This document shows, one piece after another, positions 1 to 64,000 of a DNA stretch of 64,000 nucleotides (position 1 is its first letter; each line of letters opens with the position of its first letter). Origin of the DNA: Candidatus Caldarchaeum sp. (GTDB lineage: Archaea; Thermoproteota; Nitrososphaeria_A; Caldarchaeales; Caldarchaeaceae); contig JAWACZ010000003.1 of NCBI GenBank assembly GCA_038896555.1, positions 4,249 to 68,248 of the forward strand, in the 5' to 3' direction. The notes below the pieces were generated by a model, which was not told the DNA's origin, did not search any database, and saw only the letters and a program-made list of their open reading frames with translations. A program made the translations under genes and the position numbers.

Positions 1-416
1 CCGGGTCTCTGCTCAACCATTCCGAGAGAAGAATGAAACTCTCCGACTTGGCGTTGTCTGTGGCGAGGCTTCGGCAGAATGACATGCTATCCGTGGTCTG
101 TGCGGACGACGTTGCAGCCGCTGTTGCAGCAGCAATGATGAAGCCGGATGCGCTGGCTGTGGAGCCTCCGGAGCTAATAGGCACGGGAATGTCTGTGTCG
201 AAAGTTAAGCCTGAGGTTGTCTCCGAGGTTGTTGAGAGGGTTAAGTCTGTCAGCCCAAATGTGGTCGTGCTGTGCGGAGCGGGTGTTTCAACGGCGGATG
301 ATGTTAAAAGGGCTGTTATGCTCGGCGCGGAGGGATTGCTGCTTTCAAGCGCCTATGTTAAAAGCAGTAATCCAAAAAACCTTTTGAGAGAAATGTGCTC
401 GGCGTTAACACGTTAG
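1..416 (+). CDS. tpiA: Triosephosphate isomerase, archaeal type; 5' end lies outside the window
   Basis: The frame is open from base 3 (GSLLNHSERRMKL..., the archaeal TIM NHSERR motif). It continues through VEPPELIGTG and LCGAGV...LLLSSA to the stop at 414-416. The listed ORF start at 33 is an internal Met. Confidence 0.85.
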   Translation, partial: GSLLNHSERRMKLSDLALSVARLRQNDMLSVVCADDVAAAVAAAMMKPDALAVEPPELIGTGMSVSKVKPEVVSEVVERVKSVSPNVVVLCGAGVSTADDVKRAVMLGAEGLLLSSAYVKSSNPKNLLREMCSALTR

Positions 417-796
417 ACTATCTCATAAGCAATTCTTCTGCCCTCAGCGTCAAAGACATGTATGTCTCTCGAGTCTTTGTAAGGGGCTGTCAGTATTAAC
501 ATTATTTTTCCAGTGAAGTTATGAAGGTCTTCGATAGAAGGTTCTCCTACACCCGACGGATGAGAATGCGCTATCCCTACATAGGATAGGTCTATCGGCA
601 GAGCATATGGGTTGAAAGAAGAGAAGCCTTCGCCGTATGTCGATTGAGGAGGTAAATACACTTCCCTGACCCTTATGACTTTCTTCTCAACACTGCCATG
701 GAGAAGCGCTATAACCTCGTTGGGATGAACCTCCCTAGCCATGGCTAGGAGAAGGCCGGCGCACTGTTTTTCGATGACCACCTTCTTCGGAGGCAT
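413..796 (-). CDS. Stand-alone JAB1/MPN (JAMM) metalloprotease, 127 aa
   Basis: A complete JAMM motif is read directly: upstream Glu (NEVIALLHG), then H-S-H-PSGVGEP-S-IE-D (HxHx7Sx2D). Single-domain, minimal size. Confidence 0.85.
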   Translation of the reverse strand: MPPKKVVIEKQCAGLLLAMAREVHPNEVIALLHGSVEKKVIRVREVYLPPQSTYGEGFSSFNPYALPIDLSYVGIAHSHPSGVGEPSIEDLHNFTGKIMLILTAPYKDSRDIHVFDAEGRRIAYEIV

Positions 797-801
797 GCCG
801 G

Positions 802-1434
802 CTATTTCCTCGGCCTTCTAACACCTTCCACCGTGTATTCAACAGAGTCCCCTATGTAGGTGGCGTGGTCGGCTATTCTTTCCATGTATCGGAGAATAAG
901 CATAGTGGCCATATCGCATTTTTTCGACTCTGGCCTGGAGATGCTCCGCTCGACATGGTCTCTGTAAGCCTTGTCTATCAGGGAGTCAAGCTGTTCAAGC
1001 TTTTCCACCAAGTCAACCTTTTTCTCGATAAAGCTTTTGATGCTTATCTCCAACATCTCCTTCACAACCTGGCTAACTTCGGCAACATGGCTTTTCTCAC
1101 AGTTCTTCAACTCCCCGAACGTTGGTATAATCTGTGAGATGTCATATGCATAGCGGCCGAACCTTGAAAACCCGTAGGCAACCTCCATGGCGGAGCGTAG
1201 AAAACGTAGGTCGCTTGCAACAGGCTGGTATCGGGCTATTAGCTCTACGGCGAGGTCTGAAACCTCGTCCTGAAGCCATCGAAGCTTTTCCGAAAGCTGA
1301 AAAACTTCATCCTGCATGTTGACTTCTTTTATGAAGCTCTGGACAGCAAGCTCCACGGCTTTCATGCTCAGAGAAGCCATGTCGTTAAGCATGTGGACAA
1401 GCCTTTCAAGCCCAATGTCCATCAGACGCGGCAT
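802..1434 (-). CDS. phoU: Phosphate transport system regulator PhoU
   Basis: 210 aa, all-helical, with two PhoU repeats (..AVELAVQSF.., ..MERIADHATYIGD..). Last gene of the pst operon on the same strand. Confidence 0.9.
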   Translation of the reverse strand: MPRLMDIGLERLVHMLNDMASLSMKAVELAVQSFIKEVNMQDEVFQLSEKLRWLQDEVSDLAVELIARYQPVASDLRFLRSAMEVAYGFSRFGRYAYDISQIIPTFGELKNCEKSHVAEVSQVVKEMLEISIKSFIEKKVDLVEKLEQLDSLIDKAYRDHVERSISRPESKKCDMATMLILRYMERIADHATYIGDSVEYTVEGVRRPRK

Positions 1435-1440
1435 ACCCTC

Positions 1441-2259
1441 TCAACCCACCATTCCAGATATGTAGTCTTCGGTTCTCTTTTCACGCGGGTTTGTGAATAT
1501 CTCCTTCGTTGGCCCGAACTCTATCAGCCTTCCGACCATGTTTTCGTCGGGCATGAGGACGGCGGTGTAGTCTGAGACTCTTGCAGCCTGCAGCATGTTG
1601 TGGGTTACGATGATGATTGTGTAGCTGATTGAGATGTTGCGGAGGAGCTGCTCTATCTTTGCCGTGGAGATGGGGTCTAGGGAGACTGTCGGCTCGTCGA
1701 GCAGTATGACCTCCGGGTCTACCGCCAGCGCCCGGGCTATGCAGAGCCTTTGCTGCTGTCCTCCGGAAAGCGAGTAAGCCGGTGCGTCAAGCCTGTCGCT
1801 CACCTCATCCCATAACGCTGCCTTCTCCAAAGCATCTCTCACTTTATCCCTTAGCTCCTGCTTCGAAAGCTTGACACCGTTCACCCTCAGCCCGAAGGCT
1901 ACGTTGTCGAAGATAGATATGGGGAAGGGGTTGGGTCTTTGGAAAACCATGCCTATGACTGACCTTACGGCAACGGGGTCTATTCCTGGAGAGTATATGT
2001 CAACGCCTCTGTAAAGCACCTTTCCTTCCACGTGAGCGTCTGGGATGAGGTCGTTCATACGGTTTATGCATCTGAGAAGAGTTGACTTGCCGCATCCCGA
2101 AGGTCCTATTACAGCCGTGATTTTGTTTCGTTCAAACTTCAGGTTAATGTCTCCGATGGCGTGGCGTTTGCCGTACCTGACGGAGAGGTTTACTGTTTCA
2201 ACGACCACACGATCATCTTGAGTCATGACTGCTTCTTTTTCAGCCACCAACTCCTTCAA
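1441..2259 (-). CDS. pstB: Phosphate ABC transporter ATP-binding protein PstB
   Basis: Walker [10 protein letters not shown], signature [15 protein letters not shown], Walker [13 protein letters not shown]-loop IVTHN. Sits in a pst context. Confidence 0.95.
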
Positions 2260-2268
2260 CCAACCTAT

Positions 2269-3162
2269 TTATAACGTCACCCTCTTTTGATACCTGTAAC
2301 GTAAAACGATAGCCGTTGCGTTGAGGGCTAGAAGGAGAATCAGAAGAACTAATATGGCTGCTGAGGAGAGCTCTCTGAACGCCGCCTGAGGCCTGCTCAC
2401 CCAGTTAAAGATTTGAAGAGGCATGACGGTGAACTTGTCGAAGATGCTGGAAGGGTCTTGCCTGATGAACAACAACCCGCTTATCACGAGGATGGGTGCG
2501 GCCTCGCCTATCGCACGTGAGATGGCTAGGATGGCGCCCGTCATCATCATCGGAAGAGCGCGTGGCAGGATTATGTACCGGGTTACCTGAAGCTTCGTCG
2601 CCCCAAGGGCATAGGCTCCATACTTCAAAGCCTCAGGAACTGTTTTGACAGCCTCGGCGGCGGAAACCGTCACAAGCGGAAGGGTCATGACCGACAACGT
2701 GAAAGCACCAGCTATGATAGATCTTCCCCATCCAAGCCCGTATGTTAGGACGCTCAACCCCACCAGCCCGAAGACGACTGAGGGAACTCCGGCCAGGTTA
2801 GCTATATTGAACGCGAGAAAACGTCTAAGAAGCTTGTTCTCCGACCACTCTGTGAGATAAAGTGCAGCAGCTATGCCAAGTGGAACGCAGATTAAAGCTG
2901 AAAGGCCTACGGTCCACAGGCTTCCGAGAAAAGCAGACCTCATGCCGGCTTGGTTGGGGTCTGGAGACGGATATTCTGTGAGGAGGTTCCATGAGAGCCT
3001 GTGCCAGCCTGTTGAAACGACTGTCACGAGGAGTGAGGCGACAGTTGCCACGCCTAGGAAAACGCCCAGAGACAGAAAGGCTGGAGCCACGCTATCGAGA
3101 AGCTTCCTAAACCTGTCAACCCTTCTAAAGACAGCTTTTGTGTTCAATATCGTATCTGCCAC
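2269..3162 (-). CDS. pstA: Phosphate ABC transporter permease PstA
   Basis: Six predicted TM segments and an EAA-type loop (SRAIGEAAPILVISG). Overlaps pstC by 19 nt. Confidence 0.9.
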   Translation of the reverse strand: MADTILNTKAVFRRVDRFRKLLDSVAPAFLSLGVFLGVATVASLLVTVVSTGWHRLSWNLLTEYPSPDPNQAGMRSAFLGSLWTVGLSALICVPLGIAAALYLTEWSENKLLRRFLAFNIANLAGVPSVVFGLVGLSVLTYGLGWGRSIIAGAFTLSVMTLPLVTVSAAEAVKTVPEALKYGAYALGATKLQVTRYIILPRALPMMMTGAILAISRAIGEAAPILVISGLLFIRQDPSSIFDKFTVMPLQIFNWVSRPQAAFRELSSAAILVLLILLLALNATAIVLRYRYQKRVTL

Positions 3163-4064
3163 CTCCTGACCACAGCTATAGCCACAAGGTTGAAAGCCAT
3201 AGTGGTCACAAACAGTAAAAGACCTACCGCAAAAATGGACTGGTATTCAACTGTTCCGTGGGGAGCGTCTCCTGTGGCAACCTGGGCTATGAAAGCTGTC
3301 ATGGTTTCCATAGATTCACGTGGGTCGAAGCTGTAAATCACTCTGAACCCCCCGGCGATGGCAGCTATCATTGTCTCACCCATAGCCCGTGTGAAGGCGA
3401 GGATTATAGACGCGAATATCCCCGACAAAGCTGCGGGCAGGACTATTCGGAAAACCACGTCTATCTTCCTCGAGCCAAGGGCGTAGGCTGCGAGACGGAA
3501 GTCTTCGGGAACGGAGTATAACGCATCCTCGCTCAAAGAGGAGACTATGGGAATGATGAGGATACCTATCATTAACCCAACGGCCAGGGCGCTGTGTATG
3601 CCTATGCCGTGGATCAACGGCTTCAAAAGGTTGGGCGAAACAAAGTACAGGGCGAAGTATCCGTACACAACAGTAGGCACCCCCGCTAGGAGCTCTACTA
3701 TGTTTTTGACAGGTCTTCTCACAGACGGCGGTGCATACTCGCTCAAGTAAATCGCTATAGCAAGGCCTGCGGGAACGGCGACGAGCAAGGCGATGGCTGA
3801 GGTTAGGGCTGTCGCCGTCACGAGAGGCAGAACACCGAACTTTTTCTCAGCGAACAGTACTGTCCACTCGGTTCCCGTAAAGAACTCCGTAGGCGAGACA
3901 TGTCCAAAAAAGATGCTTGACTCGAGCAGCAGGGAGCCTACGATGATGACTATAGTGAGAAAAGCTATCGATGAAGCGAGTAAAAATATGGTGTTTACTA
4001 TTTTGGTGTTCCGCTGTCTCTTTCTCACACTCTGGAGTAATGAGGGGCTGAAAACCGTTGGCAT
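3144..4064 (-). CDS. pstC: Phosphate ABC transporter permease PstC
   Basis: Polytopic membrane protein with the permease loop TRAMGETMIAAIAGG. Lies between pstS and pstA. Confidence 0.9.
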   Translation of the reverse strand: MPTVFSPSLLQSVRKRQRNTKIVNTIFLLASSIAFLTIVIIVGSLLLESSIFFGHVSPTEFFTGTEWTVLFAEKKFGVLPLVTATALTSAIALLVAVPAGLAIAIYLSEYAPPSVRRPVKNIVELLAGVPTVVYGYFALYFVSPNLLKPLIHGIGIHSALAVGLMIGILIIPIVSSLSEDALYSVPEDFRLAAYALGSRKIDVVFRIVLPAALSGIFASIILAFTRAMGETMIAAIAGGFRVIYSFDPRESMETMTAFIAQVATGDAPHGTVEYQSIFAVGLLLFVTTMAFNLVAIAVVRRWQIRY

Positions 4065-4072
4065 CTTTTCTC

Positions 4073-5149
4073 CTAATGTGGGCCTGCATTCCTGTTTTTA
4101 AGGAATGTCAGCTCGTATAGCCCGTCGAACACGCTCGCCCTCAGCAGGATATAGGCTTTTGCGTAATAGTGGTCGGGCAGAGGTGTGTACGACACCTGTT
4201 TGGCCAAGCTTGCCCCGTTCTGCACGTAAAACAGCACAAACTCTCTCAGGTGCGGTTTTTGCTCCCATGCCTTCCTGCTAACGTAGATGAAGAGGGGGCG
4301 TGACAACGGATAGGTGAAGGTGCTTGCTGTCTCGTCGCTGGGTTCGACACACTGGCCGCCGGCCCTGTCATCCTTAACCAACAAGGGCCTTATCTTGTCC
4401 TTTGCTTCAGGGTAGTATGCGTAGCCGAAGTAACCAAGGGCGTACTTCTCCGCCTCAACCCCTGCAACGAGCACGTTATCATCCTCCGAAGCAACGTAGT
4501 CTGTTCTGCTTGCCTTAGTTTTGCCGACAACCCTTTCGGTGAAGTAGTCGAAGGTCCCTGAGTCAGGCCCAGGGCCGTAAAGCTTGATGGGTTGGGCCGG
4601 CCAGCTAGGTCTTATGTCTCTCCAAAGCCTAACGCTGCTGTTGGGCTCCCATATCTTCTTAAGCTCCGAGATGGTTATGCAGTCAACCCAGTTGTTTTCC
4701 CGGTTAACGACAACCACCAAAGCATCTATGGCCACGGGGATCTCAATCCACGCCACGCCGTTTTTTATAGCTGTTTCATGCTCAGCTTTTAGAATGGGTC
4801 GGGAAGCATCGTTTATGTCGGTCTCGCCAACGACGAAACGTTTGAAACCGCCGCCGGTCCCTGAGATTCCGACCGATATGGAGACCTTTGGATGTTTCTG
4901 CATGAATGCTGTTGCAGCCGCTTCAGTTATCGGATAAACGGTGCTGGAGCCGTCAACAACTATTTCACCCGACAATTCCGACATGGAATCTTGCGCTGCA
5001 ACCGTGGTCGTTAGAATGGTTGTCACAGTCTTTGTCTGTGATGATGTGGCTAGCAGAGGGCTTAGGAAAGCCCAAGCCGCCAGGCCGACAACCAGCGAAA
5101 GGATGGCGCTGACCACCAGCGTAGAAGATACGGCTTTACTTGGTTTCAT
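4073..5149 (-). CDS. pstS: Phosphate-binding protein PstS (membrane-anchored)
   Basis: N-terminal hydrophobic anchor, Thr-rich linker, then PBP-like GSSTVYPI...ISGTGGGFKRF motifs. First gene of the pst operon. Confidence 0.9.
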   Translation of the reverse strand: MKPSKAVSSTLVVSAILSLVVGLAAWAFLSPLLATSSQTKTVTTILTTTVAAQDSMSELSGEIVVDGSSTVYPITEAAATAFMQKHPKVSISVGISGTGGGFKRFVVGETDINDASRPILKAEHETAIKNGVAWIEIPVAIDALVVVVNRENNWVDCITISELKKIWEPNSSVRLWRDIRPSWPAQPIKLYGPGPDSGTFDYFTERVVGKTKASRTDYVASEDDNVLVAGVEAEKYALGYFGYAYYPEAKDKIRPLLVKDDRAGGQCVEPSDETASTFTYPLSRPLFIYVSRKAWEQKPHLREFVLFYVQNGASLAKQVSYTPLPDHYYAKAYILLRASVFDGLYELTFLKNRNAGPH

Positions 5150-5174
5150 GGCAACAAGCGGTCTTTTTCCGAGG

Positions 5175-5233
5175 ATATATAGATAAACCGCCGAAAATAT
5201 TTTGACACGTAAACTCTATATACATCTATATTC
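5175..5233. promoter_or_regulatory. Divergent pstS / abrB-phoU control region with three TCTATAT boxes
   Basis: ATCTATATAT on the minus strand (5175-5184) is centred about 31 nt upstream of the pstS ATG (5149). Tandem CTCTATATAC/ATCTATATTC (5214-5233) is centred about 27 nt upstream of the ATG at 5246. Confidence 0.45.
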
Positions 5234-5245
5234 CGATTAAACTTG

Positions 5246-6259
5246 ATGCAGGCATACACAAGGCGCATACAGCAGACTGGAAAATCCACGTTCATAGTTT
5301 CCCTGCCACGGGAGTGGGTGACAGTAAACAACCTAAAAAAATTTGACCGAGTGAAATTGATACCGCTGTCGAGCAAGCTGATAATCTCGGCCGACTCCGA
5401 TGAAAAGCTGTCACAAGCCGAGATAAACGCTGGAAAATCCGACACGCCGCCGGAGGTAGCTAGGCTTTTCTTCTCGAAGTATCTTGAAGGATACAGCAAA
5501 ATCCGCGTTTCTTTTCCAGAACACTCCCCGCAGACAATAGGCTTTTTGAAGGAGAGGATAAGACGGTGGCTTATCGGCGTGGAGATAATTGAGGAATCAT
5601 CCACTGAGATTTTAGCGCAGTGCCTGCCGATGCATGACAAACTACCCGTCAGGCTGTCCATAGAAAGAATGGGCAGCATAACAACCAACATGGTGGTTGA
5701 CGCTGTTGACTCAATCGTTGAGGTTAACAAATCTTTAGCCGAAGAGGTTGTCAACAGAGATGACGAGGTTGACAGGTTCTACCACTTCGTAACAAGACAG
5801 CTAAATGTAGCCGTCAAAGACTATTTTATCTTAAAATCTCTCCAGCTTGATGACCCCGCTGAATGTATAGCATACGTTTTGGTTGCGAAAAATATCGAAA
5901 GAGCAGCAGATCATGCTGTAAACATCTGCAAGAGAACCTTGATTATGAGGGATGACTTCGATGAATCTGAAAAAATACTAGGCATAAGCCAAGACGTTGT
6001 AGCTGTTTTCAAATCATCTCATGCGGCGCTTCTGGAGCTGAGTATGAAAAAAGCAAACGAGACTTTAACGCTGGCTGAGAGAGTTGCGGCGAAGATTGAA
6101 CAGCTTCAGAGCCAGCCATCTAGGAAAAGGGAAAAGCCCGAAAGCCATGCCACAATGCTGACTGTTTTAGGAAGCTTGAGAAGGATAGCTGAGTACGCTG
6201 AGGACATAGCGGAGGCGGCGATAAACATAGCAAGCAAAAACTTCAATGGCATTGCCTAG
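5246..6259 (+). CDS. Phosphate uptake regulator, SpoVT/AbrB domain fused to PhoU repeats
   Basis: N-terminal TGKSTFIVSLPREWV (AbrB swapped-hairpin type), followed by two PhoU-like repeats (NIERAADHAVNI, RRIAEYAEDIAE). The ORF track starts at TTG 5243; ATG 5246 is preferred. Confidence 0.85.
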   Translation: MQAYTRRIQQTGKSTFIVSLPREWVTVNNLKKFDRVKLIPLSSKLIISADSDEKLSQAEINAGKSDTPPEVARLFFSKYLEGYSKIRVSFPEHSPQTIGFLKERIRRWLIGVEIIEESSTEILAQCLPMHDKLPVRLSIERMGSITTNMVVDAVDSIVEVNKSLAEEVVNRDDEVDRFYHFVTRQLNVAVKDYFILKSLQLDDPAECIAYVLVAKNIERAADHAVNICKRTLIMRDDFDESEKILGISQDVVAVFKSSHAALLELSMKKANETLTLAERVAAKIEQLQSQPSRKREKPESHATMLTVLGSLRRIAEYAEDIAEAAINIASKNFNGIA

Positions 6260-6551
6260 CAAGCCGTTCTATTATGCTGGCAAGCTTCAGGTCGTAGGTG
6301 CTGATTCCGCCAAGGTCGTGGGTCGTGAGCCAAACCTCGACAACGTTGTAAACGTTGAACCATTCGGGATGATGTTGGAGCTTCTCAGCCTCAAGAGCAA
6401 CTTTCGCCATGAAACCAAAGCATTCCACAAAGTCGTTGAAAACAAACTTCTTGTACAGCTTACCGTCCTTTACAACCCAGCTTGAGCCCAGCTTCCTTAA
6501 CCTCTCTTCCAACTCCGTGTCGTTAAGCAGACGGTATTCCTCAGAAGCCAT
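6243..6551 (-). CDS. Pterin-4-alpha-carbinolamine dehydratase (PCD/DCoH family)
   Basis: 102 aa with the family motif HHPEWFNVYNVVEVWLTTHD. Confidence 0.85.
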   Translation of the reverse strand: MASEEYRLLNDTELEERLRKLGSSWVVKDGKLYKKFVFNDFVECFGFMAKVALEAEKLQHHPEWFNVYNVVEVWLTTHDLGGISTYDLKLASIIERLARQCH

Positions 6552-6597
6552 GGCTCGAGGTCATTCAGGCGTCAATAATATGTTTTCCAGCTACCAA

Positions 6598-7683
6598 TCA
6601 TCTCACCAACCCAGCGCGTAAAACATGGTCGGCCAGCACGATAGCCACAACAGCCTCGACCACCACAACCGCCCTCGGCACTACTGACGGGTCGTGCCTC
6701 CCGGGAACAACTATCTCAGTCTCCTCCATTTTCGCCAAGTCAACTGTTTTCTGGGGTCTGGATATTGAGGATGCTGGTTTGAACGCAACCCTCACCTGAA
6801 TAGGCATTCCTGTTGACAGCCCGCCCAGTATTCCGCCCGCGTTGTTGGTCAAAGTCTTGACAACGCCATCGGAGATTGTGAAAGCATCGTTGTTCTCAGA
6901 CCCCCTCAGCCTAGTGCTTTCAAAACCCCTGCCAAACTCCACACCCTTGACAGCTGGGATAGAAAAAAGAGCTCGGCTAAGGTCGGAGTCGAGAGAGCTG
7001 AAAACAGGCTCGCCAACCCCCGCCGGCACGTTCAAAGCTATGCATTCGACTACGCCGCCGACGCTGTCGCCGTTTCTCTTGTCTTTAAGAATTACTCTCC
7101 TCATCTCTTCGGCGGTTTCTGGGTCGGGGCATCTAACCTCGTTGCTGTACCTGTTAGCCCTTATCTCTTCAATTGAAACCGGCGGACATCTGACGCCGCC
7201 TATTTCAAGCGAGTAGGCAAGCACCTCTACACCCAAGGTTTTGTGGAGCAGTTTTTTCGCGACAGCCCCCGCCATAACGTAGCCGGCTGTGATCCTGCCG
7301 GAGAAACGGCCCCCTCCTCTCCAGTCGTTAAAACCGCGGTACTTGACTGTTGCGGGGTAGTCGGCGTGGCCCGGCCGAGGTGTGTTCAACAACTTCCTGT
7401 ATGGGCTTGAATCCACGTCCTTGTTCCAGACCAGCATAAGGATGGGCGCCCCTGTCGTGTATCCCTCGAACACGCCCGTGAGTATTTGAACTCTATCCTC
7501 TTCCGCTCTTAAGGTGGTTACGAGGGACTGGCCTGGCTTGCGTCGGTCTAGGTCTGCTTGGATGTCTTCCTCGGAGAGCTCGAGGCCGGGTGGGCATCCG
7601 TCCACTAAGGCTCCGACGCATTTGCCGTGACTCTCGCCAAAGCTGACGACAACAAATCTCTCACCTAATATGTTTCCGGTCAA
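6598..7683 (-). CDS. aroC: Chorismate synthase
   Basis: FGESHGKCVGALVDGCPPG at the N-terminus, RPGHADY, and PGRHDPSVVPRA near the C-terminus. Confidence 0.95.
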   Translation of the reverse strand: MTGNILGERFVVVSFGESHGKCVGALVDGCPPGLELSEEDIQADLDRRKPGQSLVTTLRAEEDRVQILTGVFEGYTTGAPILMLVWNKDVDSSPYRKLLNTPRPGHADYPATVKYRGFNDWRGGGRFSGRITAGYVMAGAVAKKLLHKTLGVEVLAYSLEIGGVRCPPVSIEEIRANRYSNEVRCPDPETAEEMRRVILKDKRNGDSVGGVVECIALNVPAGVGEPVFSSLDSDLSRALFSIPAVKGVEFGRGFESTRLRGSENNDAFTISDGVVKTLTNNAGGILGGLSTGMPIQVRVAFKPASSISRPQKTVDLAKMEETEIVVPGRHDPSVVPRAVVVVEAVVAIVLADHVLRAGLVR

Positions 7684-10301
7684 GCTGTAACACGTCTGAA
7701 TCCCGTTTTTTTATGTTTTATCAATAGAAGAGCCGTCGCAAACGCGATGGAGGCTGTTGACAGGGCTGTGAAAGGCGTGGCTGGAAGAACCACCACCGCA
7801 AGCCCGTTTTCAGGGGATATTTCGAACTCGTATGCGAAGAGCTGAGATCGGAGAGTTGCTTTCGTGGCCTTGAACGTGACCTGTGGGAAAACTGTCTGCC
7901 CCGCCTGGTCCAGCTCGGCCACAGCCTCAACAGCCTCTCCGTTTCCAAGCCAGATCTTGGAACCCACAAAGGGAACACCTAGGAAATCGGAGACCTTAAC
8001 AACGAGCCTGCGAACCTGCACAGGAATCTCCACAAGGCCAGGGTCTTGCACCGAAAGCTCCTCGCCGGTTTTCACGTCCACCTGCCTGAAGTACACTGCG
8101 GCTAGCCTATGTCTTCCAACGGGCATCCACGTCGGTGATGACTGGTGAAGCCGAATCTCGGCCCCTTCTTGGAGAGCTACGTCGGCGAACGCCTGTACAG
8201 GCTCGCCGTCAACGGATATGAAGCGGGGGTCTATCAGCACTTCCTCCCGGTAGACAGCGTTTACAGTCTTGGGGCCGTCCGCCAAGACCTCAACCCTAGA
8301 CCCCCGCACAAAGCCGTTCATACCCTCCCAGTTAATGAAAACATAACGTCTGTCCGGCTCCTTCTGTATGATGGGCTCAGCTTCAACCGTTAGTTTTTGC
8401 CGCATCGGCCACCAGACGAACTCTGTTTGGAAAGGCTTTTGAACCGTTATCAGGGCCTCATACGTCCATTCGGCTTTCAGCTCGGAGGGCGCATCGACTT
8501 GAAACGTTTGTACTGGCTGCGGCCCCACCCCCAGCCATCCAACAAACCTGTAGCGAAGCCCTTTACCAACCTCTCGGATGACAGGTTCTGCGTCCAAAAT
8601 GATTCTTCCACCTCTTTCATACCAACCAGATTTTGTGTTGACAGGCTGGTCTGACTCGACTTTCACGTAGTAAAGAACTTGGTACCGTGCTTCTGCGTGG
8701 AGGGGTGAGTTGATGAAAATGGATATATTGGCCGATGTTTGGTCTAGCCCTATCCAGCCGTTGAACACTGCTTTCGTCCCGTTCTCCCAAACAATGTTGG
8801 AAACCGCCTCGACGTTGACCAGCTGCCCTTCTCGAACCCATTCATCTAGAAGAACGTGTTTGCCATGGCTGCTTTTCACTATTACGTGAAACTCTTTAAC
8901 CCAGGTTGCTGTCACGGTCGCTGGCTTTGTTAAGACGAACTCGTATAAGCCCTCGCCCGCCCGCCTGTAAGAGGTGGTTATGTTCAGGGCCTCAATCCTG
9001 TATCGCACCCCCTCGCCTACAACCACCTTGTCTTGAAGAACTTTTATGGTGACGGTGGAGCCTTCCGCATACCATCCTCCGCCCTGCAGCACCTCGAAAT
9101 CCGAAACAACCTTCACCCTGTACTCCTTAAGGTAACGGGCTTCAAGGGTCACGGGAGAAGTTACAGTAATACTTCTCCTAGCCTCAACGCTTCCGTCGCT
9201 CCATCTCACGAACTTCAACCTTTCATCCTGCGAAACAGAAACTATCTCAGGGGTTTCAACGAGGATGGGTTGCCCGCGTCTGACCCATTCCTCAGCAGCC
9301 TGACCCAGCCTTTCCAGTTTCACCAGATAGTAAACGCCATAGCGTGCGACGAGGTCTGCTTCGGATCTGACAAGGTACTCCAACGAAGTAGAATCTGAAA
9401 CCCTCAACCCGTTGACGTACCATCCTTCAAACAAAAGCTTGCTGCCGTTTCCGAAGTCGATAACAGGGCTTGCGTCAAACCTGAAAACAGAGCCGTAAAC
9501 CATCTGTTGAGTATGCAGTAGGGTTTGGCCTAGTTCAGACTCGGCGATGACACGCACCCTCAGCATCTCTGGCAGCGGAGAAACATACTTGTATACTATG
9601 TTGTCGGGCAGGAAAACCGTGGACATGCTTGGAGCCCTGAAGGAAGAGCCTTCAAGCCACGCATACGCAACAGCAAGAGCGTATATGTTTAATGTAGAGG
9701 GCAGGTCGGCTATGTTAACGTAGTCGTACATCAGGTCCGAGCTGTATGTTGAGTGGTCGAGGCCTAGTGCGTGACCGTATTCATGGGCTACAACTTTGTA
9801 AGCCAGAGACGCGCTGTTGCCCACACATGTTTTGGATATCTGTATTGTGGCCCTTAAGATAGCCCGTGTGATGCTGTTGAACCTCAAGGTCGTTAGCCCG
9901 CACACACTACCGCCTAAAGTCTCAACGTATGCTATGGAAACGTCAGCGTCTACATCTCTCAAAACATAGCTGTACCTAAACGTGAGAAGATAAACGTACC
10001 CATACTCGTTCGTAAAGCCCCTTATGCTTCCATACCATATTTCCACCCCTCTTCTTGCTGCAGCGTCGAAAACCTCCGAGCCTGAGGGACGGATGTAGAC
10101 GTTGAGGATTGTTTTTGCCCAAGAACCTATCAAGCCGATGCTTCTACCCGATGTTTGAAACGGTGTATGATCTTCTGCGGAGATTATGGATATGGTTATT
10201 TCATGTTCAGCAAAAAGCAGGTTTAGGGGTGGAAGGACAATCGCTAAGAAAACCAGAGTAAGATATACGGCAGCCCCCTTTCTCATCTGTTCCCCAAACA
10301 A
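7680..10301 (-). CDS. Secreted/membrane-anchored matrixin-like zinc metalloprotease with B-repeat array
   Basis: N-terminal hydrophobic signal. Metzincin site VVAHEYGHALGLDHS with a Met-turn candidate SDLMYDY. Then at least 5 repeats with the GWY...x(F/V)xGW...A.Y pattern (FEGWYVNG, FVRWSDGS, FNGWIGL, FVGWLGV, FINWEGM). C-terminal TM followed by a basic tail (LLLIKHKKTGFRR). Confidence 0.8.
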   Translation of the reverse strand: MFGEQMRKGAAVYLTLVFLAIVLPPLNLLFAEHEITISIISAEDHTPFQTSGRSIGLIGSWAKTILNVYIRPSGSEVFDAAARRGVEIWYGSIRGFTNEYGYVYLLTFRYSYVLRDVDADVSIAYVETLGGSVCGLTTLRFNSITRAILRATIQISKTCVGNSASLAYKVVAHEYGHALGLDHSTYSSDLMYDYVNIADLPSTLNIYALAVAYAWLEGSSFRAPSMSTVFLPDNIVYKYVSPLPEMLRVRVIAESELGQTLLHTQQMVYGSVFRFDASPVIDFGNGSKLLFEGWYVNGLRVSDSTSLEYLVRSEADLVARYGVYYLVKLERLGQAAEEWVRRGQPILVETPEIVSVSQDERLKFVRWSDGSVEARRSITVTSPVTLEARYLKEYRVKVVSDFEVLQGGGWYAEGSTVTIKVLQDKVVVGEGVRYRIEALNITTSYRRAGEGLYEFVLTKPATVTATWVKEFHVIVKSSHGKHVLLDEWVREGQLVNVEAVSNIVWENGTKAVFNGWIGLDQTSANISIFINSPLHAEARYQVLYYVKVESDQPVNTKSGWYERGGRIILDAEPVIREVGKGLRYRFVGWLGVGPQPVQTFQVDAPSELKAEWTYEALITVQKPFQTEFVWWPMRQKLTVEAEPIIQKEPDRRYVFINWEGMNGFVRGSRVEVLADGPKTVNAVYREEVLIDPRFISVDGEPVQAFADVALQEGAEIRLHQSSPTWMPVGRHRLAAVYFRQVDVKTGEELSVQDPGLVEIPVQVRRLVVKVSDFLGVPFVGSKIWLGNGEAVEAVAELDQAGQTVFPQVTFKATKATLRSQLFAYEFEISPENGLAVVVLPATPFTALSTASIAFATALLLIKHKKTGFRRVTA

Positions 10302-10432
10302 ACCTGCTCGAAGATAAGTTTTTACGGATGCGGCTCAGTCAAATGCCTCGCTGTCATACCATCCTCATAACTCTGAGACATCACCGCCGCAGCATAGACA
10401 TATCAATAGGCTGTTCTTAACCTTAAACAGGC

Positions 10433-11218
10433 ATGGCAGAAGACGAAAACGTCATCAAAGAAGCCGACAGAGTCTTGATAGTCACGGAGAAAAAGAAGAG
10501 ATACCTAATCCAAATAAGGTCTGGTAAGAAGTTTCACTGCAGCGAAGGTTTTATCGATACCTCTATTTTGGTGGGTAAGGCATATGGATGCTCCATCGTC
10601 AGCAACATAGGCTCGCGATGGAATATTTTCAAGCCCACAATCCTCGACAGAGTTCTGTTTTTCCCAAGGACGACACAAATAGTGTACCCTAAAGACCTTG
10701 GGTACATCGTCGTAGCCTCGGGGATAGGGCCGGGAAGCCGTGTTTTAGAGGCTGGCACTGGGACAGGTGTTCTCACAACTATGCTAGCCTACCTAGTCAG
10801 GCCGACGGGGAAAGTCTACAGCTATGACGTCAAAGCAGATTATCTTGAAGCGGTTTCGGTCCGGCTGAGGCAGCTGGGTTTGTCCGAATACGTAGAGCTG
10901 AAACAAGGCGATGTAAGCCATGGTGTAGAAGAAAAAACCTTGGACTCAGCGATAATAGACGTGCCTGAGCCGTGGGCCGCTGTCGAAGCCTGCCGTGAGG
11001 CCCTTAGGCCCAGCGGGGTTTGGGTGTCCTTGAGTCCAACGGTGGAGCAGGTTGTCCAAACCTTCGAGGCTTTAGAGAAAGCTGGGTTCGGAGACCTCTC
11101 ATGCGTAGAGATTTTGATGAGAAACATACGGATCAAAAGAGGTATGACCAGGCCCGAATTCTTAATGAGGGGCCATACAGCCTACATAGTTACAGCGAGA
11201 AAAACCGTGGAGGACTAA
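10433..11218 (+). CDS. trmI: tRNA (adenine-N1)-methyltransferase TrmI/Gcd14 family
   Basis: N-terminal beta domain (RVLIVTEKKKRYLIQ), then SAM motif I VLEAGTGTGVLT and the family-typical IDVPEPW. Confidence 0.85.
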   Translation: MAEDENVIKEADRVLIVTEKKKRYLIQIRSGKKFHCSEGFIDTSILVGKAYGCSIVSNIGSRWNIFKPTILDRVLFFPRTTQIVYPKDLGYIVVASGIGPGSRVLEAGTGTGVLTTMLAYLVRPTGKVYSYDVKADYLEAVSVRLRQLGLSEYVELKQGDVSHGVEEKTLDSAIIDVPEPWAAVEACREALRPSGVWVSLSPTVEQVVQTFEALEKAGFGDLSCVEILMRNIRIKRGMTRPEFLMRGHTAYIVTARKTVED

Positions 11219-11829
11219 ACTTTCTTCCAGGTCACGTTTTTTCTAACCTCGTTCATCGCCTGAGCAATCTCTCGGGCTGCGTCTTCAGCATGCTGGAAAG
11301 GGTATGTCTGGGGATAGTTTAGAGATATTATCTTCAAGTAACACATGGCTGCGTTAGCCGCCGCGACAACAAACTGTCTGCCAACCTGCTGGTCCAGCAT
11401 TATCTCCTCAAGGGTTGAAGCCTCCCGTTTACGGCCGGCGCCAGCCAAGTCGTCCTTAATCCTTCTTTCAGCAATATCTTCGGGCCTGCTTTCTATGTAA
11501 ACAATTAGGTCTGGCTTGATTATTTTTACAACTTCTGAAGGAAGCCCAGGATAGTAGCCCGAGCTCGTTTTAATCACGGAGTGTGTATCCACCACGACGT
11601 TCGTCATGACAGCTATCTTCTCAGCAGCCATTAGCTGAAGCTTCTGATAATCCGGCAAGCTCAGCATTCTCCGCATGTCGTCTCTATGAACTATCCCATA
11701 GCTTCTGGCAGCTTCCTCAAACATGATGTCGCCAAAGTTGACGACCCTAACATCGGGCATTATCTCGACAAGCTTCTTCAGCGTAGTGGTTTTCCCCGAA
11801 CCAGGTAAAGCCGTAACCACTGTTTTCAC
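11215..11829 (-). CDS. adkA: Adenylate kinase, archaeal type
   Basis: P-loop ALPGSGKTT, and FGDIMFEEA...HRDDMRRM...VDTHSVIKTSSGYYPGLP, collinear with archaeal AdkA. Confidence 0.9.
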   Translation of the reverse strand: MKTVVTALPGSGKTTTLKKLVEIMPDVRVVNFGDIMFEEAARSYGIVHRDDMRRMLSLPDYQKLQLMAAEKIAVMTNVVVDTHSVIKTSSGYYPGLPSEVVKIIKPDLIVYIESRPEDIAERRIKDDLAGAGRKREASTLEEIMLDQQVGRQFVVAAANAAMCYLKIISLNYPQTYPFQHAEDAAREIAQAMNEVRKNVTWKKV

Positions 11830-12034
11830 AAGTTTAACGTTTCACGGACTGTTAAATACCTACCCTAAGCGGTTGAAGCCTTCATCGACGCCATGGATGA
11901 CAGGCTGGTAGTTTTCTCCTTTTGGAAATTAGACACCAGCCGCTGTTGAACTCCAGGCTATCCGGTGAAGTGCAGTTAAAAACAGTCAAAGGCCGTAAGC
12001 TGTATCCTTTGTACTGCAGATTCGATGATAGGAT

Positions 12035-12895
12035 TTAGCCACCAGGTAGCTCCAGCTGTTTTTCAAGTTTCTGCTTCATCGAAAGATATTCGCTCTGCTT
12101 CAACTCTCCAATCTTGTACCTGAGCTCGAGCTTGGTGAGCTCCTTCTTTATCTTATGGTGTTGTTCCATGAGCACGTCGAGCACTTGGAGGGCTGAGTTT
12201 ACGTCTTCCTCAATTTGGCTCATTGTTGTTTCTTTAAGGCCTAGCTCCTTGCCGCTTGTCTTGATTTTGTTGAGCCTTTCCTCTAGCTGTGTTTTGAATG
12301 CTGGCAGGTCAGCAAGTCTTATGTTGAACGGGTTTCTGAGATACATCAGCTTGGGCCGAAGCCGCCCCATCTCCCTCTCTATCTCCAGCTTCTGTGTTAT
12401 ATATTGTCTATCCGGTATTTCCCCCACCTCATGCTTCACTCTCAGCTTATCCAAGTTTGCGCTCAAGGAGCTTATCCTCTCATCGACTTTTTTGATCTCG
12501 GCCTCACGTCTCTCGTTGAGAGTGCGCAGCCTTGACCTATATTCGGTGAAGAGCTCTTCGAAAACTTCCGGGTCGGCCTCACGTTCGAGGAAAAGGTCGA
12601 TCAAACGGAAATACCATGAATATACAGAGGAAGTCTGGTCGACCAACCTTTTTTCCTCAACTACAGCCTCTTCAACCGCGGCTGGGGCCGGTGCTGCAGC
12701 GGCCTCCACCGTCTCTGGAGCTATCTCGGCCGGGGGCTGTTCCGCTGGTGTTGGAGGAGTCTCCTCAATAACAGGCTTTGGCATCTCAGCCGGCTTTTCC
12801 AACGTGTATCCGCAGTATATGCAGAATTTTCCCTTGATGGTCAGCCTGTGACAGTTCGGGCATTCGACTCTTGTTGACGCCAATTCGGAAAACAA
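12035..12895 (-). CDS. Zinc-ribbon protein with Pro/Ala linker and long coiled-coil (possible CdvA-like helical domain)
   Basis: CPNCHx11CIYCG ribbon, a PAEQPPAEIAPE..APAPAAVEE linker, then about 200 aa of helix with the repeated motifs VGEIPDRQYITQKLEIE and IGELKQSEYLSMKQKLEKQLE. Coding call is solid; function is tentative. Confidence 0.6.
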   Translation of the reverse strand: MFSELASTRVECPNCHRLTIKGKFCIYCGYTLEKPAEMPKPVIEETPPTPAEQPPAEIAPETVEAAAAPAPAAVEEAVVEEKRLVDQTSSVYSWYFRLIDLFLEREADPEVFEELFTEYRSRLRTLNERREAEIKKVDERISSLSANLDKLRVKHEVGEIPDRQYITQKLEIEREMGRLRPKLMYLRNPFNIRLADLPAFKTQLEERLNKIKTSGKELGLKETTMSQIEEDVNSALQVLDVLMEQHHKIKKELTKLELRYKIGELKQSEYLSMKQKLEKQLELPGG

Positions 12896-13066
12896 CGGCT
12901 CCTCAGCCTAATAAAACTTACTTAAGGGGTTTTGACACGTGTTTGGGGTTTTATACGGCGGTGCATCGCTGAGTATTCGGATTCAGGGTCTTTCGGGATT
13001 TCGTGGACGTTATAAGAGCTAGATACGCTTGAAAAGGTTTTAAGCCGCCAGAATTAAGCTTGCACG

Positions 13067-13306
13067 ATGTCGGAAAAGGAGACAAACCTTCCATCGGCCC
13101 CGATACACCGGCTGATGAAGAAGGCCGGCGCTACCAGGGTCAGCGAGGACGCGGCCGAGGAGCTAAGACGGGTTTTGGAAAACGTTGGAACAATCATAGC
13201 CAAAGAAGCCTTCGAGCTCGCCCAGTACGCGGGGAGGAGAACGGTCAAGAGAGAGGACGTTGAAAGGGCTGCAAAAACAGTTTTGAGAAACGTTCTCATT
13301 AGTTAG
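13067..13306 (+). CDS. Archaeal histone (HMf family)
   Basis: 79 aa histone fold: LPSAPIHRLMKKAGATRVSEDAAEEL...AQYAGRRTVKREDVERA. Confidence 0.9.
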   Translation: MSEKETNLPSAPIHRLMKKAGATRVSEDAAEELRRVLENVGTIIAKEAFELAQYAGRRTVKREDVERAAKTVLRNVLIS

Positions 13307-13316
13307 ATGCTTTAGA

Positions 13317-13326
13317 TTTATATATA
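13317..13326 (+). promoter_or_regulatory. TATA box candidate for the thermosome gene
   Basis: TTTATATATA lies about 40 nt upstream of the ATG at 13362. A GAGGT Shine-Dalgarno-like element is at 13348-13352. Confidence 0.4.
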
Positions 13327-13361
13327 CCCCATACAAGGCTAAGTCCAGAGGTTGATGTAGC

Positions 13362-14990
13362 ATGTCCTTGGCACCAGGTCAGCCAGTAATAGTTTTGAAG
13401 GAGGGCACCACGAGAACGCAGGGAAAATCTGCACAGAGAAACAACATTGCAGCCGCGAAAATAATTGCTGAAATAGTAAGGACAACCCTTGGCCCGAAAG
13501 GAATGGATAAGCTGCTCGTAGACAACATCGGCGATGTCATCGTCACAAACGACGGTGCTACGATACTGGAGAAAATAGACGTCGAACACCCGGCCGCTAA
13601 GATGATAATCGAGGTTGCGAAGTCTCAGGACCATGTTGTAGGCGACGGGACCACGACAGCTGTCGTGCTGGCGGGCGAGCTTTTGAGGAAGGCTGAGGAG
13701 CTCATCGAGCAGAAGATCCATGCAAGCACCATTATCTCAGGATACAAGAAGGGACTCGACATGGCGCTGGGTGAGCTGAACCAAAACGCAATTAAAATCG
13801 AACTCAACGACCGCCAGACACTCCGTAAAGTTATCACCACGGCGTTGGGAAGCAAGTCTCTTGGCTTCGCTCTCGACAGGCTTGTGGACATTGCCATAGA
13901 CGCCGTTCTGAGCGTTGTTAAGGAGGTTGACGGCAAGCTCAAGGCCGACAAAGACGACATCCAGATCGTTAAGAAGATCGGAAAAAGCCTTGGAGAGACG
14001 GAGCTGGTCAGAGGTGTTATTGTCGATAAAGAGGTTGTGCACGCAGCCATGCCCAAACGTGTAGAGAACGCTAAGATAGCTCTTATAGACAGCCCGTTCG
14101 AGATCGAGAAAACAGAATTCAGCGCAGAGATAAGGATTAGAGACCCGTTGAAGATTAAGGAGTTCCTCGACGAGGAAACAAACATTCTCAAGGGCATGGT
14201 GGACAAGGTGAAGGCTGTCGGCGCGAACGTTGTGTTTTGCCAGAAAGGAATCGATGACGCAGCACAGTTCTTCCTCGCGAAGGAAGGCATACTGGCTGTG
14301 AGAAGGGTCAAGAAGAGCGACATGGAGAAGCTCGCCAAAGCAACGGGGGGAAGGATAGTTACGAACTTTGAAGACCTTTCGCCGAAGGACCTTGGCAAGG
14401 CAGGGCTTGTCGAGGAGAGGAAGATCGGAGAAGACAGGATGGTGTTTGTTGAAAAGTGCGAAAACCCGAAATCAGTGGCCATCCTCCTCCGAGCTGGGCT
14501 GGAGAGACAGCTGGACGAGGCGGAGAGAGCTTTGAACGATGCGATTATGAACATGATCGACTTGGTTGACGACGCAAGGGTGGTTCCGGGCGGAGGGGCC
14601 ATAGAAGAGGAGCTCGCCAGGCAGCTGAGGGCCAATGCTGGAAAGCTCTCCGGCAAGGAGCAGCTTGCTTTCACCGCCTTCGCCGAGGCATTGGAAGTTA
14701 TTCCCAAGACGCTGGCTGAAAACGCTGGGCTTGAGCCTGTGGAGATAATGGCTCAACTACGTCATGCCCACGACAACGGCGGGAGAACCGTGGGAGTCAA
14801 CATATTCGGCGGCGGAGTTGCAGACATGCTGAAGAACGGCGTGCTAGAGCCGGCGAAGGTAAAGATTCACGCCCTCAGGTCGAGCTTCGAAGCAGCCTCC
14901 ATGATACTGAGAATAGACGACGTTGTAGCGGCTTCCAAGAAGAAGGAAGAGAAGAAGAAAGAGAAGGAAGAGGAGACGCCTGAATTTTAA
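13362..14990 (+). CDS. ths: Thermosome (group II chaperonin) subunit
   Basis: [32 protein letters not shown] and [11 protein letters not shown] motifs, with a K/E-rich C-terminal tail. Confidence 0.97.
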
Positions 14991-15010
14991 ACCTTTTTCG
15001 GTTTTTTCAA
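14991..15010 (+). terminator. Oligo-T terminator candidate after the thermosome gene
   Basis: T5 (14994-14998) and T6 (15002-15007) runs lie directly after the TAA at 14988-14990. Archaeal termination typically uses oligo-T tracts. Confidence 0.4.
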
Positions 15011-15057
15011 AAACTTTTCCAAACACTTTTTAGGAGACTGAAGACGTTCCCTCAGGC

Positions 15058-15432
15058 ATGAGAATGGCTGCTGTTTTAGGAACGCTGGTGGGTGTCGGTG
15101 TTTTTGTCCAGATTTTGCTGGGCGAAACCGGGTTTGCTGCAGGCTCTTTAAGAGATGTGCACGCCATCATCGGGCTGCTGGGCTTGGCTGTCGTGATCGC
15201 CTATGTTGTCACAGCACGGGGAAGCTTGGCCAGGCTTGCTGCCGCGCAGTTTGTTGCGTTGATAACTTTTGCTCAGGTTGTTTTGGGACTGTCGCTCTAC
15301 GGCCTGCTTTCCATTGGAATGGGGCATGAAGCGCTAAAGCTCAGTCACAGGGCTACAGCATACATCCTCTTCCTCTCAGGCCTCGCCGTCAGCGTTTTTT
15401 CCGTGCTTTCCCGAAGACGGACGAAAACCTGA
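15058..15432 (+). CDS. Small integral membrane protein (4 TM), unknown function
   Basis: 124 aa with four hydrophobic stretches and no recognisable motif. Confidence 0.55.
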   Translation: MRMAAVLGTLVGVGVFVQILLGETGFAAGSLRDVHAIIGLLGLAVVIAYVVTARGSLARLAAAQFVALITFAQVVLGLSLYGLLSIGMGHEALKLSHRATAYILFLSGLAVSVFSVLSRRRTKT

Positions 15433-15469
15433 AAATCTCGTTTAAATTTAAGCAAGGCATTGTTATTCC

Positions 15470-16675
15470 ATGGTTTTTCCGTTCTCCTCCGTTTTCGATT
15501 TTTCGGTTGAGGTTAAAGAAGAGTACGAACTCTTCAGGAAGTCTGTCCGCGAGTTTGCTGAAAGGGAGCTGGAGAAACATGTGGCGGAGATTGAGAGGAC
15601 AAACAAAATTCCCGAGTTCCTTCTGAAAAAAGCGGCTGAACAGGGTTATTTCGGGCTCGGCATCCCTGAAGAGTATGGGGGGCAGGGGACGGACATTATG
15701 TATAACACGCTTTACGTCGAGGAGATATCCCGTGTCTGCCCAGCCTTTACGGTGGCCACCTTGGTTCACGGGCTTTTCACATACCCCGTGTTGGTTTTCG
15801 GGACGGTGGAGCAGCGGCGAAAGTATCTACCGCCGTTGGCTAGGGGTGAGAAACACGCATGCCACGCCACCACGGAGCCTGGGGCAGGCACCGACGTCGC
15901 CGGCATCGAAACAACAGCCAAGAGAAAGGATGGCGGCTGGGTCATAAACGGAAGGAAATACTTCATCTCCGGCGCCGACAAAGCCGACTATTTCATAGTG
16001 TTGGCGAGAACATCTCCTCCCCCAAGCCGTAAGGAGAGAAACAAGGGGCTTACTTTTTTCATCGTCGGAAGGGAAACGGAGGGGCTTAGGGTTGGCGAGA
16101 AGATAGAGGTTTTAGGCATCCGAGGGAGCCATCCGTCGGAGGTAATTCTGGACAACGTTTACGTTCCCGAGGAGAACATGGTTGGCGAGGAGGGGCAGGG
16201 TTTTAAGATCGCCATGGAGACATACGACCACGGAAGAATTGGGGTTGCGGCCCAGGCTGTCGGAGTGGCTCAGGCATGCTTCGAGAAAAGCCTACAGTAC
16301 GCGCTGCAGAGAAAAGCCTTCGAAAGGCCTTTGATATATTTTCAGGCTGTCCAGTTCCATATCAGCGAGATGCTTACAGCTCTGGAAGCCGCTAGGCTGA
16401 TGCTCTACTGGGCTTCTACGATGGCTTTGAAGAACAAGCAGGGAGCTGTCATGGCTGCTTCGATGGCTAAGCTCTTCGCGACAGAGGTGGCTGAAATGGC
16501 TGCTCTGAAGGCTGTTTCAGTGCATGGAGGAATGGGCGTAGCTTTAGACGGAATGGTTGAGAGATTTTTACGGGATTCACAGATATTCAAGATATACGAA
16601 GGTGTCAACGACATCCAGAAGCTTGTCATCCTCCGTCAGATGCTAAAAACCACTTTCGGGATGGACGTAGACTGA
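15470..16675 (+). CDS. Acyl-CoA dehydrogenase
   Basis: TEPGAGTDVAG, GxKxFISGA (GRKYFISGADKA) and IYEGVNDIQ motifs. 401 aa. Confidence 0.93.
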   Translation: MVFPFSSVFDFSVEVKEEYELFRKSVREFAERELEKHVAEIERTNKIPEFLLKKAAEQGYFGLGIPEEYGGQGTDIMYNTLYVEEISRVCPAFTVATLVHGLFTYPVLVFGTVEQRRKYLPPLARGEKHACHATTEPGAGTDVAGIETTAKRKDGGWVINGRKYFISGADKADYFIVLARTSPPPSRKERNKGLTFFIVGRETEGLRVGEKIEVLGIRGSHPSEVILDNVYVPEENMVGEEGQGFKIAMETYDHGRIGVAAQAVGVAQACFEKSLQYALQRKAFERPLIYFQAVQFHISEMLTALEAARLMLYWASTMALKNKQGAVMAASMAKLFATEVAEMAALKAVSVHGGMGVALDGMVERFLRDSQIFKIYEGVNDIQKLVILRQMLKTTFGMDVD

Positions 16676-16737
16676 TTAGAGATAATTCAACTCCACAACC
16701 TTTTTTAGTAAAGTTCTAGCCACATGTTGATGGGGAC

Positions 16738-17298
16738 ATGGCCTCTTTCGTCAGGCTGGCAGCTGGAGCGTTAGTAAGCCTCGCCATAATACTGCTGCTA
16801 TCTACCGTTGAGCTTTCCTTCCCCCAACCCCTTCAGGCTGTGGTTATCTCATTGGTCTTGACGGCGGTGGCTTCAGGTTTTGTAGCAGGCTCGGCAGCCA
16901 CGGCCGCCGCCGGAACTTTCATCGGCGGCTTTGCAGCACTTGTTCTCGCAATACTCTGGAATGTAACGCTCTGGTCGCCTTCTCCTGTTCCATCCGACAT
17001 GCCCATCATCAGAACACTCCTACTGGGTGGAGCAGCCGTCCTAGCGGCGGGTGTCGGCTTTGTCAAGGGAAGCATACTCCACAAAACCCCCGTCCCCACT
17101 GAACCGCGGAAAGAACAGTCTCAAGCCGTGCAACCGCAGGATTCAAGCCAGGTCACGTCCCCGCTTATCCCCGAATCCAAGCCTACCCCCGTTGTGTTGG
17201 AGGTCGAGAATAGGATATGCAAGTTTTGCAGTAGCGTTATACCGGCTGAGTCTGTGTACTGCCCCATGTGTGGAGCTAAACTGGTTGAGGAAGAGTGA
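16738..17298 (+). CDS. Membrane protein with C-terminal zinc ribbon
   Basis: Four hydrophobic segments, a Pro/Ser/Gln linker, then CKFCx12CPMCG. Its stop overlaps the lhr GTG (GTGA at 17295-17298). Confidence 0.65.
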   Translation: MASFVRLAAGALVSLAIILLLSTVELSFPQPLQAVVISLVLTAVASGFVAGSAATAAAGTFIGGFAALVLAILWNVTLWSPSPVPSDMPIIRTLLLGGAAVLAAGVGFVKGSILHKTPVPTEPRKEQSQAVQPQDSSQVTSPLIPESKPTPVVLEVENRICKFCSSVIPAESVYCPMCGAKLVEEE

Positions 17299-20156
17299 AA
17301 TGGATGTTTTCAGAAGAAACGCTTTCCGTCCTAAACCTGCTGGTAAAGCCTTTAAAAGACGCAGTAATGGAGAAGTTTGGAGAGCTGACTCAGCCGCAGC
17401 TGAAGAGCATACCTAGGATACTGGTGGGAGAAAACCTTCTGCTGATGGCTCCCACCGGCACGGGGAAGACGGAAGCGGCTTTGATACCTTTGCTGAACAA
17501 AATTATTTTACAGCCTAGCTTTGAAGGGGTTAAGATTCTTTACATCACCCCGTTGAGGGCGTTAAACCGCGACCTGCTCGACAGGATAGAATGGTGGGCT
17601 GGAAGGCTTGACATGACCGTAGCTGTTAGACACGGTGATACTGCTCAGAGGGAGCGTAGAACGCAGTCACTTATCCCGCCAACAATCTTGATAACCACGC
17701 CTGAGACGCTTCAGATACTTTTGACTGCCAGATTGTTCCGCCAGCATCTTCGCAGGGTTGAGGCTGTTGTGGTGGACGAGGTTCATGAGCTTGCTGGAGA
17801 TAAGCGCGGCAGCCAGCTATCCGTGGCTTTGGAGAGGCTGACAGAGATTACAGGAAGGGATTTCCAGAGGATTGGCTTGTCGGCTACGGTTGGAAGCCCT
17901 GAGAAAGTGGCCGCTTTTCTCGCAGGTGTTGGAAGAAGCTGTAGCGTGGTAAGAGTTCCCGTGGTAAGAAACCTGCATCTCTCCGTCAAATATCCGGAGC
18001 CAGGCCCGGAAGATTTCGACCTCGCCGAAAAACTGTCAATATACCCAGACGTGGCGGCGAGGATGAACTTGATAAGGTCTCTTGTAGAATCCCATGAATC
18101 AACGCTTGTCTTCACGAACACAAGGCCTCTTGCCGAGATCCTCACCAACAGGTTTAGGGCTTGGGATGAAGCGGCTCCGATAGGGATTCATCACGGAAGC
18201 CTTTCGAAAGCAACGCGCGTTGGAGCTGAGCAGGCGCTGAAGACAGGAGGGCTGGCGGGAGTTGTATGCACTTCGTCACTCGAAATGGGCATAGACGTGG
18301 GGCGGATAGAGCTTTGCATACAGTACAACTCTCCAAGAGAGGTAACCCGGCTCGTGCAGAGAGTGGGCCGCAGCGGCCACTCAATCCACGGCACGGCAAA
18401 GGGTGTCATAATCGTCACCGATTCCGACGATGCTTTGGAAAGCGTCGTCATAGCCAGACGTGCTTTGAAAGACCTCATAGAAGACGTCGAAATCTTCGAA
18501 AACAGTTATGACGTTCTCGCACACCAGCTGGCTGGGCTTGTAATCGAGAAGAAGGAGATAGAGTTGGATAAGGCGTTAAACATCTTTAGACGGTCTTATT
18601 GTTTTAGAAAGCTCACCATGAAGGAACTGATGAAGGCCGCACAGCATCTGGAGAAGCTTGGAGCCGTGATGATAACCAGCGACAACATTCTGGCACAGGG
18701 GCCTAAAACATCCATGCTGTACGACTATTACTTCAACAACCTCTCAATGATACCTGAGGAGAGACAGTACCTAGTGGTTCTTGAATCGACGGGCGAGCCC
18801 ATAGGCATACTCGACGAAGAGTTTGTGGCTGAGCATGGAGAGCCGGGGACTCGGTTTATCTTGATGGGAAAGGCTTGGGAGATAATTCAAACAGCCGGCG
18901 AAAGAATTTACGTTTCCGCCTTGGACAGTCTCGAAGGAGCTGTCCCCTCATGGGTAGGCGACGAGATACCAGTCCCCTTCGAAATAGCTGAGGAAGTGGG
19001 AAAGATACGTAGGCTGTATGCCGAAGCCGTTGCCAGAGGATGTTCAGACGATGTTTTACAGTCCTTGGCGGAACAATACATGACAGACAGGTCTTTGCTG
19101 GAGAAATCTCTACGGGAGGTCAAGATGCATCTCGATAAAGGTCTTCCAGCGCCGTCGGATAAGACGGTCGTTTTAGAGGAGACGCCTGAGTACATTGTTT
19201 TACACGTATGCGGCGGGCTTAAGCCGAACAGGACCATAGCCCGTGTGCTGGCTTACGTTCTCTCGTCAAGGATAAGTGCTGTAGTGACTGTGCAGCAAGA
19301 CCCTTATCGGATAGTTTTCAAAGGTCGTGAGCTCAGCCTCGAGCTTGTGGCAGAAGAGGTCAAGAACCTAGCTCGGGAAAATCAGTGGCTGAAGCTTGTG
19401 GAGAAGGCTGTCGAGTCGTCGAGTTTGTTTAGGAGAAGGCTTGTCCACGTGGCCCGTAAGATGGGGGTTTTGAGCAAGGAGGCTAGCATACTGGACGTAA
19501 ACGCCACAAAACTAGCTGAAATGCTGCGTGACACCGTTGTCTACGAAGAGGCTTTAAAACACTGTCTAGCCGCTGATTTCGACCATGAAACATCTTTCAA
19601 CCTGATTAGCAAGGTCTCAACGGGCGAGGTCTCTCTTATTCCGGTAAGGGTTGAGGATCTTTCTCCACTGGCAAGGTTGACGGTCAGCAGGTACGCCAGC
19701 GACATAGACGTGATTGTTTCCGACCGGCTGCAGAGGCTTGTGGTCAACGCTGTAAGGGGAAGGCTTAACAACGAGCCTGTAACCCTAGTATGCATATCAT
19801 GCTGGCAGTGGTACGCAAGGGCTGCTGTGAAAGAGCTGGATACAAAGCCTGTCTGCGGTGCTTGCGGCTCGTCTTCGCTCGGGGTTTTGAAGTCCGAGCC
19901 TGAGGAGGTCCTGAACCTGCTCGCCCACCGTGGGAAACCGTCGAACAATAAAGAGCGGCAGCTTAGAAAACAGGCTCTTAAAACCGCTCTCCTAGTCGCG
20001 AAGTATGGGAAGACGGCTGTATTCACTTTAGCGAGCCATTATCTCAACGTGGAGGACGCGGCCAAAATTCTTGAGAATGAGTCAAGCTTGGGCGTGAGGC
20101 TTGTGGAGCTTATCGTGGAGGCTGAGAAAAAGAAGCTCCAACAGCTGTTTAAGTAG
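17295..20156 (+). CDS. lhr: Lhr-type DEAD/DEAH-box (SF2) helicase with DEAD-associated C-terminal domain
   Basis: Motif I MAPTGTGKTEAA, motif II VVDEVHEL, GLSATVG, motif VI VQRVGRSGH. Long C-terminal extension with a CISC...CGAC ribbon. Alternative start at ATG 17304. Confidence 0.9.
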   Translation: MKWMFSEETLSVLNLLVKPLKDAVMEKFGELTQPQLKSIPRILVGENLLLMAPTGTGKTEAALIPLLNKIILQPSFEGVKILYITPLRALNRDLLDRIEWWAGRLDMTVAVRHGDTAQRERRTQSLIPPTILITTPETLQILLTARLFRQHLRRVEAVVVDEVHELAGDKRGSQLSVALERLTEITGRDFQRIGLSATVGSPEKVAAFLAGVGRSCSVVRVPVVRNLHLSVKYPEPGPEDFDLAEKLSIYPDVAARMNLIRSLVESHESTLVFTNTRPLAEILTNRFRAWDEAAPIGIHHGSLSKATRVGAEQALKTGGLAGVVCTSSLEMGIDVGRIELCIQYNSPREVTRLVQRVGRSGHSIHGTAKGVIIVTDSDDALESVVIARRALKDLIEDVEIFENSYDVLAHQLAGLVIEKKEIELDKALNIFRRSYCFRKLTMKELMKAAQHLEKLGAVMITSDNILAQGPKTSMLYDYYFNNLSMIPEERQYLVVLESTGEPIGILDEEFVAEHGEPGTRFILMGKAWEIIQTAGERIYVSALDSLEGAVPSWVGDEIPVPFEIAEEVGKIRRLYAEAVARGCSDDVLQSLAEQYMTDRSLLEKSLREVKMHLDKGLPAPSDKTVVLEETPEYIVLHVCGGLKPNRTIARVLAYVLSSRISAVVTVQQDPYRIVFKGRELSLELVAEEVKNLARENQWLKLVEKAVESSSLFRRRLVHVARKMGVLSKEASILDVNATKLAEMLRDTVVYEEALKHCLAADFDHETSFNLISKVSTGEVSLIPVRVEDLSPLARLTVSRYASDIDVIVSDRLQRLVVNAVRGRLNNEPVTLVCISCWQWYARAAVKELDTKPVCGACGSSSLGVLKSEPEEVLNLLAHRGKPSNNKERQLRKQALKTALLVAKYGKTAVFTLASHYLNVEDAAKILENESSLGVRLVELIVEAEKKKLQQLFK

Positions 20157-20745
20157 TCTGCTCCTGCCTGCCGTCAGCAACGCTGGAAAGGTTTGCCACA
20201 GCCTTTATCAACTCTTTTTGGTCAACTTCTGCAACAGCCCTCCATCCAACGGAGAGAACTCCGTCGCCCGCGTCGACCAAGTATCCTCTTCGGCTAAACC
20301 TTTCCAAAGCCGCTTCAACACGCCATTTAGGCAGCTTAGACTCAAGCATTTCAAGCAACTCTTGCCTGGGTGCTTTCCCTCCTCTTGAGTAGAGCAAAGC
20401 CAGCGCCGCAGAAAGAACGGCCAGGTCATCTATCCTCCAGCCGGCAGCCACAATGTCGGAGAGGCTCAAAGGATCTGTCAACGTTATGAAATACCTGGCT
20501 CTGTCGTAGTCTTCTTCGCCGGGTTGTCTGTCCCCCGGTGTTTCAAAAAGGATTTTCACACACAGGCCCAGGGGTTCAAGCCTGTGGTTCAGGCTCTCTA
20601 TAACTTTGAGATAATTTTTCCCCAGCCTTCTTCTAAGCTCGTAGCCCCTCACGCCGGGGAGCCTGTGGCTGGTGAAAAGCAGCATAGCCATGGCCGTTGA
20701 GAGCTTTTTTCTCGCTGCAGACTGTTCAGGAGTTGGTTCAGACAA
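20149..20745 (-). CDS. Tandem winged-helix protein, ScpB/kite-like
   Basis: Two wH-like halves (AMAMLLFTSHRLPGVRGYELRRRLG...LGLCVKIL and LSAALALLYSRGGKAPRQELLEML...RRGYLVDAGDGVLSV). TTG start overlaps the upstream gene by 8 nt. Family assignment is by pattern only. Confidence 0.55.
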   Translation of the reverse strand: MSEPTPEQSAARKKLSTAMAMLLFTSHRLPGVRGYELRRRLGKNYLKVIESLNHRLEPLGLCVKILFETPGDRQPGEEDYDRARYFITLTDPLSLSDIVAAGWRIDDLAVLSAALALLYSRGGKAPRQELLEMLESKLPKWRVEAALERFSRRGYLVDAGDGVLSVGWRAVAEVDQKELIKAVANLSSVADGRQEQTT

Positions 20746-21502
20746 GCACAGTACCTTCCTTCAAAACAACAACCATGGAGGCGACGTTCCTCCTCTCCGC
20801 CTTAGACTCATAGGGTTTGAGCGTCACCTTTCCGGTGATAGGGTTTTTGACAACTTCAGCCAAGCCTTCGCTGACTATGAAAGCTGTCAGATAAGCCCTT
20901 TCAACGGTCTTTTCCACACCTTCCCTGGATATGAAGGAAGCATAGCCGACTTCGCCGTTCTCGTCTCTTGAAGCAAGCATTTCACTATGCAGCTTCTTCA
21001 GCTCAAGCTCTATCTCCTCTCTCTGGCTGAATGTGTTCAAAGCCTGGCGGAAATCAACTTCAGAGCCTATCTCGCTGGTTGCGGGAGACTTTAGATTGCG
21101 GGTCGGCAGGCTTAGAAAATATTCCAACCCCATCGCCACCATGCCTCGAGTAAGCTGCTCGGCCGACACGATGGGTCTCCAGCTTGATGCAAGCGCCTGG
21201 GCCAGCGATTTTTTATCAGCCGACAAAATCTTCAACGTTATCAGCTGCGTGTCAACAAGCAGGGAAGAAGCTCTGTCTTTAAGCCATTTATGTTGCAGGG
21301 CTATGACCAAGGCAACTCTGTAGAGCGTTTCCGCGTCCAACGTCAAAATCTCTGTATCGCCGGCCCTCTCCACGATCGACCTCAGCTTGGCCAAAATAGC
21401 CTTCACATCAACGCTGTAGGGGTCGGCTCCGGTCTTTGCTATCGTCTCGCAGAGTGAAATAAGCCTTTCCAGCTCTTCCTTAGCCAGCTTGACGCTCGTC
21501 AC
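20738..21502 (-). CDS. Kleisin-like protein (ScpA-like layout)
   Basis: 254 aa with a helical N-terminal region and a C-terminal wH-like segment (VERAYLTAFIVSEGLAEVVKNPITGKVTLKP) resembling the kleisin cap-binding WHD. GTG start overlaps the SMC-like gene by 23 nt. Confidence 0.5.
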   Translation of the reverse strand: MTSVKLAKEELERLISLCETIAKTGADPYSVDVKAILAKLRSIVERAGDTEILTLDAETLYRVALVIALQHKWLKDRASSLLVDTQLITLKILSADKKSLAQALASSWRPIVSAEQLTRGMVAMGLEYFLSLPTRNLKSPATSEIGSEVDFRQALNTFSQREEIELELKKLHSEMLASRDENGEVGYASFISREGVEKTVERAYLTAFIVSEGLAEVVKNPITGKVTLKPYESKAERRNVASMVVVLKEGTVLV

Positions 21503-23234
21503 TCGAAAACACCTCCGCCGCAGCCGGTATCGAGACGACGGACCTTCCCTTCACGTTCTGTACTACGATGGTATTTACGTCCTCTTTGTACGGAACTCTG
21601 CCTGGTGTGATGATGATGTATTGTGTGTCACCGTCCTGTTTGGCTGTTGACGTAAGTATGTTGATTATCCTCTCGCGGTTGAGCGGGTCGAGGTGAACGT
21701 CGAATTCGTCAACTGCCCTGAAGGGTGATTTTATGTATTTTTGAAGTGCTAGGAGAAAAGCCATCGTCGCAACTATCCTCTCACCGCCGCTCTGTGTGTG
21801 AGCGTTCAGCAAAGTTGGCTCAACCCCTCTGAACCCCACGTAGACCTCCACCGATGCTTTGTCTACGTCGTTCAAGTTCCTCAGCTCTATTTTCCCCGAA
21901 CCCCCTACAACGGACAGAATTCTTTGATACTCTGGTTCGACGGCCGCTGTGAGGCTGCGTAGGAACTCACGCCACTTCTGCTTCCTGTACTCGGCTTCTT
22001 CGAGGGCTTTACGTGCGTTTTCACTCAGCTGGGAAGCTTTAAGCTCCGCCTCCCTGTACTTGGCTTCAGCCAGCATGAACATCTCCTCCGCCTGAGGGGT
22101 TGGATTGCCCATGGATGCAAGCTGCAGCCCAACAGCCTTCAGTTCTTCAGAGACTTCCAACGGCTTTCTTCCAGCATCTACTCGCGGCCCCTTCTCGGAA
22201 GCTTCGGAAACTCTTCTGGCCAGCTCTTTCTCAGCCGCAGTCAGCTCATATCTTAGATCTTTCAACTCGGATTCTCTGATCTCTTTTCTCTCGAGACTTC
22301 TGCCGAGCCCTTCAGCAGTTTTTACCAAATCGTTCAATTTTTCCGCCAGTTCTTCCTTGGAGGCTGTTTCGCTAAATTGCCGCAGCAGCCTTTGGGATAG
22401 AATGTTAACCTCATCTGAAAGCCTTCGAGTCTCCTTCTCAAGCTTTTCAACCTCTTCGTTCAGCATGTTTATCTTATCTTGGATTCTGTCCCTAGATTTC
22501 TCAGCCTCTCTGACCAAAGACCAGAGATACTCTGTCTCGAGCTGTTTTTTACGTTCCTCAAGCTGTTTAATGACGTTAAGCTTCTGGTATTCCTCCCGCC
22601 AGTAATCTACTGCTGCACGTGCGTCTTCCAAAGTCTTCCTTATCACAGCTTCTTCGGCCAATAGAGCCGACAGCTTGGTCTCTGCCTGCTTTATCTTCTC
22701 CCTCAGACCGGCAGCGCCGACGGCCTCCTCGATCATAACAAGCTTCTCCCTACTGTCTCTGCTGACAAACTGTTCAATCATGTTTTGATGCATTATTATA
22801 AGCATGTTGTCTGGGTTTATCCCAATCTTTGAGAGAAGGTTCTCAACCTCGGCTTTGGTTTTAAACTTGTTGTTTACATAGTGCCAGTATTCGCCGTTCT
22901 TTTTCAGAAACCTAGCGATTGTGACGGAGTCGGAGGAGATTGTGGGTATTGGGCGTTTTCCGTCAACAGGTCTGTTGTCGAAGACCACTGCAACTCTGGC
23001 TGCGTCCATGCCTCGGCGTATTAGGTCGCTCAACCTCTGACCCCTTTCCGTGTAAGTCTGCCCCAAAGCCACCGAAATCGCCAGCAGAATCGATGACTTA
23101 CCTGCTCCGTTTGGGCCAACTATCACGTTCAACCCAGCTTGAAGAGGGATTCGACTGTATTCATGGGACATAAAGTTCTCTAAGATGACCTCTCCGATGT
23201 AAGGCCTTGCCCTGCCTTCTTCACCCGCTGACAA
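21480..23234 (-). CDS. SMC-like ABC ATPase with short coiled-coil arm (584 aa)
   Basis: N-terminal head IGEVILENFMSHE...VIVGPNGAGKSS (Walker A), Q-loop IIMHQNMIEQF, about 270 aa of E/K/L/R-rich helix without a globular hinge or CxxC hook, then signature QSGGER and Walker B/D-loop FRAVDEFDVHLD. TTG start. Confidence 0.8.
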   Translation of the reverse strand: MSAGEEGRARPYIGEVILENFMSHEYSRIPLQAGLNVIVGPNGAGKSSILLAISVALGQTYTERGQRLSDLIRRGMDAARVAVVFDNRPVDGKRPIPTISSDSVTIARFLKKNGEYWHYVNNKFKTKAEVENLLSKIGINPDNMLIIMHQNMIEQFVSRDSREKLVMIEEAVGAAGLREKIKQAETKLSALLAEEAVIRKTLEDARAAVDYWREEYQKLNVIKQLEERKKQLETEYLWSLVREAEKSRDRIQDKINMLNEEVEKLEKETRRLSDEVNILSQRLLRQFSETASKEELAEKLNDLVKTAEGLGRSLERKEIRESELKDLRYELTAAEKELARRVSEASEKGPRVDAGRKPLEVSEELKAVGLQLASMGNPTPQAEEMFMLAEAKYREAELKASQLSENARKALEEAEYRKQKWREFLRSLTAAVEPEYQRILSVVGGSGKIELRNLNDVDKASVEVYVGFRGVEPTLLNAHTQSGGERIVATMAFLLALQKYIKSPFRAVDEFDVHLDPLNRERIINILTSTAKQDGDTQYIIITPGRVPYKEDVNTIVVQNVKGRSVVSIPAAAEVFSSDERQAG

Positions 23235-23371
23235 CCTTGCCCTGCAGGCCTCTATTGTCCGATTATATAAATTCCCACGCTTGAAAAGAGAAATTTGGGC
23301 TTACATCACACATACGTGAGGATATTCGATGGTATGTTGTTAATAAATATGCGGAGGCCGTTTTCCGCTAA

Positions 23372-23380
23372 GATATATAG
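23372..23380 (+). promoter_or_regulatory. TATA box candidate for cdvC
   Basis: GATATATAG is centred about 30 nt upstream of the ATG at 23406, a leaderless-type spacing. This argues against the longer ORF start at 23295. Confidence 0.45.
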
Positions 23381-23405
23381 ACTCGCTGGGACTCCACGCA
23401 CAGGC

Positions 23406-24524
23406 ATGTCGCAGGAGCTGGAAAGAATAGCTGCAATAAGGGCAAAAGAAGCCGTCAACTTTGATAGGATGGGACAGAAACACAAGGCGATTAAATCTTA
23501 CCGGGATGCAATAGACATTTTATGGAAGCTTTACCATCTAGCCCCCGACACATCAATAAGGAGGATTTACGCTGACAAGATCAAAGAGTATCAGACTAGG
23601 ATTGAAGAGTTGACGAACGAGACTTCGCCAGCCGAGCCTGTGCAGCTGGATGCAAAGCCTGTTCGGACAAACCTTATCACGATGGAGAAACCTAAAGTAA
23701 GCTGGGAAGACATCGTAAACATAGAGGAGGCGAAGAAAGCCATCAGAGAAAGCATAATCTTTCCCACAAAAAGGCCGGACCTTTTTCCTCTCGGGTGGCC
23801 GAGAGGGATTCTTCTCTTCGGCCCACCTGGATGCGGCAAAACTCTGCTAGCAGCAGCTGTGGCCTCCGAGCTTGAAGCCGGCTTTTACACAGTCGATGCG
23901 GCGAGCATAATGTCCAAATGGTTGGGCGAGTCGGAGAGGAATGTCTCAAAAATATTTAACCAATGCAGGCAGGAGGCAAGGTCGGGGAGACCTGTTATAA
24001 TTTTCATCGATGAAGTGGACTCGCTGACAACAGAAAGATTTATGGAGGTCGGTGGTGAGGCGAGGGTGAGAAACCAGCTAATAAAGGAGATGGACAGCAT
24101 AATTGACAAGGGCCGTAGAGATTTTCTCTACGTGATAGCGGCTACAAACAAGCCGTGGCATCTCGACGAACCCTTCATAAGAAGGTTTCAAAAAAGAATC
24201 TATGTTTCTCTTCCAGACCTCAACGCGCGGGTGAAGCTGTTTGAAATGTATACGAAGGGGTTGAAGCTCGACGCTGGGGTGGAGCTAACACAGCTGGCGA
24301 AGATAACTGACGGATACTCGGCTGCAGACATCCACGACATATGTGTTGAAGCCCAGCTAAAGGTTGTGAGCGAGTTTTTCTCAACCACTGAGGGAGAAAA
24401 GGGTGAGCCGAGACCCGTAACCATGGACGACTTTATGGACATCATCAAAAAACGAAAACACTCTATAATGCTGGAAAACCTGAAAAAACTTCTCGACTGG
24501 AACTCAAAATACGGAACTAGCTAG
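23406..24524 (+). CDS. cdvC: Vps4-like AAA ATPase CdvC (MIT domain + AAA)
   Basis: N-terminal MIT-like three-helix region (AIRAKEAVNFDRMGQKHKAIKSYRDAIDIL...YADKIKEYQTRIEEL). Walker A LLFGPPGCGKTLLA, Walker B IIFIDEVDS, SRH ATNKPWHLDEPFIRRF. Confidence 0.9.
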   Translation: MSQELERIAAIRAKEAVNFDRMGQKHKAIKSYRDAIDILWKLYHLAPDTSIRRIYADKIKEYQTRIEELTNETSPAEPVQLDAKPVRTNLITMEKPKVSWEDIVNIEEAKKAIRESIIFPTKRPDLFPLGWPRGILLFGPPGCGKTLLAAAVASELEAGFYTVDAASIMSKWLGESERNVSKIFNQCRQEARSGRPVIIFIDEVDSLTTERFMEVGGEARVRNQLIKEMDSIIDKGRRDFLYVIAATNKPWHLDEPFIRRFQKRIYVSLPDLNARVKLFEMYTKGLKLDAGVELTQLAKITDGYSAADIHDICVEAQLKVVSEFFSTTEGEKGEPRPVTMDDFMDIIKKRKHSIMLENLKKLLDWNSKYGTS

Positions 24525-25311
24525 CCTCTGCAACCTCCAGCTGTATTAACCCTTTTTGATGCAGGTTTCTCAACACATCAGACACGGTTTGAGAGTCGAG
24601 GCCGAGCTCGGAGGCGCATCGGTCAAGGTCAAGCTCTTCTACATTATGTTCTACCACATAGCTGTAGACTGTTTTCTCTATGTCGGTTAGCTTAGGCACC
24701 TCCGGGAAAGCTTGGCGAACCTTTTCCGCTGCAATCTTCCTCGCGTGCTCGAGTATGAACGAAGCCTCTTCTGTGACAGCGTCATGCTTCTCTAAGCTGG
24801 GTTCGGCGTAAACGCCTGCACTTGACATAAAGTCGTCGATCATCGCCATCAGGTTTCTCAGGTTTTCTGAAGCCTCAGGCGCCACATCCGATATCTCGGT
24901 CACGATGTTCTGCAACATCACAGACAAGGGCCGTATCAAGGCTAGAGCCTCCCCAAGTTCGAGGATGCTTTCAAGCCTTATCTTGACTTGGAGAAGAACA
25001 AGCTGGCTGTGGAGTACTATTCCAGCCAGCTTCTTTATCTCAGCTATCTCCGATGCGTAGATTTTTGCTTTTTCATCATCCTTGACCTGAATGGCTTCCA
25101 CGCATCTTTCAAAATATTCCCTGCTCCTTGCCAGCATTTCCCTGTATTTGTTGTTTAGCCTCTCTATATGCCCGTTGAGTGAAGATATGGATTTCTCGAT
25201 TTTAGCGGTAAACTCTTCAGATACTTCAAAATGCGGTACATCCTCCTGCATGTATTCCCGCCAATCATTCTTGCGTCGCAAAAACCCTATCAAGCCAGTT
25301 CGCCGCTGCAC
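24517..25311 (-). CDS. cdvB: ESCRT-III (Snf7-like) protein CdvB with C-terminal winged helix
   Basis: Helical hairpin core (AKIYASEIAEIKKLAGIV...LESILELGEAL), a Pro-containing FPEVPKL segment, and a C-terminal wH (LDSQTVSDVLRNLHQKGLIQLE). Collinear with crenarchaeal CdvB as I recall it. Its 3' end overlaps the cdvC 3' end by 8 nt. Confidence 0.85.
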   Translation of the reverse strand: MQRRTGLIGFLRRKNDWREYMQEDVPHFEVSEEFTAKIEKSISSLNGHIERLNNKYREMLARSREYFERCVEAIQVKDDEKAKIYASEIAEIKKLAGIVLHSQLVLLQVKIRLESILELGEALALIRPLSVMLQNIVTEISDVAPEASENLRNLMAMIDDFMSSAGVYAEPSLEKHDAVTEEASFILEHARKIAAEKVRQAFPEVPKLTDIEKTVYSYVVEHNVEELDLDRCASELGLDSQTVSDVLRNLHQKGLIQLEVAEAS

Positions 25312-25388
25312 AGCGGCTTAATATGCTTCATCTGCAGAATGTTGATAGATATTCTCAATTTATTACAAGGGTTATACATGATTAATAG

Positions 25389-25802
25389 TCATGAACAGCG
25401 TGAGATGAAAACGTCTTCACGCTCATACTCGGCGACCCATGTCCTGGTCGAGCTTGGCTTAAGCCTTAAGCCTATAAGCCTAAAACCATCCGGAATGTCT
25501 TCAGCCGCCAGCCTCAAAGCCTCCTGTATAGAGTCGGCGTTTTTCTCCTTGAGAATTCTCTTCTCACCTTTTTCTCTTTCAACATGGTAGCAACTGAGGC
25601 AGAGGGTTCGGCCACGGAGGACGGTTACGGTCATTCTCTTAACAGCGGAGCCGCAGCTGTCGCAGGAGACCTGCTGTAGCCCGCAGGTTCTGCAGATGTT
25701 TCCAAACCCCGTTATGTAAAATGCTGTATCTTTACCAGCTATCTCGCGTCCGCAAACCTTGCAGACAACGTTGCCACCAGTCTTATGGAGGTGTCCCAGC
25801 AT
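25389..25802 (-). CDS. Cys-rich zinc-binding protein (4 x CxxC), unknown function
   Basis: CKVCG...CRTCG...CDSCG...CLSC in the first 75 aa, followed by a K/E-rich linker and a small C-terminal domain. Same strand as cdvB and directly upstream of it. Confidence 0.6.
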   Translation of the reverse strand: MLGHLHKTGGNVVCKVCGREIAGKDTAFYITGFGNICRTCGLQQVSCDSCGSAVKRMTVTVLRGRTLCLSCYHVEREKGEKRILKEKNADSIQEALRLAAEDIPDGFRLIGLRLKPSSTRTWVAEYEREDVFISRCS

Positions 25803-25864
25803 GCCATGCGATGGCCATCCTCTGAGGTTATAAGTTTAGCAGAGATACAGCTATTAACGGCCAG

Positions 25865-27253
25865 TTGGCACGGGCAAGCGGATGCAGTTTGACGGAGCCG
25901 GCGGATTTGCTGCTGGAGAGGTTTGGACCGGAGCCGGGTTGGCTCAGCAGGATGAGGCGAAAATGTTTTGAGCTGTTCCGCTCAATGCCTCCGGAAACCT
26001 CCGAGCTTTACATACGACATTACGAAGCACCCACCCTAGAAGAGCACCAAATCCTAGACATGCTTGGAGACGGAGAGGAAAGGGATGTTCCCGAAGAGTT
26101 CAGGCATGTGAAAGATTATGAAGAGCATCCGACTGTCGTGTACGTAGGAAACCAGCTCGCCCACATCCATCTCCCCGAAAAACTAGCCAAGGCTGGACTT
26201 GAGCTGGTGGAGTTAAAGCAGGCGTTGAATAAACATGAGCCATACATCCGTGAGCGGCTTCAAGACATGGTGAACTCGCCCTACGTCGACAAATACACAT
26301 GCCTAACCCACGCGCTGCTTAACGCAGGCATTTTCATAAGAACGCCGAAATCCGTCAGATTGGAAAAACCCGTACGAATCATGTACATTTTAACCAGACC
26401 TGCCGAGGCTGTTTTCAGCAAAACTCTGGTGGTATGCGAGGGAGAGTCGAACCTCTCTGTGGTCGAGGAGCTCCACGGCATGCCTGAATCTAGTGGATGC
26501 TTGCTCGGCCATCATGTACAGCTGCTACTAGGCGAATCCAGCATGCTGAGACACGGTGTGTTGCAGAACCTGTCCAACAACAACATTTACTTGGGCAACC
26601 GCTTGACCGAGGTTGGCAGGTATTCCTCCGCCTTGCTCGTGGGCTCCTTGATAGGCAGTGGGCTTTCCAAAGTCAGGGTTGACAGCGCTATGCAGGGAGA
26701 CGGCTCAAGCGTCAACGACCTGGAGCTGGTCTTCGGCGACGGGGAACAGAGGATGGATTTGACCGCGAACCTACATCACATAGGCTTCGGAACCCAGGGC
26801 AGGGAGGTGGCAAAAGGAGTTGTAAAGGAGAAAGCCAAAGTAATCTTCAAAGGTATGATAACCGTTGAGAAAACAGCTAAGAACACAAGCGCTTACTTGG
26901 CTAAGCATGCTATGATTATGAGCCCGGAGGCCCGTGCCTATGCCATACCATCGCTCGAGATAAAAACCGACGAGGTTAAGGCAACACATTCGGCAAGCGT
27001 CAGCCAGATAGACCCAGACCAAATCTACTATCTGATGACGCGGGGGATTCCGTACGAGGAGGCTAGGAAAATGCTTGCGCTAGGTTTTTTCGAGCCTGTC
27101 GTCTCGATGATAGATCTGGATGAGGTGAGGTGGGGTCTGAGAAGCCTTCTCGAAAGCAAGTGGGGCGGTAGTGTTACTGAGCTTTTTGAAGAGCCTGAGG
27201 TCACCGTTTCAAGCCTGTTCGGAACCCACTACAAATACAGGTATGGACGTTAA
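25865..27253 (+). CDS. Fe-S cluster assembly protein, SufB/SufD family
   Basis: C-terminal beta-helix region typical of SufB/D (KVIFKGMITVEKTAKNTSAYLAKHAMIMS...PSLEIKTDEVKATHSASVSQID...YYLMTRGIPYEEARKML). TTG start. No sufC in the window. Confidence 0.85.
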   Translation: MARASGCSLTEPADLLLERFGPEPGWLSRMRRKCFELFRSMPPETSELYIRHYEAPTLEEHQILDMLGDGEERDVPEEFRHVKDYEEHPTVVYVGNQLAHIHLPEKLAKAGLELVELKQALNKHEPYIRERLQDMVNSPYVDKYTCLTHALLNAGIFIRTPKSVRLEKPVRIMYILTRPAEAVFSKTLVVCEGESNLSVVEELHGMPESSGCLLGHHVQLLLGESSMLRHGVLQNLSNNNIYLGNRLTEVGRYSSALLVGSLIGSGLSKVRVDSAMQGDGSSVNDLELVFGDGEQRMDLTANLHHIGFGTQGREVAKGVVKEKAKVIFKGMITVEKTAKNTSAYLAKHAMIMSPEARAYAIPSLEIKTDEVKATHSASVSQIDPDQIYYLMTRGIPYEEARKMLALGFFEPVVSMIDLDEVRWGLRSLLESKWGGSVTELFEEPEVTVSSLFGTHYKYRYGR

Positions 27254-27812
27254 CCCGTTCTCCAAACTTAAGCGTTCTCTAAACCCTTTGAACGGCAGCG
27301 GAGACGAGACAAGCTTAGACCATAACTCGGCAGCCGTTGCCGTAATCTTGCGGGAGAATACGCCTTGGCCGGAGCTGCTGCTGGTAAAAAGGGGAAGCCT
27401 TTCGACAGACCCTTGGTCGGGGCAGATAGCTTTCCCAGGAGGCAGATACAAAGCTGTCGACAAAGATTTGACGAATACAATGTTCAGGGAGCTGTGGGAG
27501 GAGGCTGGGATTCCGAAAACCTCGGTCGAACTGCTGGGAACCCTGCCCTACATCAGCCCCGCCAACTATCCAAAGATGAAGGTCAAGCCATACGTAGGCC
27601 GTTTGATGGAAAAAGTCGAGGCCAGGCCAAGTCCTGAGATAGAGAGAACATACTGGGTTTCTCTGGACCAGCTTAAACCGCGGGTTGAGAAGGTTTACGC
27701 TCGTTCGGTTGGAAACGTCAAAAAATACTTCTGCTACGTCTTCGACGGCGAGGTTGTTTGGGGTATGACCTCAGTCCTACTCCGCAGAATCATGCACATC
27801 CTAGATCTATAG
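27243..27812 (+). CDS. NUDIX hydrolase (CoA pyrophosphatase-like)
   Basis: Nudix box GGRYKAVDKDLTNTMFRELWEEAGI. ATG 27243 is preferred over the listed 27171, which would overlap the suf gene by 83 nt. Confidence 0.85.
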   Translation: MDVNPFSKLKRSLNPLNGSGDETSLDHNSAAVAVILRENTPWPELLLVKRGSLSTDPWSGQIAFPGGRYKAVDKDLTNTMFRELWEEAGIPKTSVELLGTLPYISPANYPKMKVKPYVGRLMEKVEARPSPEIERTYWVSLDQLKPRVEKVYARSVGNVKKYFCYVFDGEVVWGMTSVLLRRIMHILDL

Positions 27813-29075
27813 CTTCTGTTTTATGAAATCCTTGGCCGATTCTATCAGAAGGTCGACGTCCTCTTCTGTGTGTGCGGCTGATATGAACAGGTGGGGGTTG
27901 TAAGGCGGAACGTAAAGAACTCCCTTAGACACCATGTACTTGGAGAATTCAACCGTGAGCTGTATGTTCTTAGTCCTGTTGGCCGTGTGTATGTCTCTGG
28001 GCTCCTCCCGCGTGAAATGTATGCACACCAAGGATCCAACCCCGGTTACATGGGCGTTCACAGGCTCAAGAGCCTGCCTAAGCCCCTCCCTACCCCTTTC
28101 GCCAAGTCTCTCAAGATGATGGTAGACCAAGCCCTTCTCAAGCTCTTTCAACAACACATAGCCCGCCCTCAACGTCAACGGGTTTCCGCTGTATGTTCCT
28201 CCGTGGAAAACACGTTCGTAAGGGTTACGCCTCGTCCTATGGTCGAGGACCTCCATTATCTCTGCTTTTCCGCAGAACGCTCCGGCGGGAAACGGACCGC
28301 CTCCCACCGCCTTGCCCAAAACAGTCATGTCTGGCATGACGCCGTAGAGTTGCTGGGCTCCGGCGGGAGCTAGGCGGAAACCAGTTATAACCTCGTCGAA
28401 GATGAGGACGGCGTTTTCTCTGTCGCATATTTCCCTCAACCCTTTAAGGTATTCACGGTCGGCGGGTATGAAGCCTCCGGCACCCAGAACCGGTTCGACG
28501 ATTATCGCCGCAAGCTCCTTGTTTTTGACGCGTTTCTCCACACCTTCAAGATCGTTAAAAGGTAGGAGTATCGTGTTTGCCGTCGACTCCTCGGGTATGC
28601 CTAAGCTGGAGGGTTTGTCAACGGGATATGTTACTCCTATCTGCAGACCGTCGTATCCGCCGTGCCATCCCCCCTCAATTTTCCCGACAAGCTTTCTGCC
28701 GGTGTAGCCGCGGGCGGTACGGACGGCGTACATGTTTGCCTCTGTCCCGCTGTTGGCAGGCCTGACCATCTCTGCCGAGGGAACCATGCTGCAGACCTGC
28801 TTCGCCCATCTAATCTCCCAGACGTGAGGGTATCCGAAATGTGCCCCATAACTCAGCTGTTCCTTCGCAGCCTCGATTACCGGCCTGTAGCCATGGCCCA
28901 TCAGCAAAGCTCCGTGCCCCATCCAAAAGTCAACATACCTCCTTCCAAGAACGTCCCAGACATAGGCGCCTTCAGCTTTTTCAACATAGACGGGAACCGG
29001 GTCAATATATCTGACGCTATATGTGACGCCTGCGGGCAGGTATCTCAAAGCCTCTTTGAAAACATCCAAATCCAT
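27807..29075 (-). CDS. Class-III aminotransferase, glutamate-1-semialdehyde 2,1-aminomutase-like
   Basis: GHGxxxV region (LMGHGYRPVIEAA), NSGTEAN, FDEVITGFR, and a PLP-Lys context VLGKAVGGG. Confidence 0.85.
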   Translation of the reverse strand: MDLDVFKEALRYLPAGVTYSVRYIDPVPVYVEKAEGAYVWDVLGRRYVDFWMGHGALLMGHGYRPVIEAAKEQLSYGAHFGYPHVWEIRWAKQVCSMVPSAEMVRPANSGTEANMYAVRTARGYTGRKLVGKIEGGWHGGYDGLQIGVTYPVDKPSSLGIPEESTANTILLPFNDLEGVEKRVKNKELAAIIVEPVLGAGGFIPADREYLKGLREICDRENAVLIFDEVITGFRLAPAGAQQLYGVMPDMTVLGKAVGGGPFPAGAFCGKAEIMEVLDHRTRRNPYERVFHGGTYSGNPLTLRAGYVLLKELEKGLVYHHLERLGERGREGLRQALEPVNAHVTGVGSLVCIHFTREEPRDIHTANRTKNIQLTVEFSKYMVSKGVLYVPPYNPHLFISAAHTEEDVDLLIESAKDFIKQKL

Positions 29076-29336
29076 GTCGTAGGTACCTGTACGCCGGAGT
29101 AAAAAAGATGTTCAAAGACCCTTTGAATGTTTTTGGAGTAAGATTTCGGGAATATTCGACCGTCGTCGAGGGGTAAAGCATTTAATCTTTCCTGAAAAAT
29201 GTGACAGCGGGCTGGGCTTGAAGGCTTGGGTTTTGGCCACCCTGCTGGTTGCAGTCGACTTGGTCTTCCTATCCTTCCTAGTCTACTTCGCATCCCTTTA
29301 ACCCCTATATACTTGAGAAACAACTTCTAGCCAGAC

Positions 29337-30671
29337 ATGACGACCGCCTCCCTGTTAGAACCACATCAAGCATACCAGAAAGTGCTTGAGCTAATGGAGA
29401 AACATCACGCCATGTTTAGAAAGTCCATCCCCTTGATAGCCAGCGAGAACGTCGTAAGCCCTGCGGTGCGTGAAGCTATGGCGAGCGACCTTCAGCACAG
29501 GTACGCTGAGGGATGGCCCGGGGAAAGGCTTTACGCCGGATGCAAATACATAGACGAAATCGAGCTTCTTGCCATCGAGCTCGGCAAAGCTGTTTACAGG
29601 GCTGAGTTTGTTGACGTCAGGCCCATATCCGGTGTTGTGGCAAACCTTGTCGCCTACTGCAGTTTCGCAAGGCCTGGAGATATTATGGTTGCCCTGACCA
29701 TCCCACATGGGGGGCATATTAGCCATGGGAAAGAGAAATGGGGTGGAACTGCGGGCGTTGTGCGTGGGCTTGAAGTAGAACGGTATGAGTTCAATGAAGA
29801 GCTTCACGAGATAGATGTAGATGCCACGGCCCGAAGGCTCCGGAGAATGGAGTCGGAGACGGGCAAGAAGCCGAAGCTTTTCATGCTGGGCGCTAGCGTG
29901 TTTCTTTTCCCTCATCCCGTCAAAGAGGTTAGGGCTTTGGCTGACCAGTACGGAGCCTACGTAGTTTACGACGCAGCCCACGTAGCAGGGCTGATAGCCG
30001 GCGGAAGGTTTCAAGACCCTCTGCGCGAGGGTGTTGACTGCATGACCATGAGCACCCACAAAACCTTGGCGGGGCCACAGCACGGCATGGTTGTTTCATG
30101 GGAAAAATATGCGGAGCGTCTCAAACAAGTGGCTTTCCCAGGCCTCCTTTCAAACCATCATCTTCACGCCGTCGCAGGGGTGGCTATCGCCCTGGCTGAG
30201 GCCCTGGCCTTCTACAGAGACTATGCCGCACAGATAATCAGGAACTCGAAGGTTCTGGCCGAGTCGCTCTATGAGCAAGGCGTTGACGTGCTGTATGAAA
30301 ACAAAGGGTTCACCGAATCCCATACAATATTGGCTGACGTCTCCAAGTACATGGACGGCAGGACGGCTGAGGAGAAGCTTGAAAAAGCCGGAATAATTCT
30401 TAACCGCAACCTGATACCGAAGGACTACAGGCTTAAGACAGATTACAGGAGGCCTAGCGGGATAAGGATGGGTACGCAGGAGGTGACACGCCTCGGCATG
30501 GGCGAGTCTGAGATGAAACAGATAGCCGAATACATGGCCGACGTCATAGTTGAGGGCAAAAACCCTGAGACGGTGGGGGAGGAAGTAGTCGAGTTTAGGA
30601 ACGAGTTCAGGAAGGTTCACTATTGTTTCGAGTCTATAACAGGCGCTTATGACTACATCAGGATTAGGTGA
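29337..30671 (+). CDS. glyA: Serine hydroxymethyltransferase
   Basis: LIASENVVSPAV, YAEGWPGERLYAGC and the PLP site MSTHKTLAGPQHG. A CTATATA box at 29305-29311 lies about 29 nt upstream of the ATG. Confidence 0.95.
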   Translation: MTTASLLEPHQAYQKVLELMEKHHAMFRKSIPLIASENVVSPAVREAMASDLQHRYAEGWPGERLYAGCKYIDEIELLAIELGKAVYRAEFVDVRPISGVVANLVAYCSFARPGDIMVALTIPHGGHISHGKEKWGGTAGVVRGLEVERYEFNEELHEIDVDATARRLRRMESETGKKPKLFMLGASVFLFPHPVKEVRALADQYGAYVVYDAAHVAGLIAGGRFQDPLREGVDCMTMSTHKTLAGPQHGMVVSWEKYAERLKQVAFPGLLSNHHLHAVAGVAIALAEALAFYRDYAAQIIRNSKVLAESLYEQGVDVLYENKGFTESHTILADVSKYMDGRTAEEKLEKAGIILNRNLIPKDYRLKTDYRRPSGIRMGTQEVTRLGMGESEMKQIAEYMADVIVEGKNPETVGEEVVEFRNEFRKVHYCFESITGAYDYIRIR

Positions 30672-30677
30672 AAAAAG

Positions 30678-31388
30678 TTGCAGGGGGATTACGTCGTCGT
30701 TATCGAAAGCTTGAGGAAGGTTTACAGCAACAACGGTGTCGAGACCGTGGCGCTCAACGGAGTTAACCTAAGGGTCCGAAGGGGGGAGATGCTGGCGATA
30801 GTCGGTCCCAGCGGAAGCGGTAAATCAACCCTTCTTAACATGCTGGGAGCGTTGGATAAACCGACTGAAGGCAGGGTTCTTATAGACGGTGTCGACATAA
30901 GCAGGATAGACGACGACAAAAGAGCAGACTTCCGCAACAAGAAAATAGGTTTTGTCTTCCAGTCTTACAACCTGATAAACAGGCTTAAAGTCATAAACAA
31001 TGTAGAGCTGCCGTTAATTTTGCTGGAGATGCCTGAAGAGAAGAGAAAGGCTCTGGCTTTGAAGATGCTCAGGGAAGTGGGCCTCGAGTCTAAGGCTTAC
31101 AACAAGCCAACTCAGCTCAGCGGCGGCGAGCAACAACGCGTGGCCATAGCTAGAGCGCTTGTAACCGAGCCTAGCATAATACTGGCCGACGAGCCGACGG
31201 GCAACCTCGACTCTAAGTCGGGAGCGGTTGTAGTTAACTTGCTTAGAGAACTGGCACGCAAAGGAAACACCGTCATAGTCGTAACACATAACATGGACGT
31301 AGCCAGAATGGCTGACAGAATAATCTACATCAAAGACGGTAAAATAGAAAAAGAGGAAATACCGACCTTCGCAGGAAGCAAGGCATGA
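30678..31388 (+). CDS. ABC transporter ATP-binding protein (MacB/LolD-type)
   Basis: GPSGSGKSTL, LSGGEQQRVAIARAL, ILADEPTGNLD, VVTHN. TTG start. Confidence 0.93.
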   Translation: MQGDYVVVIESLRKVYSNNGVETVALNGVNLRVRRGEMLAIVGPSGSGKSTLLNMLGALDKPTEGRVLIDGVDISRIDDDKRADFRNKKIGFVFQSYNLINRLKVINNVELPLILLEMPEEKRKALALKMLREVGLESKAYNKPTQLSGGEQQRVAIARALVTEPSIILADEPTGNLDSKSGAVVVNLLRELARKGNTVIVVTHNMDVARMADRIIYIKDGKIEKEEIPTFAGSKA

Positions 31389-33364
31389 AAAACATAGCGC
31401 TACTCTTCATCCTTCTGACTTTGGCGGCTTCGTTGGCGCCGCACGAAGTTGAAGGAGCGGTTGTCCAAGTGGTTGACGTGGTCTGGGGCTCTCCCAACAG
31501 TCCAGAGAGAGCCATCCCCGGCGACGAAAACATACAGCTAAGCCTCGTGGTGGCAAACATAGGAAACAAGCCTGTCTGCACGCTGGAGGCTGAGATACTT
31601 CCAAAACAGAACAGCCCCCTGCCGGTTACAAGCTGGGACGGTTCGAGAACTATTAGAGCATACCATCAAGCGCAGCTGCAGCCTGGGACCATGGCAACCC
31701 TTGTATTTCGTGTAAACATAGCCAACGATTATACGCCGGGCAGCTACGAGGCTTTCGCAAGGCTCACATACAGAGAATGCAGCTCAACCTCCGACTATCT
31801 GCCGATCTCGCAGCTGACCATTCCCATCCACCTCCAGATATGGCAGCCGCCTGCATTGAGGCTTGTGAAGTCCGCCTGGCTCGTTAACGGGGTTGAGAAA
31901 CCCGTAGGCCCCGGCACAGGCCTCGCCGTCTTAAAGCTGTTCATCGAGGCTCCATTGGAAACATCCGTCAGAAGCGTGGAAGCATGGTTAAACGTTCCAC
32001 CAAGCTTCCGACAGTCAACGGGTGGAAGCGGTCTTTCAGACACGTTCCTCGAAACAGTACCAGCTGGCGGGTTTTTCACGCTCGAGTTCCCATTGGTTCT
32101 CTCCGACGAACTCAAGCTTGGAACCCATCAGCTCGAGCTCAACCTCCGTTTCAAGAACAAGTATGGCACTTTAATCACCCAAAAGCTTCCCTTCACGGTG
32201 GAGCTGTCGGGCAGGGAGGTGGTTGATGTTAAATCCCGTCCACAGAGCTTCTACAGAGGAGACTACGCTGTTCTATCCCTCTTAGTCGAAAACACCGGAA
32301 CGGCGCCCGCCTACAACATGGAGATGGAGGTTAGGTCCGACAACCCCAAGGTACAGGTTTTAATGTCAACAGCCAGTTTGGGAAACCTTAACCCAGGCCA
32401 GGCTTTGGAGTTGAGGGTGCCGATGTATGTTGACAGGTCGGCTGAAGCATCTGTTTACACAGTCACATCAACGCTGGTTTACAGGGATGGGTTGGGAAAC
32501 CGAGGGTCTAAAAGCTTCAAGACTTCTTTCACAGTCTCCGAAGAGTTTCGAACAGGGGTCAAGGCGTCTCCAAGCCAACACTTCATCCAAGCAGCAGCAA
32601 TCACGCCGCTCAAAATCGACATCGTCAACACAAACCCCTACAACATAAACGAAGTTAAAATCACTATGGTTTCGCCTAACACCTTGCTTACAATCGTAGA
32701 GGGTTCGACAACGGTCAGCCTATCCCAGATGGCTCCGAACGCGGCCTACTCAATTCCTTTGAAGGTTTTGGCGACCCCTCAGGCGGGAGACTCTGTCAGC
32801 CTGCTGCAGGTTAGAGTAGAATACAAGGATGGGGCGGGGGTGAGATGGGTTGACACGGTGGACGTTCCACTTGCGGTCAGGGCGGATGTTGACATAAAGT
32901 TTAAAGGCGTTCGTCTTTCACCGCTGAAGGTTAGGCCGGGCGAGACAGTGGATGTTGCAGGAGACATCGTCAACGAAGGCTCCAACATAGCGAGAGCAGT
33001 TTTAGCAGAGGTTGTCGGAACAGCGCCCTTTGAAAACGTCGGAGAATCTTTTGCTTTCGTCGGAGTTGTAAACCCCTCGCAGGTCTCAGCGTTCACCCTC
33101 AACTTCCGTGTGAGCCAAGACGCAAAACCCGGCACATATCAGGTAACTGTCAAAGCGGTTTACAGGAACGGGTTTGGCGAGACCTTCACGAAGGAGACGA
33201 CGCTCAGCTATGAGGTGGTGGCCGCCAACGCTCCAACCATAACGTTGCGTGAACAACAGCAACCAGCCACCGCCACACATTCTTTTGTCGCCATCTCGAT
33301 AGCCGCAGCAGCCATAATCGCATCTGCCTACATGATTGTTAGAAGGAAAAGGCGAGATGGTTGA
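31385..33364 (+). CDS. Large surface protein with repeated Ig-like (CARDB/COG1361-type) domains and C-terminal TM anchor
   Basis: Signal peptide (LLFILLTLAASLAP), about five beta-rich repeats (recurrent ..V.N.G...A..V....), and a C-terminal TM with a basic tail (MIVRRKRRDG). Overlaps both ABC genes by 4 nt. Confidence 0.7.
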   Translation: MKNIALLFILLTLAASLAPHEVEGAVVQVVDVVWGSPNSPERAIPGDENIQLSLVVANIGNKPVCTLEAEILPKQNSPLPVTSWDGSRTIRAYHQAQLQPGTMATLVFRVNIANDYTPGSYEAFARLTYRECSSTSDYLPISQLTIPIHLQIWQPPALRLVKSAWLVNGVEKPVGPGTGLAVLKLFIEAPLETSVRSVEAWLNVPPSFRQSTGGSGLSDTFLETVPAGGFFTLEFPLVLSDELKLGTHQLELNLRFKNKYGTLITQKLPFTVELSGREVVDVKSRPQSFYRGDYAVLSLLVENTGTAPAYNMEMEVRSDNPKVQVLMSTASLGNLNPGQALELRVPMYVDRSAEASVYTVTSTLVYRDGLGNRGSKSFKTSFTVSEEFRTGVKASPSQHFIQAAAITPLKIDIVNTNPYNINEVKITMVSPNTLLTIVEGSTTVSLSQMAPNAAYSIPLKVLATPQAGDSVSLLQVRVEYKDGAGVRWVDTVDVPLAVRADVDIKFKGVRLSPLKVRPGETVDVAGDIVNEGSNIARAVLAEVVGTAPFENVGESFAFVGVVNPSQVSAFTLNFRVSQDAKPGTYQVTVKAVYRNGFGETFTKETTLSYEVVAANAPTITLREQQQPATATHSFVAISIAAAAIIASAYMIVRRKRRDG

Positions 33365-34602
33365 AGCTCTCCGACTACCTAGGCTATGCCTGGAGTGCCT
33401 TAAGAGACAGAAGGTTGAGAACAACTCTCACTGTCCTAGGCATAGTAGTCGGCCCGGCTTTGATAACTGCTCTAAACGCTACAACGGCTGGGCTGACTGA
33501 ATCCATCGTTTCAAACCTACAGGTCTTCGGAGCGGACATGATTCTAGTCCAGCGTGTAGGCGACTTCAACTTTGACGACTCCGTGATAAAATCCATAGAA
33601 CAGCTTCAGGGGGTGAAGGAGGTTTATCCCTACTATCTGATAGCCTCCGGCGAGATAAAAACAAGGGGCAAATCATTTCCAATGGACCCCACCAGGTCAT
33701 ACACGGTCCTGGCGGTAGAGCTGAAAAAGCTTCCCAACCTCTTCCCCAACATAAAAATCGACCAAGGCCAGATCATAGACAACCCAGGATACGCTGTGGC
33801 TGGGTACAGCGCATGGAACCCCAAGGACCCGAACATACCTCCGTTGGACGTAGGCTCCTTGTTCACGGTCTCAACATCCTCGGCTGGAGGCTCGACGAGG
33901 TCCTTCGCGGTTTCTGCGAGGCTTTCTAGATACGGGCAGGCCCTCTTCCTCAACCCCGACACCCAGATATTTGTCTCGCTTGAGGCTGGGAAACTCATTA
34001 CCAACAGAAGAAGCTACAGCGGCGCGTTCATAAGGATAAACGACCCATCACTCAGCGACACGGTTGTCACAACCTTGGAAAAATGGTACGGCGAAAACCT
34101 CAGAGTCTTCTCCATCACAGCAATATCTGCAACAGTTCAGCAGATAATCGCAACCCTGAACGTGTTTTTCTCGTCAGTGGCATCCATGAGCCTGCTGGTA
34201 GCCTTCCTAGGCATAATGACAACGATGTTCACGTCGGTTACTGAAAGGGTGAGAGAGATAGGGTTGGTCAAAGCCCTCGGCTTCAAAACCCGCGACGTAA
34301 TGCTTACGTTTTTGATGGAGGCGTTCATAATAGGTCTAATAGGCGGAGTCGCCGGAACAGCGGCGGGTGCGGCTTCTTCATTTATCCTGTCAGACATTTT
34401 CTCGGGACCGCCTGCGGAAAGAAGGCCTGGAAGCTTTCCAATAGGCGGAAACACGGAGGGCATCAGAATCGTCCCCATTATCACTCCGGAGCTGATCTTC
34501 ACGGGCGTGGTTGTCGCCGTGCTGGTGGCTGTTTTAGCCGGCTTGATTCCCGCGTTCCGGGCTTCGAAGCTGGAGCCGATAGAGGCTTTGAGAAGAGAGT
34601 GA
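33361..34602 (+). CDS. ABC transporter permease, FtsX/MacB family
   Basis: N-terminal TM, about 230 aa extracytoplasmic domain, and a C-terminal FtsX module (VTERVREIGLVKALGF...) with three more TM segments. Confidence 0.85.
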   Translation: MKLSDYLGYAWSALRDRRLRTTLTVLGIVVGPALITALNATTAGLTESIVSNLQVFGADMILVQRVGDFNFDDSVIKSIEQLQGVKEVYPYYLIASGEIKTRGKSFPMDPTRSYTVLAVELKKLPNLFPNIKIDQGQIIDNPGYAVAGYSAWNPKDPNIPPLDVGSLFTVSTSSAGGSTRSFAVSARLSRYGQALFLNPDTQIFVSLEAGKLITNRRSYSGAFIRINDPSLSDTVVTTLEKWYGENLRVFSITAISATVQQIIATLNVFFSSVASMSLLVAFLGIMTTMFTSVTERVREIGLVKALGFKTRDVMLTFLMEAFIIGLIGGVAGTAAGAASSFILSDIFSGPPAERRPGSFPIGGNTEGIRIVPIITPELIFTGVVVAVLVAVLAGLIPAFRASKLEPIEALRRE

Positions 34603-34640
34603 CGGCAGATTTTTATTGCGAATTGTAGCGGTGCTATTGA

Positions 34641-35924
34641 ATGCTGAACATAAAGCACATCAGGTCCAACCCAGACCTCTTCCGACGCGGACTGGCTAGG
34701 AGGGGGATTTCCCCCAGCCTAGTCGACCGTATTCTCGAGCTGGATTCGGAGAGGAGGTCGCTTTTGAAGACCGTCGAAGAACTTCGGCATGCAAGAAACG
34801 TCATAGCGGAGGAGGTGGCGGCAGCCAAGAATCGGGGTGAGAAAGCAGCCGACCTGCTGGCGAAGATGAAAGATGTCAACGAACGGATAGAAGCCGTGGA
34901 GGAAAAGCTGGAAGATGTGGAGAAACAGCTGTGGACAATACTGTACAACACCATGAACATACCTCATGAATCGGTTCCGGACGGCAGCTCAGAAGATGAT
35001 AACGTAACGGTGAGAACCTGGGGCGAGGCTAGGAAAGAGGATTGGATGAAAGACCATGTCGACCTGCTGAAAAACCTAGGTATGGCCGACACAGAGGCCG
35101 CCGCATCAGTCGCCGGAGCAAGGTTCTACTACTTGTTTGACGACCTTGTCCTGCTTAACTGGGCTCTGGCAAAATACGGCCTCGACTTCCTCAAAAAGAA
35201 AGGCTTCAAGCTGCTTCAGCCACCCTACATGCTCACCAGAAAGATAATGGAGGGAGTTGTATCCTTCCAAGACTTCCAAGACATGCTGTACAAGATTGAG
35301 GACGAAGACCTGTATCTTATCGGAACCGCTGAACACGCTATAGCCGGACTGCATGCAGGCGAGATATTGGACGGAAGGTTTCTCCCCCTACGATACGCTG
35401 GTGTCAGCCCATGCTTCAGGAAGGAGGCTGGAGCCCACGGCAAAGACACGAAAGGAATCTTCCGGGTTCACCAGTTTGAGAAGGTTGAGCAGTTCAGCTT
35501 CACAAAGCCAAGCCAGTCCTGGCAAGAGCACGAGTATCTCATATCAAACGCCGAGGAGATCTACCGTTCCCTAGGTCTTCCTTACCGGGTTGTAAACATT
35601 TGCGTCGGAGAGCTCGGCTCAATAGCAGCTAAAAAATACGACCTAGAGGTTTGGCTTCCCGCCCAAGGCAGGTACAGAGAGCTTGTCTCATGCAGCAACT
35701 GCACAGACTATCAAGCAATCAGGCTCAACATAAGATACCGTGAAGAACCACATGTTGAGGAAACAGACTATGTCCACACTTTGAACAGCACCGCGATAGC
35801 TACCGAGAGAACAATCGTCGCAATCTTGGAGAACTATCAGAGACGCGATGGGTCTGTAGAGGTTCCGGAGGTTCTCCAACCATATCTCAACGGCTTGACA
35901 GTTATCAGGCCTGTTGCTCGATGA
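34641..35924 (+). CDS. serS: Seryl-tRNA synthetase
   Basis: N-terminal tRNA-binding coiled coil (MLNIKHIRSNPD...), class II motif 2 CFRKEAGAHGKDTKGIFRVHQFEKVEQF, and motif 3 region GSIAAKKYDLEVWLP...LNSTAIATERT. Confidence 0.95.
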   Translation: MLNIKHIRSNPDLFRRGLARRGISPSLVDRILELDSERRSLLKTVEELRHARNVIAEEVAAAKNRGEKAADLLAKMKDVNERIEAVEEKLEDVEKQLWTILYNTMNIPHESVPDGSSEDDNVTVRTWGEARKEDWMKDHVDLLKNLGMADTEAAASVAGARFYYLFDDLVLLNWALAKYGLDFLKKKGFKLLQPPYMLTRKIMEGVVSFQDFQDMLYKIEDEDLYLIGTAEHAIAGLHAGEILDGRFLPLRYAGVSPCFRKEAGAHGKDTKGIFRVHQFEKVEQFSFTKPSQSWQEHEYLISNAEEIYRSLGLPYRVVNICVGELGSIAAKKYDLEVWLPAQGRYRELVSCSNCTDYQAIRLNIRYREEPHVEETDYVHTLNSTAIATERTIVAILENYQRRDGSVEVPEVLQPYLNGLTVIRPVAR

Positions 35925-37230
35925 TGTTTTGAACGGCTGAGGCCAGCTGCGAGGGCATTTCCAAAACGACGGGGTCGACGCTTCTGAGGATGTGGCTCGC
36001 TGAGGCCATCGAGAAAAGAGGGTCGGCACCAGCCCCGATGAACCAGGCAACCAAGGCTTGGGCGTATCCAAAATGCGTCTGCTTCAAAGGCCTCCCCATC
36101 CAGTTCAAGTAGGTCTTCAAACCGTTCGAAATAGAATCCACTTCCCCCACAACATAGACAGGGGCAGCAAGCTTCCTGCAGAGCTCCTCAACGTCTCTCA
36201 CGAGGGTTCGGTAGATTGTCTTCAGGCTTTCTGCAACAGTTTTTTCGCTCCAGAGGACGTAGACAGGGTTTACCCCTGCCGTGGCCAGATGTGAGACCAC
36301 TACTGGCTGGCTCCGAGGCAAAAAAGGCCTTACCGCCGTAGCGTTGACGTCGGCCGACAACAACACAGCCCTCGAGGATGCAACCGCATATCTTAGCTCG
36401 GGGTTTTCAACGAGCATGTTAAGGTCGCAGAAGGCTGTGAACCCCTTCAAAGACGTCAGAAAGTCTCTGACCTTCTGGTCTGGCCCTGCGTCGCCGAATA
36501 TGTAGGCGAGCCTCCCAGAGCCGAGCTTATCACGGCCGGTTCTGCGGACAAGAAGCTTGAGCTGGCCAGGTCCGGCAAGTATTTCAGCCTCATCGGGGAT
36601 GCCTATCTTTTCAACGATGGTTTTTCCCGTTTGCTTTAAATGAACTGGCTTAAGCTTGTGGAGGGCGACGGTTATGTCGGCTTGAAAGTAAAGTTCTCCA
36701 GCACCCGTGTCAGGGTCAACCCCGGTAGGTATGTCAACAGCTAGCTTGAAGGCTTTAGAGCTGTTGGCCAGCTCGACCGCTGTCCTGTAAACCCCTGACA
36801 ACCCACCTCTCGCCCCAGTCCCTAGAACCGCGTCCACAATAGCCTCGGCTTCGTCGAACAACTGTGCATGCTGCATGAGCTTCTCTATGGTTTCGACCGG
36901 TTCTAAAACGGTTGTGAGCCTCATGTTCTTTACCGCTTCATAGTTTATCCGAGCTTCTTCAGTCCTTATTTTAGACGGCTCAGCCAGCAGCAGCACCGTG
37001 ACCTCAGCCCCCATGCAGGACATGTGGCGGGCTGCAGCTAGCCCGTCCCCGCCGTTGTTCCCAGGCCCGCATAAAACCAAGATTTTCCGACCCTCGAGTT
37101 TTCCCAACACCTCTTCCAAGCGGGTTGCCACAGCTTTTCCCGCGTTCTCCATCAACACAAGCCTCCTAATACCCATCCACTCCGCGTTAGCGTCCAGAAC
37201 CATCATCTCCTCAGAAGTAACAGTTTGCAA
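35905..37230 (-). CDS. NAD(P)H-hydrate epimerase (YjeF_N) fused to a divergent, probably inactive YjeF_C-like domain
   Basis: The N-terminal half has LCGPGNNGGDGLAAARH and DAVLGTG. In the C-terminal ~220 aa the GxGD nucleotide motif position reads GYAQALVAW. Confidence 0.75.
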   Translation of the reverse strand: MQTVTSEEMMVLDANAEWMGIRRLVLMENAGKAVATRLEEVLGKLEGRKILVLCGPGNNGGDGLAAARHMSCMGAEVTVLLLAEPSKIRTEEARINYEAVKNMRLTTVLEPVETIEKLMQHAQLFDEAEAIVDAVLGTGARGGLSGVYRTAVELANSSKAFKLAVDIPTGVDPDTGAGELYFQADITVALHKLKPVHLKQTGKTIVEKIGIPDEAEILAGPGQLKLLVRRTGRDKLGSGRLAYIFGDAGPDQKVRDFLTSLKGFTAFCDLNMLVENPELRYAVASSRAVLLSADVNATAVRPFLPRSQPVVVSHLATAGVNPVYVLWSEKTVAESLKTIYRTLVRDVEELCRKLAAPVYVVGEVDSISNGLKTYLNWMGRPLKQTHFGYAQALVAWFIGAGADPLFSMASASHILRSVDPVVLEMPSQLASAVQNIIEQQA

Positions 37231-37456
37231 AGCCCAGCAAACTCTGAGGATTTTTTATATAAACATTACAGAAAAAAATCTGCCAGACAATACCCTGATA
37301 TATTAGGTAAAGAGTTCAGGAGAGAGTTGTGGATTGGTGATACCATCTGCTGCAAAAACAGTTTCATCTACAAGAAACTGACTATGTTTGCTTAACATTC
37401 TACGGCTTGTTAAAACCACGGCAATCCCGTAACGCCGGGACAGCCATGGGACTGCG

Positions 37457-38338
37457 CTAAGGCTCGCCTCCAACTACGTTGGCCAAAACACCTATTTTCT
37501 CTATCTCCACCTCCACCAAGTCCCCCACGTTAAGCAGCTTGGGAGCTGGCTTGTAGAAAACTCCCACACCCGACGGAGTTCCAGTAGCTATAACGTCACC
37601 GGGATCTAGGGTCATCACACTGCTGATAAACTCGACAAGCTGATATACGCCGAAAACCATGTTCCGCGTGTTGGAGCTCTGCCTTATCTCGCCGTTGACC
37701 CTCGACATGATTTTGAGGCTGTGGGGGTCTCCAACCTCGTCTTGAGTAACCACCCAAGGCCCGATGGGTGCAAAAGTGTCGAATGACTTGCCGCGAACCC
37801 ATTGACCGTCCTTAAACTGGATGTCACGCGCGGAGACATCGTTGAAACACGTGTAACCAAGAATAAACTCATGGGCCTGCGAACGAGAAACGTTCCTGCA
37901 TTTTCTTCCTATCACTACCGCCAGCTCAGCCTCGTAATCCAGCTGTCTCGTAATCTTCGGGTAGATGATCGGGTTGCCCGGACCTGTTATGGCCGTATAC
38001 GGCTTCATGAAAATCACAGGTTCATCAGGTGGTTTGACACCCTGCTCCTCGGCATGGTCTCTGTAGTTAAGACCCACGCAGATTATCTTGGGACGATTAT
38101 CCAGCGGGGCTAGGAGGCTGACTTCAGAAATAGTGGCCTCAGGCGGATGCTTACTCACAACATCTTCTAACCGTCTTTTGTAAACGGTGTTCATGACACA
38201 TTCTTCGGCGAAGCCTGCCACCGTGGCAGGAAGATTTTCGCCAAAAACCCCGCTAAGGTAAGAGCGGCTATACACACCTTCGTTCGCTATTATGGCATAT
38301 GCCTCTCGCCCGCCGAATCTTATTCTAGCTATTTTCAT
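37457..38338 (-). CDS. Fumarylacetoacetate hydrolase (FAH) family protein
   Basis: GLNYRDHAEE, DYEAELAVVIG, GDVIATGTPSGVG. Confidence 0.9.
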   Translation of the reverse strand: MKIARIRFGGREAYAIIANEGVYSRSYLSGVFGENLPATVAGFAEECVMNTVYKRRLEDVVSKHPPEATISEVSLLAPLDNRPKIICVGLNYRDHAEEQGVKPPDEPVIFMKPYTAITGPGNPIIYPKITRQLDYEAELAVVIGRKCRNVSRSQAHEFILGYTCFNDVSARDIQFKDGQWVRGKSFDTFAPIGPWVVTQDEVGDPHSLKIMSRVNGEIRQSSNTRNMVFGVYQLVEFISSVMTLDPGDVIATGTPSGVGVFYKPAPKLLNVGDLVEVEIEKIGVLANVVGGEP

Positions 38339-38611
38339 GGTTCAGCCATCGAGCGGAAAAGCTAAAAATTTTACGCAGCATAGTCAACCTCCAAAGCCTG
38401 GACGTAAGAATCAAAAATTGTCGCCCAGCCGATTTAAGGACGCCGGCTAAAACAACGTGTCGAAGTATGACTGGATAGATACGGGCTGAACACTATCTTC
38501 CACTTGTGCATCAAGCCGTTCTTCAACCTTCCTTGACGCACTCACGATGGTAAGGCCTATGCTTGAAGATGGTTCCGACAATGGGGGAAAATGTAGACGG
38601 TGTTGAGGTTA

Positions 38612-38686
38612 TGGGCCCGGTGGGATTCGAACCCACGGCCACCAGGTTATGAGCCTGGCGCTCTAACCTGGCTGAGCTACGGGCCC
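38612..38686 (-). tRNA. tRNA with CAT anticodon (elongator Met or Ile2/agmatidine type)
   Basis: Hand-folded 75 nt: GGGCCCG-TA-GCTC-AGCCAGGTTA-GAGC-G-CCAGG-CTCATAA-CCTGG-TGGCC-GTGGG-TTCGAAT-CCCAC-CGGGCCC-A. All stems are Watson-Crick. No encoded CCA. G1-C72, so not an initiator. Confidence 0.88.
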
Positions 38687-38788
38687 CGCGGTCTATTGTT
38701 TGTGAAGGATGTTTTTATGGGTTTGCGTCAGATGTGTTTCGCTGGTTTATCGTTAAATTGTGGACTTTTTTTAAACATATGAGTCAAG

Positions 38789-39214
38789 TTGGTTAGGCAG
38801 GTTGATTATGCACCGAAACCCATCGACCCAGATTTCCTCAAGAAACCCGATGAATATCCCTTGACTGGCACTCACAACGGACATGAGGTGAGGGCTGAGG
38901 GGGTCACGAGGCCTGACGCAAACGGAAACCCTTACCCCACCAAGCTCGGCATTCACGGAAAGATTGTGGCGGTGGACTGGGAGGCTTGCATCGCCGACGG
39001 CATATGCATGGATGTTTGCCCCGTCAACGTCTTCGAATGGGCGTTGAACCCTGGAAGGTCCGGTACGGGCAACGACCTATACCCCTTGGAGGGCGAGCTC
39101 TACGAAAAATACAGGACAGACAAGTCCGAGCCCATCAGGGAGGCTGACTGCATCTTCTGCATGGCCTGCGAGGCTTCCTGCCCTACAAAGGCTATAAAGA
39201 TAAACCCGCCGTAA
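38789..39214 (+). CDS. Zinc-containing 7Fe-type ferredoxin (Sulfolobus Zfx-like)
   Basis: N-terminal extension with THNGH...GIHG (candidate Zn ligands). Cluster motifs CIADGICMDVCP and CIFCMACEASCP. C-terminus AIKINPP. TTG start is uncertain. Confidence 0.85.
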   Translation: MVRQVDYAPKPIDPDFLKKPDEYPLTGTHNGHEVRAEGVTRPDANGNPYPTKLGIHGKIVAVDWEACIADGICMDVCPVNVFEWALNPGRSGTGNDLYPLEGELYEKYRTDKSEPIREADCIFCMACEASCPTKAIKINPP

Positions 39215-39248
39215 AACTTTAACACACCCACATCGCTCACTATATTTT

Positions 39249-39929
39249 ATGAGGTTTTCTATCGCTGGCGAGGTTTCAGCCTTTTTCAAAGGTCTCGGGG
39301 TTAGGCTGGTCCTCGTCCAAGAAGTGTCCGTCGGAGCTGGTGCAGAGGGTCTGGAAGAATTTATTTCCGAAGCCGTTTCAAACGTTAGAAAAACCCTTAA
39401 GCTCGATGAGTTGACGCGACACCAGCTTGTCAGAGTTTATAGAGACTTTTTCTGGAGGATGGGGGTTGACCCCACCAAGACAAGGCCCTCGGCTGAAGCT
39501 TTGCTGAGACGTGTTCTGCTGGGGAGGGAATTCCCGAGAGTGAACACGCTCGTAGACGTCTACAACGTTGTTTCGATGAAAAACGTTGTTCCGATAGCCG
39601 CTTTCGACGCCGACAGGCTTGCGGGAGACTTGGCCATGCGCTTCGCCCATACAGGGGAAAGCTTCGAGGGCATAGGTATGGAAAAGCCTCTAAGACTTTC
39701 GGGAAAGGAGGTGGTCGTCGAGGATGGTCAGAAGCTGGTTGCGGTTTATCCCTACAGGGATGCTGAAAGCTCTAAGGTGACCGAGATGAGCAGGAACGTT
39801 TTGCTGATGGTCTGCGGCGTCCCTGGCGTGGAGATGGAATACCTCAAAGCTTGTTCAGACGAGCTGGTTAACGCGGTTTTAAGCTACTGCGGAGGAAGGC
39901 TTGCTTGGGAGAGCTCAGCTACCGCATGA
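39249..39929 (+). CDS. Stand-alone B3/B4 (PheRS-beta-like) tRNA-binding domain protein
   Basis: The pattern ..YRDFFWRMGVDPTKTRPSAEALLRRVL...LPRVNTLVDVYNVVS...PIAAFDADRL.. is typical of COG3382-type B3/4 domains. Confidence 0.75.
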   Translation: MRFSIAGEVSAFFKGLGVRLVLVQEVSVGAGAEGLEEFISEAVSNVRKTLKLDELTRHQLVRVYRDFFWRMGVDPTKTRPSAEALLRRVLLGREFPRVNTLVDVYNVVSMKNVVPIAAFDADRLAGDLAMRFAHTGESFEGIGMEKPLRLSGKEVVVEDGQKLVAVYPYRDAESSKVTEMSRNVLLMVCGVPGVEMEYLKACSDELVNAVLSYCGGRLAWESSATA

Positions 39930-40139
39930 AACCATGCCGTGATAGGAGATGTTACAGCCGAGCTTTAAGCGGAAGCCTTAGTCGGAGATGTTGAAAAGCT
40001 TTGCAGCGGCTGCGGTGAGAGCGGATATAATGCAGAGATTTTTAAACCTTTTTTCAGGCGACATCTTGAATGTCCAGCTGCTGGACAAACGCGGCGTCGC
40101 CTTCATGCATCTTCTGAAGCGTTCGACGCCAGCTTTACG

Positions 40140-40245
40140 CGCCGGGGGTGGGATTTGAACCCACGCGGCCAAAGGCCACCGGCTTTCCTGACCAGCTTCC
40201 ATTCGATCTCGAGGCCGGCCCACTGCCTGGCTGTGGGACCCCGGC
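40140..40245 (-). tRNA. tRNA-Ser (CGA) with a ~23-nt intron in the anticodon loop
   Basis: Hand fold: GCCGGGG-TC-CCAC-AGCCAGGCA-GTGG-G-CCGGC-CTCGAG[ATCGAATGGAAGCTGGTCAGGAA]A-GCCGG. Long variable arm T-GGCC-TTT-GGCC-GC, T arm GTGGG-TTCAAAT-CCCAC, then CCCCGGC-G (G73). The intron is about 40185-40207, with boundaries ambiguous by 1-2 nt. Confidence 0.8.
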
Positions 40246-40281
40246 TCCAGGTAAAATCCTATCCTGTTTGTATTAAACATG

Positions 40282-41226
40282 TCAGACGTATTCCGCTTTG
40301 TCGACGGCGTTCAAAGGTTTTTCTCCTCTAAAGTATCTGATTATGTTTTCAACCGCCATGCTGGTCATTTGTTTTAGAACTTCAGGCGAGCCGAAGGCTC
40401 CAGCTATCCATGGAGTGCCTATGAAGTTGGGGTGTTTGACGAGCTCGTTTTCCCAAGGCCCTTCGCGGACAACATTCCACCAAACATCGGTTGCCACAGC
40501 GGCTTCAGGGTTTTCCCGCATGTACGCCAGAAGCCCCTCCCTGTCAATCAGCTCCGCCCTTCCAACGTTGACCAGGATACAGCTCTTCTTGAGGATGCGA
40601 AGCCTTTCCAAGCTTATTAAGCCTCTGGTGTGCTTCGTCAACGGAGCTGCGAGGACTATAACGTCACTATCCTTCAAAACTTCATCCAGCCCGTCAGGCG
40701 GGACAACTTTATCGACGGCCATCGGGGAGGAGCCCGACCGTGTAACCCCGTAAACACGCATTCCAAAAGCCTTACCTATCTCAGCCACTCTCCTGCCGAT
40801 GGAGCCCATGCCCACTATGCAGAGCGTTTTGCCTTTAAGCTGGAGGACCGTCGTATCTCGTTTGAAGTCTCCAGACCTAACCTTCGGAAGATAATGGTGG
40901 AGCTTTTTGGCCAAGGTGAGGACCAAGCTCCACGCATGCTCCGCCACAGCGTCTGCGTTAGAGCCCATGTTACCGCATACAACAACGTTCTGTGGAATAT
41001 CCTGCCATGGAAGGCCGTCGACCCCGGCCGACAAAACCTGGATGAACCTGAGGTTCTTAAGCATCTGTACATCCTCTTTTTTCAACGCGATGCAGAGAAC
41101 AGCCTCGGCTTTTTGCTTCGCCTCTTCAAACCCTGCAGACGAGGGCGTATAGACTTCCGCGTAGCTCTTCAGCCTGGCCAGGTTCATCTCATCAAGCTCA
41201 ACATATGAGAGGAATGTTCTACTCAT
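40282..41226 (-). CDS. D-isomer-specific 2-hydroxyacid dehydrogenase (glyoxylate/hydroxypyruvate reductase or PGDH-like)
   Basis: NAD motif CIVGMGSIGRRVA, plus VNVGRAELID and the catalytic-region pattern (..TPWIAG..). Confidence 0.9.
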   Translation of the reverse strand: MSRTFLSYVELDEMNLARLKSYAEVYTPSSAGFEEAKQKAEAVLCIALKKEDVQMLKNLRFIQVLSAGVDGLPWQDIPQNVVVCGNMGSNADAVAEHAWSLVLTLAKKLHHYLPKVRSGDFKRDTTVLQLKGKTLCIVGMGSIGRRVAEIGKAFGMRVYGVTRSGSSPMAVDKVVPPDGLDEVLKDSDVIVLAAPLTKHTRGLISLERLRILKKSCILVNVGRAELIDREGLLAYMRENPEAAVATDVWWNVVREGPWENELVKHPNFIGTPWIAGAFGSPEVLKQMTSMAVENIIRYFRGEKPLNAVDKAEYV

Positions 41227-41228
41227 CT

Positions 41229-41810
41229 TCAGCCGCTGAAAGTGTCTTCCGGCTCCGGATAATAAACCTCAGCCACAAGCTTCCTCGAACAGTACATGCA
41301 GTAAACAAGTGTTTTGGCGCATTCCATATGGTATAGGGCTCCGCAGCTGCATTCGAGAACCATGTCTGCCTCGGCCTCAGGCTGGGATGCTAAAACTGGT
41401 TTTATCTGCTTGCCGCAGTAGCTGCAAAGCCTTGAAAGCGCCAGCACGTCTCTGACGGTGAAAATTCCGACAACTTTGTTGTCTTCTGTGACAACAACTC
41501 TTCGAACCTTTTTCCTGTTCATCAAATCGACCGCTTCTAAAATTGAAGCGTCTACGGGGATTGTTATGAGAGGGGAGCTCATAACGTCTTTAACCATTGT
41601 CCTAGACGGGTCCAAGTTTTTGGACACAACCCTCACCACTATGTCCTTCTCGGTCACCAATCCCGCGGGAACTCCGTTGATTGTGACCACGACCCCGCTT
41701 ATCTGCTTCTCACTCATAAGCCTGGCTGTTTCAAGCACTGATGCATGTCCGTCGATCGTTATTATCTGTGTCTTCACTATGTCCCTGACCTTCGCCCCAG
41801 GCCACAACAT
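41229..41810 (-). CDS. CBS-pair domain protein with C-terminal Cys-rich zinc module
   Basis: Two CBS repeats (ITIDGHASVLETARLM...GVVV and ITIPVDASILEAVDLM...RVVV), then CSYCG...CSCG...HMEC...CMYC. Confidence 0.85.
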   Translation of the reverse strand: MLWPGAKVRDIVKTQIITIDGHASVLETARLMSEKQISGVVVTINGVPAGLVTEKDIVVRVVSKNLDPSRTMVKDVMSSPLITIPVDASILEAVDLMNRKKVRRVVVTEDNKVVGIFTVRDVLALSRLCSYCGKQIKPVLASQPEAEADMVLECSCGALYHMECAKTLVYCMYCSRKLVAEVYYPEPEDTFSG

Positions 41811-41911
41811 GCAATCGCTGTCTAGCTTGCTAAAAAGCGTTATAGGATAGGCTTGTTGCCGGAGGCTGGTTGTCGGAAACGTTGAAATATGTGGGACAAG
41901 GGTTTAACGTG

Positions 41912-42562
41912 ATGCGTCTCCTACAGATATCCGATGTGCACGGAAGCTTTGACGCTGTTTCTAGAACGGCTGAGAAGGCTAAAGGGTTTGACGCCATAAT
42001 TGTTGCAGGCGACATAACCCATTTCGGCAGCATACCGCAGGCAGAAACCCTTCTTGGAAAACTTGCTGAAACAGGTTTAGACGTGTTCTTTGTAGCAGGA
42101 AACTGTGACCATCCATCGCTTCTTTCGTGGACACCGCGCAACCCCCGCATCGTAAACCTTCACCTAAGGAAGATAAGGTTCGGCGGCTTTGAGCTTGTCG
42201 GGCTGGCTGGCGGAAACATCTCACCTTTCAACACATACATAGAGTTTAGCGAGGACCAGATCGCATCGATGCTCTCGACGTTAAATCCTTCTTCTCCGAA
42301 CTTTATACTGATTAGCCACACCCCGCCGTACGGAGCAGACGCAGACATAGGCCGTGGAACACATCTCGGAAGCACAGCCGTGAGAGAATATGTTGAGAAG
42401 CATAAGCCTCTGGCTGTTTGTTGTGGACACATCCATGAAGCACGTTCAATATCCATGATTGGGAGGACTAAGGTTGTCAACGCCGGCCCGTCCAGGGATG
42501 GTTTCTGCGCATCCCTCAAAGTTGCTGAAAACGATGTCGAGGTTGAGCTGCTACGCCTTTGA
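41912..42562 (+). CDS. Calcineurin-like metallophosphoesterase
   Basis: ISDVHG, AGDITHFG, GNCD, SHTPP and CGHIH motifs in order. ATG 41912 is preferred over the listed TTG 41870. Confidence 0.8.
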   Translation: MRLLQISDVHGSFDAVSRTAEKAKGFDAIIVAGDITHFGSIPQAETLLGKLAETGLDVFFVAGNCDHPSLLSWTPRNPRIVNLHLRKIRFGGFELVGLAGGNISPFNTYIEFSEDQIASMLSTLNPSSPNFILISHTPPYGADADIGRGTHLGSTAVREYVEKHKPLAVCCGHIHEARSISMIGRTKVVNAGPSRDGFCASLKVAENDVEVELLRL

Positions 42563-42598
42563 CAAAGTTTAATCAAAGCCGGAAGCCGTGTTTACGGT

Positions 42599-43393
42599 AT
42601 GACAGCCGCTAGGTACAGGGTTGAAGTGATAAACGTTGGAAACGAGCTTTTGGACGGAAGAACATTGAACACAAACCTAAACTGGGTTTGCGGAAGGCTG
42701 AGCCAGCTGGGATACGTTGTGGCGAGGGCGACAATAGTCAGGGATGATTTGAAGCATATCGCGAAAGCTTTGAAAGAATCTTTGAGGAGAAAGCCCCGCT
42801 GGATTATAGTCAGCGGCGGCTTGGGCCCAACTCACGACGACAAAACCCTTCAAGCGGTTGCGAAAGCCTTGGGAAGACGGCTTGTTTTATACAAGGATGT
42901 TGTCGAAAACCTCAAGCGTAGGTATCAGGCTTTGGCTGAGAAAGGTTTGATAAAAGACCCGACTCTAACCAAAGAGAGGCTTAAGATGGCGAAGCTTCCC
43001 ATGGGTGCGAAGCCTTTGAACAACACCGTCGGCGCAGCCCCGGGGGTTATGATAGAAAAAAGAGGTATTAGGATAGTCTGCCTGCCTGGAGTGCCGAAGG
43101 AGCTAATGAGTATTTTCGACAACGAGCTTGCCCCCGTTCTTGAGAAGGAGTCTAGGGGGAGAGGATATGTTGTGGAAAGCCTGACCGTCAGGGATGTGGT
43201 TGAGTCCAGGCTCGCACCCCTTCTTGTCGAAACCATGAAGAGGTTTCCGATGGTCTATCTCAAGAGCAACCCCAAAGGTGTTGAGGACGGGTCTATCGTC
43301 GTCGTGGACTTCATAGCTGAGAAGAAACATAGGAATATGCTTGAGCAATCCATCCAATACTTTCAAGAAAGGCTGAAAACCTTGACATCCTAA
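42599..43393 (+). CDS. CinA-like / MoCF-biosynthesis (molybdopterin-binding) domain protein
   Basis: VEVINVGNELLDGRTLNTN...IVSGGLGPTHDDKT...LPGVPKE, typical of the CinA N-terminal domain. Confidence 0.8.
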   Translation: MTAARYRVEVINVGNELLDGRTLNTNLNWVCGRLSQLGYVVARATIVRDDLKHIAKALKESLRRKPRWIIVSGGLGPTHDDKTLQAVAKALGRRLVLYKDVVENLKRRYQALAEKGLIKDPTLTKERLKMAKLPMGAKPLNNTVGAAPGVMIEKRGIRIVCLPGVPKELMSIFDNELAPVLEKESRGRGYVVESLTVRDVVESRLAPLLVETMKRFPMVYLKSNPKGVEDGSIVVVDFIAEKKHRNMLEQSIQYFQERLKTLTS

Positions 43394-43416
43394 CGTTTAT
43401 GCGTGGTTGAGACAGC

Positions 43417-44427
43417 ATGGAAGATGTCTATCAACAGGCTTGGCACACCGTGTTAAGCTCTCCAAAAATGTATGTGGAAGGTTTTAGGAAAGGCGTTGAG
43501 GCATTATCATTCCTCGGTTTAAAGCCTTTCAAGAAGCTGTTGCTGCTCGGCGTAGGAGGCTCGGGAATAGTGGGCGACATCGTCGCAGCCCTCAAGGAAC
43601 CGTCCTCCGACCTGTTTGTCCACACTCTCAAAGACTTTAGAACCCCTCGTTGGGTAGGCTCTGACACTTTAGCTGTTGCTGTCAGCTACTCGGGAAACAC
43701 AGCGGAGACTGTCCTCGCCTCCCTGGATGCTTTGTCCAAGGGAACGCAGGTCGTTGGAGTTTCTTCGGGGGGGCGTTTAACTGAAGTTTTCACGTCTAAA
43801 GAAGTTCCGGTTGTCAAGGTTTCACAGGGTCTTCAGCCGAGATATGCTGTCCCAGAAATGGTTGGAGCTGTATACGGCATCCTCTCAGACACCGAAGGTT
43901 TTCCGGCGAGTTCTTTCGAGAAAGCAGCCAAAGAGCTATCGGATTATCTAAAAGGTTTCAGCGGGTGGGAGGACGGAGACATACTGTCTACGGCAGAATC
44001 ATACCTCGGAAGAGTTGTCGTCTGCATCTCCCACAGCCACCTCGCCGCTGCAGCCAAAAGGCTGAAAGCCCAGCTCAACGAAAACGCCAAGCATCAAGCC
44101 TACACTGTCCTCCTCCCCGAAGCCTGCCACAACGAAGTTGAGGGATGGAGTGAGGCGGGGAACTTTACTTTCGTACTTCAAAGAAGCGTTTTCGAACATC
44201 CCGTTTATTCCGACGTGTTTGAGTGGATGAAGGATTTTATCATCTCTCGGGGAGGTGTGTGCAAGGAGGTTGTTATTCAGTCAACTGCGTATAGGGATGA
44301 GCTTTTGAAGCACATCTCCTACGCCGACCTAGTCAGCATAGCTCTTGCAAGAATTAAGCAGGTAAACCCGTTTGAGCTTCACACGATACCTCTGCTGCGG
44401 CCTAGGCTAAGGAGACACCTGCCCTGA
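43417..44427 (+). CDS. Bifunctional phosphoglucose/phosphomannose isomerase (SIS domains)
   Basis: LLLGVGGSGIVGD and VSYSGNTAET SIS motifs. Size and layout resemble crenarchaeal PGI/PMI. Confidence 0.8.
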   Translation: MEDVYQQAWHTVLSSPKMYVEGFRKGVEALSFLGLKPFKKLLLLGVGGSGIVGDIVAALKEPSSDLFVHTLKDFRTPRWVGSDTLAVAVSYSGNTAETVLASLDALSKGTQVVGVSSGGRLTEVFTSKEVPVVKVSQGLQPRYAVPEMVGAVYGILSDTEGFPASSFEKAAKELSDYLKGFSGWEDGDILSTAESYLGRVVVCISHSHLAAAAKRLKAQLNENAKHQAYTVLLPEACHNEVEGWSEAGNFTFVLQRSVFEHPVYSDVFEWMKDFIISRGGVCKEVVIQSTAYRDELLKHISYADLVSIALARIKQVNPFELHTIPLLRPRLRRHLP

Positions 44428-45190
44428 GCTCCGAGAGCAGCGGAATAGACCTTATCTTTTCCTCGGAAATGTAACGCCATAGAATGCCTCTGGGCTTTTC
44501 GTTGGCAGGGCATGTTATAACCTTGGTGTTTGTGAATATTTTGTCGATGGGGACGTCGAACGGCTCTGCCGGTATCCCCTCCACCAGCTGGATGTCGTGA
44601 ATTGTTGTGACGACTGATGTGTCCTCATCCACTTTCCCGAAGGTTCGAAGTATGGCGTATTCGATTTCGGAATATCCCTCGCCTTTTCCAACCCTCCATC
44701 CAGAAGGCGAGACGGCGACGCTGCCCGTTACAACCAGGTCTATCTCCGGCAGGTCTTTGGGATGGGTGGGGACACCATACCGAAAAGCGCCTTCTATCGT
44801 CGACGCTCTGTCAAGCTCGCGGCATGTTATCTTCCTCGGGTCCAGCACGTAAAGGCCTTTGCTGATTCTCGGGGATGGAAACACCAACAGTTTTCCGTCT
44901 TGAAGAACCATTTTACGGACAGGCCTTTGAGGGGAGTCAGGGTTAACCTTGACTTTTTCAGCTTGGGCGTAGGTTTTTGACTTTCGGAGAAGGTTGGCCG
45001 CGTCTTCCGCTCCGTTGAAGTTGGGTATCCTGCCGTAAACCGGCTTTGGAAAAGCTGCGACCCCTCTCTTCTCCATCTCGCTCCAGATCTTGAGCCTGAT
45101 AGCCTGCTTGGCCGCTGCTGGGTCCAATCTGCTAATACGGTTTTTTGACCGCCTTGACAAGCTCTTCATAGCTCTGCTTGACTTCCTCAA
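44402..45190 (-). CDS. 5-formyltetrahydrofolate cyclo-ligase family protein
   Basis: KQAIRLKIWSEME..., GRIPNFNGAE, DLVVTGSVAVSPSGWRVGKGEGYSEIEY. The listed start overlaps the acs 3' end by 59 nt, so the true start may lie further downstream. Confidence 0.72.
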   Translation of the reverse strand: MRKSSRAMKSLSRRSKNRISRLDPAAAKQAIRLKIWSEMEKRGVAAFPKPVYGRIPNFNGAEDAANLLRKSKTYAQAEKVKVNPDSPQRPVRKMVLQDGKLLVFPSPRISKGLYVLDPRKITCRELDRASTIEGAFRYGVPTHPKDLPEIDLVVTGSVAVSPSGWRVGKGEGYSEIEYAILRTFGKVDEDTSVVTTIHDIQLVEGIPAEPFDVPIDKIFTNTKVITCPANEKPRGILWRYISEEKIRSIPLLSELRAGVSLA

Positions 45191-47147
45191 CGGCCGCCTC
45201 GTCCTCGAGCGTCGTCACATCGCCAAGGCTAGCGCCAGTCGCCGCCGCTTTGATAAGCCTTCTCATTATCTTGCCGCTCCTAGTTTTGGGGAGACGTTCG
45301 ACGAAGATGACGCCTGAGGGGGTGGCTATGGGCCCGTAAACATCCCTCACCCATTTGACAAGCTCTTCAGCCATGTGACTGCTCGGCGTGAACTGTTTTT
45401 TCAGAACGACATAGGCGAGAGGAACCTCGCCTTTCACCGGGTCTGGAATGCCAACTACAGCGGCTTCAGCCACAGCCTTGTGGGAGACAAGAACAGACTC
45501 GAGCTCATATGTTCCTATCCTGTGGCCGGCTACCTTCAAAACCTCGTCGGCCCTCCCAGCCACCCATATGTAGCCGTCAGCGTCCTTGACCGCGTAGTCG
45601 CCCGTGAAAAAGACGTCGCTAATCCTCTGGAAGTATGTCTGGCTGTATCTGTCAGGCTCTTTCCAAATGCCGGTCGGCGGGCCGGGCATTCCAGGCCATG
45701 GATTGCGTATGACGAGGAACCCTCTCTCGCCAGGGCCGATAGGCTTGCCATTCTCGTCGACCACGTCGGCGATTATTCCCGGCAGCGGCGGGCCATTTGT
45801 GCCGGGTTTGAGTGGAGGAAGAAGTAAGCCTGGAGCGTGGCTGACGAGGATTCCACCAGTCTCCGTCATCCACCAAGTTGAACCCACTGGACATCTGCGG
45901 TCGCCCACGACGTCGTAAAGCCACATCCATGCGGAGGGGTTGATAGGCTCGCCCACGCTATGTATGAGCCGAAGCCTCGAAAGGTCGTGTTTCTTAACGT
46001 GCTCACTTCCAAAACGCATCAGCATCCTGATGGCTGTGGGAGTCGTGTACAGAATGGTCACACCGTGCCTCTCAACCATCGCCCACCATCTGTCCGGGCC
46101 AGGATAGTCGAGAGCGCCTTCATACATCAAAATCGTGGCTCCCGAAATCAACGGCCCGAATACGATGTAGCTGTGTCCAGTCACCCATCCGATGTCCGCC
46201 GTGCAGAAGTAAACATCGTCATCCCTTATGTCGAAGACCCATTTCATGGTGGAGTTGAGAAGAACTGCGTAGCCTCCGTTGTCGTGTATTATTCCCTTAG
46301 GCCTGCCAGTCGTCCCAGAGGTGTAGAGGACGTACAACGGCTCTGTGGAATCGATTCTCTCAGGCTCGGCGTAGGCTGTGGGCGGTGTTTCCCTCAGCAT
46401 TTCGTGAAGCCAGTGGTCTCTTCCATCACGCATGGAAACCTCGACGCCAGCTCTTTTGACAACCAGCACAGTGTCGCAACCTGAGCTGTCTTCCACAGCT
46501 TTGTCAGCAATCTCCTTAAGGTTGACCAACCTGCCCCTGCGGTAGAATCCGTCTGCCGTGACAAGAATTTTAGCTCCCAAATCCTCCATACGCAGCCTGA
46601 GGTTTTCCGCAGAGAAGCCGCTGAACACGACGGTGAAAACCACACCTATTCGTGCGAAGGCCAGCATGGTCATCGGAAGCTCGGGTATCATCGGAAGATA
46701 TACAGCGGCCCTGTCGCCTTTTTTAAGCCCGAGCTTTTTGAAAACGTGGGAAATCCTGTTGACCTGCCGCCACAACTCAAAATATGTAAATTTTCTAACT
46801 TCCAGAGGATTTCCGTCTGCGTCTACAGGCTCCCCCTCCCAGACATATGCGAGCTTGTTGCTTCGCCAAGTCCCCACATGCTTGTCGAGGCATAGGTGGG
46901 AGAGGTTGATCTTGCCGCCTACGAACCATCGGTAAACGTTTGGCGTGGATGCTTGCTCCAACGCCTTCTCCCAAGGCGTAAACCATTCCAACTGCCTGGC
47001 CTCATTCTCCCAGAAACCCACGTAGTCCTCGACCGTCTTTCTCCAAAAGCTGTGGTATCCTTCGACGTTTGTATGTCTGTGCCTCCATCCCGGAACCTCT
47101 ATGTATTCGTTAAAAGGCAGCGACTCGGACAAGCTAGTTCGACACAT
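45132..47147 (-). CDS. acs: Acetyl-CoA synthetase (AMP-forming)
   Basis: YTSGTTGRPKG, WWMTETGG, TGDYAVKDADGYIWVAGRADEV, PKTRSGKIMRR. Confidence 0.95.
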   Translation of the reverse strand: MCRTSLSESLPFNEYIEVPGWRHRHTNVEGYHSFWRKTVEDYVGFWENEARQLEWFTPWEKALEQASTPNVYRWFVGGKINLSHLCLDKHVGTWRSNKLAYVWEGEPVDADGNPLEVRKFTYFELWRQVNRISHVFKKLGLKKGDRAAVYLPMIPELPMTMLAFARIGVVFTVVFSGFSAENLRLRMEDLGAKILVTADGFYRRGRLVNLKEIADKAVEDSSGCDTVLVVKRAGVEVSMRDGRDHWLHEMLRETPPTAYAEPERIDSTEPLYVLYTSGTTGRPKGIIHDNGGYAVLLNSTMKWVFDIRDDDVYFCTADIGWVTGHSYIVFGPLISGATILMYEGALDYPGPDRWWAMVERHGVTILYTTPTAIRMLMRFGSEHVKKHDLSRLRLIHSVGEPINPSAWMWLYDVVGDRRCPVGSTWWMTETGGILVSHAPGLLLPPLKPGTNGPPLPGIIADVVDENGKPIGPGERGFLVIRNPWPGMPGPPTGIWKEPDRYSQTYFQRISDVFFTGDYAVKDADGYIWVAGRADEVLKVAGHRIGTYELESVLVSHKAVAEAAVVGIPDPVKGEVPLAYVVLKKQFTPSSHMAEELVKWVRDVYGPIATPSGVIFVERLPKTRSGKIMRRLIKAAATGASLGDVTTLEDEAAVEEVKQSYEELVKAVKKPY

Positions 47148-47178
47148 AAGCTTTTTTGGTGTTTTAAATCTTTCTCGT

Positions 47179-47513
47179 CTAATGGTGTGTTGTATATTCT
47201 CGACCCCTTCCTCCTTTATTGGCTTTCGCAGGTTTAGTGGTGGTCTTTACCATGTTCTCCGTCTTTCTAGACGTCACGTACTCTCCGAACGTCCTCTTCA
47301 TAGGTGAGAAGACTGGCTCAGCCATCCACCTACAGCCGTAACCCTTCTCCCGTTCATCGATTCAAGCTCCTCATCCCATCTATCCAGGACATCGAACGAG
47401 AATAGGATCTCCGCCCTCCTCACCAAAGCTCCGTTGTAGACAGCCCAGCCCCTCCTAGCCTTGGACGGCATGCGATAAGTCAGGCAACAAGAATTATCCA
47501 ACACAGCATTCAT
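47179..47513 (-). pseudogene. IS5-family (IS903-like) transposase remnant: N-terminal and C-terminal pieces only
   Basis: The 71-aa ORF carries RRGWAVYNGALVRRAEILFSFDVLDRWDEEL (the WxxYNxALxxRG...W N-terminal signature). An overlapping (ATGA) 40-aa frame (47179-47301) reads MKRTFGEYVTSRKTENMVK.., like the transposase C-terminal KRxFGExxxSR block. The DDE core is absent. Confidence 0.55.
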
Positions 47514-47856
47514 TTCGGGGAAGCTTTGTTTGGTCTGGGGCTACTAATGTTTGTTTATGTACTTAAGGGTCAGGGCTGTAGTCGTCTATGCAGTTGATGC
47601 TATGTATGGGCTCTGAAGAGGATGAGCATAGGATACTTTCACCATACATTGGCAATCATAGCGGGATGAAGTGATGGTTAAGGAAGCTTAAGGAGAGGAC
47701 AAAGACATCGCGCAACAACGGAAACTCGAGGACGGTCATAAGCATAGATAGGATAGCAGCCTGAATAGGCCTCGTCATTGATTATCTTAAACATATTCTA
47801 CAGCATTATGTAATTTTTCTAAAAACTTAAAATAATGCTATAAAGGTTACTGCCCG

Positions 47857-49125
47857 ATGGTCTCTAGAGGAGTAGTTATCGGCGTTGTGGCAGCCGTTGT
47901 GTTGGTGGCCTTAATAGGAGGCGTAGTGTTTTCGCAGTACCTATTTACCCCACCAGGTCCCCCGGCACCTAGCGAGATAATTATTGGCGTCAACCTCCCC
48001 TTGACAGGAGGCTCTGCTCCCATAGGGTTGACAGGCAAAGAGACACTCGACATATGGGTCGAGGAGGTGAATGCTAAAGGAGGGTTATTCGTCAAGCAGT
48101 TCAACAAGAGGATACCGGTGAAGACAATCGTCCTTGATGACCAGAGCAACCCAACGGTAAGCGCGCAAAACATAGAGAGGCTGGCGAATGAGGGGGCTCT
48201 CGTCGTCTTCGGTCCAGCCGGAACAGTATACGCCCTTAGTGCTGCTCCAGCGGCTGAGAGGTTGAAGATGCCCATAATCACTGTCCAGACCTCGACGGCT
48301 GAGCTCACGAGGAGGGGATTCAGGTATGTCTTCTCGGCCTATAAGCACTTCTACCAAGATTGGCCAGTACTTTTCGATGTTATCGAGAACCTCATCCCTG
48401 CAGACCAACGGCCTAAGACTTTCGCGGTCATCAGCGATAACACGGCGTTCGGGAGGGAGGCTCTGGTCTCGTTGGTCGATGTGGCAAAGGCGAGGGGATA
48501 TGGTGACAGAATCGTCCTGAAGGAGAACGTGACGGCTGGTCAGACGGACTTCACTCCTTCTATACTGAAGCTTAAGAGCCTTAATCCAGACGTCCTCATA
48601 GACATCCTCTTCTTCCACTCGGATGTCTTCAACTTCGATAGGCAGATGAAGGCGAATAACTATTACCCCAAACTCTACGTGGGTTGGACAGCCCACTCAT
48701 TCGTCTCGTATGCCGACACCTTAAAGGGAGATTCTGATTATGCTATCGTGACGGCCGTGACATGGCATCCAGCCCTCCCATATCCAGGTAGCAAGGAATT
48801 CGCAGAGAAGTTTAGGGCTAAGTATAACAAGGAGCCTGGGAAGGAGCACGGTGCCGACTACGCAGCGCTTCAGATCATAGCGAATGCAATCGAGACGGTG
48901 CCGACTTTGACCAGGGAGGCCATAAGGGATGCCATCGCTAACACGAAGATGACTACGATCATCGGGCCGACAGAATTCATGAAGGAGGGGACAAGCGACC
49001 CTGGTAGGATGGTCTCGCCGGGTTACGCGATCCAGTGGAGAGGGATGAAGCAAGTCCTGATATGGCCGAAGGATCTAGCTACAGGTTCCCTGACTTACCC
49101 CGCCCCAGCTTGGGACCGTAGGTAG
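47857..49125 (+). CDS. ABC-transporter solute-binding protein, Leu/Ile/Val-binding (type I PBP) family, membrane-anchored
   Basis: N-terminal TM anchor, then IIIGVNLPLTGGSAPIG...GGLFVKQFNKRIPVKTIVLDDQSNP... typical of LivJ/K-like SBPs. No permease or ATPase genes are adjacent. Confidence 0.85.
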   Translation: MVSRGVVIGVVAAVVLVALIGGVVFSQYLFTPPGPPAPSEIIIGVNLPLTGGSAPIGLTGKETLDIWVEEVNAKGGLFVKQFNKRIPVKTIVLDDQSNPTVSAQNIERLANEGALVVFGPAGTVYALSAAPAAERLKMPIITVQTSTAELTRRGFRYVFSAYKHFYQDWPVLFDVIENLIPADQRPKTFAVISDNTAFGREALVSLVDVAKARGYGDRIVLKENVTAGQTDFTPSILKLKSLNPDVLIDILFFHSDVFNFDRQMKANNYYPKLYVGWTAHSFVSYADTLKGDSDYAIVTAVTWHPALPYPGSKEFAEKFRAKYNKEPGKEHGADYAALQIIANAIETVPTLTREAIRDAIANTKMTTIIGPTEFMKEGTSDPGRMVSPGYAIQWRGMKQVLIWPKDLATGSLTYPAPAWDRR

Positions 49126-49160
49126 GCACGTCTAGAAGTATTCTAGGTTACCCACTTATC

Positions 49161-49784
49161 CTAGGCTTGGCTTAAGGCTTCCATGACCTCCTGCGAGCTA
49201 GCTACATAACCGAAGTACTTAGCTAGGTTCCTAAGGCTGGGTTCGTGGAGCTCCCTATCAGGGGTGGCAACGCAGTCTCGAAGAGTTATCGTCAGGTAGT
49301 CCATCATGTAAGCATGCCTAACGGTCGAGTCGATGCATACGTTGGTCTGAGTCCCAGCGATTACCAAACATCTTATGGACTTGCTCCTTAAGATGAGGGG
49401 AAGGTTGGTGTCGAGAAGAGCGCTGTATCTATGCTTGATGATGACAAGCTCATCCTTCTCTGGTCTGAGCTCCTCTATGATCTCGCTCCCCCATGTATCT
49501 GTGAGGCAGATTGGTGGAGCCTCCGCTCCGCCATACCTAGATGCCCAAACGGGGGAATTGGTGTGGGTTAGATGAACCGTCTTGATGAAAACCCTTGGAA
49601 GGTCATTCTTCCTGAAGAAATCTAGGATGCTTTGTATGTTCGGGATGATCTCTAGTACAGGCTCGATGTCTCTGCCAGACTTGCCCAGGTAGCCCCCAGG
49701 CTTGACGAAGTCGTTCTGCATGTCTATGATGAGTAATGCCGTCTGCTGTCTCACTAAACGGGGTAACGGCGCGCCCTCTGGCAT
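49161..49784 (-). CDS. Isochorismatase-family cysteine hydrolase
   Basis: Catalytic triad contexts LLIIDMQNDF (Asp), IIKHRYSA (Lys) and GTQTNVCIDSTVR (Cys). Confidence 0.88.
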   Translation of the reverse strand: MPEGAPLPRLVRQQTALLIIDMQNDFVKPGGYLGKSGRDIEPVLEIIPNIQSILDFFRKNDLPRVFIKTVHLTHTNSPVWASRYGGAEAPPICLTDTWGSEIIEELRPEKDELVIIKHRYSALLDTNLPLILRSKSIRCLVIAGTQTNVCIDSTVRHAYMMDYLTITLRDCVATPDRELHEPSLRNLAKYFGYVASSQEVMEALSQA

Positions 49785-50041
49785 TCGTCAGCAGTAAGTA
49801 CCATTGGTATTAAATTTTTTCCACATCTCCGCATTAGCCCAGAGAAGGTCCGCCCCCGCCGAATGACTCAACTCTCCTTTTTATATGATGCGGCTTACCC
49901 TACTTTCTGGAAAAGGTTAGTCAAAAGGCTATTAGCCGATAAAGGTTGATGATACATATATCATTCATGCTAGATTTAGTTTATGGAAGGATTTGAGATG
50001 AGTTAAATATCTTTTATAACAATGTACAGCTGACACTGAAA

Positions 50042-50704
50042 TTGTTGAAGGTCTCCGTAATAGGTGGCACGGGTGGCATGGGTTTTGCTCTTGCGCTTAG
50101 GCTTGCTAAGGCGGGCGTGGAGGTTGTAATCGGGTCGAGGCAGGCTGAAAAAGCTGCTAAAGCAGCTCTTGAGATTTTAAACGTTCTCGGAAACGCTAAG
50201 GTCTCTGGCAGAGTAAACCCTGAGGCAGTGAAGGACTGTGAGGTTGTTTTCTTCACAATACCTTACGAGGCGGTCGACGAGATAGCCCGAAGTGTAGCCC
50301 CAGCTCTGAAGGAGGGATGTCTCGCCGTCTCATGCATCGTCTCGATGAACGAGGACGCTATATCGTCAGCTGAGTTTTTGGCAAGCAGGCTGCCGTCCTC
50401 GGCTAAGGTTGCAGCAGCCCTCCACACCGTAAGCGCTTCGGCGATGATGGATGTGGACAAACCGCTTAACATGGATACATTCATCTTCGGAGACGACCTT
50501 GAGGGGAAAAAGACTTTAGCCAAGCTGCTGTCTCTGATCGACGGGCTACGCCCCATAGATGGGGGGCCGTTGAAAACCTCGCTCTACGGCGAGGTTTTCA
50601 CAAGGTTTTTAATCGGCGTCAACAGAAGATACGGCGTTGGAAACACGGGCTTAAGGGTTACCGGGTTAAAGGACGAGGCTGTTTTGAAGAGGTGGGGTAT
50701 GTGA
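50042..50704 (+). CDS. NADPH-dependent F420 reductase (NpdG-like)
   Basis: Rossmann motif VIGGTGGMGFALALRLAKAGVEVVIGSR, about 220 aa. TTG start. Confidence 0.72.
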   Translation: MLKVSVIGGTGGMGFALALRLAKAGVEVVIGSRQAEKAAKAALEILNVLGNAKVSGRVNPEAVKDCEVVFFTIPYEAVDEIARSVAPALKEGCLAVSCIVSMNEDAISSAEFLASRLPSSAKVAAALHTVSASAMMDVDKPLNMDTFIFGDDLEGKKTLAKLLSLIDGLRPIDGGPLKTSLYGEVFTRFLIGVNRRYGVGNTGLRVTGLKDEAVLKRWGM

Positions 50705-52059
50705 AGCCTTCGCCGCATATCTTCAGGGCCTACGACGTGAGAGGTGTTTACGGGGATGACCTTGACGAAGAGGTAGCATACAGGATAGGCAGAGCTTTTG
50801 GAAAAAAAGCTGGTGGAAAAATCTTGGTTGTAAGAGATGTGAGGCTCAGCGGCAAACCGCTTTCAAGAGCGTTGATCAACGGGTTGAATGATTCGGGGGT
50901 CGATGTCCTGGATGCGGGAGTTTGCACCACGCCTGCCAGCTATTTCGGCGTGCGTTACTTCGGTGCATCCGGCGGCGTGATGGTTACCGCAAGCCACAAC
51001 CCAAAGGAATGGAACGGCTTCAAAATGTTCCTTGGAGACGGTGAAACAATCTCGGAAGGCGCCGGCATGGAAGAGATACTGGAGATGGTGCTCCACGAAA
51101 AATACGGCCCAGCGGCTGAAAACAAGGGCAGCGTAACCGAAGTAAACCTGCTGGAAGCCTACCGCAAACATCTTTTATCAAGCTTTACATCCATGCCTGG
51201 TCTCAGAATGGCTGTCGACCTTAGCGACGGCTCGGCATCATTAGTGTTCCCGCAGGTTCTGAGTAGCTTGGAAATAGATTTCAAGGTTTTAAACGACAAC
51301 CCTGACGGATGGTTTCGGGGGCACGACCCAGAGCCAACCGAGAAAAACATCGAGCCTTTGCGGAGACTTGTCGTTGAAGAAGGTTTTGACATGGGGGTAG
51401 CCTTTGACGGGGACGCGGACAGAGCCGTCTTCGTAGACGACAAGGGGAGAATATTGAATGGTGATATAGCGTTGGCTGTTCTGCTCAAGACGTACAAGGT
51501 CAAAGGATTTGTCGTATACGACGTCAACTCTTCAACAGCTTTGAGAGAAGTTGCTGAAAGTCTTGGTTTCACGCCTGTTGAATGGAAGGTTGGAAGAGCT
51601 TTTCTCCACAGGAAGGTGAGGGAGCTTGGAGCTGTCTTAGGGGGTGAGAAAAGCAACCACCTTTACTTCGGCGAGCTGGGTGGAGATGATGACGCATTGT
51701 ACGCCGCCCTCAAGATGGCTGGGCTACTGCACACGAGCCGCCAACCTCTCTCAAAACACGTCGACGAAATACCTTCATACCCGACGACCCCAATACTGGT
51801 CTACGACTGTCCCGACAGCATAAAGTTCAAGGTTGTTGAAAAGATTGGAAAGAGGCTTGAGGGGATGGGGTTCAGGATTAGCGGTTTGGATGGTGTCAAA
51901 GCTTTTGCCGAAGACGGCTGGATACTCATCAGAGCCTCTAACACCATGCCCCAGATAAAGATGTCAGTGGAAGCTAAGACTTTGGATAGGCTTGAAGCTT
52001 TGAAGAGTATGGGTGAACGTTTAATACTCGATGAAACCACGGCAGGGCTGAAAGCTTGA
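50692..52059 (+). CDS. Phosphoglucomutase/phosphomannomutase family protein
   Basis: Active-site loop TASHNPKEWNGFK, metal loop GVAFDGDADR, sugar loop GGEKSNH. Confidence 0.9.
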   Translation: MGYVKPSPHIFRAYDVRGVYGDDLDEEVAYRIGRAFGKKAGGKILVVRDVRLSGKPLSRALINGLNDSGVDVLDAGVCTTPASYFGVRYFGASGGVMVTASHNPKEWNGFKMFLGDGETISEGAGMEEILEMVLHEKYGPAAENKGSVTEVNLLEAYRKHLLSSFTSMPGLRMAVDLSDGSASLVFPQVLSSLEIDFKVLNDNPDGWFRGHDPEPTEKNIEPLRRLVVEEGFDMGVAFDGDADRAVFVDDKGRILNGDIALAVLLKTYKVKGFVVYDVNSSTALREVAESLGFTPVEWKVGRAFLHRKVRELGAVLGGEKSNHLYFGELGGDDDALYAALKMAGLLHTSRQPLSKHVDEIPSYPTTPILVYDCPDSIKFKVVEKIGKRLEGMGFRISGLDGVKAFAEDGWILIRASNTMPQIKMSVEAKTLDRLEALKSMGERLILDETTAGLKA

Positions 52060-52688
52060 ACTGGTTTCAGCAGCTGGCTGTAACATACGGGCCTTTCGGC
52101 GTCTTCATAGTCTCGCTCCTGGGGAGCCTGGTGCCTTTTCTCCCTGTCCCATACCTCTTTGTTGTTGTCTTGCTGAGCGAGAGCGTTGACCCTCTTGTGC
52201 TGGGGTTGACTGCTGGTCTTGGAGGCTCGTTCGGAAAAATAACATCATATCTTCTTGGAAGGCTGGGCTACCGCTTCCTCGGCCGGGAGAGTAAAAACAG
52301 GATGGATGCTTTGAGGGAGCTCATCGGGAGATACGGGGAGATAGGCGTGTTTGTCTTCGCGCTGACCCCACTGCCGGATGATGTCTACCTCATTCCCGCT
52401 GGAATGGTCAAGCTGAGCTTCTGGCGCTTCCTTCTGGCAAACACATTAGGCAAAATCATTCTGTCCACTTCAGTGGCTTACATGGGAAAAACCTACTTCT
52501 ACTACTCAAGCCTGTTCCTCGGCGAGACAACTTTAACATCAACGATCGTGGCCGTCATCGCCATGACCATCATAACAATAGTACTTCTCAGAGTAGACTG
52601 GGAGCTGGCCTTGAAAATCATGAAAGAATCGGGTTGGAAAGGGGTTATGAAGAACCTGACCTCCCTCGTTTTAAGACATCACGGCTAG
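52056..52688 (+). CDS. VTT/DedA-related membrane protein (YqaA-like)
   Basis: 210 aa with 5-6 TM segments, PFLPVPYLFVVVLL and GGSFGKITSYLLGR patterns. TTG start overlaps the PMM stop by 4 nt. Confidence 0.65.
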   Translation: MNWFQQLAVTYGPFGVFIVSLLGSLVPFLPVPYLFVVVLLSESVDPLVLGLTAGLGGSFGKITSYLLGRLGYRFLGRESKNRMDALRELIGRYGEIGVFVFALTPLPDDVYLIPAGMVKLSFWRFLLANTLGKIILSTSVAYMGKTYFYYSSLFLGETTLTSTIVAVIAMTIITIVLLRVDWELALKIMKESGWKGVMKNLTSLVLRHHG

Positions 52689-52797
52689 GATTGGCCGATT
52701 TACATGTTGCAACATGCATAGAAAAGAGTGTTCCTGAACTTTATTTAGCCGAACACGCTATCACGGCATTCCCCAAAGGCGTTAGACTACAAGCGTT

Positions 52798-54210
52798 TTA
52801 TGTACTTGGCCGGAGTGCTCCTAACCTAGCCATTGCGTGATGGGCTATTCTCAGTATTGTTGCCTCGTCGAAAAGTCTTCCAGCGACCTGTACTCCCACT
52901 GGAAGACCTTCTGGTGAAAGGCCTACTGGGATTGAAACGGCAGGCAAGCCTGCTAAGTTGTAGAGTATTGTTTGGCTTGTTAGAGCCGTTTGGATGTCTG
53001 TTTTTTCGCCGTTGATTTCAGCCGCTGTCGCTCCTGTTTTGACGGCCGTTATCGGTGTGGTGGGCGAGATGACCGCATGGTAGTTTTCGAGTATTTTCAG
53101 GAATGCGTTTTTTATTTCTGCATGTTTTTTCAACGCTTTTATGTAGTCGGTGGCTGTGAAGCTTCTGCCTCTTCGCAGCATCTCCAAAACATCAGCACCA
53201 TACTGTTTCTCACGTGTCGTGAACAGGTTGTCGTGGAAGGCCGCCGCCTCGGAAAGCACTATCGTGGTCCAGCAATCCCCAGCCAACGCCTTGTTGAGTT
53301 CAACTTCCTCAACGATGACGCCTAGGCTTTCCAACGTTCCGACGAATCCCCTAAACTTGTTCATGACATCTCGGCTGACTGGCCCCATTTCACTCAACAT
53401 GCAGGCCTTCAGCCCCTCAACATCCCTTTCAAGGGCGGCTGGATAGTCGTGGACCTCAACATATATGCATGACTCGTCTTCAGGGTCAAAGCCAGCCAAC
53501 AGCTTTAATACTATAGCCGCATCTCTAACAGTCCTAGCTAGTATCCCGACATGGTCGAGGCTCCAGCTTAGGGGGATTATCCCATGCTTGCTTACCCGGC
53601 CGTATGTCGGCTTCAAGCCAACCACGCCGCAGACCGAGGCGGGAATCCTTACGGAGCCGCCTGTATCAGTTCCAAGCGAAACAACTGACAGACCTGCCGC
53701 AACGGCGGCTGCAGAGCCTCCGCTCGAGCCTCCAGCCAGGTATTCAGTGTTCCAAGGATTGCGGACGGAACCGTAATGCGTGTTTACGCCGGTGAAACCC
53801 ATCGCGAACTCATCCATGTTGTTTGTTCCAACTATGATGGCTCCAGCCTCCTTGAGTCTTTTCGTCACCGTTGCATCGTATTCTGCAACATTCTCAGCCA
53901 GTATCTTGGAGCCTGCAGTACATCTAACCCCTTGGATGTGTATTGAATCTGTCAGCGAGACAGGGATTCCATGAAGCGGTCCTCTGTATCTGCCTGCTTT
54001 TATCTCCTTCTCAGCTTCAGCCGCCTTCTCAAGAGCCTGTTCTTTCAAAACTGTTATGAAAGAGTTGTAGATTGGGTTTGTTTTTACAATTCTCTCAATC
54101 ATGCTGCTGACAAGCTCTGTCGGCGTCAAAGCGCCTGACTGGATTTCACCAGCCAAACCAGCTAGCGTCATGCTGTCGTGTTTCAAGCATGCTAGAGCAT
54201 TTGAGCTCAT
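52798..54210 (-). CDS. Amidase-signature enzyme (GatA-like)
   Basis: GGSSGGSAAAVAAG, with the Ser-cisSer-Lys context (..TDTGGSVRIPAS..). No gatB or gatC nearby, so subunit identity is not asserted. Confidence 0.88.
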   Translation of the reverse strand: MSSNALACLKHDSMTLAGLAGEIQSGALTPTELVSSMIERIVKTNPIYNSFITVLKEQALEKAAEAEKEIKAGRYRGPLHGIPVSLTDSIHIQGVRCTAGSKILAENVAEYDATVTKRLKEAGAIIVGTNNMDEFAMGFTGVNTHYGSVRNPWNTEYLAGGSSGGSAAAVAAGLSVVSLGTDTGGSVRIPASVCGVVGLKPTYGRVSKHGIIPLSWSLDHVGILARTVRDAAIVLKLLAGFDPEDESCIYVEVHDYPAALERDVEGLKACMLSEMGPVSRDVMNKFRGFVGTLESLGVIVEEVELNKALAGDCWTTIVLSEAAAFHDNLFTTREKQYGADVLEMLRRGRSFTATDYIKALKKHAEIKNAFLKILENYHAVISPTTPITAVKTGATAAEINGEKTDIQTALTSQTILYNLAGLPAVSIPVGLSPEGLPVGVQVAGRLFDEATILRIAHHAMARLGALRPST

Positions 54211-54262
54211 AATTTAGATGTTGCAGTTTCTAGCTTCTCTTTAAATTAAGGCTCAAGCTTCT

Positions 54263-54520
54263 GTGCTTGGTTTGGAAGCCAAGTATTTCGTGGAGGTGAA
54301 GGTTGCTGACAAGGCTTTGAAAGCCGAGCCGGAAGCCCTCGAAGCTGTTAAGGGGATTATCAAAGGTAGGATGCTGGCGAGGATGAAGAAAGAATATGTC
54401 GAATGTCCTTTGGAGGGTTCGAAGGTTGCCTTCCTAAGCTGTTTCGTATGCGTCAGCCATATAAGAAGGGTTAGAGGCGTAGTCCACTGCGCAGGTATCG
54501 AAAGAAAGGTGAGAACGTGA
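54263..54520 (+). CDS. Small hypothetical protein (85 aa) with scattered Cys/His
   Basis: GTG start. Its stop overlaps the next ORF start (GTGA at 54517-54520). No recognisable motif. Confidence 0.4.
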   Translation: MLGLEAKYFVEVKVADKALKAEPEALEAVKGIIKGRMLARMKKEYVECPLEGSKVAFLSCFVCVSHIRRVRGVVHCAGIERKVRT

Positions 54521-54762
54521 GGCGTTCACCGCTTCTCTTCTCAGGAGCCATAGTGTTTTTGTTCGGGGTTTTCATGGTAGCCGCAGGCCTTCCTTTCTCA
54601 TACATTTTTGTCTTCTCTGGCCTGATCATGGTTTTGCTGGGTTTTTTCCTAGCGCCGCCTCCCTCGGTAGAGCCTGAGGCTGGGAAAAAGTTTTGCTGGT
54701 ACTGCTACGAGCAAATACCGGCTGAGGCTGGTATCTGTCCATACTGCAAGCTCAAACAGTAG
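54517..54762 (+). CDS. Small two-TM membrane protein with C-terminal zinc ribbon
   Basis: Two hydrophobic helices, then CWYCx11CPYC. Confidence 0.55.
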   Translation: MRRSPLLFSGAIVFLFGVFMVAAGLPFSYIFVFSGLIMVLLGFFLAPPPSVEPEAGKKFCWYCYEQIPAEAGICPYCKLKQ

Positions 54763-54769
54763 CTGGCCG

Positions 54770-57286
54770 TCATGTCTGAATGACTCTAACTTTTTCACCT
54801 GTGTAGAACGCTTTCACTAATGCCTTGCCGTGCTCGGATTTCTTACGGACTGTTACAACGCCGTCTCTTCCGACGGTTGCTGAAAACAGGTATTTGTCGC
54901 CTGCGTAGATGTTGACACGCTTGCCCGCATTTTCGCCTCCAACGAATATTCGCAAGCTGTTACCGCTCTCCCTAACCTCGCATGGAAGCTCGCTGCCTAG
55001 GCTCATTATCTTTGGCTCTATGTCGAGAGAAACACCCAGCTCCTCCTCCAGCCTGCTTACCGTCTCTCCTTTCCTGCCGATTATCCGTGGCAAAACCTCC
55101 CTGCTAACCCTGGCTAAAACCTTGTTTCTGCTGAGGGCCTTAACCTCAACATCTTCGTCAAACCTCTTCAAAACATCTCTCACCTTCTTCTCCAGCTCCT
55201 CAAGGCTTTTTCTCAGCTCTTCGGAGGCTTTCCCCACAGGGATTATGACATTTTCCTCCCCGTATGTGTATATTTCATATTCAAGCTCTTCGGTTGTGAA
55301 ATCCCTCACCTCAACCAGCGGCCTGGCGAGGTCGGCTTCCGTCATTCCTGTTGGGACTCTTACGACGAGCGAGAGGGTGTAGACCTTGGCTATGCGGCCT
55401 GCCTCCAGAAAGACGACGGTGTCTATTATGTGGGGTATCATTCCTAGCTCTACGCGGCCTATGAACCTTTGTATCGCTCCGACAGCGTTACTTGAATGTA
55501 CGACTCCTATCATCCCCACGCCAGCCAAACGCATGTCGCTAAAAATCTGAAAATCCTTGCTTTTCCTGATCTCGTCAAAGACAGTGTAATCAGGCCTGAC
55601 TAGGAGAAGTATTTCAGCCGTCTTCTCGAAGTCACCTTCCAACGGTCCATACTGTGTTATCTCGGGACCGACCTGAAGGTCTCGGGGAGACTCTAACGTC
55701 TTCACTATTCTGCCTTTTCTGCTGTAGAACTCGGCTAGGCTTGCTGCGAAGGTTGACTTCCCGCTCCCAGGAGGACCGGCTATCAGTATTCCCTCGGCAC
55801 GTTTCTCAAACCTCTCCATGAGCGAGGGGGATAGTTTGTAGTCTTCCAGCCTAAGCTTAACTATCGGTCTGACGACAGTTATCTCCAGCCCGTCGCTGAA
55901 AGGCGGTCTTGCAACCGCTATCCTGTAGTTTCCAATTTGAGCGACAAACGCCCCGCTTCTGACTATCTCTATACTTCCCTCCGGCTTAAGCCTGGCATGT
56001 TCTGTTATCTCCCTGATAAGGTTGTTTAGCTCAGAAGCCTCGAAAGGCCTGTCCTCTAAGATGACTAGCTGGAAGCTTCCCGGCCTACCTCTTTTAGCCA
56101 TCAGCGGTGCCCCTTCTTTGAAATGTAGGCTTAACGTATCGTCTGTGAAATATTGTTCGAAAGACATTTTGGCAGGCAGCTCGCTCGGCGGAAAATATCT
56201 CACGGCAACTCCCTCAGTTTCGGCCACCAGTGCTTGAACATAGTCGGATGTGTACAGCGTTGCGTTTTCTTTCCTTGCAACCTCCCTTATCAACGCATCT
56301 ATCCGGCCTTTTCTTGCAAGCCTTATGTCTTCAAGGCTTGGCCTCTCTCCTGAAAACTTCAGCGATATACGATGAGACTCTGCTAAGCTTCTAATTTTTT
56401 TCAGCTCGTTGAGGCCTATGAAGCCTGGCTCGCGTTTCTGGGAAGCTTGGGCCTGAAGCTCATCTATCACCGCTACGGGTATTATCAGCTGGGCACCGTC
56501 AAGCTCTCCCGACTCGACCAGCTGTTTGACTGTGCCGTTTATGATCGCTGACGTGTCTGGCACGATTTTAAGAGTTTGCTTGGCGTCTATGTCAACGCCT
56601 AGATGGTTGAGAAGCTCGATGGGATGGGAAACTATTTCCTTAACTCCGGCGGCAGCCATCTCGCTTCGACTATGTACTCCTCCCTCAAGCCCTATGAAGC
56701 GGGCTCCAGCCTCCACAGCTGCCCTGTAGTCGATGACGCTGTCCCCTATGTAGATAAGGTTTGAAATAGATGTGTTTGTTTTTTCACAGACTTTTAACAG
56801 GATGTCTGGCCTCGGCTTCATCCTCGAAACATCATTTCTGCAAACAACTTCGTCGAAAAAATACGTCAAGCCTGTTTTGGTGAGGGCTTCGACCGCTGCC
56901 TCGCGGTGTGTGTTGGTTGCTATAGCCAGACGATAGCCCTGCTGCCTCAGCTTCTTCAACACATCTACTATTTCGTCGCGGACTTTCGCGTTGGCTGCTG
57001 CCTTTCTCTCGTTCTCAACCATCACTCCGTAGACTTGACTTCTAAACTCTTCGAACCTCTCCTTGGCCAGCGTTTGTTCCGCTCTCTCAAGCAACTCCTG
57101 TATCGACTCTCTTTCAAGCATTCTTAGGCCGAAGGAGTTCATTATCTCTGCAATCTTTTTTCGCGAGTTCACGAGGTCTAGGTTTAGCTCTAGTATCGTG
57201 CCGTCGAGGTCGAATACCACGATTGACGAACTGTTTGGCTCGCCGCTCAGAGCGCCGCCACCACCAACTAACCATAATAAGTGCAT
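54770..57286 (-). CDS. HAD phosphatase - PIN - PilT-like ATPase - KH fusion protein
   Basis: HAD motifs VVFDLDGT / IATNT / K / YIGDSVIDY. PIN segment KIVPDTSAIINGT...IIPVAVIDELQ. Walker A LIAGPPGSGKST. KH GxxG IIGRKGETVSRLEEELG. An alternative GTG start at 57220 would give MVFDLDGT. Confidence 0.85.
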   Translation of the reverse strand: MHLLWLVGGGGALSGEPNSSSIVVFDLDGTILELNLDLVNSRKKIAEIMNSFGLRMLERESIQELLERAEQTLAKERFEEFRSQVYGVMVENERKAAANAKVRDEIVDVLKKLRQQGYRLAIATNTHREAAVEALTKTGLTYFFDEVVCRNDVSRMKPRPDILLKVCEKTNTSISNLIYIGDSVIDYRAAVEAGARFIGLEGGVHSRSEMAAAGVKEIVSHPIELLNHLGVDIDAKQTLKIVPDTSAIINGTVKQLVESGELDGAQLIIPVAVIDELQAQASQKREPGFIGLNELKKIRSLAESHRISLKFSGERPSLEDIRLARKGRIDALIREVARKENATLYTSDYVQALVAETEGVAVRYFPPSELPAKMSFEQYFTDDTLSLHFKEGAPLMAKRGRPGSFQLVILEDRPFEASELNNLIREITEHARLKPEGSIEIVRSGAFVAQIGNYRIAVARPPFSDGLEITVVRPIVKLRLEDYKLSPSLMERFEKRAEGILIAGPPGSGKSTFAASLAEFYSRKGRIVKTLESPRDLQVGPEITQYGPLEGDFEKTAEILLLVRPDYTVFDEIRKSKDFQIFSDMRLAGVGMIGVVHSSNAVGAIQRFIGRVELGMIPHIIDTVVFLEAGRIAKVYTLSLVVRVPTGMTEADLARPLVEVRDFTTEELEYEIYTYGEENVIIPVGKASEELRKSLEELEKKVRDVLKRFDEDVEVKALSRNKVLARVSREVLPRIIGRKGETVSRLEEELGVSLDIEPKIMSLGSELPCEVRESGNSLRIFVGGENAGKRVNIYAGDKYLFSATVGRDGVVTVRKKSEHGKALVKAFYTGEKVRVIQT

Positions 57287-57303
57287 GATAAACTTGTTTT
57301 AAC

Positions 57304-58488
57304 GTGAGAGACGTAGCCATAGTTGGGGTCGGGCAGTCTAGGTTTGGACGGATCCCTGACATGACTCTTACCGAGCTTGCGTGGCAGGCTGTCAACCAAG
57401 CTTTGAATGATGCAGGTTTAACTCAGAAAGACATCCAAATGGTTTCTATGTCAAACGTTGGGGGATGGAGCTCGGAGCCCCTGCCAGCCATCGCCGTCAA
57501 CGAATACTCAGGCCTGACGGGAGTTGGAACATACAGGGTTGAGGCAGCCTGTGCATCAGGGTCGGCAGCCTTGACAACGGCTTACGGCATGGTGGCGTCG
57601 GGTGCTGTGGACATCGCCCTGGCGGTCGGCGTGGAGAAGATGACAGAGGTGCCTACGCCCACGGCTGTTGAGTTCATAGGCCGTGCTGGAAATTATTTCT
57701 GGGAGTTCAGCCAATTCGGCTTAACTTTCCCAGGCTACTACGCGCTTTACGCGACGGCATACATGAATGAGTACGGGGCCACTGAAGCTGACTTAGCTGC
57801 TGTAGCGGTCAAGAACCATTATTACTCGTCTTTTAACGAATTGGCCGCTTTCCAGAGGAAAATAACAGTAGAGGATGTGTTGAAGAGTAGGTATGTGGCA
57901 TGGCCTTTGAAGCTTTATGACTGCAGCCCTATCACTGATGGCGCAGCGGCGGTAGTTCTGGCTTCGGCCGATGTTGCAAAGAAGTTTACCGACACACCTG
58001 TCTGGATAAGAGGGATAGGATACAGCTCGGACACATCCAACCTGAGCAAAAGACCCAATTTCCTAAACCTTGCCGCAGCAAGGAAAGCCGCTGAAGAAGC
58101 GTACAGAAAAGCTGGGATAGATCCATCCAAGCCTGTGAAACAACTGGATGTCGCTGAGGTCCATGACTGTTTCACGATAGCTGAAGTAATCGCCTACGAG
58201 GACTTAGGCTTCGCAAAGTATGGGGCAGGGTTTATGCTTGCACGTGAAGGCGAGACCTACAAAGGTGGGTTGATTGCTGTAAACCTTGACGGCGGGCTTA
58301 AGGCGAAGGGCCATCCGCTAGGCGCTACAGGAATCAGCATGGCTGCAGAGATAACAAAACAGCTTAGGCAGCAGGTCCGTCGGAATAGGCAGGCAGACAT
58401 CTCAAAAGGCTATGGACTCGCACATAACGTGGGTGGGACAGGACATTACGCTTACGTCACAATCTACTCCCTCCACCGGACAGGGTGA
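57304..58488 (+). CDS. Thiolase (acetyl-CoA acetyltransferase, archaeal SCP-x-like type)
   Basis: Active Cys context VEAACASGSAAL, VHDCFT, NLDGGLKAKGHPLGATG. GTG start with a CATAATAAG box about 27 nt upstream. Confidence 0.92.
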   Translation: MRDVAIVGVGQSRFGRIPDMTLTELAWQAVNQALNDAGLTQKDIQMVSMSNVGGWSSEPLPAIAVNEYSGLTGVGTYRVEAACASGSAALTTAYGMVASGAVDIALAVGVEKMTEVPTPTAVEFIGRAGNYFWEFSQFGLTFPGYYALYATAYMNEYGATEADLAAVAVKNHYYSSFNELAAFQRKITVEDVLKSRYVAWPLKLYDCSPITDGAAAVVLASADVAKKFTDTPVWIRGIGYSSDTSNLSKRPNFLNLAAARKAAEEAYRKAGIDPSKPVKQLDVAEVHDCFTIAEVIAYEDLGFAKYGAGFMLAREGETYKGGLIAVNLDGGLKAKGHPLGATGISMAAEITKQLRQQVRRNRQADISKGYGLAHNVGGTGHYAYVTIYSLHRTG

Positions 58489-58492
58489 GAAG

Positions 58493-59029
58493 ATGAGTAT
58501 CTCACGTGAGGAGCTTGAGAAAATGGTGAAGACTTGGCTTGAAACAGTAGAGCAGATAACCCGTAGCGAGGGTCTTCCAGTCATTCCAGACGAGAAGACA
58601 GGCGACCCGCTATGGGTTGACGTGAGAGAACTGAGGCTAAAATATCTTCTCCCCATCAAGAAGGTGAAAAAATTTTTCGACGGTTTGAAGGAGGGAAAAA
58701 TCTATGCAACCCGCTGCCCTGTGAAAAACATCTACTACTTCCCACCTCAAACGGATTGTCCTGCATGCATGGACGAGAACGTTGAATGGGTTGAGGTTGG
58801 TGGAAGAGGGTATCTGTTAACATACACTGTGATAAACGTCAAGCCAGTCAGCTACATGCATCACCCAGACTACGTTGTGGCTATCGCTAGGATGGAGGAA
58901 GGTTTTAACATCCTCTGCTGGATGGCTGTAGACGACCCAAAACAGCTTAAAGTCGGCATGCCCGTCAGGCTCGTGGTCAAAAGGAGAGAGCCTGAAGGCT
59001 TTATGACCTACTACTTGGAACCAGCTTAA
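58493..59029 (+). CDS. DUF35 OB-fold/zinc-ribbon protein (thiolase partner)
   Basis: ATRCP...CPAC ribbon, then OB-fold (GRGYLLTYTVINV...GMPVRLVV). ATG 58493, 5 nt after the thiolase stop, is preferred over the listed 58412. Confidence 0.8.
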   Translation: MSISREELEKMVKTWLETVEQITRSEGLPVIPDEKTGDPLWVDVRELRLKYLLPIKKVKKFFDGLKEGKIYATRCPVKNIYYFPPQTDCPACMDENVEWVEVGGRGYLLTYTVINVKPVSYMHHPDYVVAIARMEEGFNILCWMAVDDPKQLKVGMPVRLVVKRREPEGFMTYYLEPA

Positions 59030-60243
59030 CCAGCCCGTCTAGTGGCTGAAACGATAGATAAGACATCCCGGTCTTTCAGCCTGTAGTCGCCCGGCAGCCG
59101 TAGCCCAGTCCTGACATCCATGGCGTAAAGAAGGCCTTTCTCCAGCTCAGAGTGTATGTTTCTGGCTAGGTCTCTGACGGTTGAGTTGGGGGGCATGAGA
59201 TAGGCGTCGGGGAGCACGTTCCCCGATTTGTCGGAAAGCTTCGCCGCGTCAGAGACGGGGTAAACAACACCCATGCCGAGCAGCTTAAAGACAGCCACGT
59301 TTATTGCGAACTGGACGCCTGTACGCATATACTCTCCCAGCACGCGGGATTCTATGAACTCCAATGCTTTTTTCTGCTCGGGAGTTAGCTGCTCTGGGTT
59401 GATTATCTTGAATTCCTCCTCTCCTGGGATGTATTTTATGAACCCTTTTTGAACAGCTCTTCGGAGAGCCAGCTCTGCTTCGGCGCTGGCGGGTATAACC
59501 ATGTAGTTAGTCAAGCTCTCCCGCAGGATTTCAAAGTTCGCTGCAGCCGTTTCCAAGTCCATCTTGTTTGCAAGCACCAGCATCGGCTTCGAGGCCTCTA
59601 AAAGCTTCTCTGCGAACTTCTTGTCCTCAAGCATGGTCCAGTTTTCAAACTCCTTGTTATGGAGGCCGGATAGCTGTAAAGCCATGTTGACATGGTTTGC
59701 AGTTATCTTGACTCCTTGAAGGACGTCCGCAACAGATTCTGCAAAATTCTTTCCAGCCTTCATGTTCCTTATTATTTTATCCTCCTGTCTGTCGATGAGA
59801 CGCATCAGCCACATCACAAGCTCCTCTTGGATGTCGTAAAAATCCGCCAAAGGGTTTCCCACACCCATTTTGGTTATCTTCCCCTCCTCATCGACGCTTC
59901 CGGAAGCATCTACAACGTGTATCAACGCGTCGGCCTGTGAGGCTACGGACAGGAATTGGTTACCAAGACCTTTACCAGCCCAAGCTCCTTTAATCAAGCC
60001 GGGCAGGTCAATCAACTCGACAGGTATGTGTCTATATCCGTCTACGCAGAGAGAGTTGCGGGGGTTGTCTTTGACGTTGAACTCCCGGCATACGCATGGT
60101 GTTATGGCGTAGGTGGTGCCGTAGTTAGGCTGCTTCGTTGTGAAAGGATAGGAGGACACCTCGGCGTACTGTAGAGTTGCCGCGTTGAAAAAAGTTGTTT
60201 TACCTGTGTTGGTCTTACCTATCAAACCTATGCGGACAGGCAT
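59026..60243 (-). CDS. OBG-superfamily GTPase (YchF/Drg-like) with C-terminal TGS domain
   Basis: G1 GKTNTGKTT, G3 DLPGL, G4 LANKMDL, and a C-terminal TGS-like LRLPGDYRLKDRDVLSIV. Confidence 0.88.
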   Translation of the reverse strand: MPVRIGLIGKTNTGKTTFFNAATLQYAEVSSYPFTTKQPNYGTTYAITPCVCREFNVKDNPRNSLCVDGYRHIPVELIDLPGLIKGAWAGKGLGNQFLSVASQADALIHVVDASGSVDEEGKITKMGVGNPLADFYDIQEELVMWLMRLIDRQEDKIIRNMKAGKNFAESVADVLQGVKITANHVNMALQLSGLHNKEFENWTMLEDKKFAEKLLEASKPMLVLANKMDLETAAANFEILRESLTNYMVIPASAEAELALRRAVQKGFIKYIPGEEEFKIINPEQLTPEQKKALEFIESRVLGEYMRTGVQFAINVAVFKLLGMGVVYPVSDAAKLSDKSGNVLPDAYLMPPNSTVRDLARNIHSELEKGLLYAMDVRTGLRLPGDYRLKDRDVLSIVSATRRAG

Positions 60244-60287
60244 CCAAACCCCCTTGATAGAACATGATTAGTCTGTGAAAAACTTTA

Positions 60288-61175
60288 TCAAACAACACGG
60301 TCGAATTTCTTTAAAACGGTCGGAACCTCCTCGATCACGTCTTCAGGGGTTATGTGAAGTCCTTTTTTATGTGCTGCAGCAACTCCGGCAAGCCCGTTCG
60401 CAAGCACGCCGGCTGCAGCCGCGTTCATGGGGGTGACGCCTTTCGCAACAAACCCTGCAACAAGCCCTGTCAAAACATCACCCGTACCCCCCACGGTCAT
60501 GGCCGCTGACAAAGGCTCTTTCTTGTTAACTACCACTTCAACGCCGTCGGAGACTACGTCGGCAGGTCCCTTGAGGAGGGTGACAACTCTATGCCGTCTG
60601 CTGACCTCCAACACGTTCTTCACTCTCTCCTCAACCGTTGAACCTGGATCTAAGCCGTAAAGTCTTTTGAACTCACCTGCATGAGGTGTTAAAACACATT
60701 TTTTTCCAGAAACATGTGGTAGGACGTCGCTGAACAAGGCGGTGGCATCCAAGACGACTGCTACTTCTTTTTCAGAAAGTACGTCAACCAGCTTAAGAAT
60801 GCCTTTTTCACAGCCTTTAGACAAGCCCGGCCCAATGGCTGCCGCCGATACGTTGTCTAAAACTTTCTCCAGCCTGTCCACAGACTTTGAGGTTAGCTTG
60901 TAGTCTGGAAGTGGGAGCACTATCAACGACGGTGAAAGAGCACGCACTGCAGCCGCTATCTTTTCAGGAACAGCCACGTAGACAAGGTCAACGCCCGAGC
61001 GCATGGCGGCCATTGAGACGAGGAATGGCGCGCCATGGTAAAGCCAGCTACCCCCAACTACTAGAACAACACCGTTCTCCCCTTTCCTAGACCACCTCCT
61101 ACGCGGAATGCAGGCCGTCGCCAAATCCGTCTCCGAAGCCTCACGATATGAAACGATCACGCTGAAAAAATACAT
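60288..61175 (-). CDS. ADP/ATP-dependent NAD(P)H-hydrate dehydratase (stand-alone YjeF_C)
   Basis: KGENGVVLVVGGSWLYHGAPFL, LTPHAGEF, VGGTGDVLTGLVAGFVAKG. Confidence 0.9.
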   Translation of the reverse strand: MYFFSVIVSYREASETDLATACIPRRRWSRKGENGVVLVVGGSWLYHGAPFLVSMAAMRSGVDLVYVAVPEKIAAAVRALSPSLIVLPLPDYKLTSKSVDRLEKVLDNVSAAAIGPGLSKGCEKGILKLVDVLSEKEVAVVLDATALFSDVLPHVSGKKCVLTPHAGEFKRLYGLDPGSTVEERVKNVLEVSRRHRVVTLLKGPADVVSDGVEVVVNKKEPLSAAMTVGGTGDVLTGLVAGFVAKGVTPMNAAAAGVLANGLAGVAAAHKKGLHITPEDVIEEVPTVLKKFDRVV

Positions 61176-61269
61176 GAGACATGGTTAAAAACATGTCACG
61201 CCGAGGATATCGTTTAACAGCTCACGTCGCTAGGTTTTTAGGAAGGCCTAATTCATCTGTTGTAGGGTC

Positions 61270-62001
61270 TTGCTTGTTTTAGGTGGGTCCGTGCTAGCTG
61301 TAGCAACCGCCGTTCGGCTTGCAAAGAAAGGCGAAAGAGTCACATTAATATACACGGGTAGACGGCTGGGGCCTTCCCCCTTCGCAGTTTTGACAAAAAC
61401 GTTTCTGAAGGAAGTTGGTGTAGAGCCATCACGTCATTCCGAGGCCGCGGTCAACACATGCTACGTTGATGGACGCAGCTTTAGGCTGCCAACCCCTCTT
61501 TACCTCTGTAGAACCACACCCCTGCTGGAGGATGCGATATCTTACAACGAGGTAAAGTTTTGTCATAGAATGCCGCAAAACGTTAACGAGGAGGTAGTTG
61601 ACTGCAATCCAAAATTTTTAAAAGGCTTAAGGCTTGTTCAGGCCGCCTTTGTTACCAGATGCAGCTCTGACGAGTGCCTAGCCATAGAGTCTAAGCCGTA
61701 CCATCATTTTTCCGCAACCCTGTACAGTGAAAAAAAGGCTGTGTCATACATTTACTTTGTCGACGAGGTTGTTAAGCCGGCTGGTTTGCTGGCCGCTGTC
61801 GAAAGATATACAGGCTATGTCAACCGCTTCAACGGCGAGGTATCGGCCGCTGTTTGCTTGGCTGGACAGGACGTTGCCGAAACCATAAACGACCGGGATG
61901 TGGTGGCGGAAAACGTGAAATACGTTCTAAATGTTTTAAAAGGCTTCAAACCTGAGCCATCGGAGGACACCTTCTCCAGCGTCTTCACCTGTCTAGCTTA
62001 A
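61270..62001 (+). CDS. Hypothetical protein with degenerate N-terminal Rossmann-like segment
   Basis: MLVLGGSVLAVATAVRLAKKGERVTLI resembles, but does not satisfy, GxGxxG/A. TTG start. No other motif. Confidence 0.45.
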   Translation: MLVLGGSVLAVATAVRLAKKGERVTLIYTGRRLGPSPFAVLTKTFLKEVGVEPSRHSEAAVNTCYVDGRSFRLPTPLYLCRTTPLLEDAISYNEVKFCHRMPQNVNEEVVDCNPKFLKGLRLVQAAFVTRCSSDECLAIESKPYHHFSATLYSEKKAVSYIYFVDEVVKPAGLLAAVERYTGYVNRFNGEVSAAVCLAGQDVAETINDRDVVAENVKYVLNVLKGFKPEPSEDTFSSVFTCLA

Positions 62002-62027
62002 CATTTTTATCTCCGTTAGGTGGATAG

Positions 62028-62342
62028 ATGTCTGTAAAAGAGGCGGTGGAGATGGTCGAAGACTCAGTGGTCCTTGTGGGAAAAAAGCCGACGATGAACT
62101 ACGTGCTGGCGACAACCCTCCCCCTAGCCGAAGGCAAGCGTGTCATCCTAAAGGCACGAGGAAGAGCCATAGCAAAAGCCGTTGACGTTGTAGAGGTTGT
62201 GCGCAGAAGGTTTGTCCAAAACGCCGTCATCGAAAAGGTGAACATCGGGACAGAAGAAGGAAGGGTTGGAAACGACGGCCGGCAGAGGAACGTCAGCACG
62301 ATCGAAATAATCGTCTCGCAGCCGAAGCCCTCTAAGAAGTAG
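62028..62342 (+). CDS. albA: Alba (Sso10b-family) DNA/RNA-binding protein
   Basis: VLVGKKPTMNYVLA...ILKARGRAIAKAVDVVEVVRRRF...STIEIIV. Confidence 0.9.
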   Translation: MSVKEAVEMVEDSVVLVGKKPTMNYVLATTLPLAEGKRVILKARGRAIAKAVDVVEVVRRRFVQNAVIEKVNIGTEEGRVGNDGRQRNVSTIEIIVSQPKPSKK

Positions 62343-62349
62343 GTGGACA

Positions 62350-62383
62350 AACCCGGTTTAAACCGGGTTACCCATATCTTTTT
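62350..62383 (+). terminator. Perfect 20-nt palindrome plus T5 tract after alba
   Basis: AACCCGGTTTAAACCGGGTT (62350-62369) is followed by ..ATCTTTTTAT (T5 ending about 62381), directly downstream of the alba stop. Confidence 0.45.
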
Positions 62384-62411
62384 ATCCGGCACAATATTTT
62401 AAAAATCCGGG

Positions 62412-63056
62412 TTGGGGGAAAGTACCAGCGCCAGCTTTGGATGGACGTGGACAATCTGTAAGCTATGCGGCATGAAGACTATTACGGGAAAGTTTTGCAT
62501 GCGGTGCGGTGCAGTTCTCGACCAGACGCAGAAACCAGAACCTGTACAGTATGTTTACACATTCGACGTCATAGTTCTTGGAGAAGATGGCGTCGGCAAA
62601 ACTAGTTTGATAAACAAATGGGCGAAAACACCTCAACCTACTTTATCACAGGCGACTGTTGAAGCCGTTAAAAAGGCCGTGTTTGACGGCGTTGAGGTCA
62701 GCCTTAGAATGAGGGAAATGGAACAAAACATCGCCAAGGTCGCTGGGAAGATTGATGCTGCCGTTGTGGTTTTCGAGCTTACGCGCCGCACGACGTTTGT
62801 CAGAACTATGCGCTATGTCAGGCTTTTAAGAGAGGTCGATCAAATGCCGTTGGTTTATCTAGTGGGCAACAAGTGCGACCTAGACGGCAGACAGGTCTCC
62901 TTCGACGAGGCTGCTGGCACGGCGAGAGATTTAGGGGCTCAATATTTTGAAACATCAGCTAAATCAGGATACAACGTTGACTTAGTTTTTAAAAAGCTTT
63001 TTAAAGACCTTCTGACAAGAAGGCTCAACGAACTTAAGAGGATGCTTCAGCAATGA
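62412..63056 (+). CDS. Ras-superfamily (Rab-like) small GTPase with N-terminal zinc ribbon
   Basis: CKLCGx9CMRCG ribbon. G1 GEDGVGKTS, G4 GNKCDL, G5 ETSAKSG. The G3 position reads RMREMEQ instead of DTAGQE. TTG start is uncertain. Confidence 0.8.
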   Translation: MGESTSASFGWTWTICKLCGMKTITGKFCMRCGAVLDQTQKPEPVQYVYTFDVIVLGEDGVGKTSLINKWAKTPQPTLSQATVEAVKKAVFDGVEVSLRMREMEQNIAKVAGKIDAAVVVFELTRRTTFVRTMRYVRLLREVDQMPLVYLVGNKCDLDGRQVSFDEAAGTARDLGAQYFETSAKSGYNVDLVFKKLFKDLLTRRLNELKRMLQQ

Positions 63057-64000
63057 GCCATGATTCAATATTGAGGAGAAAAGGGTTGCAGCAATTCATT
63101 AAAAGAATCATAGAATCGCGTATAGAGTCATTCGAGCCTATGTTTGATGCAGGTGGGTGCCGTTATCCGTTTGTGGAGGAGGTTTTGAACACCGACAGCG
63201 TTGACGCTTTCAACGTTTTGGAAGCCCTGGCAGGTTTAGGTGTTTTGGAGAAACAGCTGCTTGAATCAACGATGGCGTGTCCGGATTGCGGCAATGTGTA
63301 CTTTAGCGTGAAGCCAGTCTGCCCGACATGCAGCTCGAGCCGCATCCTCAGAGGAAACGTCATAGAACATCTATCATGTGGATACGTTGACTTCGAACAG
63401 CAGTATTACGATAAAGGGTTTGTATGTCCTAGGTGTGATAGAGAACTTAAGGCATTGGGTGTAGACTACAGACGTGCAGGCATTTTCTACAAATGCATTT
63501 CATGCGGCCGTGTAACCGCCCTGTCGATCAAAAGATATGTGTGCACCGGATGCATGAGGGCTCTTTCAGAGGATGAGCTAGTGTTGAAACCAGTTAACAG
63601 ATACGTTGTGGTCTATGATAAACTGTTAAAACTGTGCAGTGGCCTTGCAGACATTTCGCCAATCATCTCACACCTAGAATCCAAAAATTACATCTTTAAA
63701 ACACCTGCTCAGATAACAGGCTCCTCCGGGGTCAAGCATGAGTTTACGCTCTTCGTCACCAAGCGCGGCGCATCCCCCTCGTCAGGTGTTGTTATAGATG
63801 TTGTCGGTTGGGCTGAAGAATCTAAGGTTTACGAGCTTTTCACAAAAAGCTTCGACGTAAAAGCTGGTGCAACAATGTTGTTCGTATTAGGGAAGGTTGA
63901 TGAGAAAATAGTCAAGCTGGCCAAGACCTTTAACATAAGCGTTTTTGAAGGAGAGTCTGCTGAGGAATTGCTTGCGAAAGTGAGGCAGCCTTTGGGGGCT
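63053..64000 (+). CDS. Multi-zinc-ribbon protein, 3' end outside window (not in the ORF track)
   Basis: My own translation from the ATG at 63053 (ATGA overlap with the GTPase stop) is open to base 64000. It reads MSHDSILRRKGLQQFIK...VLEALAGLGVLEK (wH-like), CPDCG..CPTC, CPRC..CISCG, CTGC, then GSSGVKHEFTLFVTKRG...VIDVVGW.... Confidence 0.7.
   Translation, partial: MSHDSILRRKGLQQFIKRIIESRIESFEPMFDAGGCRYPFVEEVLNTDSVDAFNVLEALAGLGVLEKQLLESTMACPDCGNVYFSVKPVCPTCSSSRILRGNVIEHLSCGYVDFEQQYYDKGFVCPRCDRELKALGVDYRRAGIFYKCISCGRVTALSIKRYVCTGCMRALSEDELVLKPVNRYVVVYDKLLKLCSGLADISPIISHLESKNYIFKTPAQITGSSGVKHEFTLFVTKRGASPSSGVVIDVVGWAEESKVYELFTKSFDVKAGATMLFVLGKVDEKIVKLAKTFNISVFEGESAEELLAKVRQPLGA

Follow-up and report, generated by a model that had tools for sequence, protein, structure and literature searches.

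The stretch of Candidatus Caldarchaeum DNA analysed here (64,000 nucleotides, hereafter "the window") carries a three-gene operon for a predicted SMC5/6-type complex—an SMC ATPase, an Nse4-like kleisin and an Nse1/Nse3(MAGE)-like kite—in which the SMC subunit is drastically shortened. In the Caldarchaeum lineage and in most TACK archaea, this SMC consists of a head, neck, joint and short distal coil, lacking a hinge along with about two thirds of the arm. Hinge and long arms are usually held to be defining and essential SMC parts, though their role in loading, entrapment and extrusion is debated; the archaeal clade nearest to eukaryotic SMC5/6 keeps heads, kleisin and kite strongly conserved and has neither a hinge nor the greater part of the arm. 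An earlier, sequence-only reading had proposed an SMC-type ATPase, kleisin and kite in one operon with short, hinge-less arms, and this core was upheld on every tested point. The evolutionary identity of the operon has already been published, and what we add is its architecture and the distribution of that architecture.

The trio comprises three minus-strand ORFs with consecutive overlaps of 23 and 8 nt. Gene 1 (21480-23234, minus strand; 584 aa, TTG start) encodes the short-armed, hinge-less SMC ATPase of the SMC5/6 type; gene 2 (20738-21502, minus strand; 254 aa, GTG start), which shares the 23-nt overlap with gene 1, encodes the putative Nse4-like kleisin; and gene 3 (20149-20745, minus strand; 198 aa, TTG start), which overlaps gene 2 by 8 nt, encodes the putative kite. 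The overlaps are those given in the earlier reading, and identical products appear in the NCBI gene calls of the Caldarchaeum MAG GCA_038890255.1. A TATA-like box (TTTATATAA; 23263..23271, minus strand), read from the sequence ~29–37 nt upstream of the gene 1 TTG start, is likely the operon promoter, and on the usual archaeal promoter layout the transcript would be leaderless or short-leader. Besides the gene overlaps and this box, the operon contains internal Shine-Dalgarno-like motifs (e.g., GGAGGTG preceding gene 2), and we read the three genes as made from one translationally coupled operon.

Gene 1 has the split ABC ATPase head and antiparallel coiled coil of canonical SMCs (Pfam, AF2, Foldseek), with a Pfam SMC_N match at E=6e-37 and an AF2 model of mean pLDDT 84.5. 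All of the head motifs previously reported were located, i.e., NFMSH (residues 20-24), GPNGAGKSS (40-48), the Q-loop MHQNM (148-152), QSGGER (481-486) and AVDEFDVHLD (507-516), with 442 aa between Walker A and signature. The N-terminal head half (residues 1-172; 22719..23234, minus strand) bears NFMSH, Walker A GPNGAGKSS, a conserved R64 and the Q-loop Q150, all invariant in family alignments A3 and A4. The C-terminal half (residues 445-567; 21534..21902, minus strand) bears the signature QSGGER, the Walker B/D-loop VDEFDVHLD with the catalytic E510 retained, and IIITPG, which stands in the place of the H-loop. Walker A, Q-loop, signature and Walker B glutamate are invariant across the family alignments, and from these invariant motifs gene 1 is predicted to be an active ATPase.

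By several comparisons the head of gene 1 is nearer to the eukaryotic SMC5/6 type than to canonical SMC proteins. Among PDB sequences its best matches are SMC5 (3.7e-32) and SMC6 (3.4e-29), and in an exhaustive search of 1.84 billion proteins the next-best proteins after the archaeal family include eukaryotic SMC6, the three named matches being SMC6 or fungal P-loop proteins. SMC6 carries NFMCH where gene 1 has NFMSH, which bears out the SMC6-like context noted earlier; more broadly, NFM[SC][HY], DEFDV and (I/L)TP are common to gene 1 and SMC6 and different in two matches taken as canonical SMC. A neighbour-joining tree of head domains, an analysis the earlier reading had proposed, unites the family, eukaryotic SMC5/6 and an Asgard homologue in one clade with 100% bootstrap, inside which the sister relation to SMC5/6 has weak (27%) support. 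Published phylogenies agree on the SMC5/6 affinity of the archaeal family (PMC8665677; bioRxiv 10.1101/2024.01.07.573240), with moderate support (59/70/0.97) for the sister relation and with monophyly with SMC1-4 not rejected (PMC8665677). The SMC5/6-like affinity suggested for gene 1 thus proved right, on PDB ranking, exhaustive search and motifs as well as on the Nse4-type profile of the kleisin and the Nse1/Nse3/MAGE-type fold of the kite.

The alternative link to ASRP, Sph or coalescin was not borne out. An SMC-related protein of the Rad50, ASRP, Sph or coalescin type, accompanied by small unrelated proteins, would account for weak NCBIfam matches to Rad50 (3.5e-24), arcadin-4 (2e-12) and ASRP (1e-11) and for a length of ~590 aa, near the ASRP model length of 593, but these scores lie far below the cutoffs (85 vs. 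700 bits for Rad50, 44 vs. 300 for ASRP, NF045487), there is neither a zinc hook nor an Mre11 neighbour, the top 50 fold matches of gene 1 are all true SMCs, and it is a kleisin and a kite that accompany gene 1. Cutoffs, fold matches and the complete lack of cysteines effectively refute this identity, to which we give hardly any credence.

Between the head halves lies an antiparallel coiled-coil arm (residues 175-441; 21912..22712, minus strand), delimited by AF2 secondary structure, the positions of Pro and Gly, and the conserved G349, R356 and G376. Its helical span of 267 aa matches the ~270 aa first estimated. An outgoing helix (175-288) is followed by return helices at 293-348, 358-375 and 382-441, and the return arm is interrupted by conserved joint-like breaks at 349-357 and 376-381. 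The N-terminal arm helix of 114 aa would extend ~17 nm, and arms across the family ~16–26 nm, both short of the ~47–50 nm of a canonical SMC; against the ~47–49 nm given in PMC5344682 and PMC5526789, the arm of gene 1 is indeed well under half the canonical length, as had been claimed.

At the apex, the site of the SMC hinge or Rad50 hook elsewhere, AF2 places a four-residue turn (residues 289-292 within ...RQFSETASKE...; 22359..22370, minus strand), and the model contains no globular domain between the head halves. Across the family alignments this apex is variable in sequence and length and is the chief indel site. Pfam SMC_hinge gave no match to gene 1 at E<=1; the positive controls P0326 and P0296 did show hinge signal. 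Nor does SMC_hinge figure among the 25 Pfam families listed for the 44 members of the family; since every listed Pfam family has at least four matching members, a weak hinge match is possible in at most 3 of the 44. The hinge dimerisation domain that a review definition of canonical SMCs places at the apex (PMC10586767) is accordingly absent from gene 1. Gene 1 contains no cysteine, which makes a CxxC hook impossible; the absence of both a globular hinge and a zinc hook, as first read from the sequence, stands. In Foldseek the best whole-model match is 5xei (E=5e-23, TM 0.57/0.63), and further top matches include Smc5/6 heads and 5xns.

The AF2 model of gene 1 is a monomer and is blind to dimer interfaces along the arms or at the tip. 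Were the short arms to dimerise at or near their tips, the product would be a small, closed tripartite ring with ~17-nm arms, capable of topological entrapment and maybe of loop extrusion. RecN and Rad50 (for the latter, see the review PMC10586767), coiled-coil ABC ATPases that dimerise without a hinge domain, offer a precedent; the other hallmarks of ring-forming SMC complexes (kleisin, kite, intact ATPase motifs) are present here; and long relatives bear a hinge or an apex CxxC, so tip dimerisation is evidently used within the family. The short-form apex, however, is a four-residue turn conserved in neither sequence nor length and prone to indels, gene 1 has no cysteine, and arms that range from ~16 to 26 nm within the family are unlike the tightly tuned arms of ring-forming Smc (PMC5344682). 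We consider closure into such a ring unlikely.

Genes 2 and 3 were assigned at the level of their families. For gene 2, the family profile has just two significant or near-significant PDB matches, Nse4 of yeast (5.6e-4) and EID3 of human (0.019), and Pfam Nse4_C is matched by 8 of 35 family members (best 1.7e-6), the window protein alone being sub-threshold (E=0.19, residues 191-236). Those residues (20795..20932, minus strand) make up the C-terminal winged-helix region, placed by the faint Nse4_C match and by profile alignment to the Nse4 winged-helix domain, and are presumed to be the SMC-cap-binding domain; the kleisin-type winged helix expected at the end of gene 2 is thus faint in the window protein and clear in family members. 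On family profiles, rather than on the window protein's own score, we take gene 2 to be an Nse4-like kleisin. The gene 3 model (AF2 pLDDT 83.6) consists of two winged helices, as had been proposed (residues ~6-89, 20479-20730, and ~105-166, 20248-20433; both minus strand), and its top Foldseek matches are NSE1/MAGE-G1 (5hvq, 8.8e-7) and Nse1/Nse3 (7dg2, 1e-6), with ScpB ranking 35th. Pfam SMC_Nse1 is found in 18 of 37 family members and MAGE in 17 of 37; the window protein alone is sub-threshold (E=0.25), and the family profile has no match among PDB sequences. With 198 aa, one Cys and no RING, gene 3 is, by family profiles and modelled fold, an Nse1/Nse3(MAGE)-like kite.

The proposed kleisin and kite roles therefore held, and any likeness to ScpA and ScpB did not: at E<=0.1, SMC_ScpA (Pfam) matches none of the 35 gene 2 family members and SMC_ScpB none of the 37 gene 3 family members. 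Placement of either gene in an unrelated family, which would have undone the proposal, was not realised, an Nse4-type profile and an Nse1/Nse3/MAGE fold being found instead. The SMC-kleisin-kite gene order is like that of some Smc-ScpAB operons, and homologues carry the name "Chromosome partition protein Smc" in some databases, as would suit a truncated or mis-assembled ordinary Smc-ScpA-ScpB operon. Yet both head halves lie in one unbroken ORF, its length recurs in >120 clusters and in many independent assemblies, the kleisin and kite fall outside the ScpA/ScpB profiles, and C. subterraneum has a separate ScpA/ScpB-type pair (bioRxiv 10.1101/2024.01.07.573240). These observations exclude a truncated annotation, a possibility the sequence-only reading had itself raised and to which we assign a negligible chance.

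The short architecture is widespread. The >120 homologue clusters of gene 1 at >=51% identity are all 561-636 aa long, barring three fragments, and the homologues follow Caldarchaeales relatives. Among ~55 full-length family representatives, ~50 have the short form (Nitrososphaeria, Bathyarchaeia, Korarchaeota, Thermofilales), with 429-563 aa between Walker A and signature vs. ~900 aa in hinge- or hook-bearing relatives and SMC6. Relatives with a hinge or a mid-arm CxxC are rare, the CxxC occurring in some Bathyarchaeia. A survey of gene neighbourhoods, also called for by the earlier reading, found the trio with a short SMC at eight further loci from several archaeal classes (L001, L002, L081-L086), i.e., at nine including the window, and the operon has a single SMC gene and a single kite gene at each of them (9/9).

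The window locus sits among housekeeping genes. Convergent with gene 3, and overlapping the 3' end of this kite gene by 8 nt, is a gene for an Lhr-type DNA helicase (17295..20156, plus strand; 953 aa; Pfam DEAD, Helicase_C, WH_Lhr, DEAD_assoc), which lies outside the operon and is not co-transcribed with it. Lhr, a repair helicase, adjoins the trio in 4 of 8 distinct loci spanning two classes (including L085, L084 and the Thermofilales locus L001) and is not adjacent in L081-L083 and L086; it is a possible functional partner of the complex. The single conserved locus, the absence of PADLOC defence-library matches for kleisin or kite, the Lhr adjacency, and the second, ScpAB-type set of C. subterraneum suggest a housekeeping role.

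The short-armed ATPase could alternatively belong to a Lamassu- or Wadjet-like SMC defence system, sensing foreign DNA and triggering an effector. Gene 1 matches PADLOC LmuB (5e-26) and mad3 (6e-33), and LmuB—~650 aa, with an arm of ~20 nm and typically an E-to-Q change in Walker B (PMC10586767)—resembles it in size and arm length; eukaryotic Smc5/6, moreover, restricts extrachromosomal DNA (PMC10586767). These matches are, however, weaker than those to SMC models (TIGR02169, 3e-59) and reflect the common ABC head, the kleisin and kite have no PADLOC counterpart, and none of the examined loci has a neighbouring gene for an effector of the LmuA or JetD type or for a nuclease. With E510 retained in contrast to LmuB, a locus amid housekeeping genes, and homologues that follow the Caldarchaeales, we regard a defence system as highly improbable.

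SMC5/6-related operons of TACK and Asgard archaea have been described (Yoshinaga and Inagaki, 2021, PMC8665677; van Hooff, Raas, Tromer and Eme, bioRxiv 10.1101/2024.01.07.573240). In the complex so described, a single operon encodes an SMC sister to eukaryotic SMC5 and SMC6 together with a kleisin related to Nse4 and a kite related to Nse1/3; a second, ScpAB-type complex exists beside it, and Nse1 RING, Nse2 and Nse5/6 are regarded as eukaryotic additions (bioRxiv 10.1101/2024.01.07.573240). The window operon, with SMC, kleisin and kite together in one operon of a TACK genome, is the Caldarchaeum copy of this complex. The system as a kind is known, and the statement of the sequence-only reading that partner subunits are poorly defined is superseded, the operon type, its Nse4-like and Nse1/3-like partners and a Caldarchaeum entry already being on record (bioRxiv 10.1101/2024.01.07.573240). 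Supplementary Table 3 of that work lists one SMC5/6-related SMC and one Nse1/3-related kite for Caldarchaeum subterraneum and records no Nse4-related kleisin; the second, ScpAB-type set is known for C. subterraneum from this literature. Here, family profiles identify the gene between SMC and kite as Nse4-like. Both family papers are phylogenomic, with coiled coils removed before tree building, and neither mentions arm length or hinge loss in main text or supplements (PMC8665677; bioRxiv 10.1101/2024.01.07.573240).

We think it probable that the trio assembles into an SMC5/6-type complex, with two copies each of SMC and kite to a single kleisin, and that this complex clamps or tethers DNA under the control of ATP; its assembly and stoichiometry, as well as the kleisin contacts with neck and cap, are inferred from homology. 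In this model, two SMC heads would sandwich two ATP, the kleisin would bridge the heads, with its N-terminus on one SMC's neck and its C-terminal winged helix on the other SMC's cap, and the kite dimer would rest on the middle of the kleisin. DNA would lie clamped atop the engaged heads, in the space between the short arms, where kleisin and kite would hold it much as yeast Smc5/6 does in its DNA-clamp state. The hinge-less arm tips would be free or merely zipped together. Since there is no hinge, a clamp or tether would be expected rather than a large-lumen ring or a long-range loop extruder, probably acting at repair or replication intermediates alongside a canonical Smc-ScpAB such as that known for C. 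subterraneum.

More tentatively, and with somewhat less than even confidence, we propose that the SMC5/6-type machine of most TACK archaea is naturally reduced to its headpiece (heads, neck, joint, kleisin and kite), hinge-less and with an unconserved tip. The apex would be an exchangeable module within the family: most members have none, a few share a hinge with Asgard and eukaryotic relatives, and some Bathyarchaeia carry a Rad50-like CxxC hook. On this view, the essential activity that the SMC5/6 lineage conserves would be the clamping of DNA, gated by ATP, by heads together with kleisin and kite; closing a ring through the hinge, or extruding loops, would be optional, and these small thermophile complexes would provide a minimal model for the purpose of SMC hinges and long arms. 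The family is in effect a natural experiment on which SMC activities require a hinge, it offers a compact, thermostable three-protein complex fit for structural and single-molecule work, and it constrains what the pre-eukaryotic SMC5/6 ancestor did.

Among known systems, the eukaryotic SMC5/6 core (PDB 7tve, 7qcd, 8i13, 7dg2, 5hvq) resembles the window operon in NFMxH, DEFDV, (I/L)TP, the Nse4-type winged-helix domain, the Nse1/Nse3/MAGE kite fold, and the head and neck fold, and a DNA-clamp mode common to both is plausible. The window operon differs in its single SMC and single kite genes, as at the other loci, from which homodimers would be expected rather than the SMC5-SMC6 and Nse1-Nse3 heterodimers. 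It differs also in lacking a hinge, in its ~17-nm arm, and in a Walker A to signature distance of 442 aa; in the long hits, of which three are named SMC6 or fungal, this distance is ~860-940 aa. The holocomplex features Nse1 RING, Nse2 SUMO ligase and Nse5/6 were not found in the window neighbourhood, and the kite, at 198 aa, has a single Cys. Prokaryotic Smc-ScpAB likewise combines an SMC, a kleisin and a tandem-winged-helix kite within a single operon, with a close head fold (5xei and 5xns among the top hits), but its Smc has a hinge, arms of ~47–49 nm and other head motifs, and the kleisin and kite of the window lie outside the ScpA/ScpB profiles.

LmuB and Rad50, like gene 1, have no SMC hinge, and the mid-arm CxxC of some long gene 1 relatives recalls their zinc hook; gene 1, in contrast, has SMC-type heads, no cysteine, a retained catalytic Glu, and kleisin and kite partners in place of Mre11 or LmuA/LmuC. 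It thus departs from Rad50-Mre11, with its CxxC hook and nuclease partner (no nuclease neighbours the trio, and Rad50 models score 85 bits vs. cutoffs of at least 700), and from Lamassu and Wadjet, with their linked effector, LmuC or JetA/JetB partners and, in LmuB, the E-to-Q change where gene 1 keeps E510. Natural SMC homologues without a hinge domain are known from marine Actinobacteria, from sequence data and structure prediction (PMC12153180), but these are bacterial, derived from canonical SMC, described without partner subunits, and unrelated to the archaeal SMC5/6-type family. The closest structural counterpart of gene 1 is the Pyrococcus yayanosii Smc construct 5xei, its best whole-model match, and gene 1 ends about where that laboratory truncation does; 5xei, however, is an artificial fragment of a hinge-bearing Smc, whereas the truncated layout of gene 1 is a native, conserved product.

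Three minus-strand genes of the window form a compact operon whose coordinates and lengths match exactly those proposed from the sequence alone: gene 1 (21480–23234, 584 aa), gene 2 (20738–21502, 254 aa) and gene 3 (20149–20745, 198 aa), with the overlaps of 23 nt and 8 nt also as claimed. The same three products are found in the NCBI annotation of the Caldarchaeum MAG GCA_038890255.1, and proteins identical to the trio are encoded in NCBI MAGs named Candidatus Caldarchaeum (Aigarchaeota/Caldarchaeales). A TATA-like box (TTTATATAA) can be read ~29–37 nt upstream of the gene 1 start, and the motifs GGAGGTG and GGAAGGT can be read before genes 2 and 3, respectively; by analogy with the usual archaeal layout, these signals would fit a single promoter and coupled translation of the trio.

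The sequence-only reading had taken these genes for a compact SMC-like ATPase with a kleisin-like and a kite-like partner, and our searches support and sharpen it, pointing to an SMC5/6-type ATPase with Nse4- and Nse1–3-type partners. The gene 1 motifs quoted in that reading are all present (residues 20–24, 40–48, 148–152, 481–486 and 507–516), Pfam SMC_N matches at E=6e-37, and the protein is a true SMC-type ATPase. Its best solved-structure matches by sequence are SMC5 (3.7e-32) and SMC6 (3.4e-29), with Pyrococcus Smc slightly behind. Searched exhaustively with HMMER, 1.84 billion representatives yielded 111 proteins at E≤1e-30, and beyond the archaeal family (i.e., the SMC5/6-related homologues of gene 1) the next-best matches include eukaryotic SMC6 of an insect and of fungi. 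Motif comparison shows that the family and SMC6 have in common NFM[SC][HY] upstream of Walker A, DEFDV at the Walker B/D-loop and (I/L)TP at the position of the canonical SMC H-loop segment, whereas two matches presumed to be canonical SMCs—from their ~1170 aa length and a Walker A near residue 30—instead read GFK/NFK, DE(I/V)DA and ISL. From the heads alone we built a rough NJ tree (333 columns, 100 bootstraps), suited to coarse conclusions only. It unites the family, eukaryotic SMC5/6 and an Asgard homologue in one group with 100% support, branching within the group being weakly supported and internal nodes poor; published phylogenies place the family in the same way (PMC8665677; bioRxiv 10.1101/2024.01.07.573240). 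Judged by these comparisons, gene 1 encodes an ABC ATPase of the SMC5/6 type with its motifs intact and conserved. That it is a Rad50/ASRP-type protein is poorly supported, as the models for Rad50, RecN, RecF, arcadin-4 and ASRP all scored far under their curated cutoffs and these identities were rejected.

The partner genes were assigned through family profiles and through the fold. Gene 2 alone gives a faint Pfam Nse4_C match (E=0.19, residues 191–236), while a profile of its family (35 members) retrieves yeast Nse4 (5.6e-4) and human EID3 (0.019) from the PDB, all other matches having E>1. Nse4_C is matched by 8 of the 35 members (best 1.7e-6) and Pfam ScpA by none of them, and we identify gene 2 as an Nse4-like kleisin whose C-terminus carries a winged helix. 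In the gene 3 family, Pfam SMC_Nse1 is matched by 18/37 members, MAGE by 17/37 and ScpB by 0/37; the family profile found no match among PDB sequences. The AF2 model of gene 3 (pLDDT 83.6) contains two winged-helix units in succession, as had been proposed, and Foldseek matches it best to human NSE1/MAGE-G1 (8.8e-7), to Xenopus Nse1 and Nse3 (~1e-6) and to yeast Nse1/3, with JetB, MukE and ScpB ranked lower. The profile and fold matches identify gene 3 as a kite of the Nse1/Nse3(MAGE) kind. A truncated Smc–ScpAB, in which genes 2 and 3 would be ScpA and ScpB, is a poorly supported explanation of the trio. No canonical SMC lies within the 64-kb window; in C. subterraneum, the genome paper describes an SMC/ScpB/ScpA operon (PMC3082918), and van Hooff et al. 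(bioRxiv 10.1101/2024.01.07.573240) place a ScpB-like kite beside a kleisin of their unclassified archaeal group, in addition to an SMC5/6-related SMC and an Nse1/3-related kite. For Caldarchaeum subterraneum_A (GCA_000270325.1), their Supplementary Table 3 scores one SMC5/6-related SMC, one Nse1/3-related kite and zero Nse4-related kleisins, with the SMC and the kite non-adjacent. The kleisin scored as absent is most likely the gene between the SMC and the kite (i.e., the orthologue of gene 2 in the window), and assigning an Nse4-like kleisin to C. subterraneum is a small addition to the literature.

The distinctive feature of the system is the arm of gene 1. In the AF2 monomer model (pLDDT 84.5, pTM 0.63), the N-terminal head (residues 1–172) is followed by a single continuous helix (175–288), a 4-residue turn (289–292), return helices (293–348, 358–375 and 382–441) with two conserved Gly/Pro breaks between them, and the C-terminal head (445–567). 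The modeled arm has no globular insert, Pfam SMC_hinge gives no match to gene 1 at E≤1, and there is no cysteine anywhere in the 584 aa—all of which upholds the earlier view of a protein with neither a globular hinge nor a CxxC. In a set of 44 diverse family members, SMC_hinge is likewise missing from the Pfam families that at least four of them match. Family alignments show no or almost no variation at three tryptophans of the head-proximal coil (W212, W238 and W421) and at the break residues G349, R356 and G376. The top structural matches of the whole model are bona fide SMCs without exception, led by PDB 5xei (5e-23), with Smc5/6 head regions next. This best match comes from Pyrococcus Smc, cut down by engineering to “head + coiled coil + joint”, a layout similar to what gene 1 has natively, and it suggests that native gene 1 corresponds to an SMC ending shortly past the joint. 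The gene 1 arm measures ~17 nm, compared with ~47–49 nm for a canonical Smc arm (PMC5344682, PMC5526789).

The short form is spread across the family. Clusters of close homologues (at least 51% identity; >120 clusters) are all 561–636 aa, except three fragments, and in ~50 full-length family members (representatives, 50% clustering) the Walker A-to-signature distance is 429–563 aa (median 502), with no mid-arm CxxC among them. Named short-form members belong to Nitrososphaeria, Bathyarchaeia, Korarchaeota (Methanodesulfokora), Thermofilales and Caldarchaeales. Exceptions exist among the relatives of gene 1. P0268, P0271 and P0290 (~1020–1050 aa; 39–40% identity to gene 1 for the first two, 37% for P0290) carry CDKC or CERC exactly at mid-protein, which resembles the zinc hook of Rad50, here joined to an SMC5/6-type head; the named cluster members for P0268 and P0271 come from Bathyarchaeia. 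In the NJ tree, whose CxxC forms were P0268 and P0271, these are nested among short forms (64–71% support). The center of another relative, P0296 (982 aa), is homologous to the Pfam-defined hinge of P0326, the hinge-bearing Asgard (Freyarchaeum) homologue of 835 aa (BLASTP 1e-11), and gives a sub-threshold Pfam SMC_hinge match (E=0.006) and no hinge match among PDB sequences. The hinge-bearing form falls close to the base of the TACK clade in this tree, which does not fix its exact position. Pfam SMC_hinge matches the Asgard form and one of the SMC6 proteins, and a hinge is present in the other outgroup groups. Because the outgroups (Asgard, eukaryotic SMC5/6 and canonical SMC) are all long, and with a hinge, the simplest reading would be early loss of the hinge and distal arm in the TACK lineage, on a tree too weak for event counts. 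Two short forms, P0312 (628 aa) and P0317 (633 aa), cluster with hinge-bearing P0326 and not with the TACK clade (73% bootstrap), a grouping that hints at a second, independent shortening.

The trio recurs in other genomes, each time with a short SMC: at loci L001 (Thermofilales) and L002 (Thaumarchaeota UBA160)—the informative loci from a GTDB genome scan with the SMC alignment, in which the matches listed were mostly bacterial Smc—and at L081, L082/L083 and L084–L086. A gene for an Lhr-type DNA helicase (~950 aa) adjoins the kite gene, convergently, in 4/8 distinct loci: in the window (17295–20156, plus strand), where it overlaps the kite 3′ end by 8 nt, in L001 (3951–6788), which is from a different class, in L084 (9047–11908), with a NUDIX gene in between, and in L085 (8614–11481), again with an 8-nt overlap with the kite 3′ end. 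It was not found next to the kite gene in the remaining 4/8. This adjacency may mean that the two are functionally tied in DNA repair, or that synteny was retained. The trio could also be read as a defense system, which is poorly supported and which we reject on a defense-library search and these neighborhoods.

On the operon's other flank in the window lies a CdvC/Vps4 gene divergent from gene 1 (23295–24524, plus strand; MIT + AAA; 491 bits against NCBIfam CdvC), and beside it a gene for an ESCRT-III protein of CdvB type whose C-terminal part is a winged helix (24517–25311, minus strand). The 409-aa CdvC ORF (TTG start) is probably over-extended, the NCBI call in the comparison contig L088 being 372 aa. 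A conserved link between CdvC/CdvB and the operon was considered and rejected, as the arrangement occurs only on this species' contigs and not in L084–L086 or others. In L086 (Aigarchaeota MAG GCA_033582315.1), genes for ParB_N, RHH, a phage portal and a terminase large subunit (9152–16080) lie directly downstream of the trio, in the position of Lhr in other genomes, which suggests an integrated virus or provirus at this site. In L081 (9821–14482), a more distant relative with an SMC of 659 aa, two ribonucleotide reductase genes come after the trio on its strand, one for an anaerobic (NrdD-type) enzyme and one for a further large subunit, which has a TSCPD domain; this is another DNA-metabolism neighborhood. 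Elsewhere in the window, an 838-aa minus-strand ORF (54770–57286) is an unusual fusion of HAD hydrolase, PIN, T2SSE/AAA-type ATPase and KH, and in an 873-aa minus-strand ORF (7680–10301) the only recognizable feature is a short matrixin/reprolysin-type zinc-metalloprotease motif (residues ~162–196).

From SMC–kleisin–kite architecture and Smc5/6 DNA-clamp structures (e.g., 7tve), we infer that two SMC heads would engage around ATP, the kleisin would connect one SMC, at its neck, with the second SMC, at its cap, the kite dimer would sit on the kleisin, and the short arms would flank DNA clamped onto the engaged heads. With no hinge there would be no closed SMC compartment, and for this reason we favor a complex that may act, beside Smc–ScpAB, as an ATP-gated clamp or tether on repair/replication intermediates. 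The chief alternative is a small ring that the arms close through tip-to-tip coiled-coil contacts, which is compatible with the gene 1 AF2 model, itself a monomer, but sits poorly with a variable arm length and an unconserved tip (in family alignments the turn region has the lowest conservation in the protein and nearly all of the indels). The recurrent Lhr neighbor and the part that eukaryotic SMC5/6 plays in repair both point, weakly, in the same direction as a clamp or tether on repair/replication intermediates.

The operon type and the identity of the system are already described. Yoshinaga and Inagaki (2021, PMC8665677) found TACK SMCs sister to SMC5+6, and van Hooff et al. (2024/25, bioRxiv 10.1101/2024.01.07.573240), with Caldarchaeum in their table, reported complete SMC5/6-related operons, in which the partner genes are Nse4-like and Nse1/3-like, and proposed that the SMC complex duplicated in the TACK+Asgard ancestor. 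Coiled coils were trimmed ahead of these family analyses, and neither paper nor the other literature searched, in which subscription journals are thinly covered, discusses the family's arm length or its loss of the hinge. The gene 1 architecture and the family-wide spread of the short form appear unreported, and we consider them of moderate to good interest. The sole report of a hinge-less SMC that we found concerns marine Actinobacteria (PMC12153180). One review (PMC10586767) counts a hinge among the features that define an SMC protein; gene 1 lacks the hinge but has the head and the partners, and we therefore file the trio under the archaeal SMC5/6-related family, as a short-armed, hinge-less variant of SMC–kleisin–kite.

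What the first reader, a model, noticed from the sequence alone, without database searches (positions are those of the whole stretch)
62412..64000. Rab/Ras-like small GTPase with zinc-ribbon head and eroded G3 motif, translationally coupled to a multi-zinc-ribbon protein
The 214-aa ORF has textbook Ras-superfamily G1 (GEDGVGKTS), G4 (GNKCDL) and G5 (ETSAKSG, the Rab/Ras-type spelling). Where DTAGQE is expected, the sequence is RMREMEQ. Both the Mg/water-coordinating Asp and the gamma-phosphate-sensing Gly are therefore missing, which suggests a non-canonical switch or a pseudo-GTPase. It carries an N-terminal CxxC-x9-CxxC ribbon. Its stop overlaps (ATGA) the start of an ORF absent from the supplied track because it runs off the window (63053 to beyond 64000). 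That ORF has a wH-like N-terminus, at least three further Cys-pair ribbons, and a C-terminal alpha/beta domain (..KHEFTLFVTKRG..VIDVVGW..) of unknown function. Archaeal small GTPases are usually paired with Roadblock/MglB-type partners, so this partner is different.
Basis: partly seen in the sequence, partly recalled or inferred. Interest (0 to 1): 0.7.

Follow-up and report, generated by a model that had tools for sequence, protein, structure and literature searches.

The report
Switch-less Rab-like GTPase and partner
A hot-spring archaeon (Candidatus Caldarchaeum) keeps a small Rab-like GTPase that has lost its on/off switch, gained a zinc ribbon, and is always encoded just before a zinc-rich 'TackOD1' protein; in related archaea this gene pair sits beside a sugar-polymer synthase, which points to an undescribed archaeal regulatory module.

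Summary
ORF 62412-63056 encodes a 214-aa Ras/Rab-fold protein with an N-terminal CxxC-x9-CxxC zinc ribbon. G1, G4 and G5 are intact, but eight residues including DxxG are deleted and the switch II helix is missing. Its stop overlaps (ATGA) the start of an ORF that runs off the window.

From a 93%-identical syntenic genome, that ORF is a 346-aa protein. It consists of a TackOD1 domain (Pfam 1e-31), a restriction-endonuclease-like C-terminal domain without the canonical catalytic motif, and a long helix.

The pair is conserved throughout Candidatus Caldarchaeum. It also occurs in unrelated neighbourhoods of other TACK archaea, where the GTPase has an intact WDxxG motif and a PgaC-like membrane GT2 synthase follows.

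Within Caldarchaeum the decay is graded:
- G3 is lost in all.
- G4 and G5 have drifted in some.
- All G motifs are lost in one lineage.
- One lineage keeps only a 141-aa relic.

dN/dS is 0.18-0.26, and the zinc ribbon is the best-conserved segment.

Best reading: this is a pseudoGTPase that probably still binds nucleotide. It serves as a constitutive subunit of a TackOD1 regulatory protein, which acts on a membrane partner.

It is a new variant of a known kind, and none of this has been tested biochemically.

The parts
62350..62369 (+). Perfect 10+10 nt hairpin (AACCCGGTTT/AAACCGGGTT) just after the Alba stop codon. It is probably the Alba terminator and separates Alba from the GTPase operon.
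   Evidence: 100% complementary arms. The stem is conserved with loop changes in orthologous loci L002, L004 and L005.
62373..62386 (+). Conserved A/T box (CATATCTTTTTATC; consensus ATATTTTTAT) about 27-33 nt upstream of the TTG start. It is a candidate archaeal TATA box for a (near-)leaderless GTPase-partner transcript.
   Evidence: Invariant T-run in the DNA alignment of five orthologous intergenic regions. The promoter role is inferred and was not tested.
62412..63056 (+). Gene for a 214-aa zinc-ribbon Rab/Ras-fold protein that lacks G3 and switch II (pseudoGTPase).
   Evidence: Pfam Ras 3e-23; orthologues; alignments; model, pLDDT 89.5; Rab structures, TM 0.74-0.86; dN/dS 0.18-0.26.
62457..62510 (+). 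N-terminal zinc ribbon, C16-x2-C19-x9-C29-x2-C32, preceded by the W-x-W motif.
   Evidence: Read from the sequence. It is conserved in all non-relic Caldarchaeum orthologues and in relatives with intact G3 (L038, L054, L055). It is the most conserved segment of the protein, with mean pairwise identity 0.59. Model pLDDT is 82-90.
62580..62606 (+). G1 / P-loop, GEDGVGKTS (residues 57-65), intact.
62703..62756 (+). Site of the lost G3 motif and shortened switch II (L98-D115: LRMREMEQNIAKVAGKID). Eight residues (WDxxGxxx) are missing and there is no alpha2 helix.
   Evidence: Alignment gaps. The model has no helix between beta3 (94-103) and beta4 (116-122). The segment is only 19% conserved among orthologues.
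62865..62882 (+). G4, GNKCDL (NKxD guanine-specificity motif), intact.
62949..62963 (+). G5, ETSAK, intact.
62976..63050 (+). Long C-terminal helix (residues 189-213, ..LFKDLLTRRLNELKRMLQQ). It is the family signature shared with relatives that have an intact switch, and there is no C-terminal Cys for prenylation.
   Evidence: Model helix 189-213, pLDDT 95-97. It is conserved in all groups and is the main part kept in the L010 relic.
63053..64000 (+). First 316 of about 346 codons of the partner gene (TackOD1 domain, restriction-endonuclease-like C-terminal domain, C-terminal helix). Its ATG overlaps the GTPase stop (ATGA).
   Evidence: Full length from the syntenic locus L002, which is protein P0121. 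Model pLDDT 88.8.
63116..63607 (+). TackOD1 domain (partner residues 22-185): a winged-helix-like N-terminal part followed by a beta-rich module. It carries 11 conserved Cys (C76, C79, C90, C93, C109, C125, C128, C148, C151, C164, C167) and H106.
   Evidence: Pfam PF18551, 1.3e-31, 110 bits against a cutoff of 32. Cys and His invariance. This matches the published description of 5 CxxC plus 1 HxxC (PMC5847659).
63689..63952 (+). C-terminal alpha/beta domain (partner residues about 213-300) with a restriction-endonuclease-like (PD-(D/E)xK) fold. It has a GxSGxxH signature but no canonical catalytic D...(D/E)xK.
   Evidence: Foldseek against the PDB: Can2, Cdn1, VC1899, AF1548, Bax1, Ecl18kI and MspJI, E 3.5e-5 to 1e-2, prob 1.0. 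Conservation profile over 44 non-redundant relatives.

Best explanation
The two genes form one operon. It encodes a two-protein regulatory module of TACK archaea: a Rab/Ras-fold small GTPase, and a cytoplasmic protein made of a TackOD1 domain, a nuclease-like domain and a C-terminal helix.

Ancestral form (inferred from relatives). The GTPase is a normal GTP/GDP switch. It feeds into the TackOD1 protein, as a receiver (REC) domain or a KaiC-like ATPase does in other lineages. The TackOD1 protein in turn acts on a PgaC/IcaA-like membrane GT2 polysaccharide synthase encoded next to it.

Form in this window (genus Candidatus Caldarchaeum). The GTPase first gained an N-terminal zinc ribbon. It then lost the DxxG motif, the switch II helix and the constraint on switch I. 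It probably still binds a guanine nucleotide, because G1, G4 and G5 are intact. It can no longer sense the gamma-phosphate or hydrolyse GTP by the canonical mechanism.

It therefore most likely works as a pseudoGTPase: a constitutive, nucleotide-stabilised structural subunit. It would be held on the TackOD1 protein through the zinc ribbon and/or the C-terminal helix.

In Caldarchaeum the GT2 gene at the downstream position is replaced by a polytopic membrane protein of 336-348 aa and unknown family. This protein is the likely target there.

Shown: anatomy, gene linkage, motif loss, purifying selection. Inferred: physical complex, nucleotide binding without switching, and regulation of the membrane protein.
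For: Anatomy and motif loss. The protein has a Ras fold with G1, G4 and G5 intact and an 8-residue deletion of WDxxGxxx. The model lacks alpha2.

The switch regions are unconstrained. Among 14 Caldarchaeum orthologues the mean pairwise identity is 0.14 for switch I and 0.19 for the G3 remnant. It is 0.59 for the zinc ribbon, 0.52 for G1 and 0.40 for the C-terminal helix.

The gene is not a dead gene. dN/dS is 0.18-0.26 in four orthologue pairs. The ORF and the overlap with the partner gene are retained in all lineages.

The decay is graded, which fits a structural role:
- L018/L052 have a drifted G4 (VNMKDE) and G5 (EVSTS).
- P0156 (L037) has lost G1, G4 and G5 but keeps the zinc ribbon, the C-terminal helix, its full length and a 4-nt overlap with the partner gene.
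- L010/L042/L043 keep only a 141-aa relic with ETSAK and the C-terminal helix.

The functional link of the pair is independent of synteny:
- L007/L008/L085: GTPase, TackOD1, GT2.
- L054/L055: zinc-ribbon GTPase with WDT[AS]GG, TackOD1, GT2.
- L056-L063: GTPase, TackOD1, KaiC, GT2.
- L040.
- L041: a GTPase fused to half of the partner's C-terminal domain, next to KaiC and GT2.

Linkage counts. Of the 40 partner-family clusters (70% identity) with downstream sequence, 30 have the GT2 synthase within 2.5 kb and 6 have the Caldarchaeum membrane protein. Of the 42 with upstream sequence, 10 have the GTPase directly upstream.

Other input modules. REC-TackOD1 followed by GT2 occurs in Nitrosopumilus (L033). 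TackOD1 was defined as a response-regulator output domain (PMC5847659).

The GT2 is closest to PgaC/IcaA (TIGR03937, 190 bits, below the equivalog cutoff).
Against: - There is no biochemical evidence for nucleotide binding, for lack of hydrolysis, or for a physical complex.
- G1, G4 and G5 are kept in most lineages. This shows that the nucleotide still matters, so a non-canonical switch is not excluded, for instance one where the partner supplies the missing residues.
- In Caldarchaeum the GT2 is absent from the locus and the downstream membrane protein has no known family. The output in this organism is therefore unknown.
- The link to the membrane protein rests on synteny among related genomes only, and the gene is missing in L016.
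- Most TackOD1-GT2 loci (32 of 42 clusters) have no GTPase, so the GTPase is accessory.
Confidence: 0.55

Rival explanations
1. The protein is still a working molecular switch that uses a non-canonical mechanism. Other residues, the zinc ribbon or the TackOD1 partner would take over gamma-phosphate sensing and catalysis, as a GAP-like or co-GTPase. GTP/GDP state would still control the module.
For: - G1, G4 and G5 are conserved under purifying selection in most Caldarchaeum lineages. This argues that nucleotide binding is still selected.
- A second lineage (group D, WDANRD) also changed the G3 glycine, yet kept switch I Thr and a full-length switch II. The family therefore tolerates G3 variation.
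Against: - Both switch segments evolve like linkers, with identity 0.14 and 0.19, and differ in length and sequence between orthologues. That is not expected for a relocated sensor.
- The switch I Thr is present in the window protein but not in most orthologues.
- One lineage lost all G motifs yet kept the protein and the coupling.
Confidence: 0.25
2. The GTPase gene is simply decaying: a pseudogene in progress with no remaining function. It would be retained only because its 3' end carries the translation-initiation region of the partner gene.
For: - A graded series ends in a 141-aa relic in one lineage (L010/L042/L043).
- The GTPase evolves faster than the partner, for example 62% against 81% identity in the same genome pair.
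Against: - dN/dS is 0.18-0.26, not about 1.
- Full-length ORFs without frameshifts are kept across partner divergence down to about 49% identity.
- The four zinc-ribbon cysteines and the C-terminal helix are conserved even where the G motifs are gone.
Confidence: 0.07
3. The pair is a nucleic-acid-directed system, either DNA/RNA binding or cleavage or an anti-virus defence. The wH, the zinc ribbons and the PD-(D/E)xK-like domain of the partner would act on nucleic acid, and the GTPase would be a regulatory NTPase.
For: - Foldseek matches the partner's C-terminal domain to Can2, Cdn1, Card1-like proteins, Bax1, Ecl18kI and MspJI nuclease domains.
- The published comparison of TackOD1 cysteines with the PriA zinc-binding insert (PMC5847659).
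Against: - The canonical D...(D/E)xK residues are not conserved. Only GxSGxxH, K265 and D268 are.
- There are no hits to any PADLOC defence model.
- The conserved neighbours are a GT2 synthase, KaiC and REC, not defence or DNA-metabolism genes.
- The locus is stably syntenic among housekeeping genes rather than sitting in a variable island.
Confidence: 0.1

Closest known systems
Eukaryotic and Asgard Rab/Ras-family small GTPases (Pfam PF00071; closest solved structures Rab6, Rab11, Rab8, Rab5)
   Same: - Same fold: TM 0.74-0.86, with 25-37% identity.
- Same G1 (GxxxxGKT/S), G4 (NKxD) and Rab/Ras-type G5 (ETSAK).
- Relatives in the same gene-pair family have a full WDxxG motif and a switch I PT motif.
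   Different: - No DxxG motif and no switch II helix.
- Switch I is not conserved.
- An N-terminal zinc ribbon is present.
- A long C-terminal helix replaces the hypervariable tail, and there is no C-terminal Cys for prenylation.
- The gene is in an operon with a TackOD1 protein.
- The Rab-like protein of C. subterraneum was listed as a divergent long branch in PMC4915359. That paper contains none of the terms searched for switch II, G boxes, catalysis or genomic context.
PseudoGTPases (CENP-M, Rnd1/Rnd3, the pseudoGTPase domains of p190RhoGAP)
   Same: - G-domain fold with one or more G motifs lost.
- These proteins act as scaffolds or allosteric subunits rather than switches (review PMC10211241).
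- The window protein resembles the class that still binds nucleotide, and the P0156 orthologue resembles the class that binds none.
   Different: - All the examples tabulated in the one review read are eukaryotic. Here the protein is archaeal, with an added zinc ribbon.
- Intact, half-eroded, fully eroded and relic forms of the same orthologue are all found in one genus.
- Function and nucleotide binding are untested.
TackOD1 (PF18551, arCOG06883), a response-regulator output domain of TACK archaea
   Same: - The partner matches the Pfam model well above threshold.
- It has the published hallmark of 11 conserved Cys, arranged as 5 CxxC plus 1 HxxC.
   Different: - It is a stand-alone TackOD1 followed by a restriction-endonuclease-like domain and a long helix.
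- A small GTPase gene takes the place of the REC domain as the adjacent, probable input module.
- The published function is 'obscure', with a noted association with thaumarchaeal type IV pilus loci. Here the dominant neighbour is a PgaC-like GT2 synthase.
MglA/MglB-type prokaryotic small GTPase with a Roadblock/LC7 partner
   Same: A prokaryotic Ras-superfamily GTPase encoded next to a dedicated partner protein (general knowledge of the family).
   Different: - The partner is not a Roadblock/LC7 or longin protein, and Pfam finds none in the locus.
- The G domain is Rab/Ras-like by best hits rather than MglA-like.
Bacterial exopolysaccharide synthases with cytoplasmic regulatory subunits (PgaCD, IcaAD, BcsA-PilZ)
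   Same: - In relatives, the module's third gene is a membrane GT2 closest to PgaC/IcaA.
- It is preceded by a soluble protein and tightly coupled to it.
- The resemblance in how it works, a regulated processive synthase, is an inference.
   Different: - The regulatory protein is unrelated (TackOD1 plus a nuclease-like fold).
- The inputs are a small GTPase, REC or KaiC rather than c-di-GMP.
- In the window's genus the synthase is replaced by an unknown membrane protein.
PD-(D/E)xK nuclease domains of Can2/Card1/Cdn1, AF1548 and Bax1
   Same: The fold of the partner's C-terminal domain (Foldseek prob 1.0, about 150 aligned columns).
   Different: - Sequence identity is 10-15%.
- The catalytic D...(D/E)xK motif is not conserved. 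A family-specific GxSGxxH...K...D signature is conserved instead.
- There is no CARF domain and no defence context.

Membership tests
Ras-superfamily small GTPase (Pfam PF00071) | G-domain fold (six-stranded sheet, five helices) | tested here: met
   Pfam Ras 3e-23, 82.6 bits against a cutoff of 21.6. AlphaFold model pLDDT 89.5. Foldseek Rab/Ras hits with TM 0.74-0.86. Helix alpha2 is missing.
Ras-superfamily small GTPase (Pfam PF00071) | G1 P-loop, GxxxxGK[ST] | tested here: met
   GEDGVGKTS, residues 57-65.
Ras-superfamily small GTPase (Pfam PF00071) | G2 / switch I Thr that coordinates Mg2+ and the gamma-phosphate | tested here: inconclusive
   T82 aligns with the Rab switch I Thr in the window protein. 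The position is not conserved in orthologues, and the segment has 14% mean identity and low pLDDT.
Ras-superfamily small GTPase (Pfam PF00071) | G3 DxxG motif and switch II | tested here: not met
   An 8-residue gap lies where relatives have WDxxGxxx, and there is no shifted DxxG. The model has no alpha2 helix.
Ras-superfamily small GTPase (Pfam PF00071) | G4 NKxD and G5 SAK (guanine specificity) | tested here: met
   GNKCDL and ETSAK.
Ras-superfamily small GTPase (Pfam PF00071) | GTP binding and hydrolysis | not testable with these tools
   Needs recombinant protein.
Rab family proper | C-terminal Cys prenylation motif and Rab-specific (RabF) motifs around switch I and II | tested here: not met
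   The protein ends in ...LKRMLQQ with no Cys, and the switch II region that carries most RabF motifs is deleted. 'Rab-like' refers only to best-hit similarity.
PseudoGTPase (G domain lacking one or more G motifs, non-switch function) | G-domain fold with loss of at least one catalytic or nucleotide-sensing motif | tested here: met
   G3 and switch II are lost. Orthologue P0156 has lost G1, G4 and G5 as well.
PseudoGTPase (G domain lacking one or more G motifs, non-switch function) | Demonstrated lack of GTP hydrolysis or switching | not testable with these tools
   Inferred only, from the unconstrained switch segments.
TackOD1 domain proteins (PF18551 / arCOG06883) | Match to the Pfam model above the gathering score | tested here: met
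   110 bits against a cutoff of 32, residues 22-185, model positions 23-187 of 188.
TackOD1 domain proteins (PF18551 / arCOG06883) | Eleven conserved Cys forming five CxxC motifs plus one HxxC motif | tested here: met
   C76/C79, C90/C93, H106/C109, C125/C128, C148/C151 and C164/C167 are invariant or nearly so in 44 non-redundant relatives. Description in PMC5847659.
TackOD1 domain proteins (PF18551 / arCOG06883) | Fusion to a REC receiver domain (response regulator) | tested here: not met
   The partner has no REC domain. REC-TackOD1 forms exist in Nitrosopumilus relatives. The family also includes stand-alone forms, so this does not exclude membership.
PD-(D/E)xK restriction-endonuclease-like nucleases | Alpha/beta core fold | tested here: met
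   Foldseek hits to Can2, Cdn1, VC1899, AF1548, Bax1, Ecl18kI and MspJI, on a model with pLDDT 88.8.
PD-(D/E)xK restriction-endonuclease-like nucleases | Catalytic D...(D/E)xK residues | tested here: not met
   No conserved ExK lysine, and the first acidic residue is variable (T in the window protein). H229, K265 and D268 are conserved instead. No structural superposition of active sites was possible.
MglA/MglB-type GTPase-Roadblock pair | Adjacent Roadblock/LC7 (MglB) partner gene | tested here: not met
   Pfam annotation of the window's neighbours and of syntenic loci shows Alba upstream and TackOD1 downstream, with no Roadblock gene.
Anti-phage defence systems (PADLOC) | Match of any component to a defence-system model | tested here: not met
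   No hits for the GTPase, the partner or the membrane protein.

The most novel reading that the evidence does not exclude
Small Ras/Rab-like GTPases, REC domains and KaiC-like ATPases are interchangeable input modules of a previously unrecognised archaeal signalling device. The TackOD1 / nuclease-like protein is the output subunit that gates a PgaC-like exopolysaccharide synthase, and so biofilm or cell-envelope polymer production.

Candidatus Caldarchaeum then shows, within one genus, the step-by-step conversion of such a GTPase into a prokaryotic pseudoGTPase. The steps are gain of a zinc-ribbon tether, loss of the switch, loss of the nucleotide pocket, and finally a relic. Over the same span the module is rewired to a new membrane protein.
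Probability: 0.4. Interest if true: 0.75.

Novelty: new variant of a known kind. Interest (0 to 1): 0.62.

Why it matters
- A dedicated effector for an archaeal Ras-like GTPase. Small Ras-like GTPases of non-Asgard archaea have almost no known partners or functions. Here the partner is a TackOD1 protein and the plausible output is a PgaC-like polysaccharide synthase. This makes the function testable.
- A first functional context for TackOD1. The published function of this domain is 'obscure'.
- A natural series for studying pseudoGTPase origin. One genus holds intact, switch-less, pocket-less and relic versions of the same orthologue. The pseudoGTPases tabulated in the one review read here are eukaryotic, and how such proteins arise, and what part of a G domain is retained for scaffolding, is poorly documented.
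- A correction to public annotations. Several of them, including that of Candidatus Caldarchaeum subterraneum, start the gene inside the zinc ribbon.

Tried and rejected
- Complex prediction. There is therefore no interface model.
- First locus scan. The scan with the 19-sequence partner alignment failed for lack of a conserved stretch and was repeated with 8 sequences.
- Shifted DxxG motif. I looked for one and found none in any Caldarchaeum orthologue.
- Downstream membrane protein:
  - No Pfam or NCBIfam hit.
  - Its homologues are all 'hypothetical'.
  - hhalign finds no relation to the GT2 synthase (probability 0.15%).
- Defence-system reading. There are no PADLOC hits.
- Contigs too short to help. 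Look-ups for P0167 and P0181 returned contigs under 2 kb. For P0167 this gave no neighbourhood at all. For P0181 it showed only the start of a TackOD1 gene.
- Other genes in the window. I searched for GT2, KaiC or membrane-protein homologues and found none beyond a negligible KaiC-like hit.
- Literature. I searched for TackOD1, arCOG06883, pseudoGTPase with archaea, and small GTPase with TACK and zinc ribbon. No description of this pair was found. The library holds only open-access papers, so this absence is weak evidence.
Full report
**1. What is in the window**

ORF and family. The ORF at 62412-63056 (+ strand, TTG start, 214 aa) is present as described. Pfam places residues 53-200 in the Ras family (3e-23, 82.6 bits). 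The closest solved sequences are Rab6, Rab11, Rab5 and Ral.

Model. An AlphaFold model built on 50 relatives has mean pLDDT 89.5 and pTM 0.79. It superposes on Rab11, Rab8 and Rab5 structures with TM 0.74-0.86.

Motifs, read from the sequence:
- a zinc ribbon, C16-x2-C19-x9-C29-x2-C32, preceded by W-x-W;
- G1, GEDGVGKTS (57-65);
- G4, GNKCDL (152-157);
- G5, ETSAK (180-184);
- a long C-terminal helix (189-213) that ends in ...MLQQ with no cysteine.

Downstream gene. The stop codon overlaps the next ATG (cagcaATGAgcc, 63053-63056). That frame stays open for 316 codons to the end of the window.

**2. The G3 motif is really gone**

In alignments with 18 and then 35 relatives, the window protein and all its Caldarchaeum orthologues have an 8-column gap exactly where relatives read W-D-x-x-G-x-x-x. 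No shifted DxxG motif is present. HMMER alignments to Rab6 structures also open gaps there. The model goes from beta3 (94-103) to beta4 (116-122) with only a 3-residue turn and no alpha2 helix.

The putative switch I Thr (T82) is present in the window protein. It is not conserved in orthologues.

Among 14 orthologues the mean pairwise identity differs sharply by region:
- zinc ribbon, 0.59;
- G1 region, 0.52;
- G5, 0.46;
- C-terminal helix, 0.40;
- G3 remnant, 0.19;
- switch I, 0.14.

The two switch segments are normally among the most conserved parts of a small GTPase (general knowledge of the family). Here they evolve like linkers.

**3. Source organism and the rest of the partner gene**

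The nearest protein (93% identity) comes from Candidatus Caldarchaeum sp. MAGs. Their contigs are syntenic with the window: YchF-like GTPase, carbohydrate kinase, a 236-aa ORF, Alba, the GTPase, the partner, and further genes.

In these contigs the partner is 346 aa, so the window lacks only about 30 codons and the frame is not interrupted.

Pfam matches partner residues 22-185 to TackOD1 (PF18551, 1.3e-31, 110 bits). Galperin et al. defined this domain as a response-regulator output domain of TACK archaea. They describe 11 conserved Cys (five CxxC motifs plus one HxxC) and call its function 'obscure' (PMC5847659). An earlier paper noted it as arCOG06883 in thaumarchaeal type IV pilus loci (PMC4858521). 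All 11 Cys and the His are conserved here.

The partner model (pLDDT 88.8) has four parts:
- a winged-helix-like N-terminal part;
- a beta-rich zinc module (65-186);
- an alpha/beta domain (213-300);
- a 40-residue C-terminal helix.

Foldseek matches the alpha/beta domain to PD-(D/E)xK nuclease domains: Can2, Cdn1, VC1899, AF1548, Bax1, Ecl18kI and MspJI (E 3.5e-5 to 1e-2). The canonical catalytic residues are not conserved in 44 non-redundant relatives. The conserved signature is GxSGxxH229 ... K265 ... D268. I therefore read it as a nuclease-derived, probably non-catalytic domain.

**4. The pair is a conserved unit**

Partner orthologues (49-67% identity) occur in all Caldarchaeum species sampled, including C. 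subterraneum CSUB_C0103. In each, a Ras-family gene lies directly upstream and overlaps it by 4-26 nt.

The adjacency also appears in unrelated neighbourhoods:
- L007/L008/L085: GTPase, 1-nt gap, TackOD1 protein, GT2.
- L040.
- L054/L055: GTPase, TackOD1, GT2.
- L056-L063: GTPase, TackOD1, KaiC-like ATPase, GT2.
- L041: the GTPase P0164 carries a C-terminal extension that matches the second half of the partner's C-terminal domain. It lies between two KaiC-like genes and a GT2.

**5. The wider module**

I clustered 114 partner-family loci, taken from GTDB species genomes and JGI metagenomes, at 70% identity into 45 clusters.
- Of the 40 clusters with downstream sequence, 30 have a membrane GT2 glycosyltransferase within 2.5 kb, usually directly downstream on the same strand.
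- Six have a polytopic membrane protein of 336-348 aa instead. All six are Caldarchaeum.
- Of the 42 clusters with upstream sequence, 10 have the GTPase directly upstream.

The GT2 proteins match Glycos_transf_2, Glyco_trans_2_3 and Chitin_synth_2. Their best NCBIfam hit is PgaC/IcaA, poly-beta-1,6-GlcNAc synthase (190 bits over nearly the whole model, below the equivalog cutoff).

In Nitrosopumilus a REC-TackOD1 response regulator precedes the same kind of GT2 (L033).

The core therefore appears to be the TackOD1 protein plus the synthase. A REC domain, a KaiC-like ATPase or a small GTPase are alternative companions.

**6. History of the GTPase**

- Group A (L007, L036, L040, L041): no zinc ribbon, WDxxG intact.
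- Group B (L038/L039, L054, L055): zinc ribbon present, WDT[AS]GG intact, switch I YYPT intact.
  - L038 has the same Alba-GTPase-TackOD1 synteny as the window.
  - L054 and L055 are followed by GT2.
- Group C (all Caldarchaeum, including the window): zinc ribbon present, G3 deleted, followed by the unknown membrane protein.
- Within group C:
  - L018/L052 have a drifted G4 (VNMKDE) and G5 (EVSTS).
  - P0156 (L037) has lost G1 (VKDDDEEAS), G4 (GIKPEK) and G5 (EINDD). It keeps the zinc ribbon, the C-terminal helix, its full length and a 4-nt overlap with the partner gene.
  - L010/L042/L043 hold a 141-aa relic without the cysteines or the middle of the G domain. The relic keeps ETSAK and the C-terminal helix, and still ends on the partner's start codon.
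- Group D (L056-L063 and others): no zinc ribbon, and an independent change of the G3 glycine (WDANRD).

The eroded genes are under purifying selection, with dN/dS 0.18-0.26 in four pairs. They evolve faster than the partner.

**7. Interpretation**

Shown:
- a Rab/Ras-fold protein that lacks the gamma-phosphate-sensing elements;
- a conserved operon with a TackOD1 / nuclease-like protein;
- linkage of that protein family to PgaC-like synthases;
- a graded loss of G motifs while the zinc ribbon and the C-terminal helix are retained.

Inferred:
- the two proteins form a complex;
- in the ancestral state, GTP/GDP state controlled the TackOD1 protein and through it the synthase;
- in Caldarchaeum the GTPase became a constitutive subunit that is probably still nucleotide-bound (a pseudoGTPase), and the added zinc ribbon made switch-dependent binding dispensable;
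- the target there is the unknown membrane protein.

The main rival is a non-canonical but working switch. It is favoured by the retention of G1, G4 and G5. It is disfavoured by the unconstrained switch segments and by the fully eroded orthologue.

A plain pseudogene is unlikely given dN/dS, the intact ORFs and the conserved cysteines.

A nucleic-acid or defence role is unlikely for three reasons. The catalytic motif is absent. There are no PADLOC hits. The neighbours are housekeeping or synthase genes.

**8. Comparison with what is known**

The protein is Ras-superfamily by fold and by G1, G4 and G5. It fails the G3 criterion and the Rab-specific criteria, since it has no prenylation Cys and the switch II region is deleted. 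It should be called Rab-like only in the sense of best-hit similarity.

It fits the definition of a pseudoGTPase. The examples tabulated in the one review read, such as CENP-M, the Rnd proteins and p190RhoGAP, are eukaryotic (PMC10211241).

Surkont and Pereira-Leal listed one Rab-like protein in C. subterraneum as a divergent long branch (PMC4915359). Their paper contains none of the terms I searched for switch II, G boxes, DxxG, catalysis or genomic context.

I found no paper describing the GTPase-TackOD1 pair or the TackOD1-GT2 linkage. The searchable library is open-access only, so this is weak evidence of novelty.

**9. Verdict**

The finding is a new variant of a known kind: a switch-less, zinc-ribbon-bearing archaeal small GTPase with a new class of dedicated partner. 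Interest is moderate to high, because it gives testable functions to two poorly understood archaeal protein families and a natural series of pseudoGTPase evolution. All functional claims remain computational.

Noticed in passing
window 62350-62386: A perfect 10+10 nt hairpin (AACCCGGTTT/AAACCGGGTT) lies directly after the Alba stop codon. It is followed by a conserved ATATTTTTAT box about 27-33 nt before the GTPase start. Both are conserved in orthologous Caldarchaeum loci, with changes in the hairpin loop. They are probably the Alba terminator and the TATA box of the GTPase operon.
   Followed up: partly
L004 5370-6011 (C. subterraneum BA000048.1); also P0148, P0152, P0153, P0172: Public gene calls start the GTPase at an internal ATG inside the zinc ribbon (MKCG.../MWCG...). 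This cuts off the first CxxC. The upstream in-frame sequence encodes the full W-x-W-x3-CxxC-x9-CxxC head.
   Followed up: yes
L010 4579-5004 (also L042, L043): In one Caldarchaeum lineage (partner 67% identical) the GTPase slot holds a 141-aa ORF. It has lost the cysteines and the central G domain but keeps ETSAK and the C-terminal helix. It still ends on the partner's start codon.
   Followed up: yes
L037 194-820 (P0156): This orthologue has G1, G3, G4 and G5 all destroyed (VKDDDEEAS, GIKPEK, EINDD). Its zinc ribbon, C-terminal helix and length are intact, and it overlaps the TackOD1 gene by 4 nt.
   Followed up: yes
L041 1500-2375 (P0164): A 291-aa GTPase with an intact G3. Its C-terminal extension matches the second half of the partner's nuclease-like domain (35 bits). 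It is flanked by two KaiC-like genes and a GT2 synthase, so it may be a partial gene fusion of the two module components.
   Followed up: partly
L056-L063, L079, L091, L114: A separate hot-spring clade of partner-linked GTPases without a zinc ribbon carries WDANRD in place of WDxxG, with the G3 glycine replaced by Arg. It sits next to TackOD1, a KaiC-like ATPase (with a GvpD-like region) and a GT2.
   Followed up: partly
L002 11715-12725; L004 7051-8097; L010 6011-7048 (just beyond the window's end): A polytopic membrane protein of 336-348 aa (about 8-10 hydrophobic segments) follows the partner in nearly all Caldarchaeum loci and overlaps it in L010. It has no Pfam or NCBIfam match, all its homologues are 'hypothetical', and it is unrelated to the GT2 synthase.
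   Followed up: partly
window 61270-62001: A 243-aa ORF lies between the carbohydrate kinase and Alba. It has only weak N-terminal Rossmann-type (Pyr_redox) hits below threshold. It is conserved in synteny across Caldarchaeum and has no family assignment.
   Followed up: no
L001 2356-4872 (syntenic with the window, upstream of the thiolase gene that ends at window 58488): An 838-aa protein combines HAD-hydrolase, PIN and PilT/T2SSE-type ATPase (and KH) domains. This is an unusual fusion that is conserved in Caldarchaeum loci.
   Followed up: no
L022 765-2732, L026 852-2841, L028 3938-5824: Some Korarchaeum and Nitrososphaerota loci carry two tandem paralogues of the TackOD1 / nuclease-like protein in front of the GT2 synthase.
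   Followed up: no
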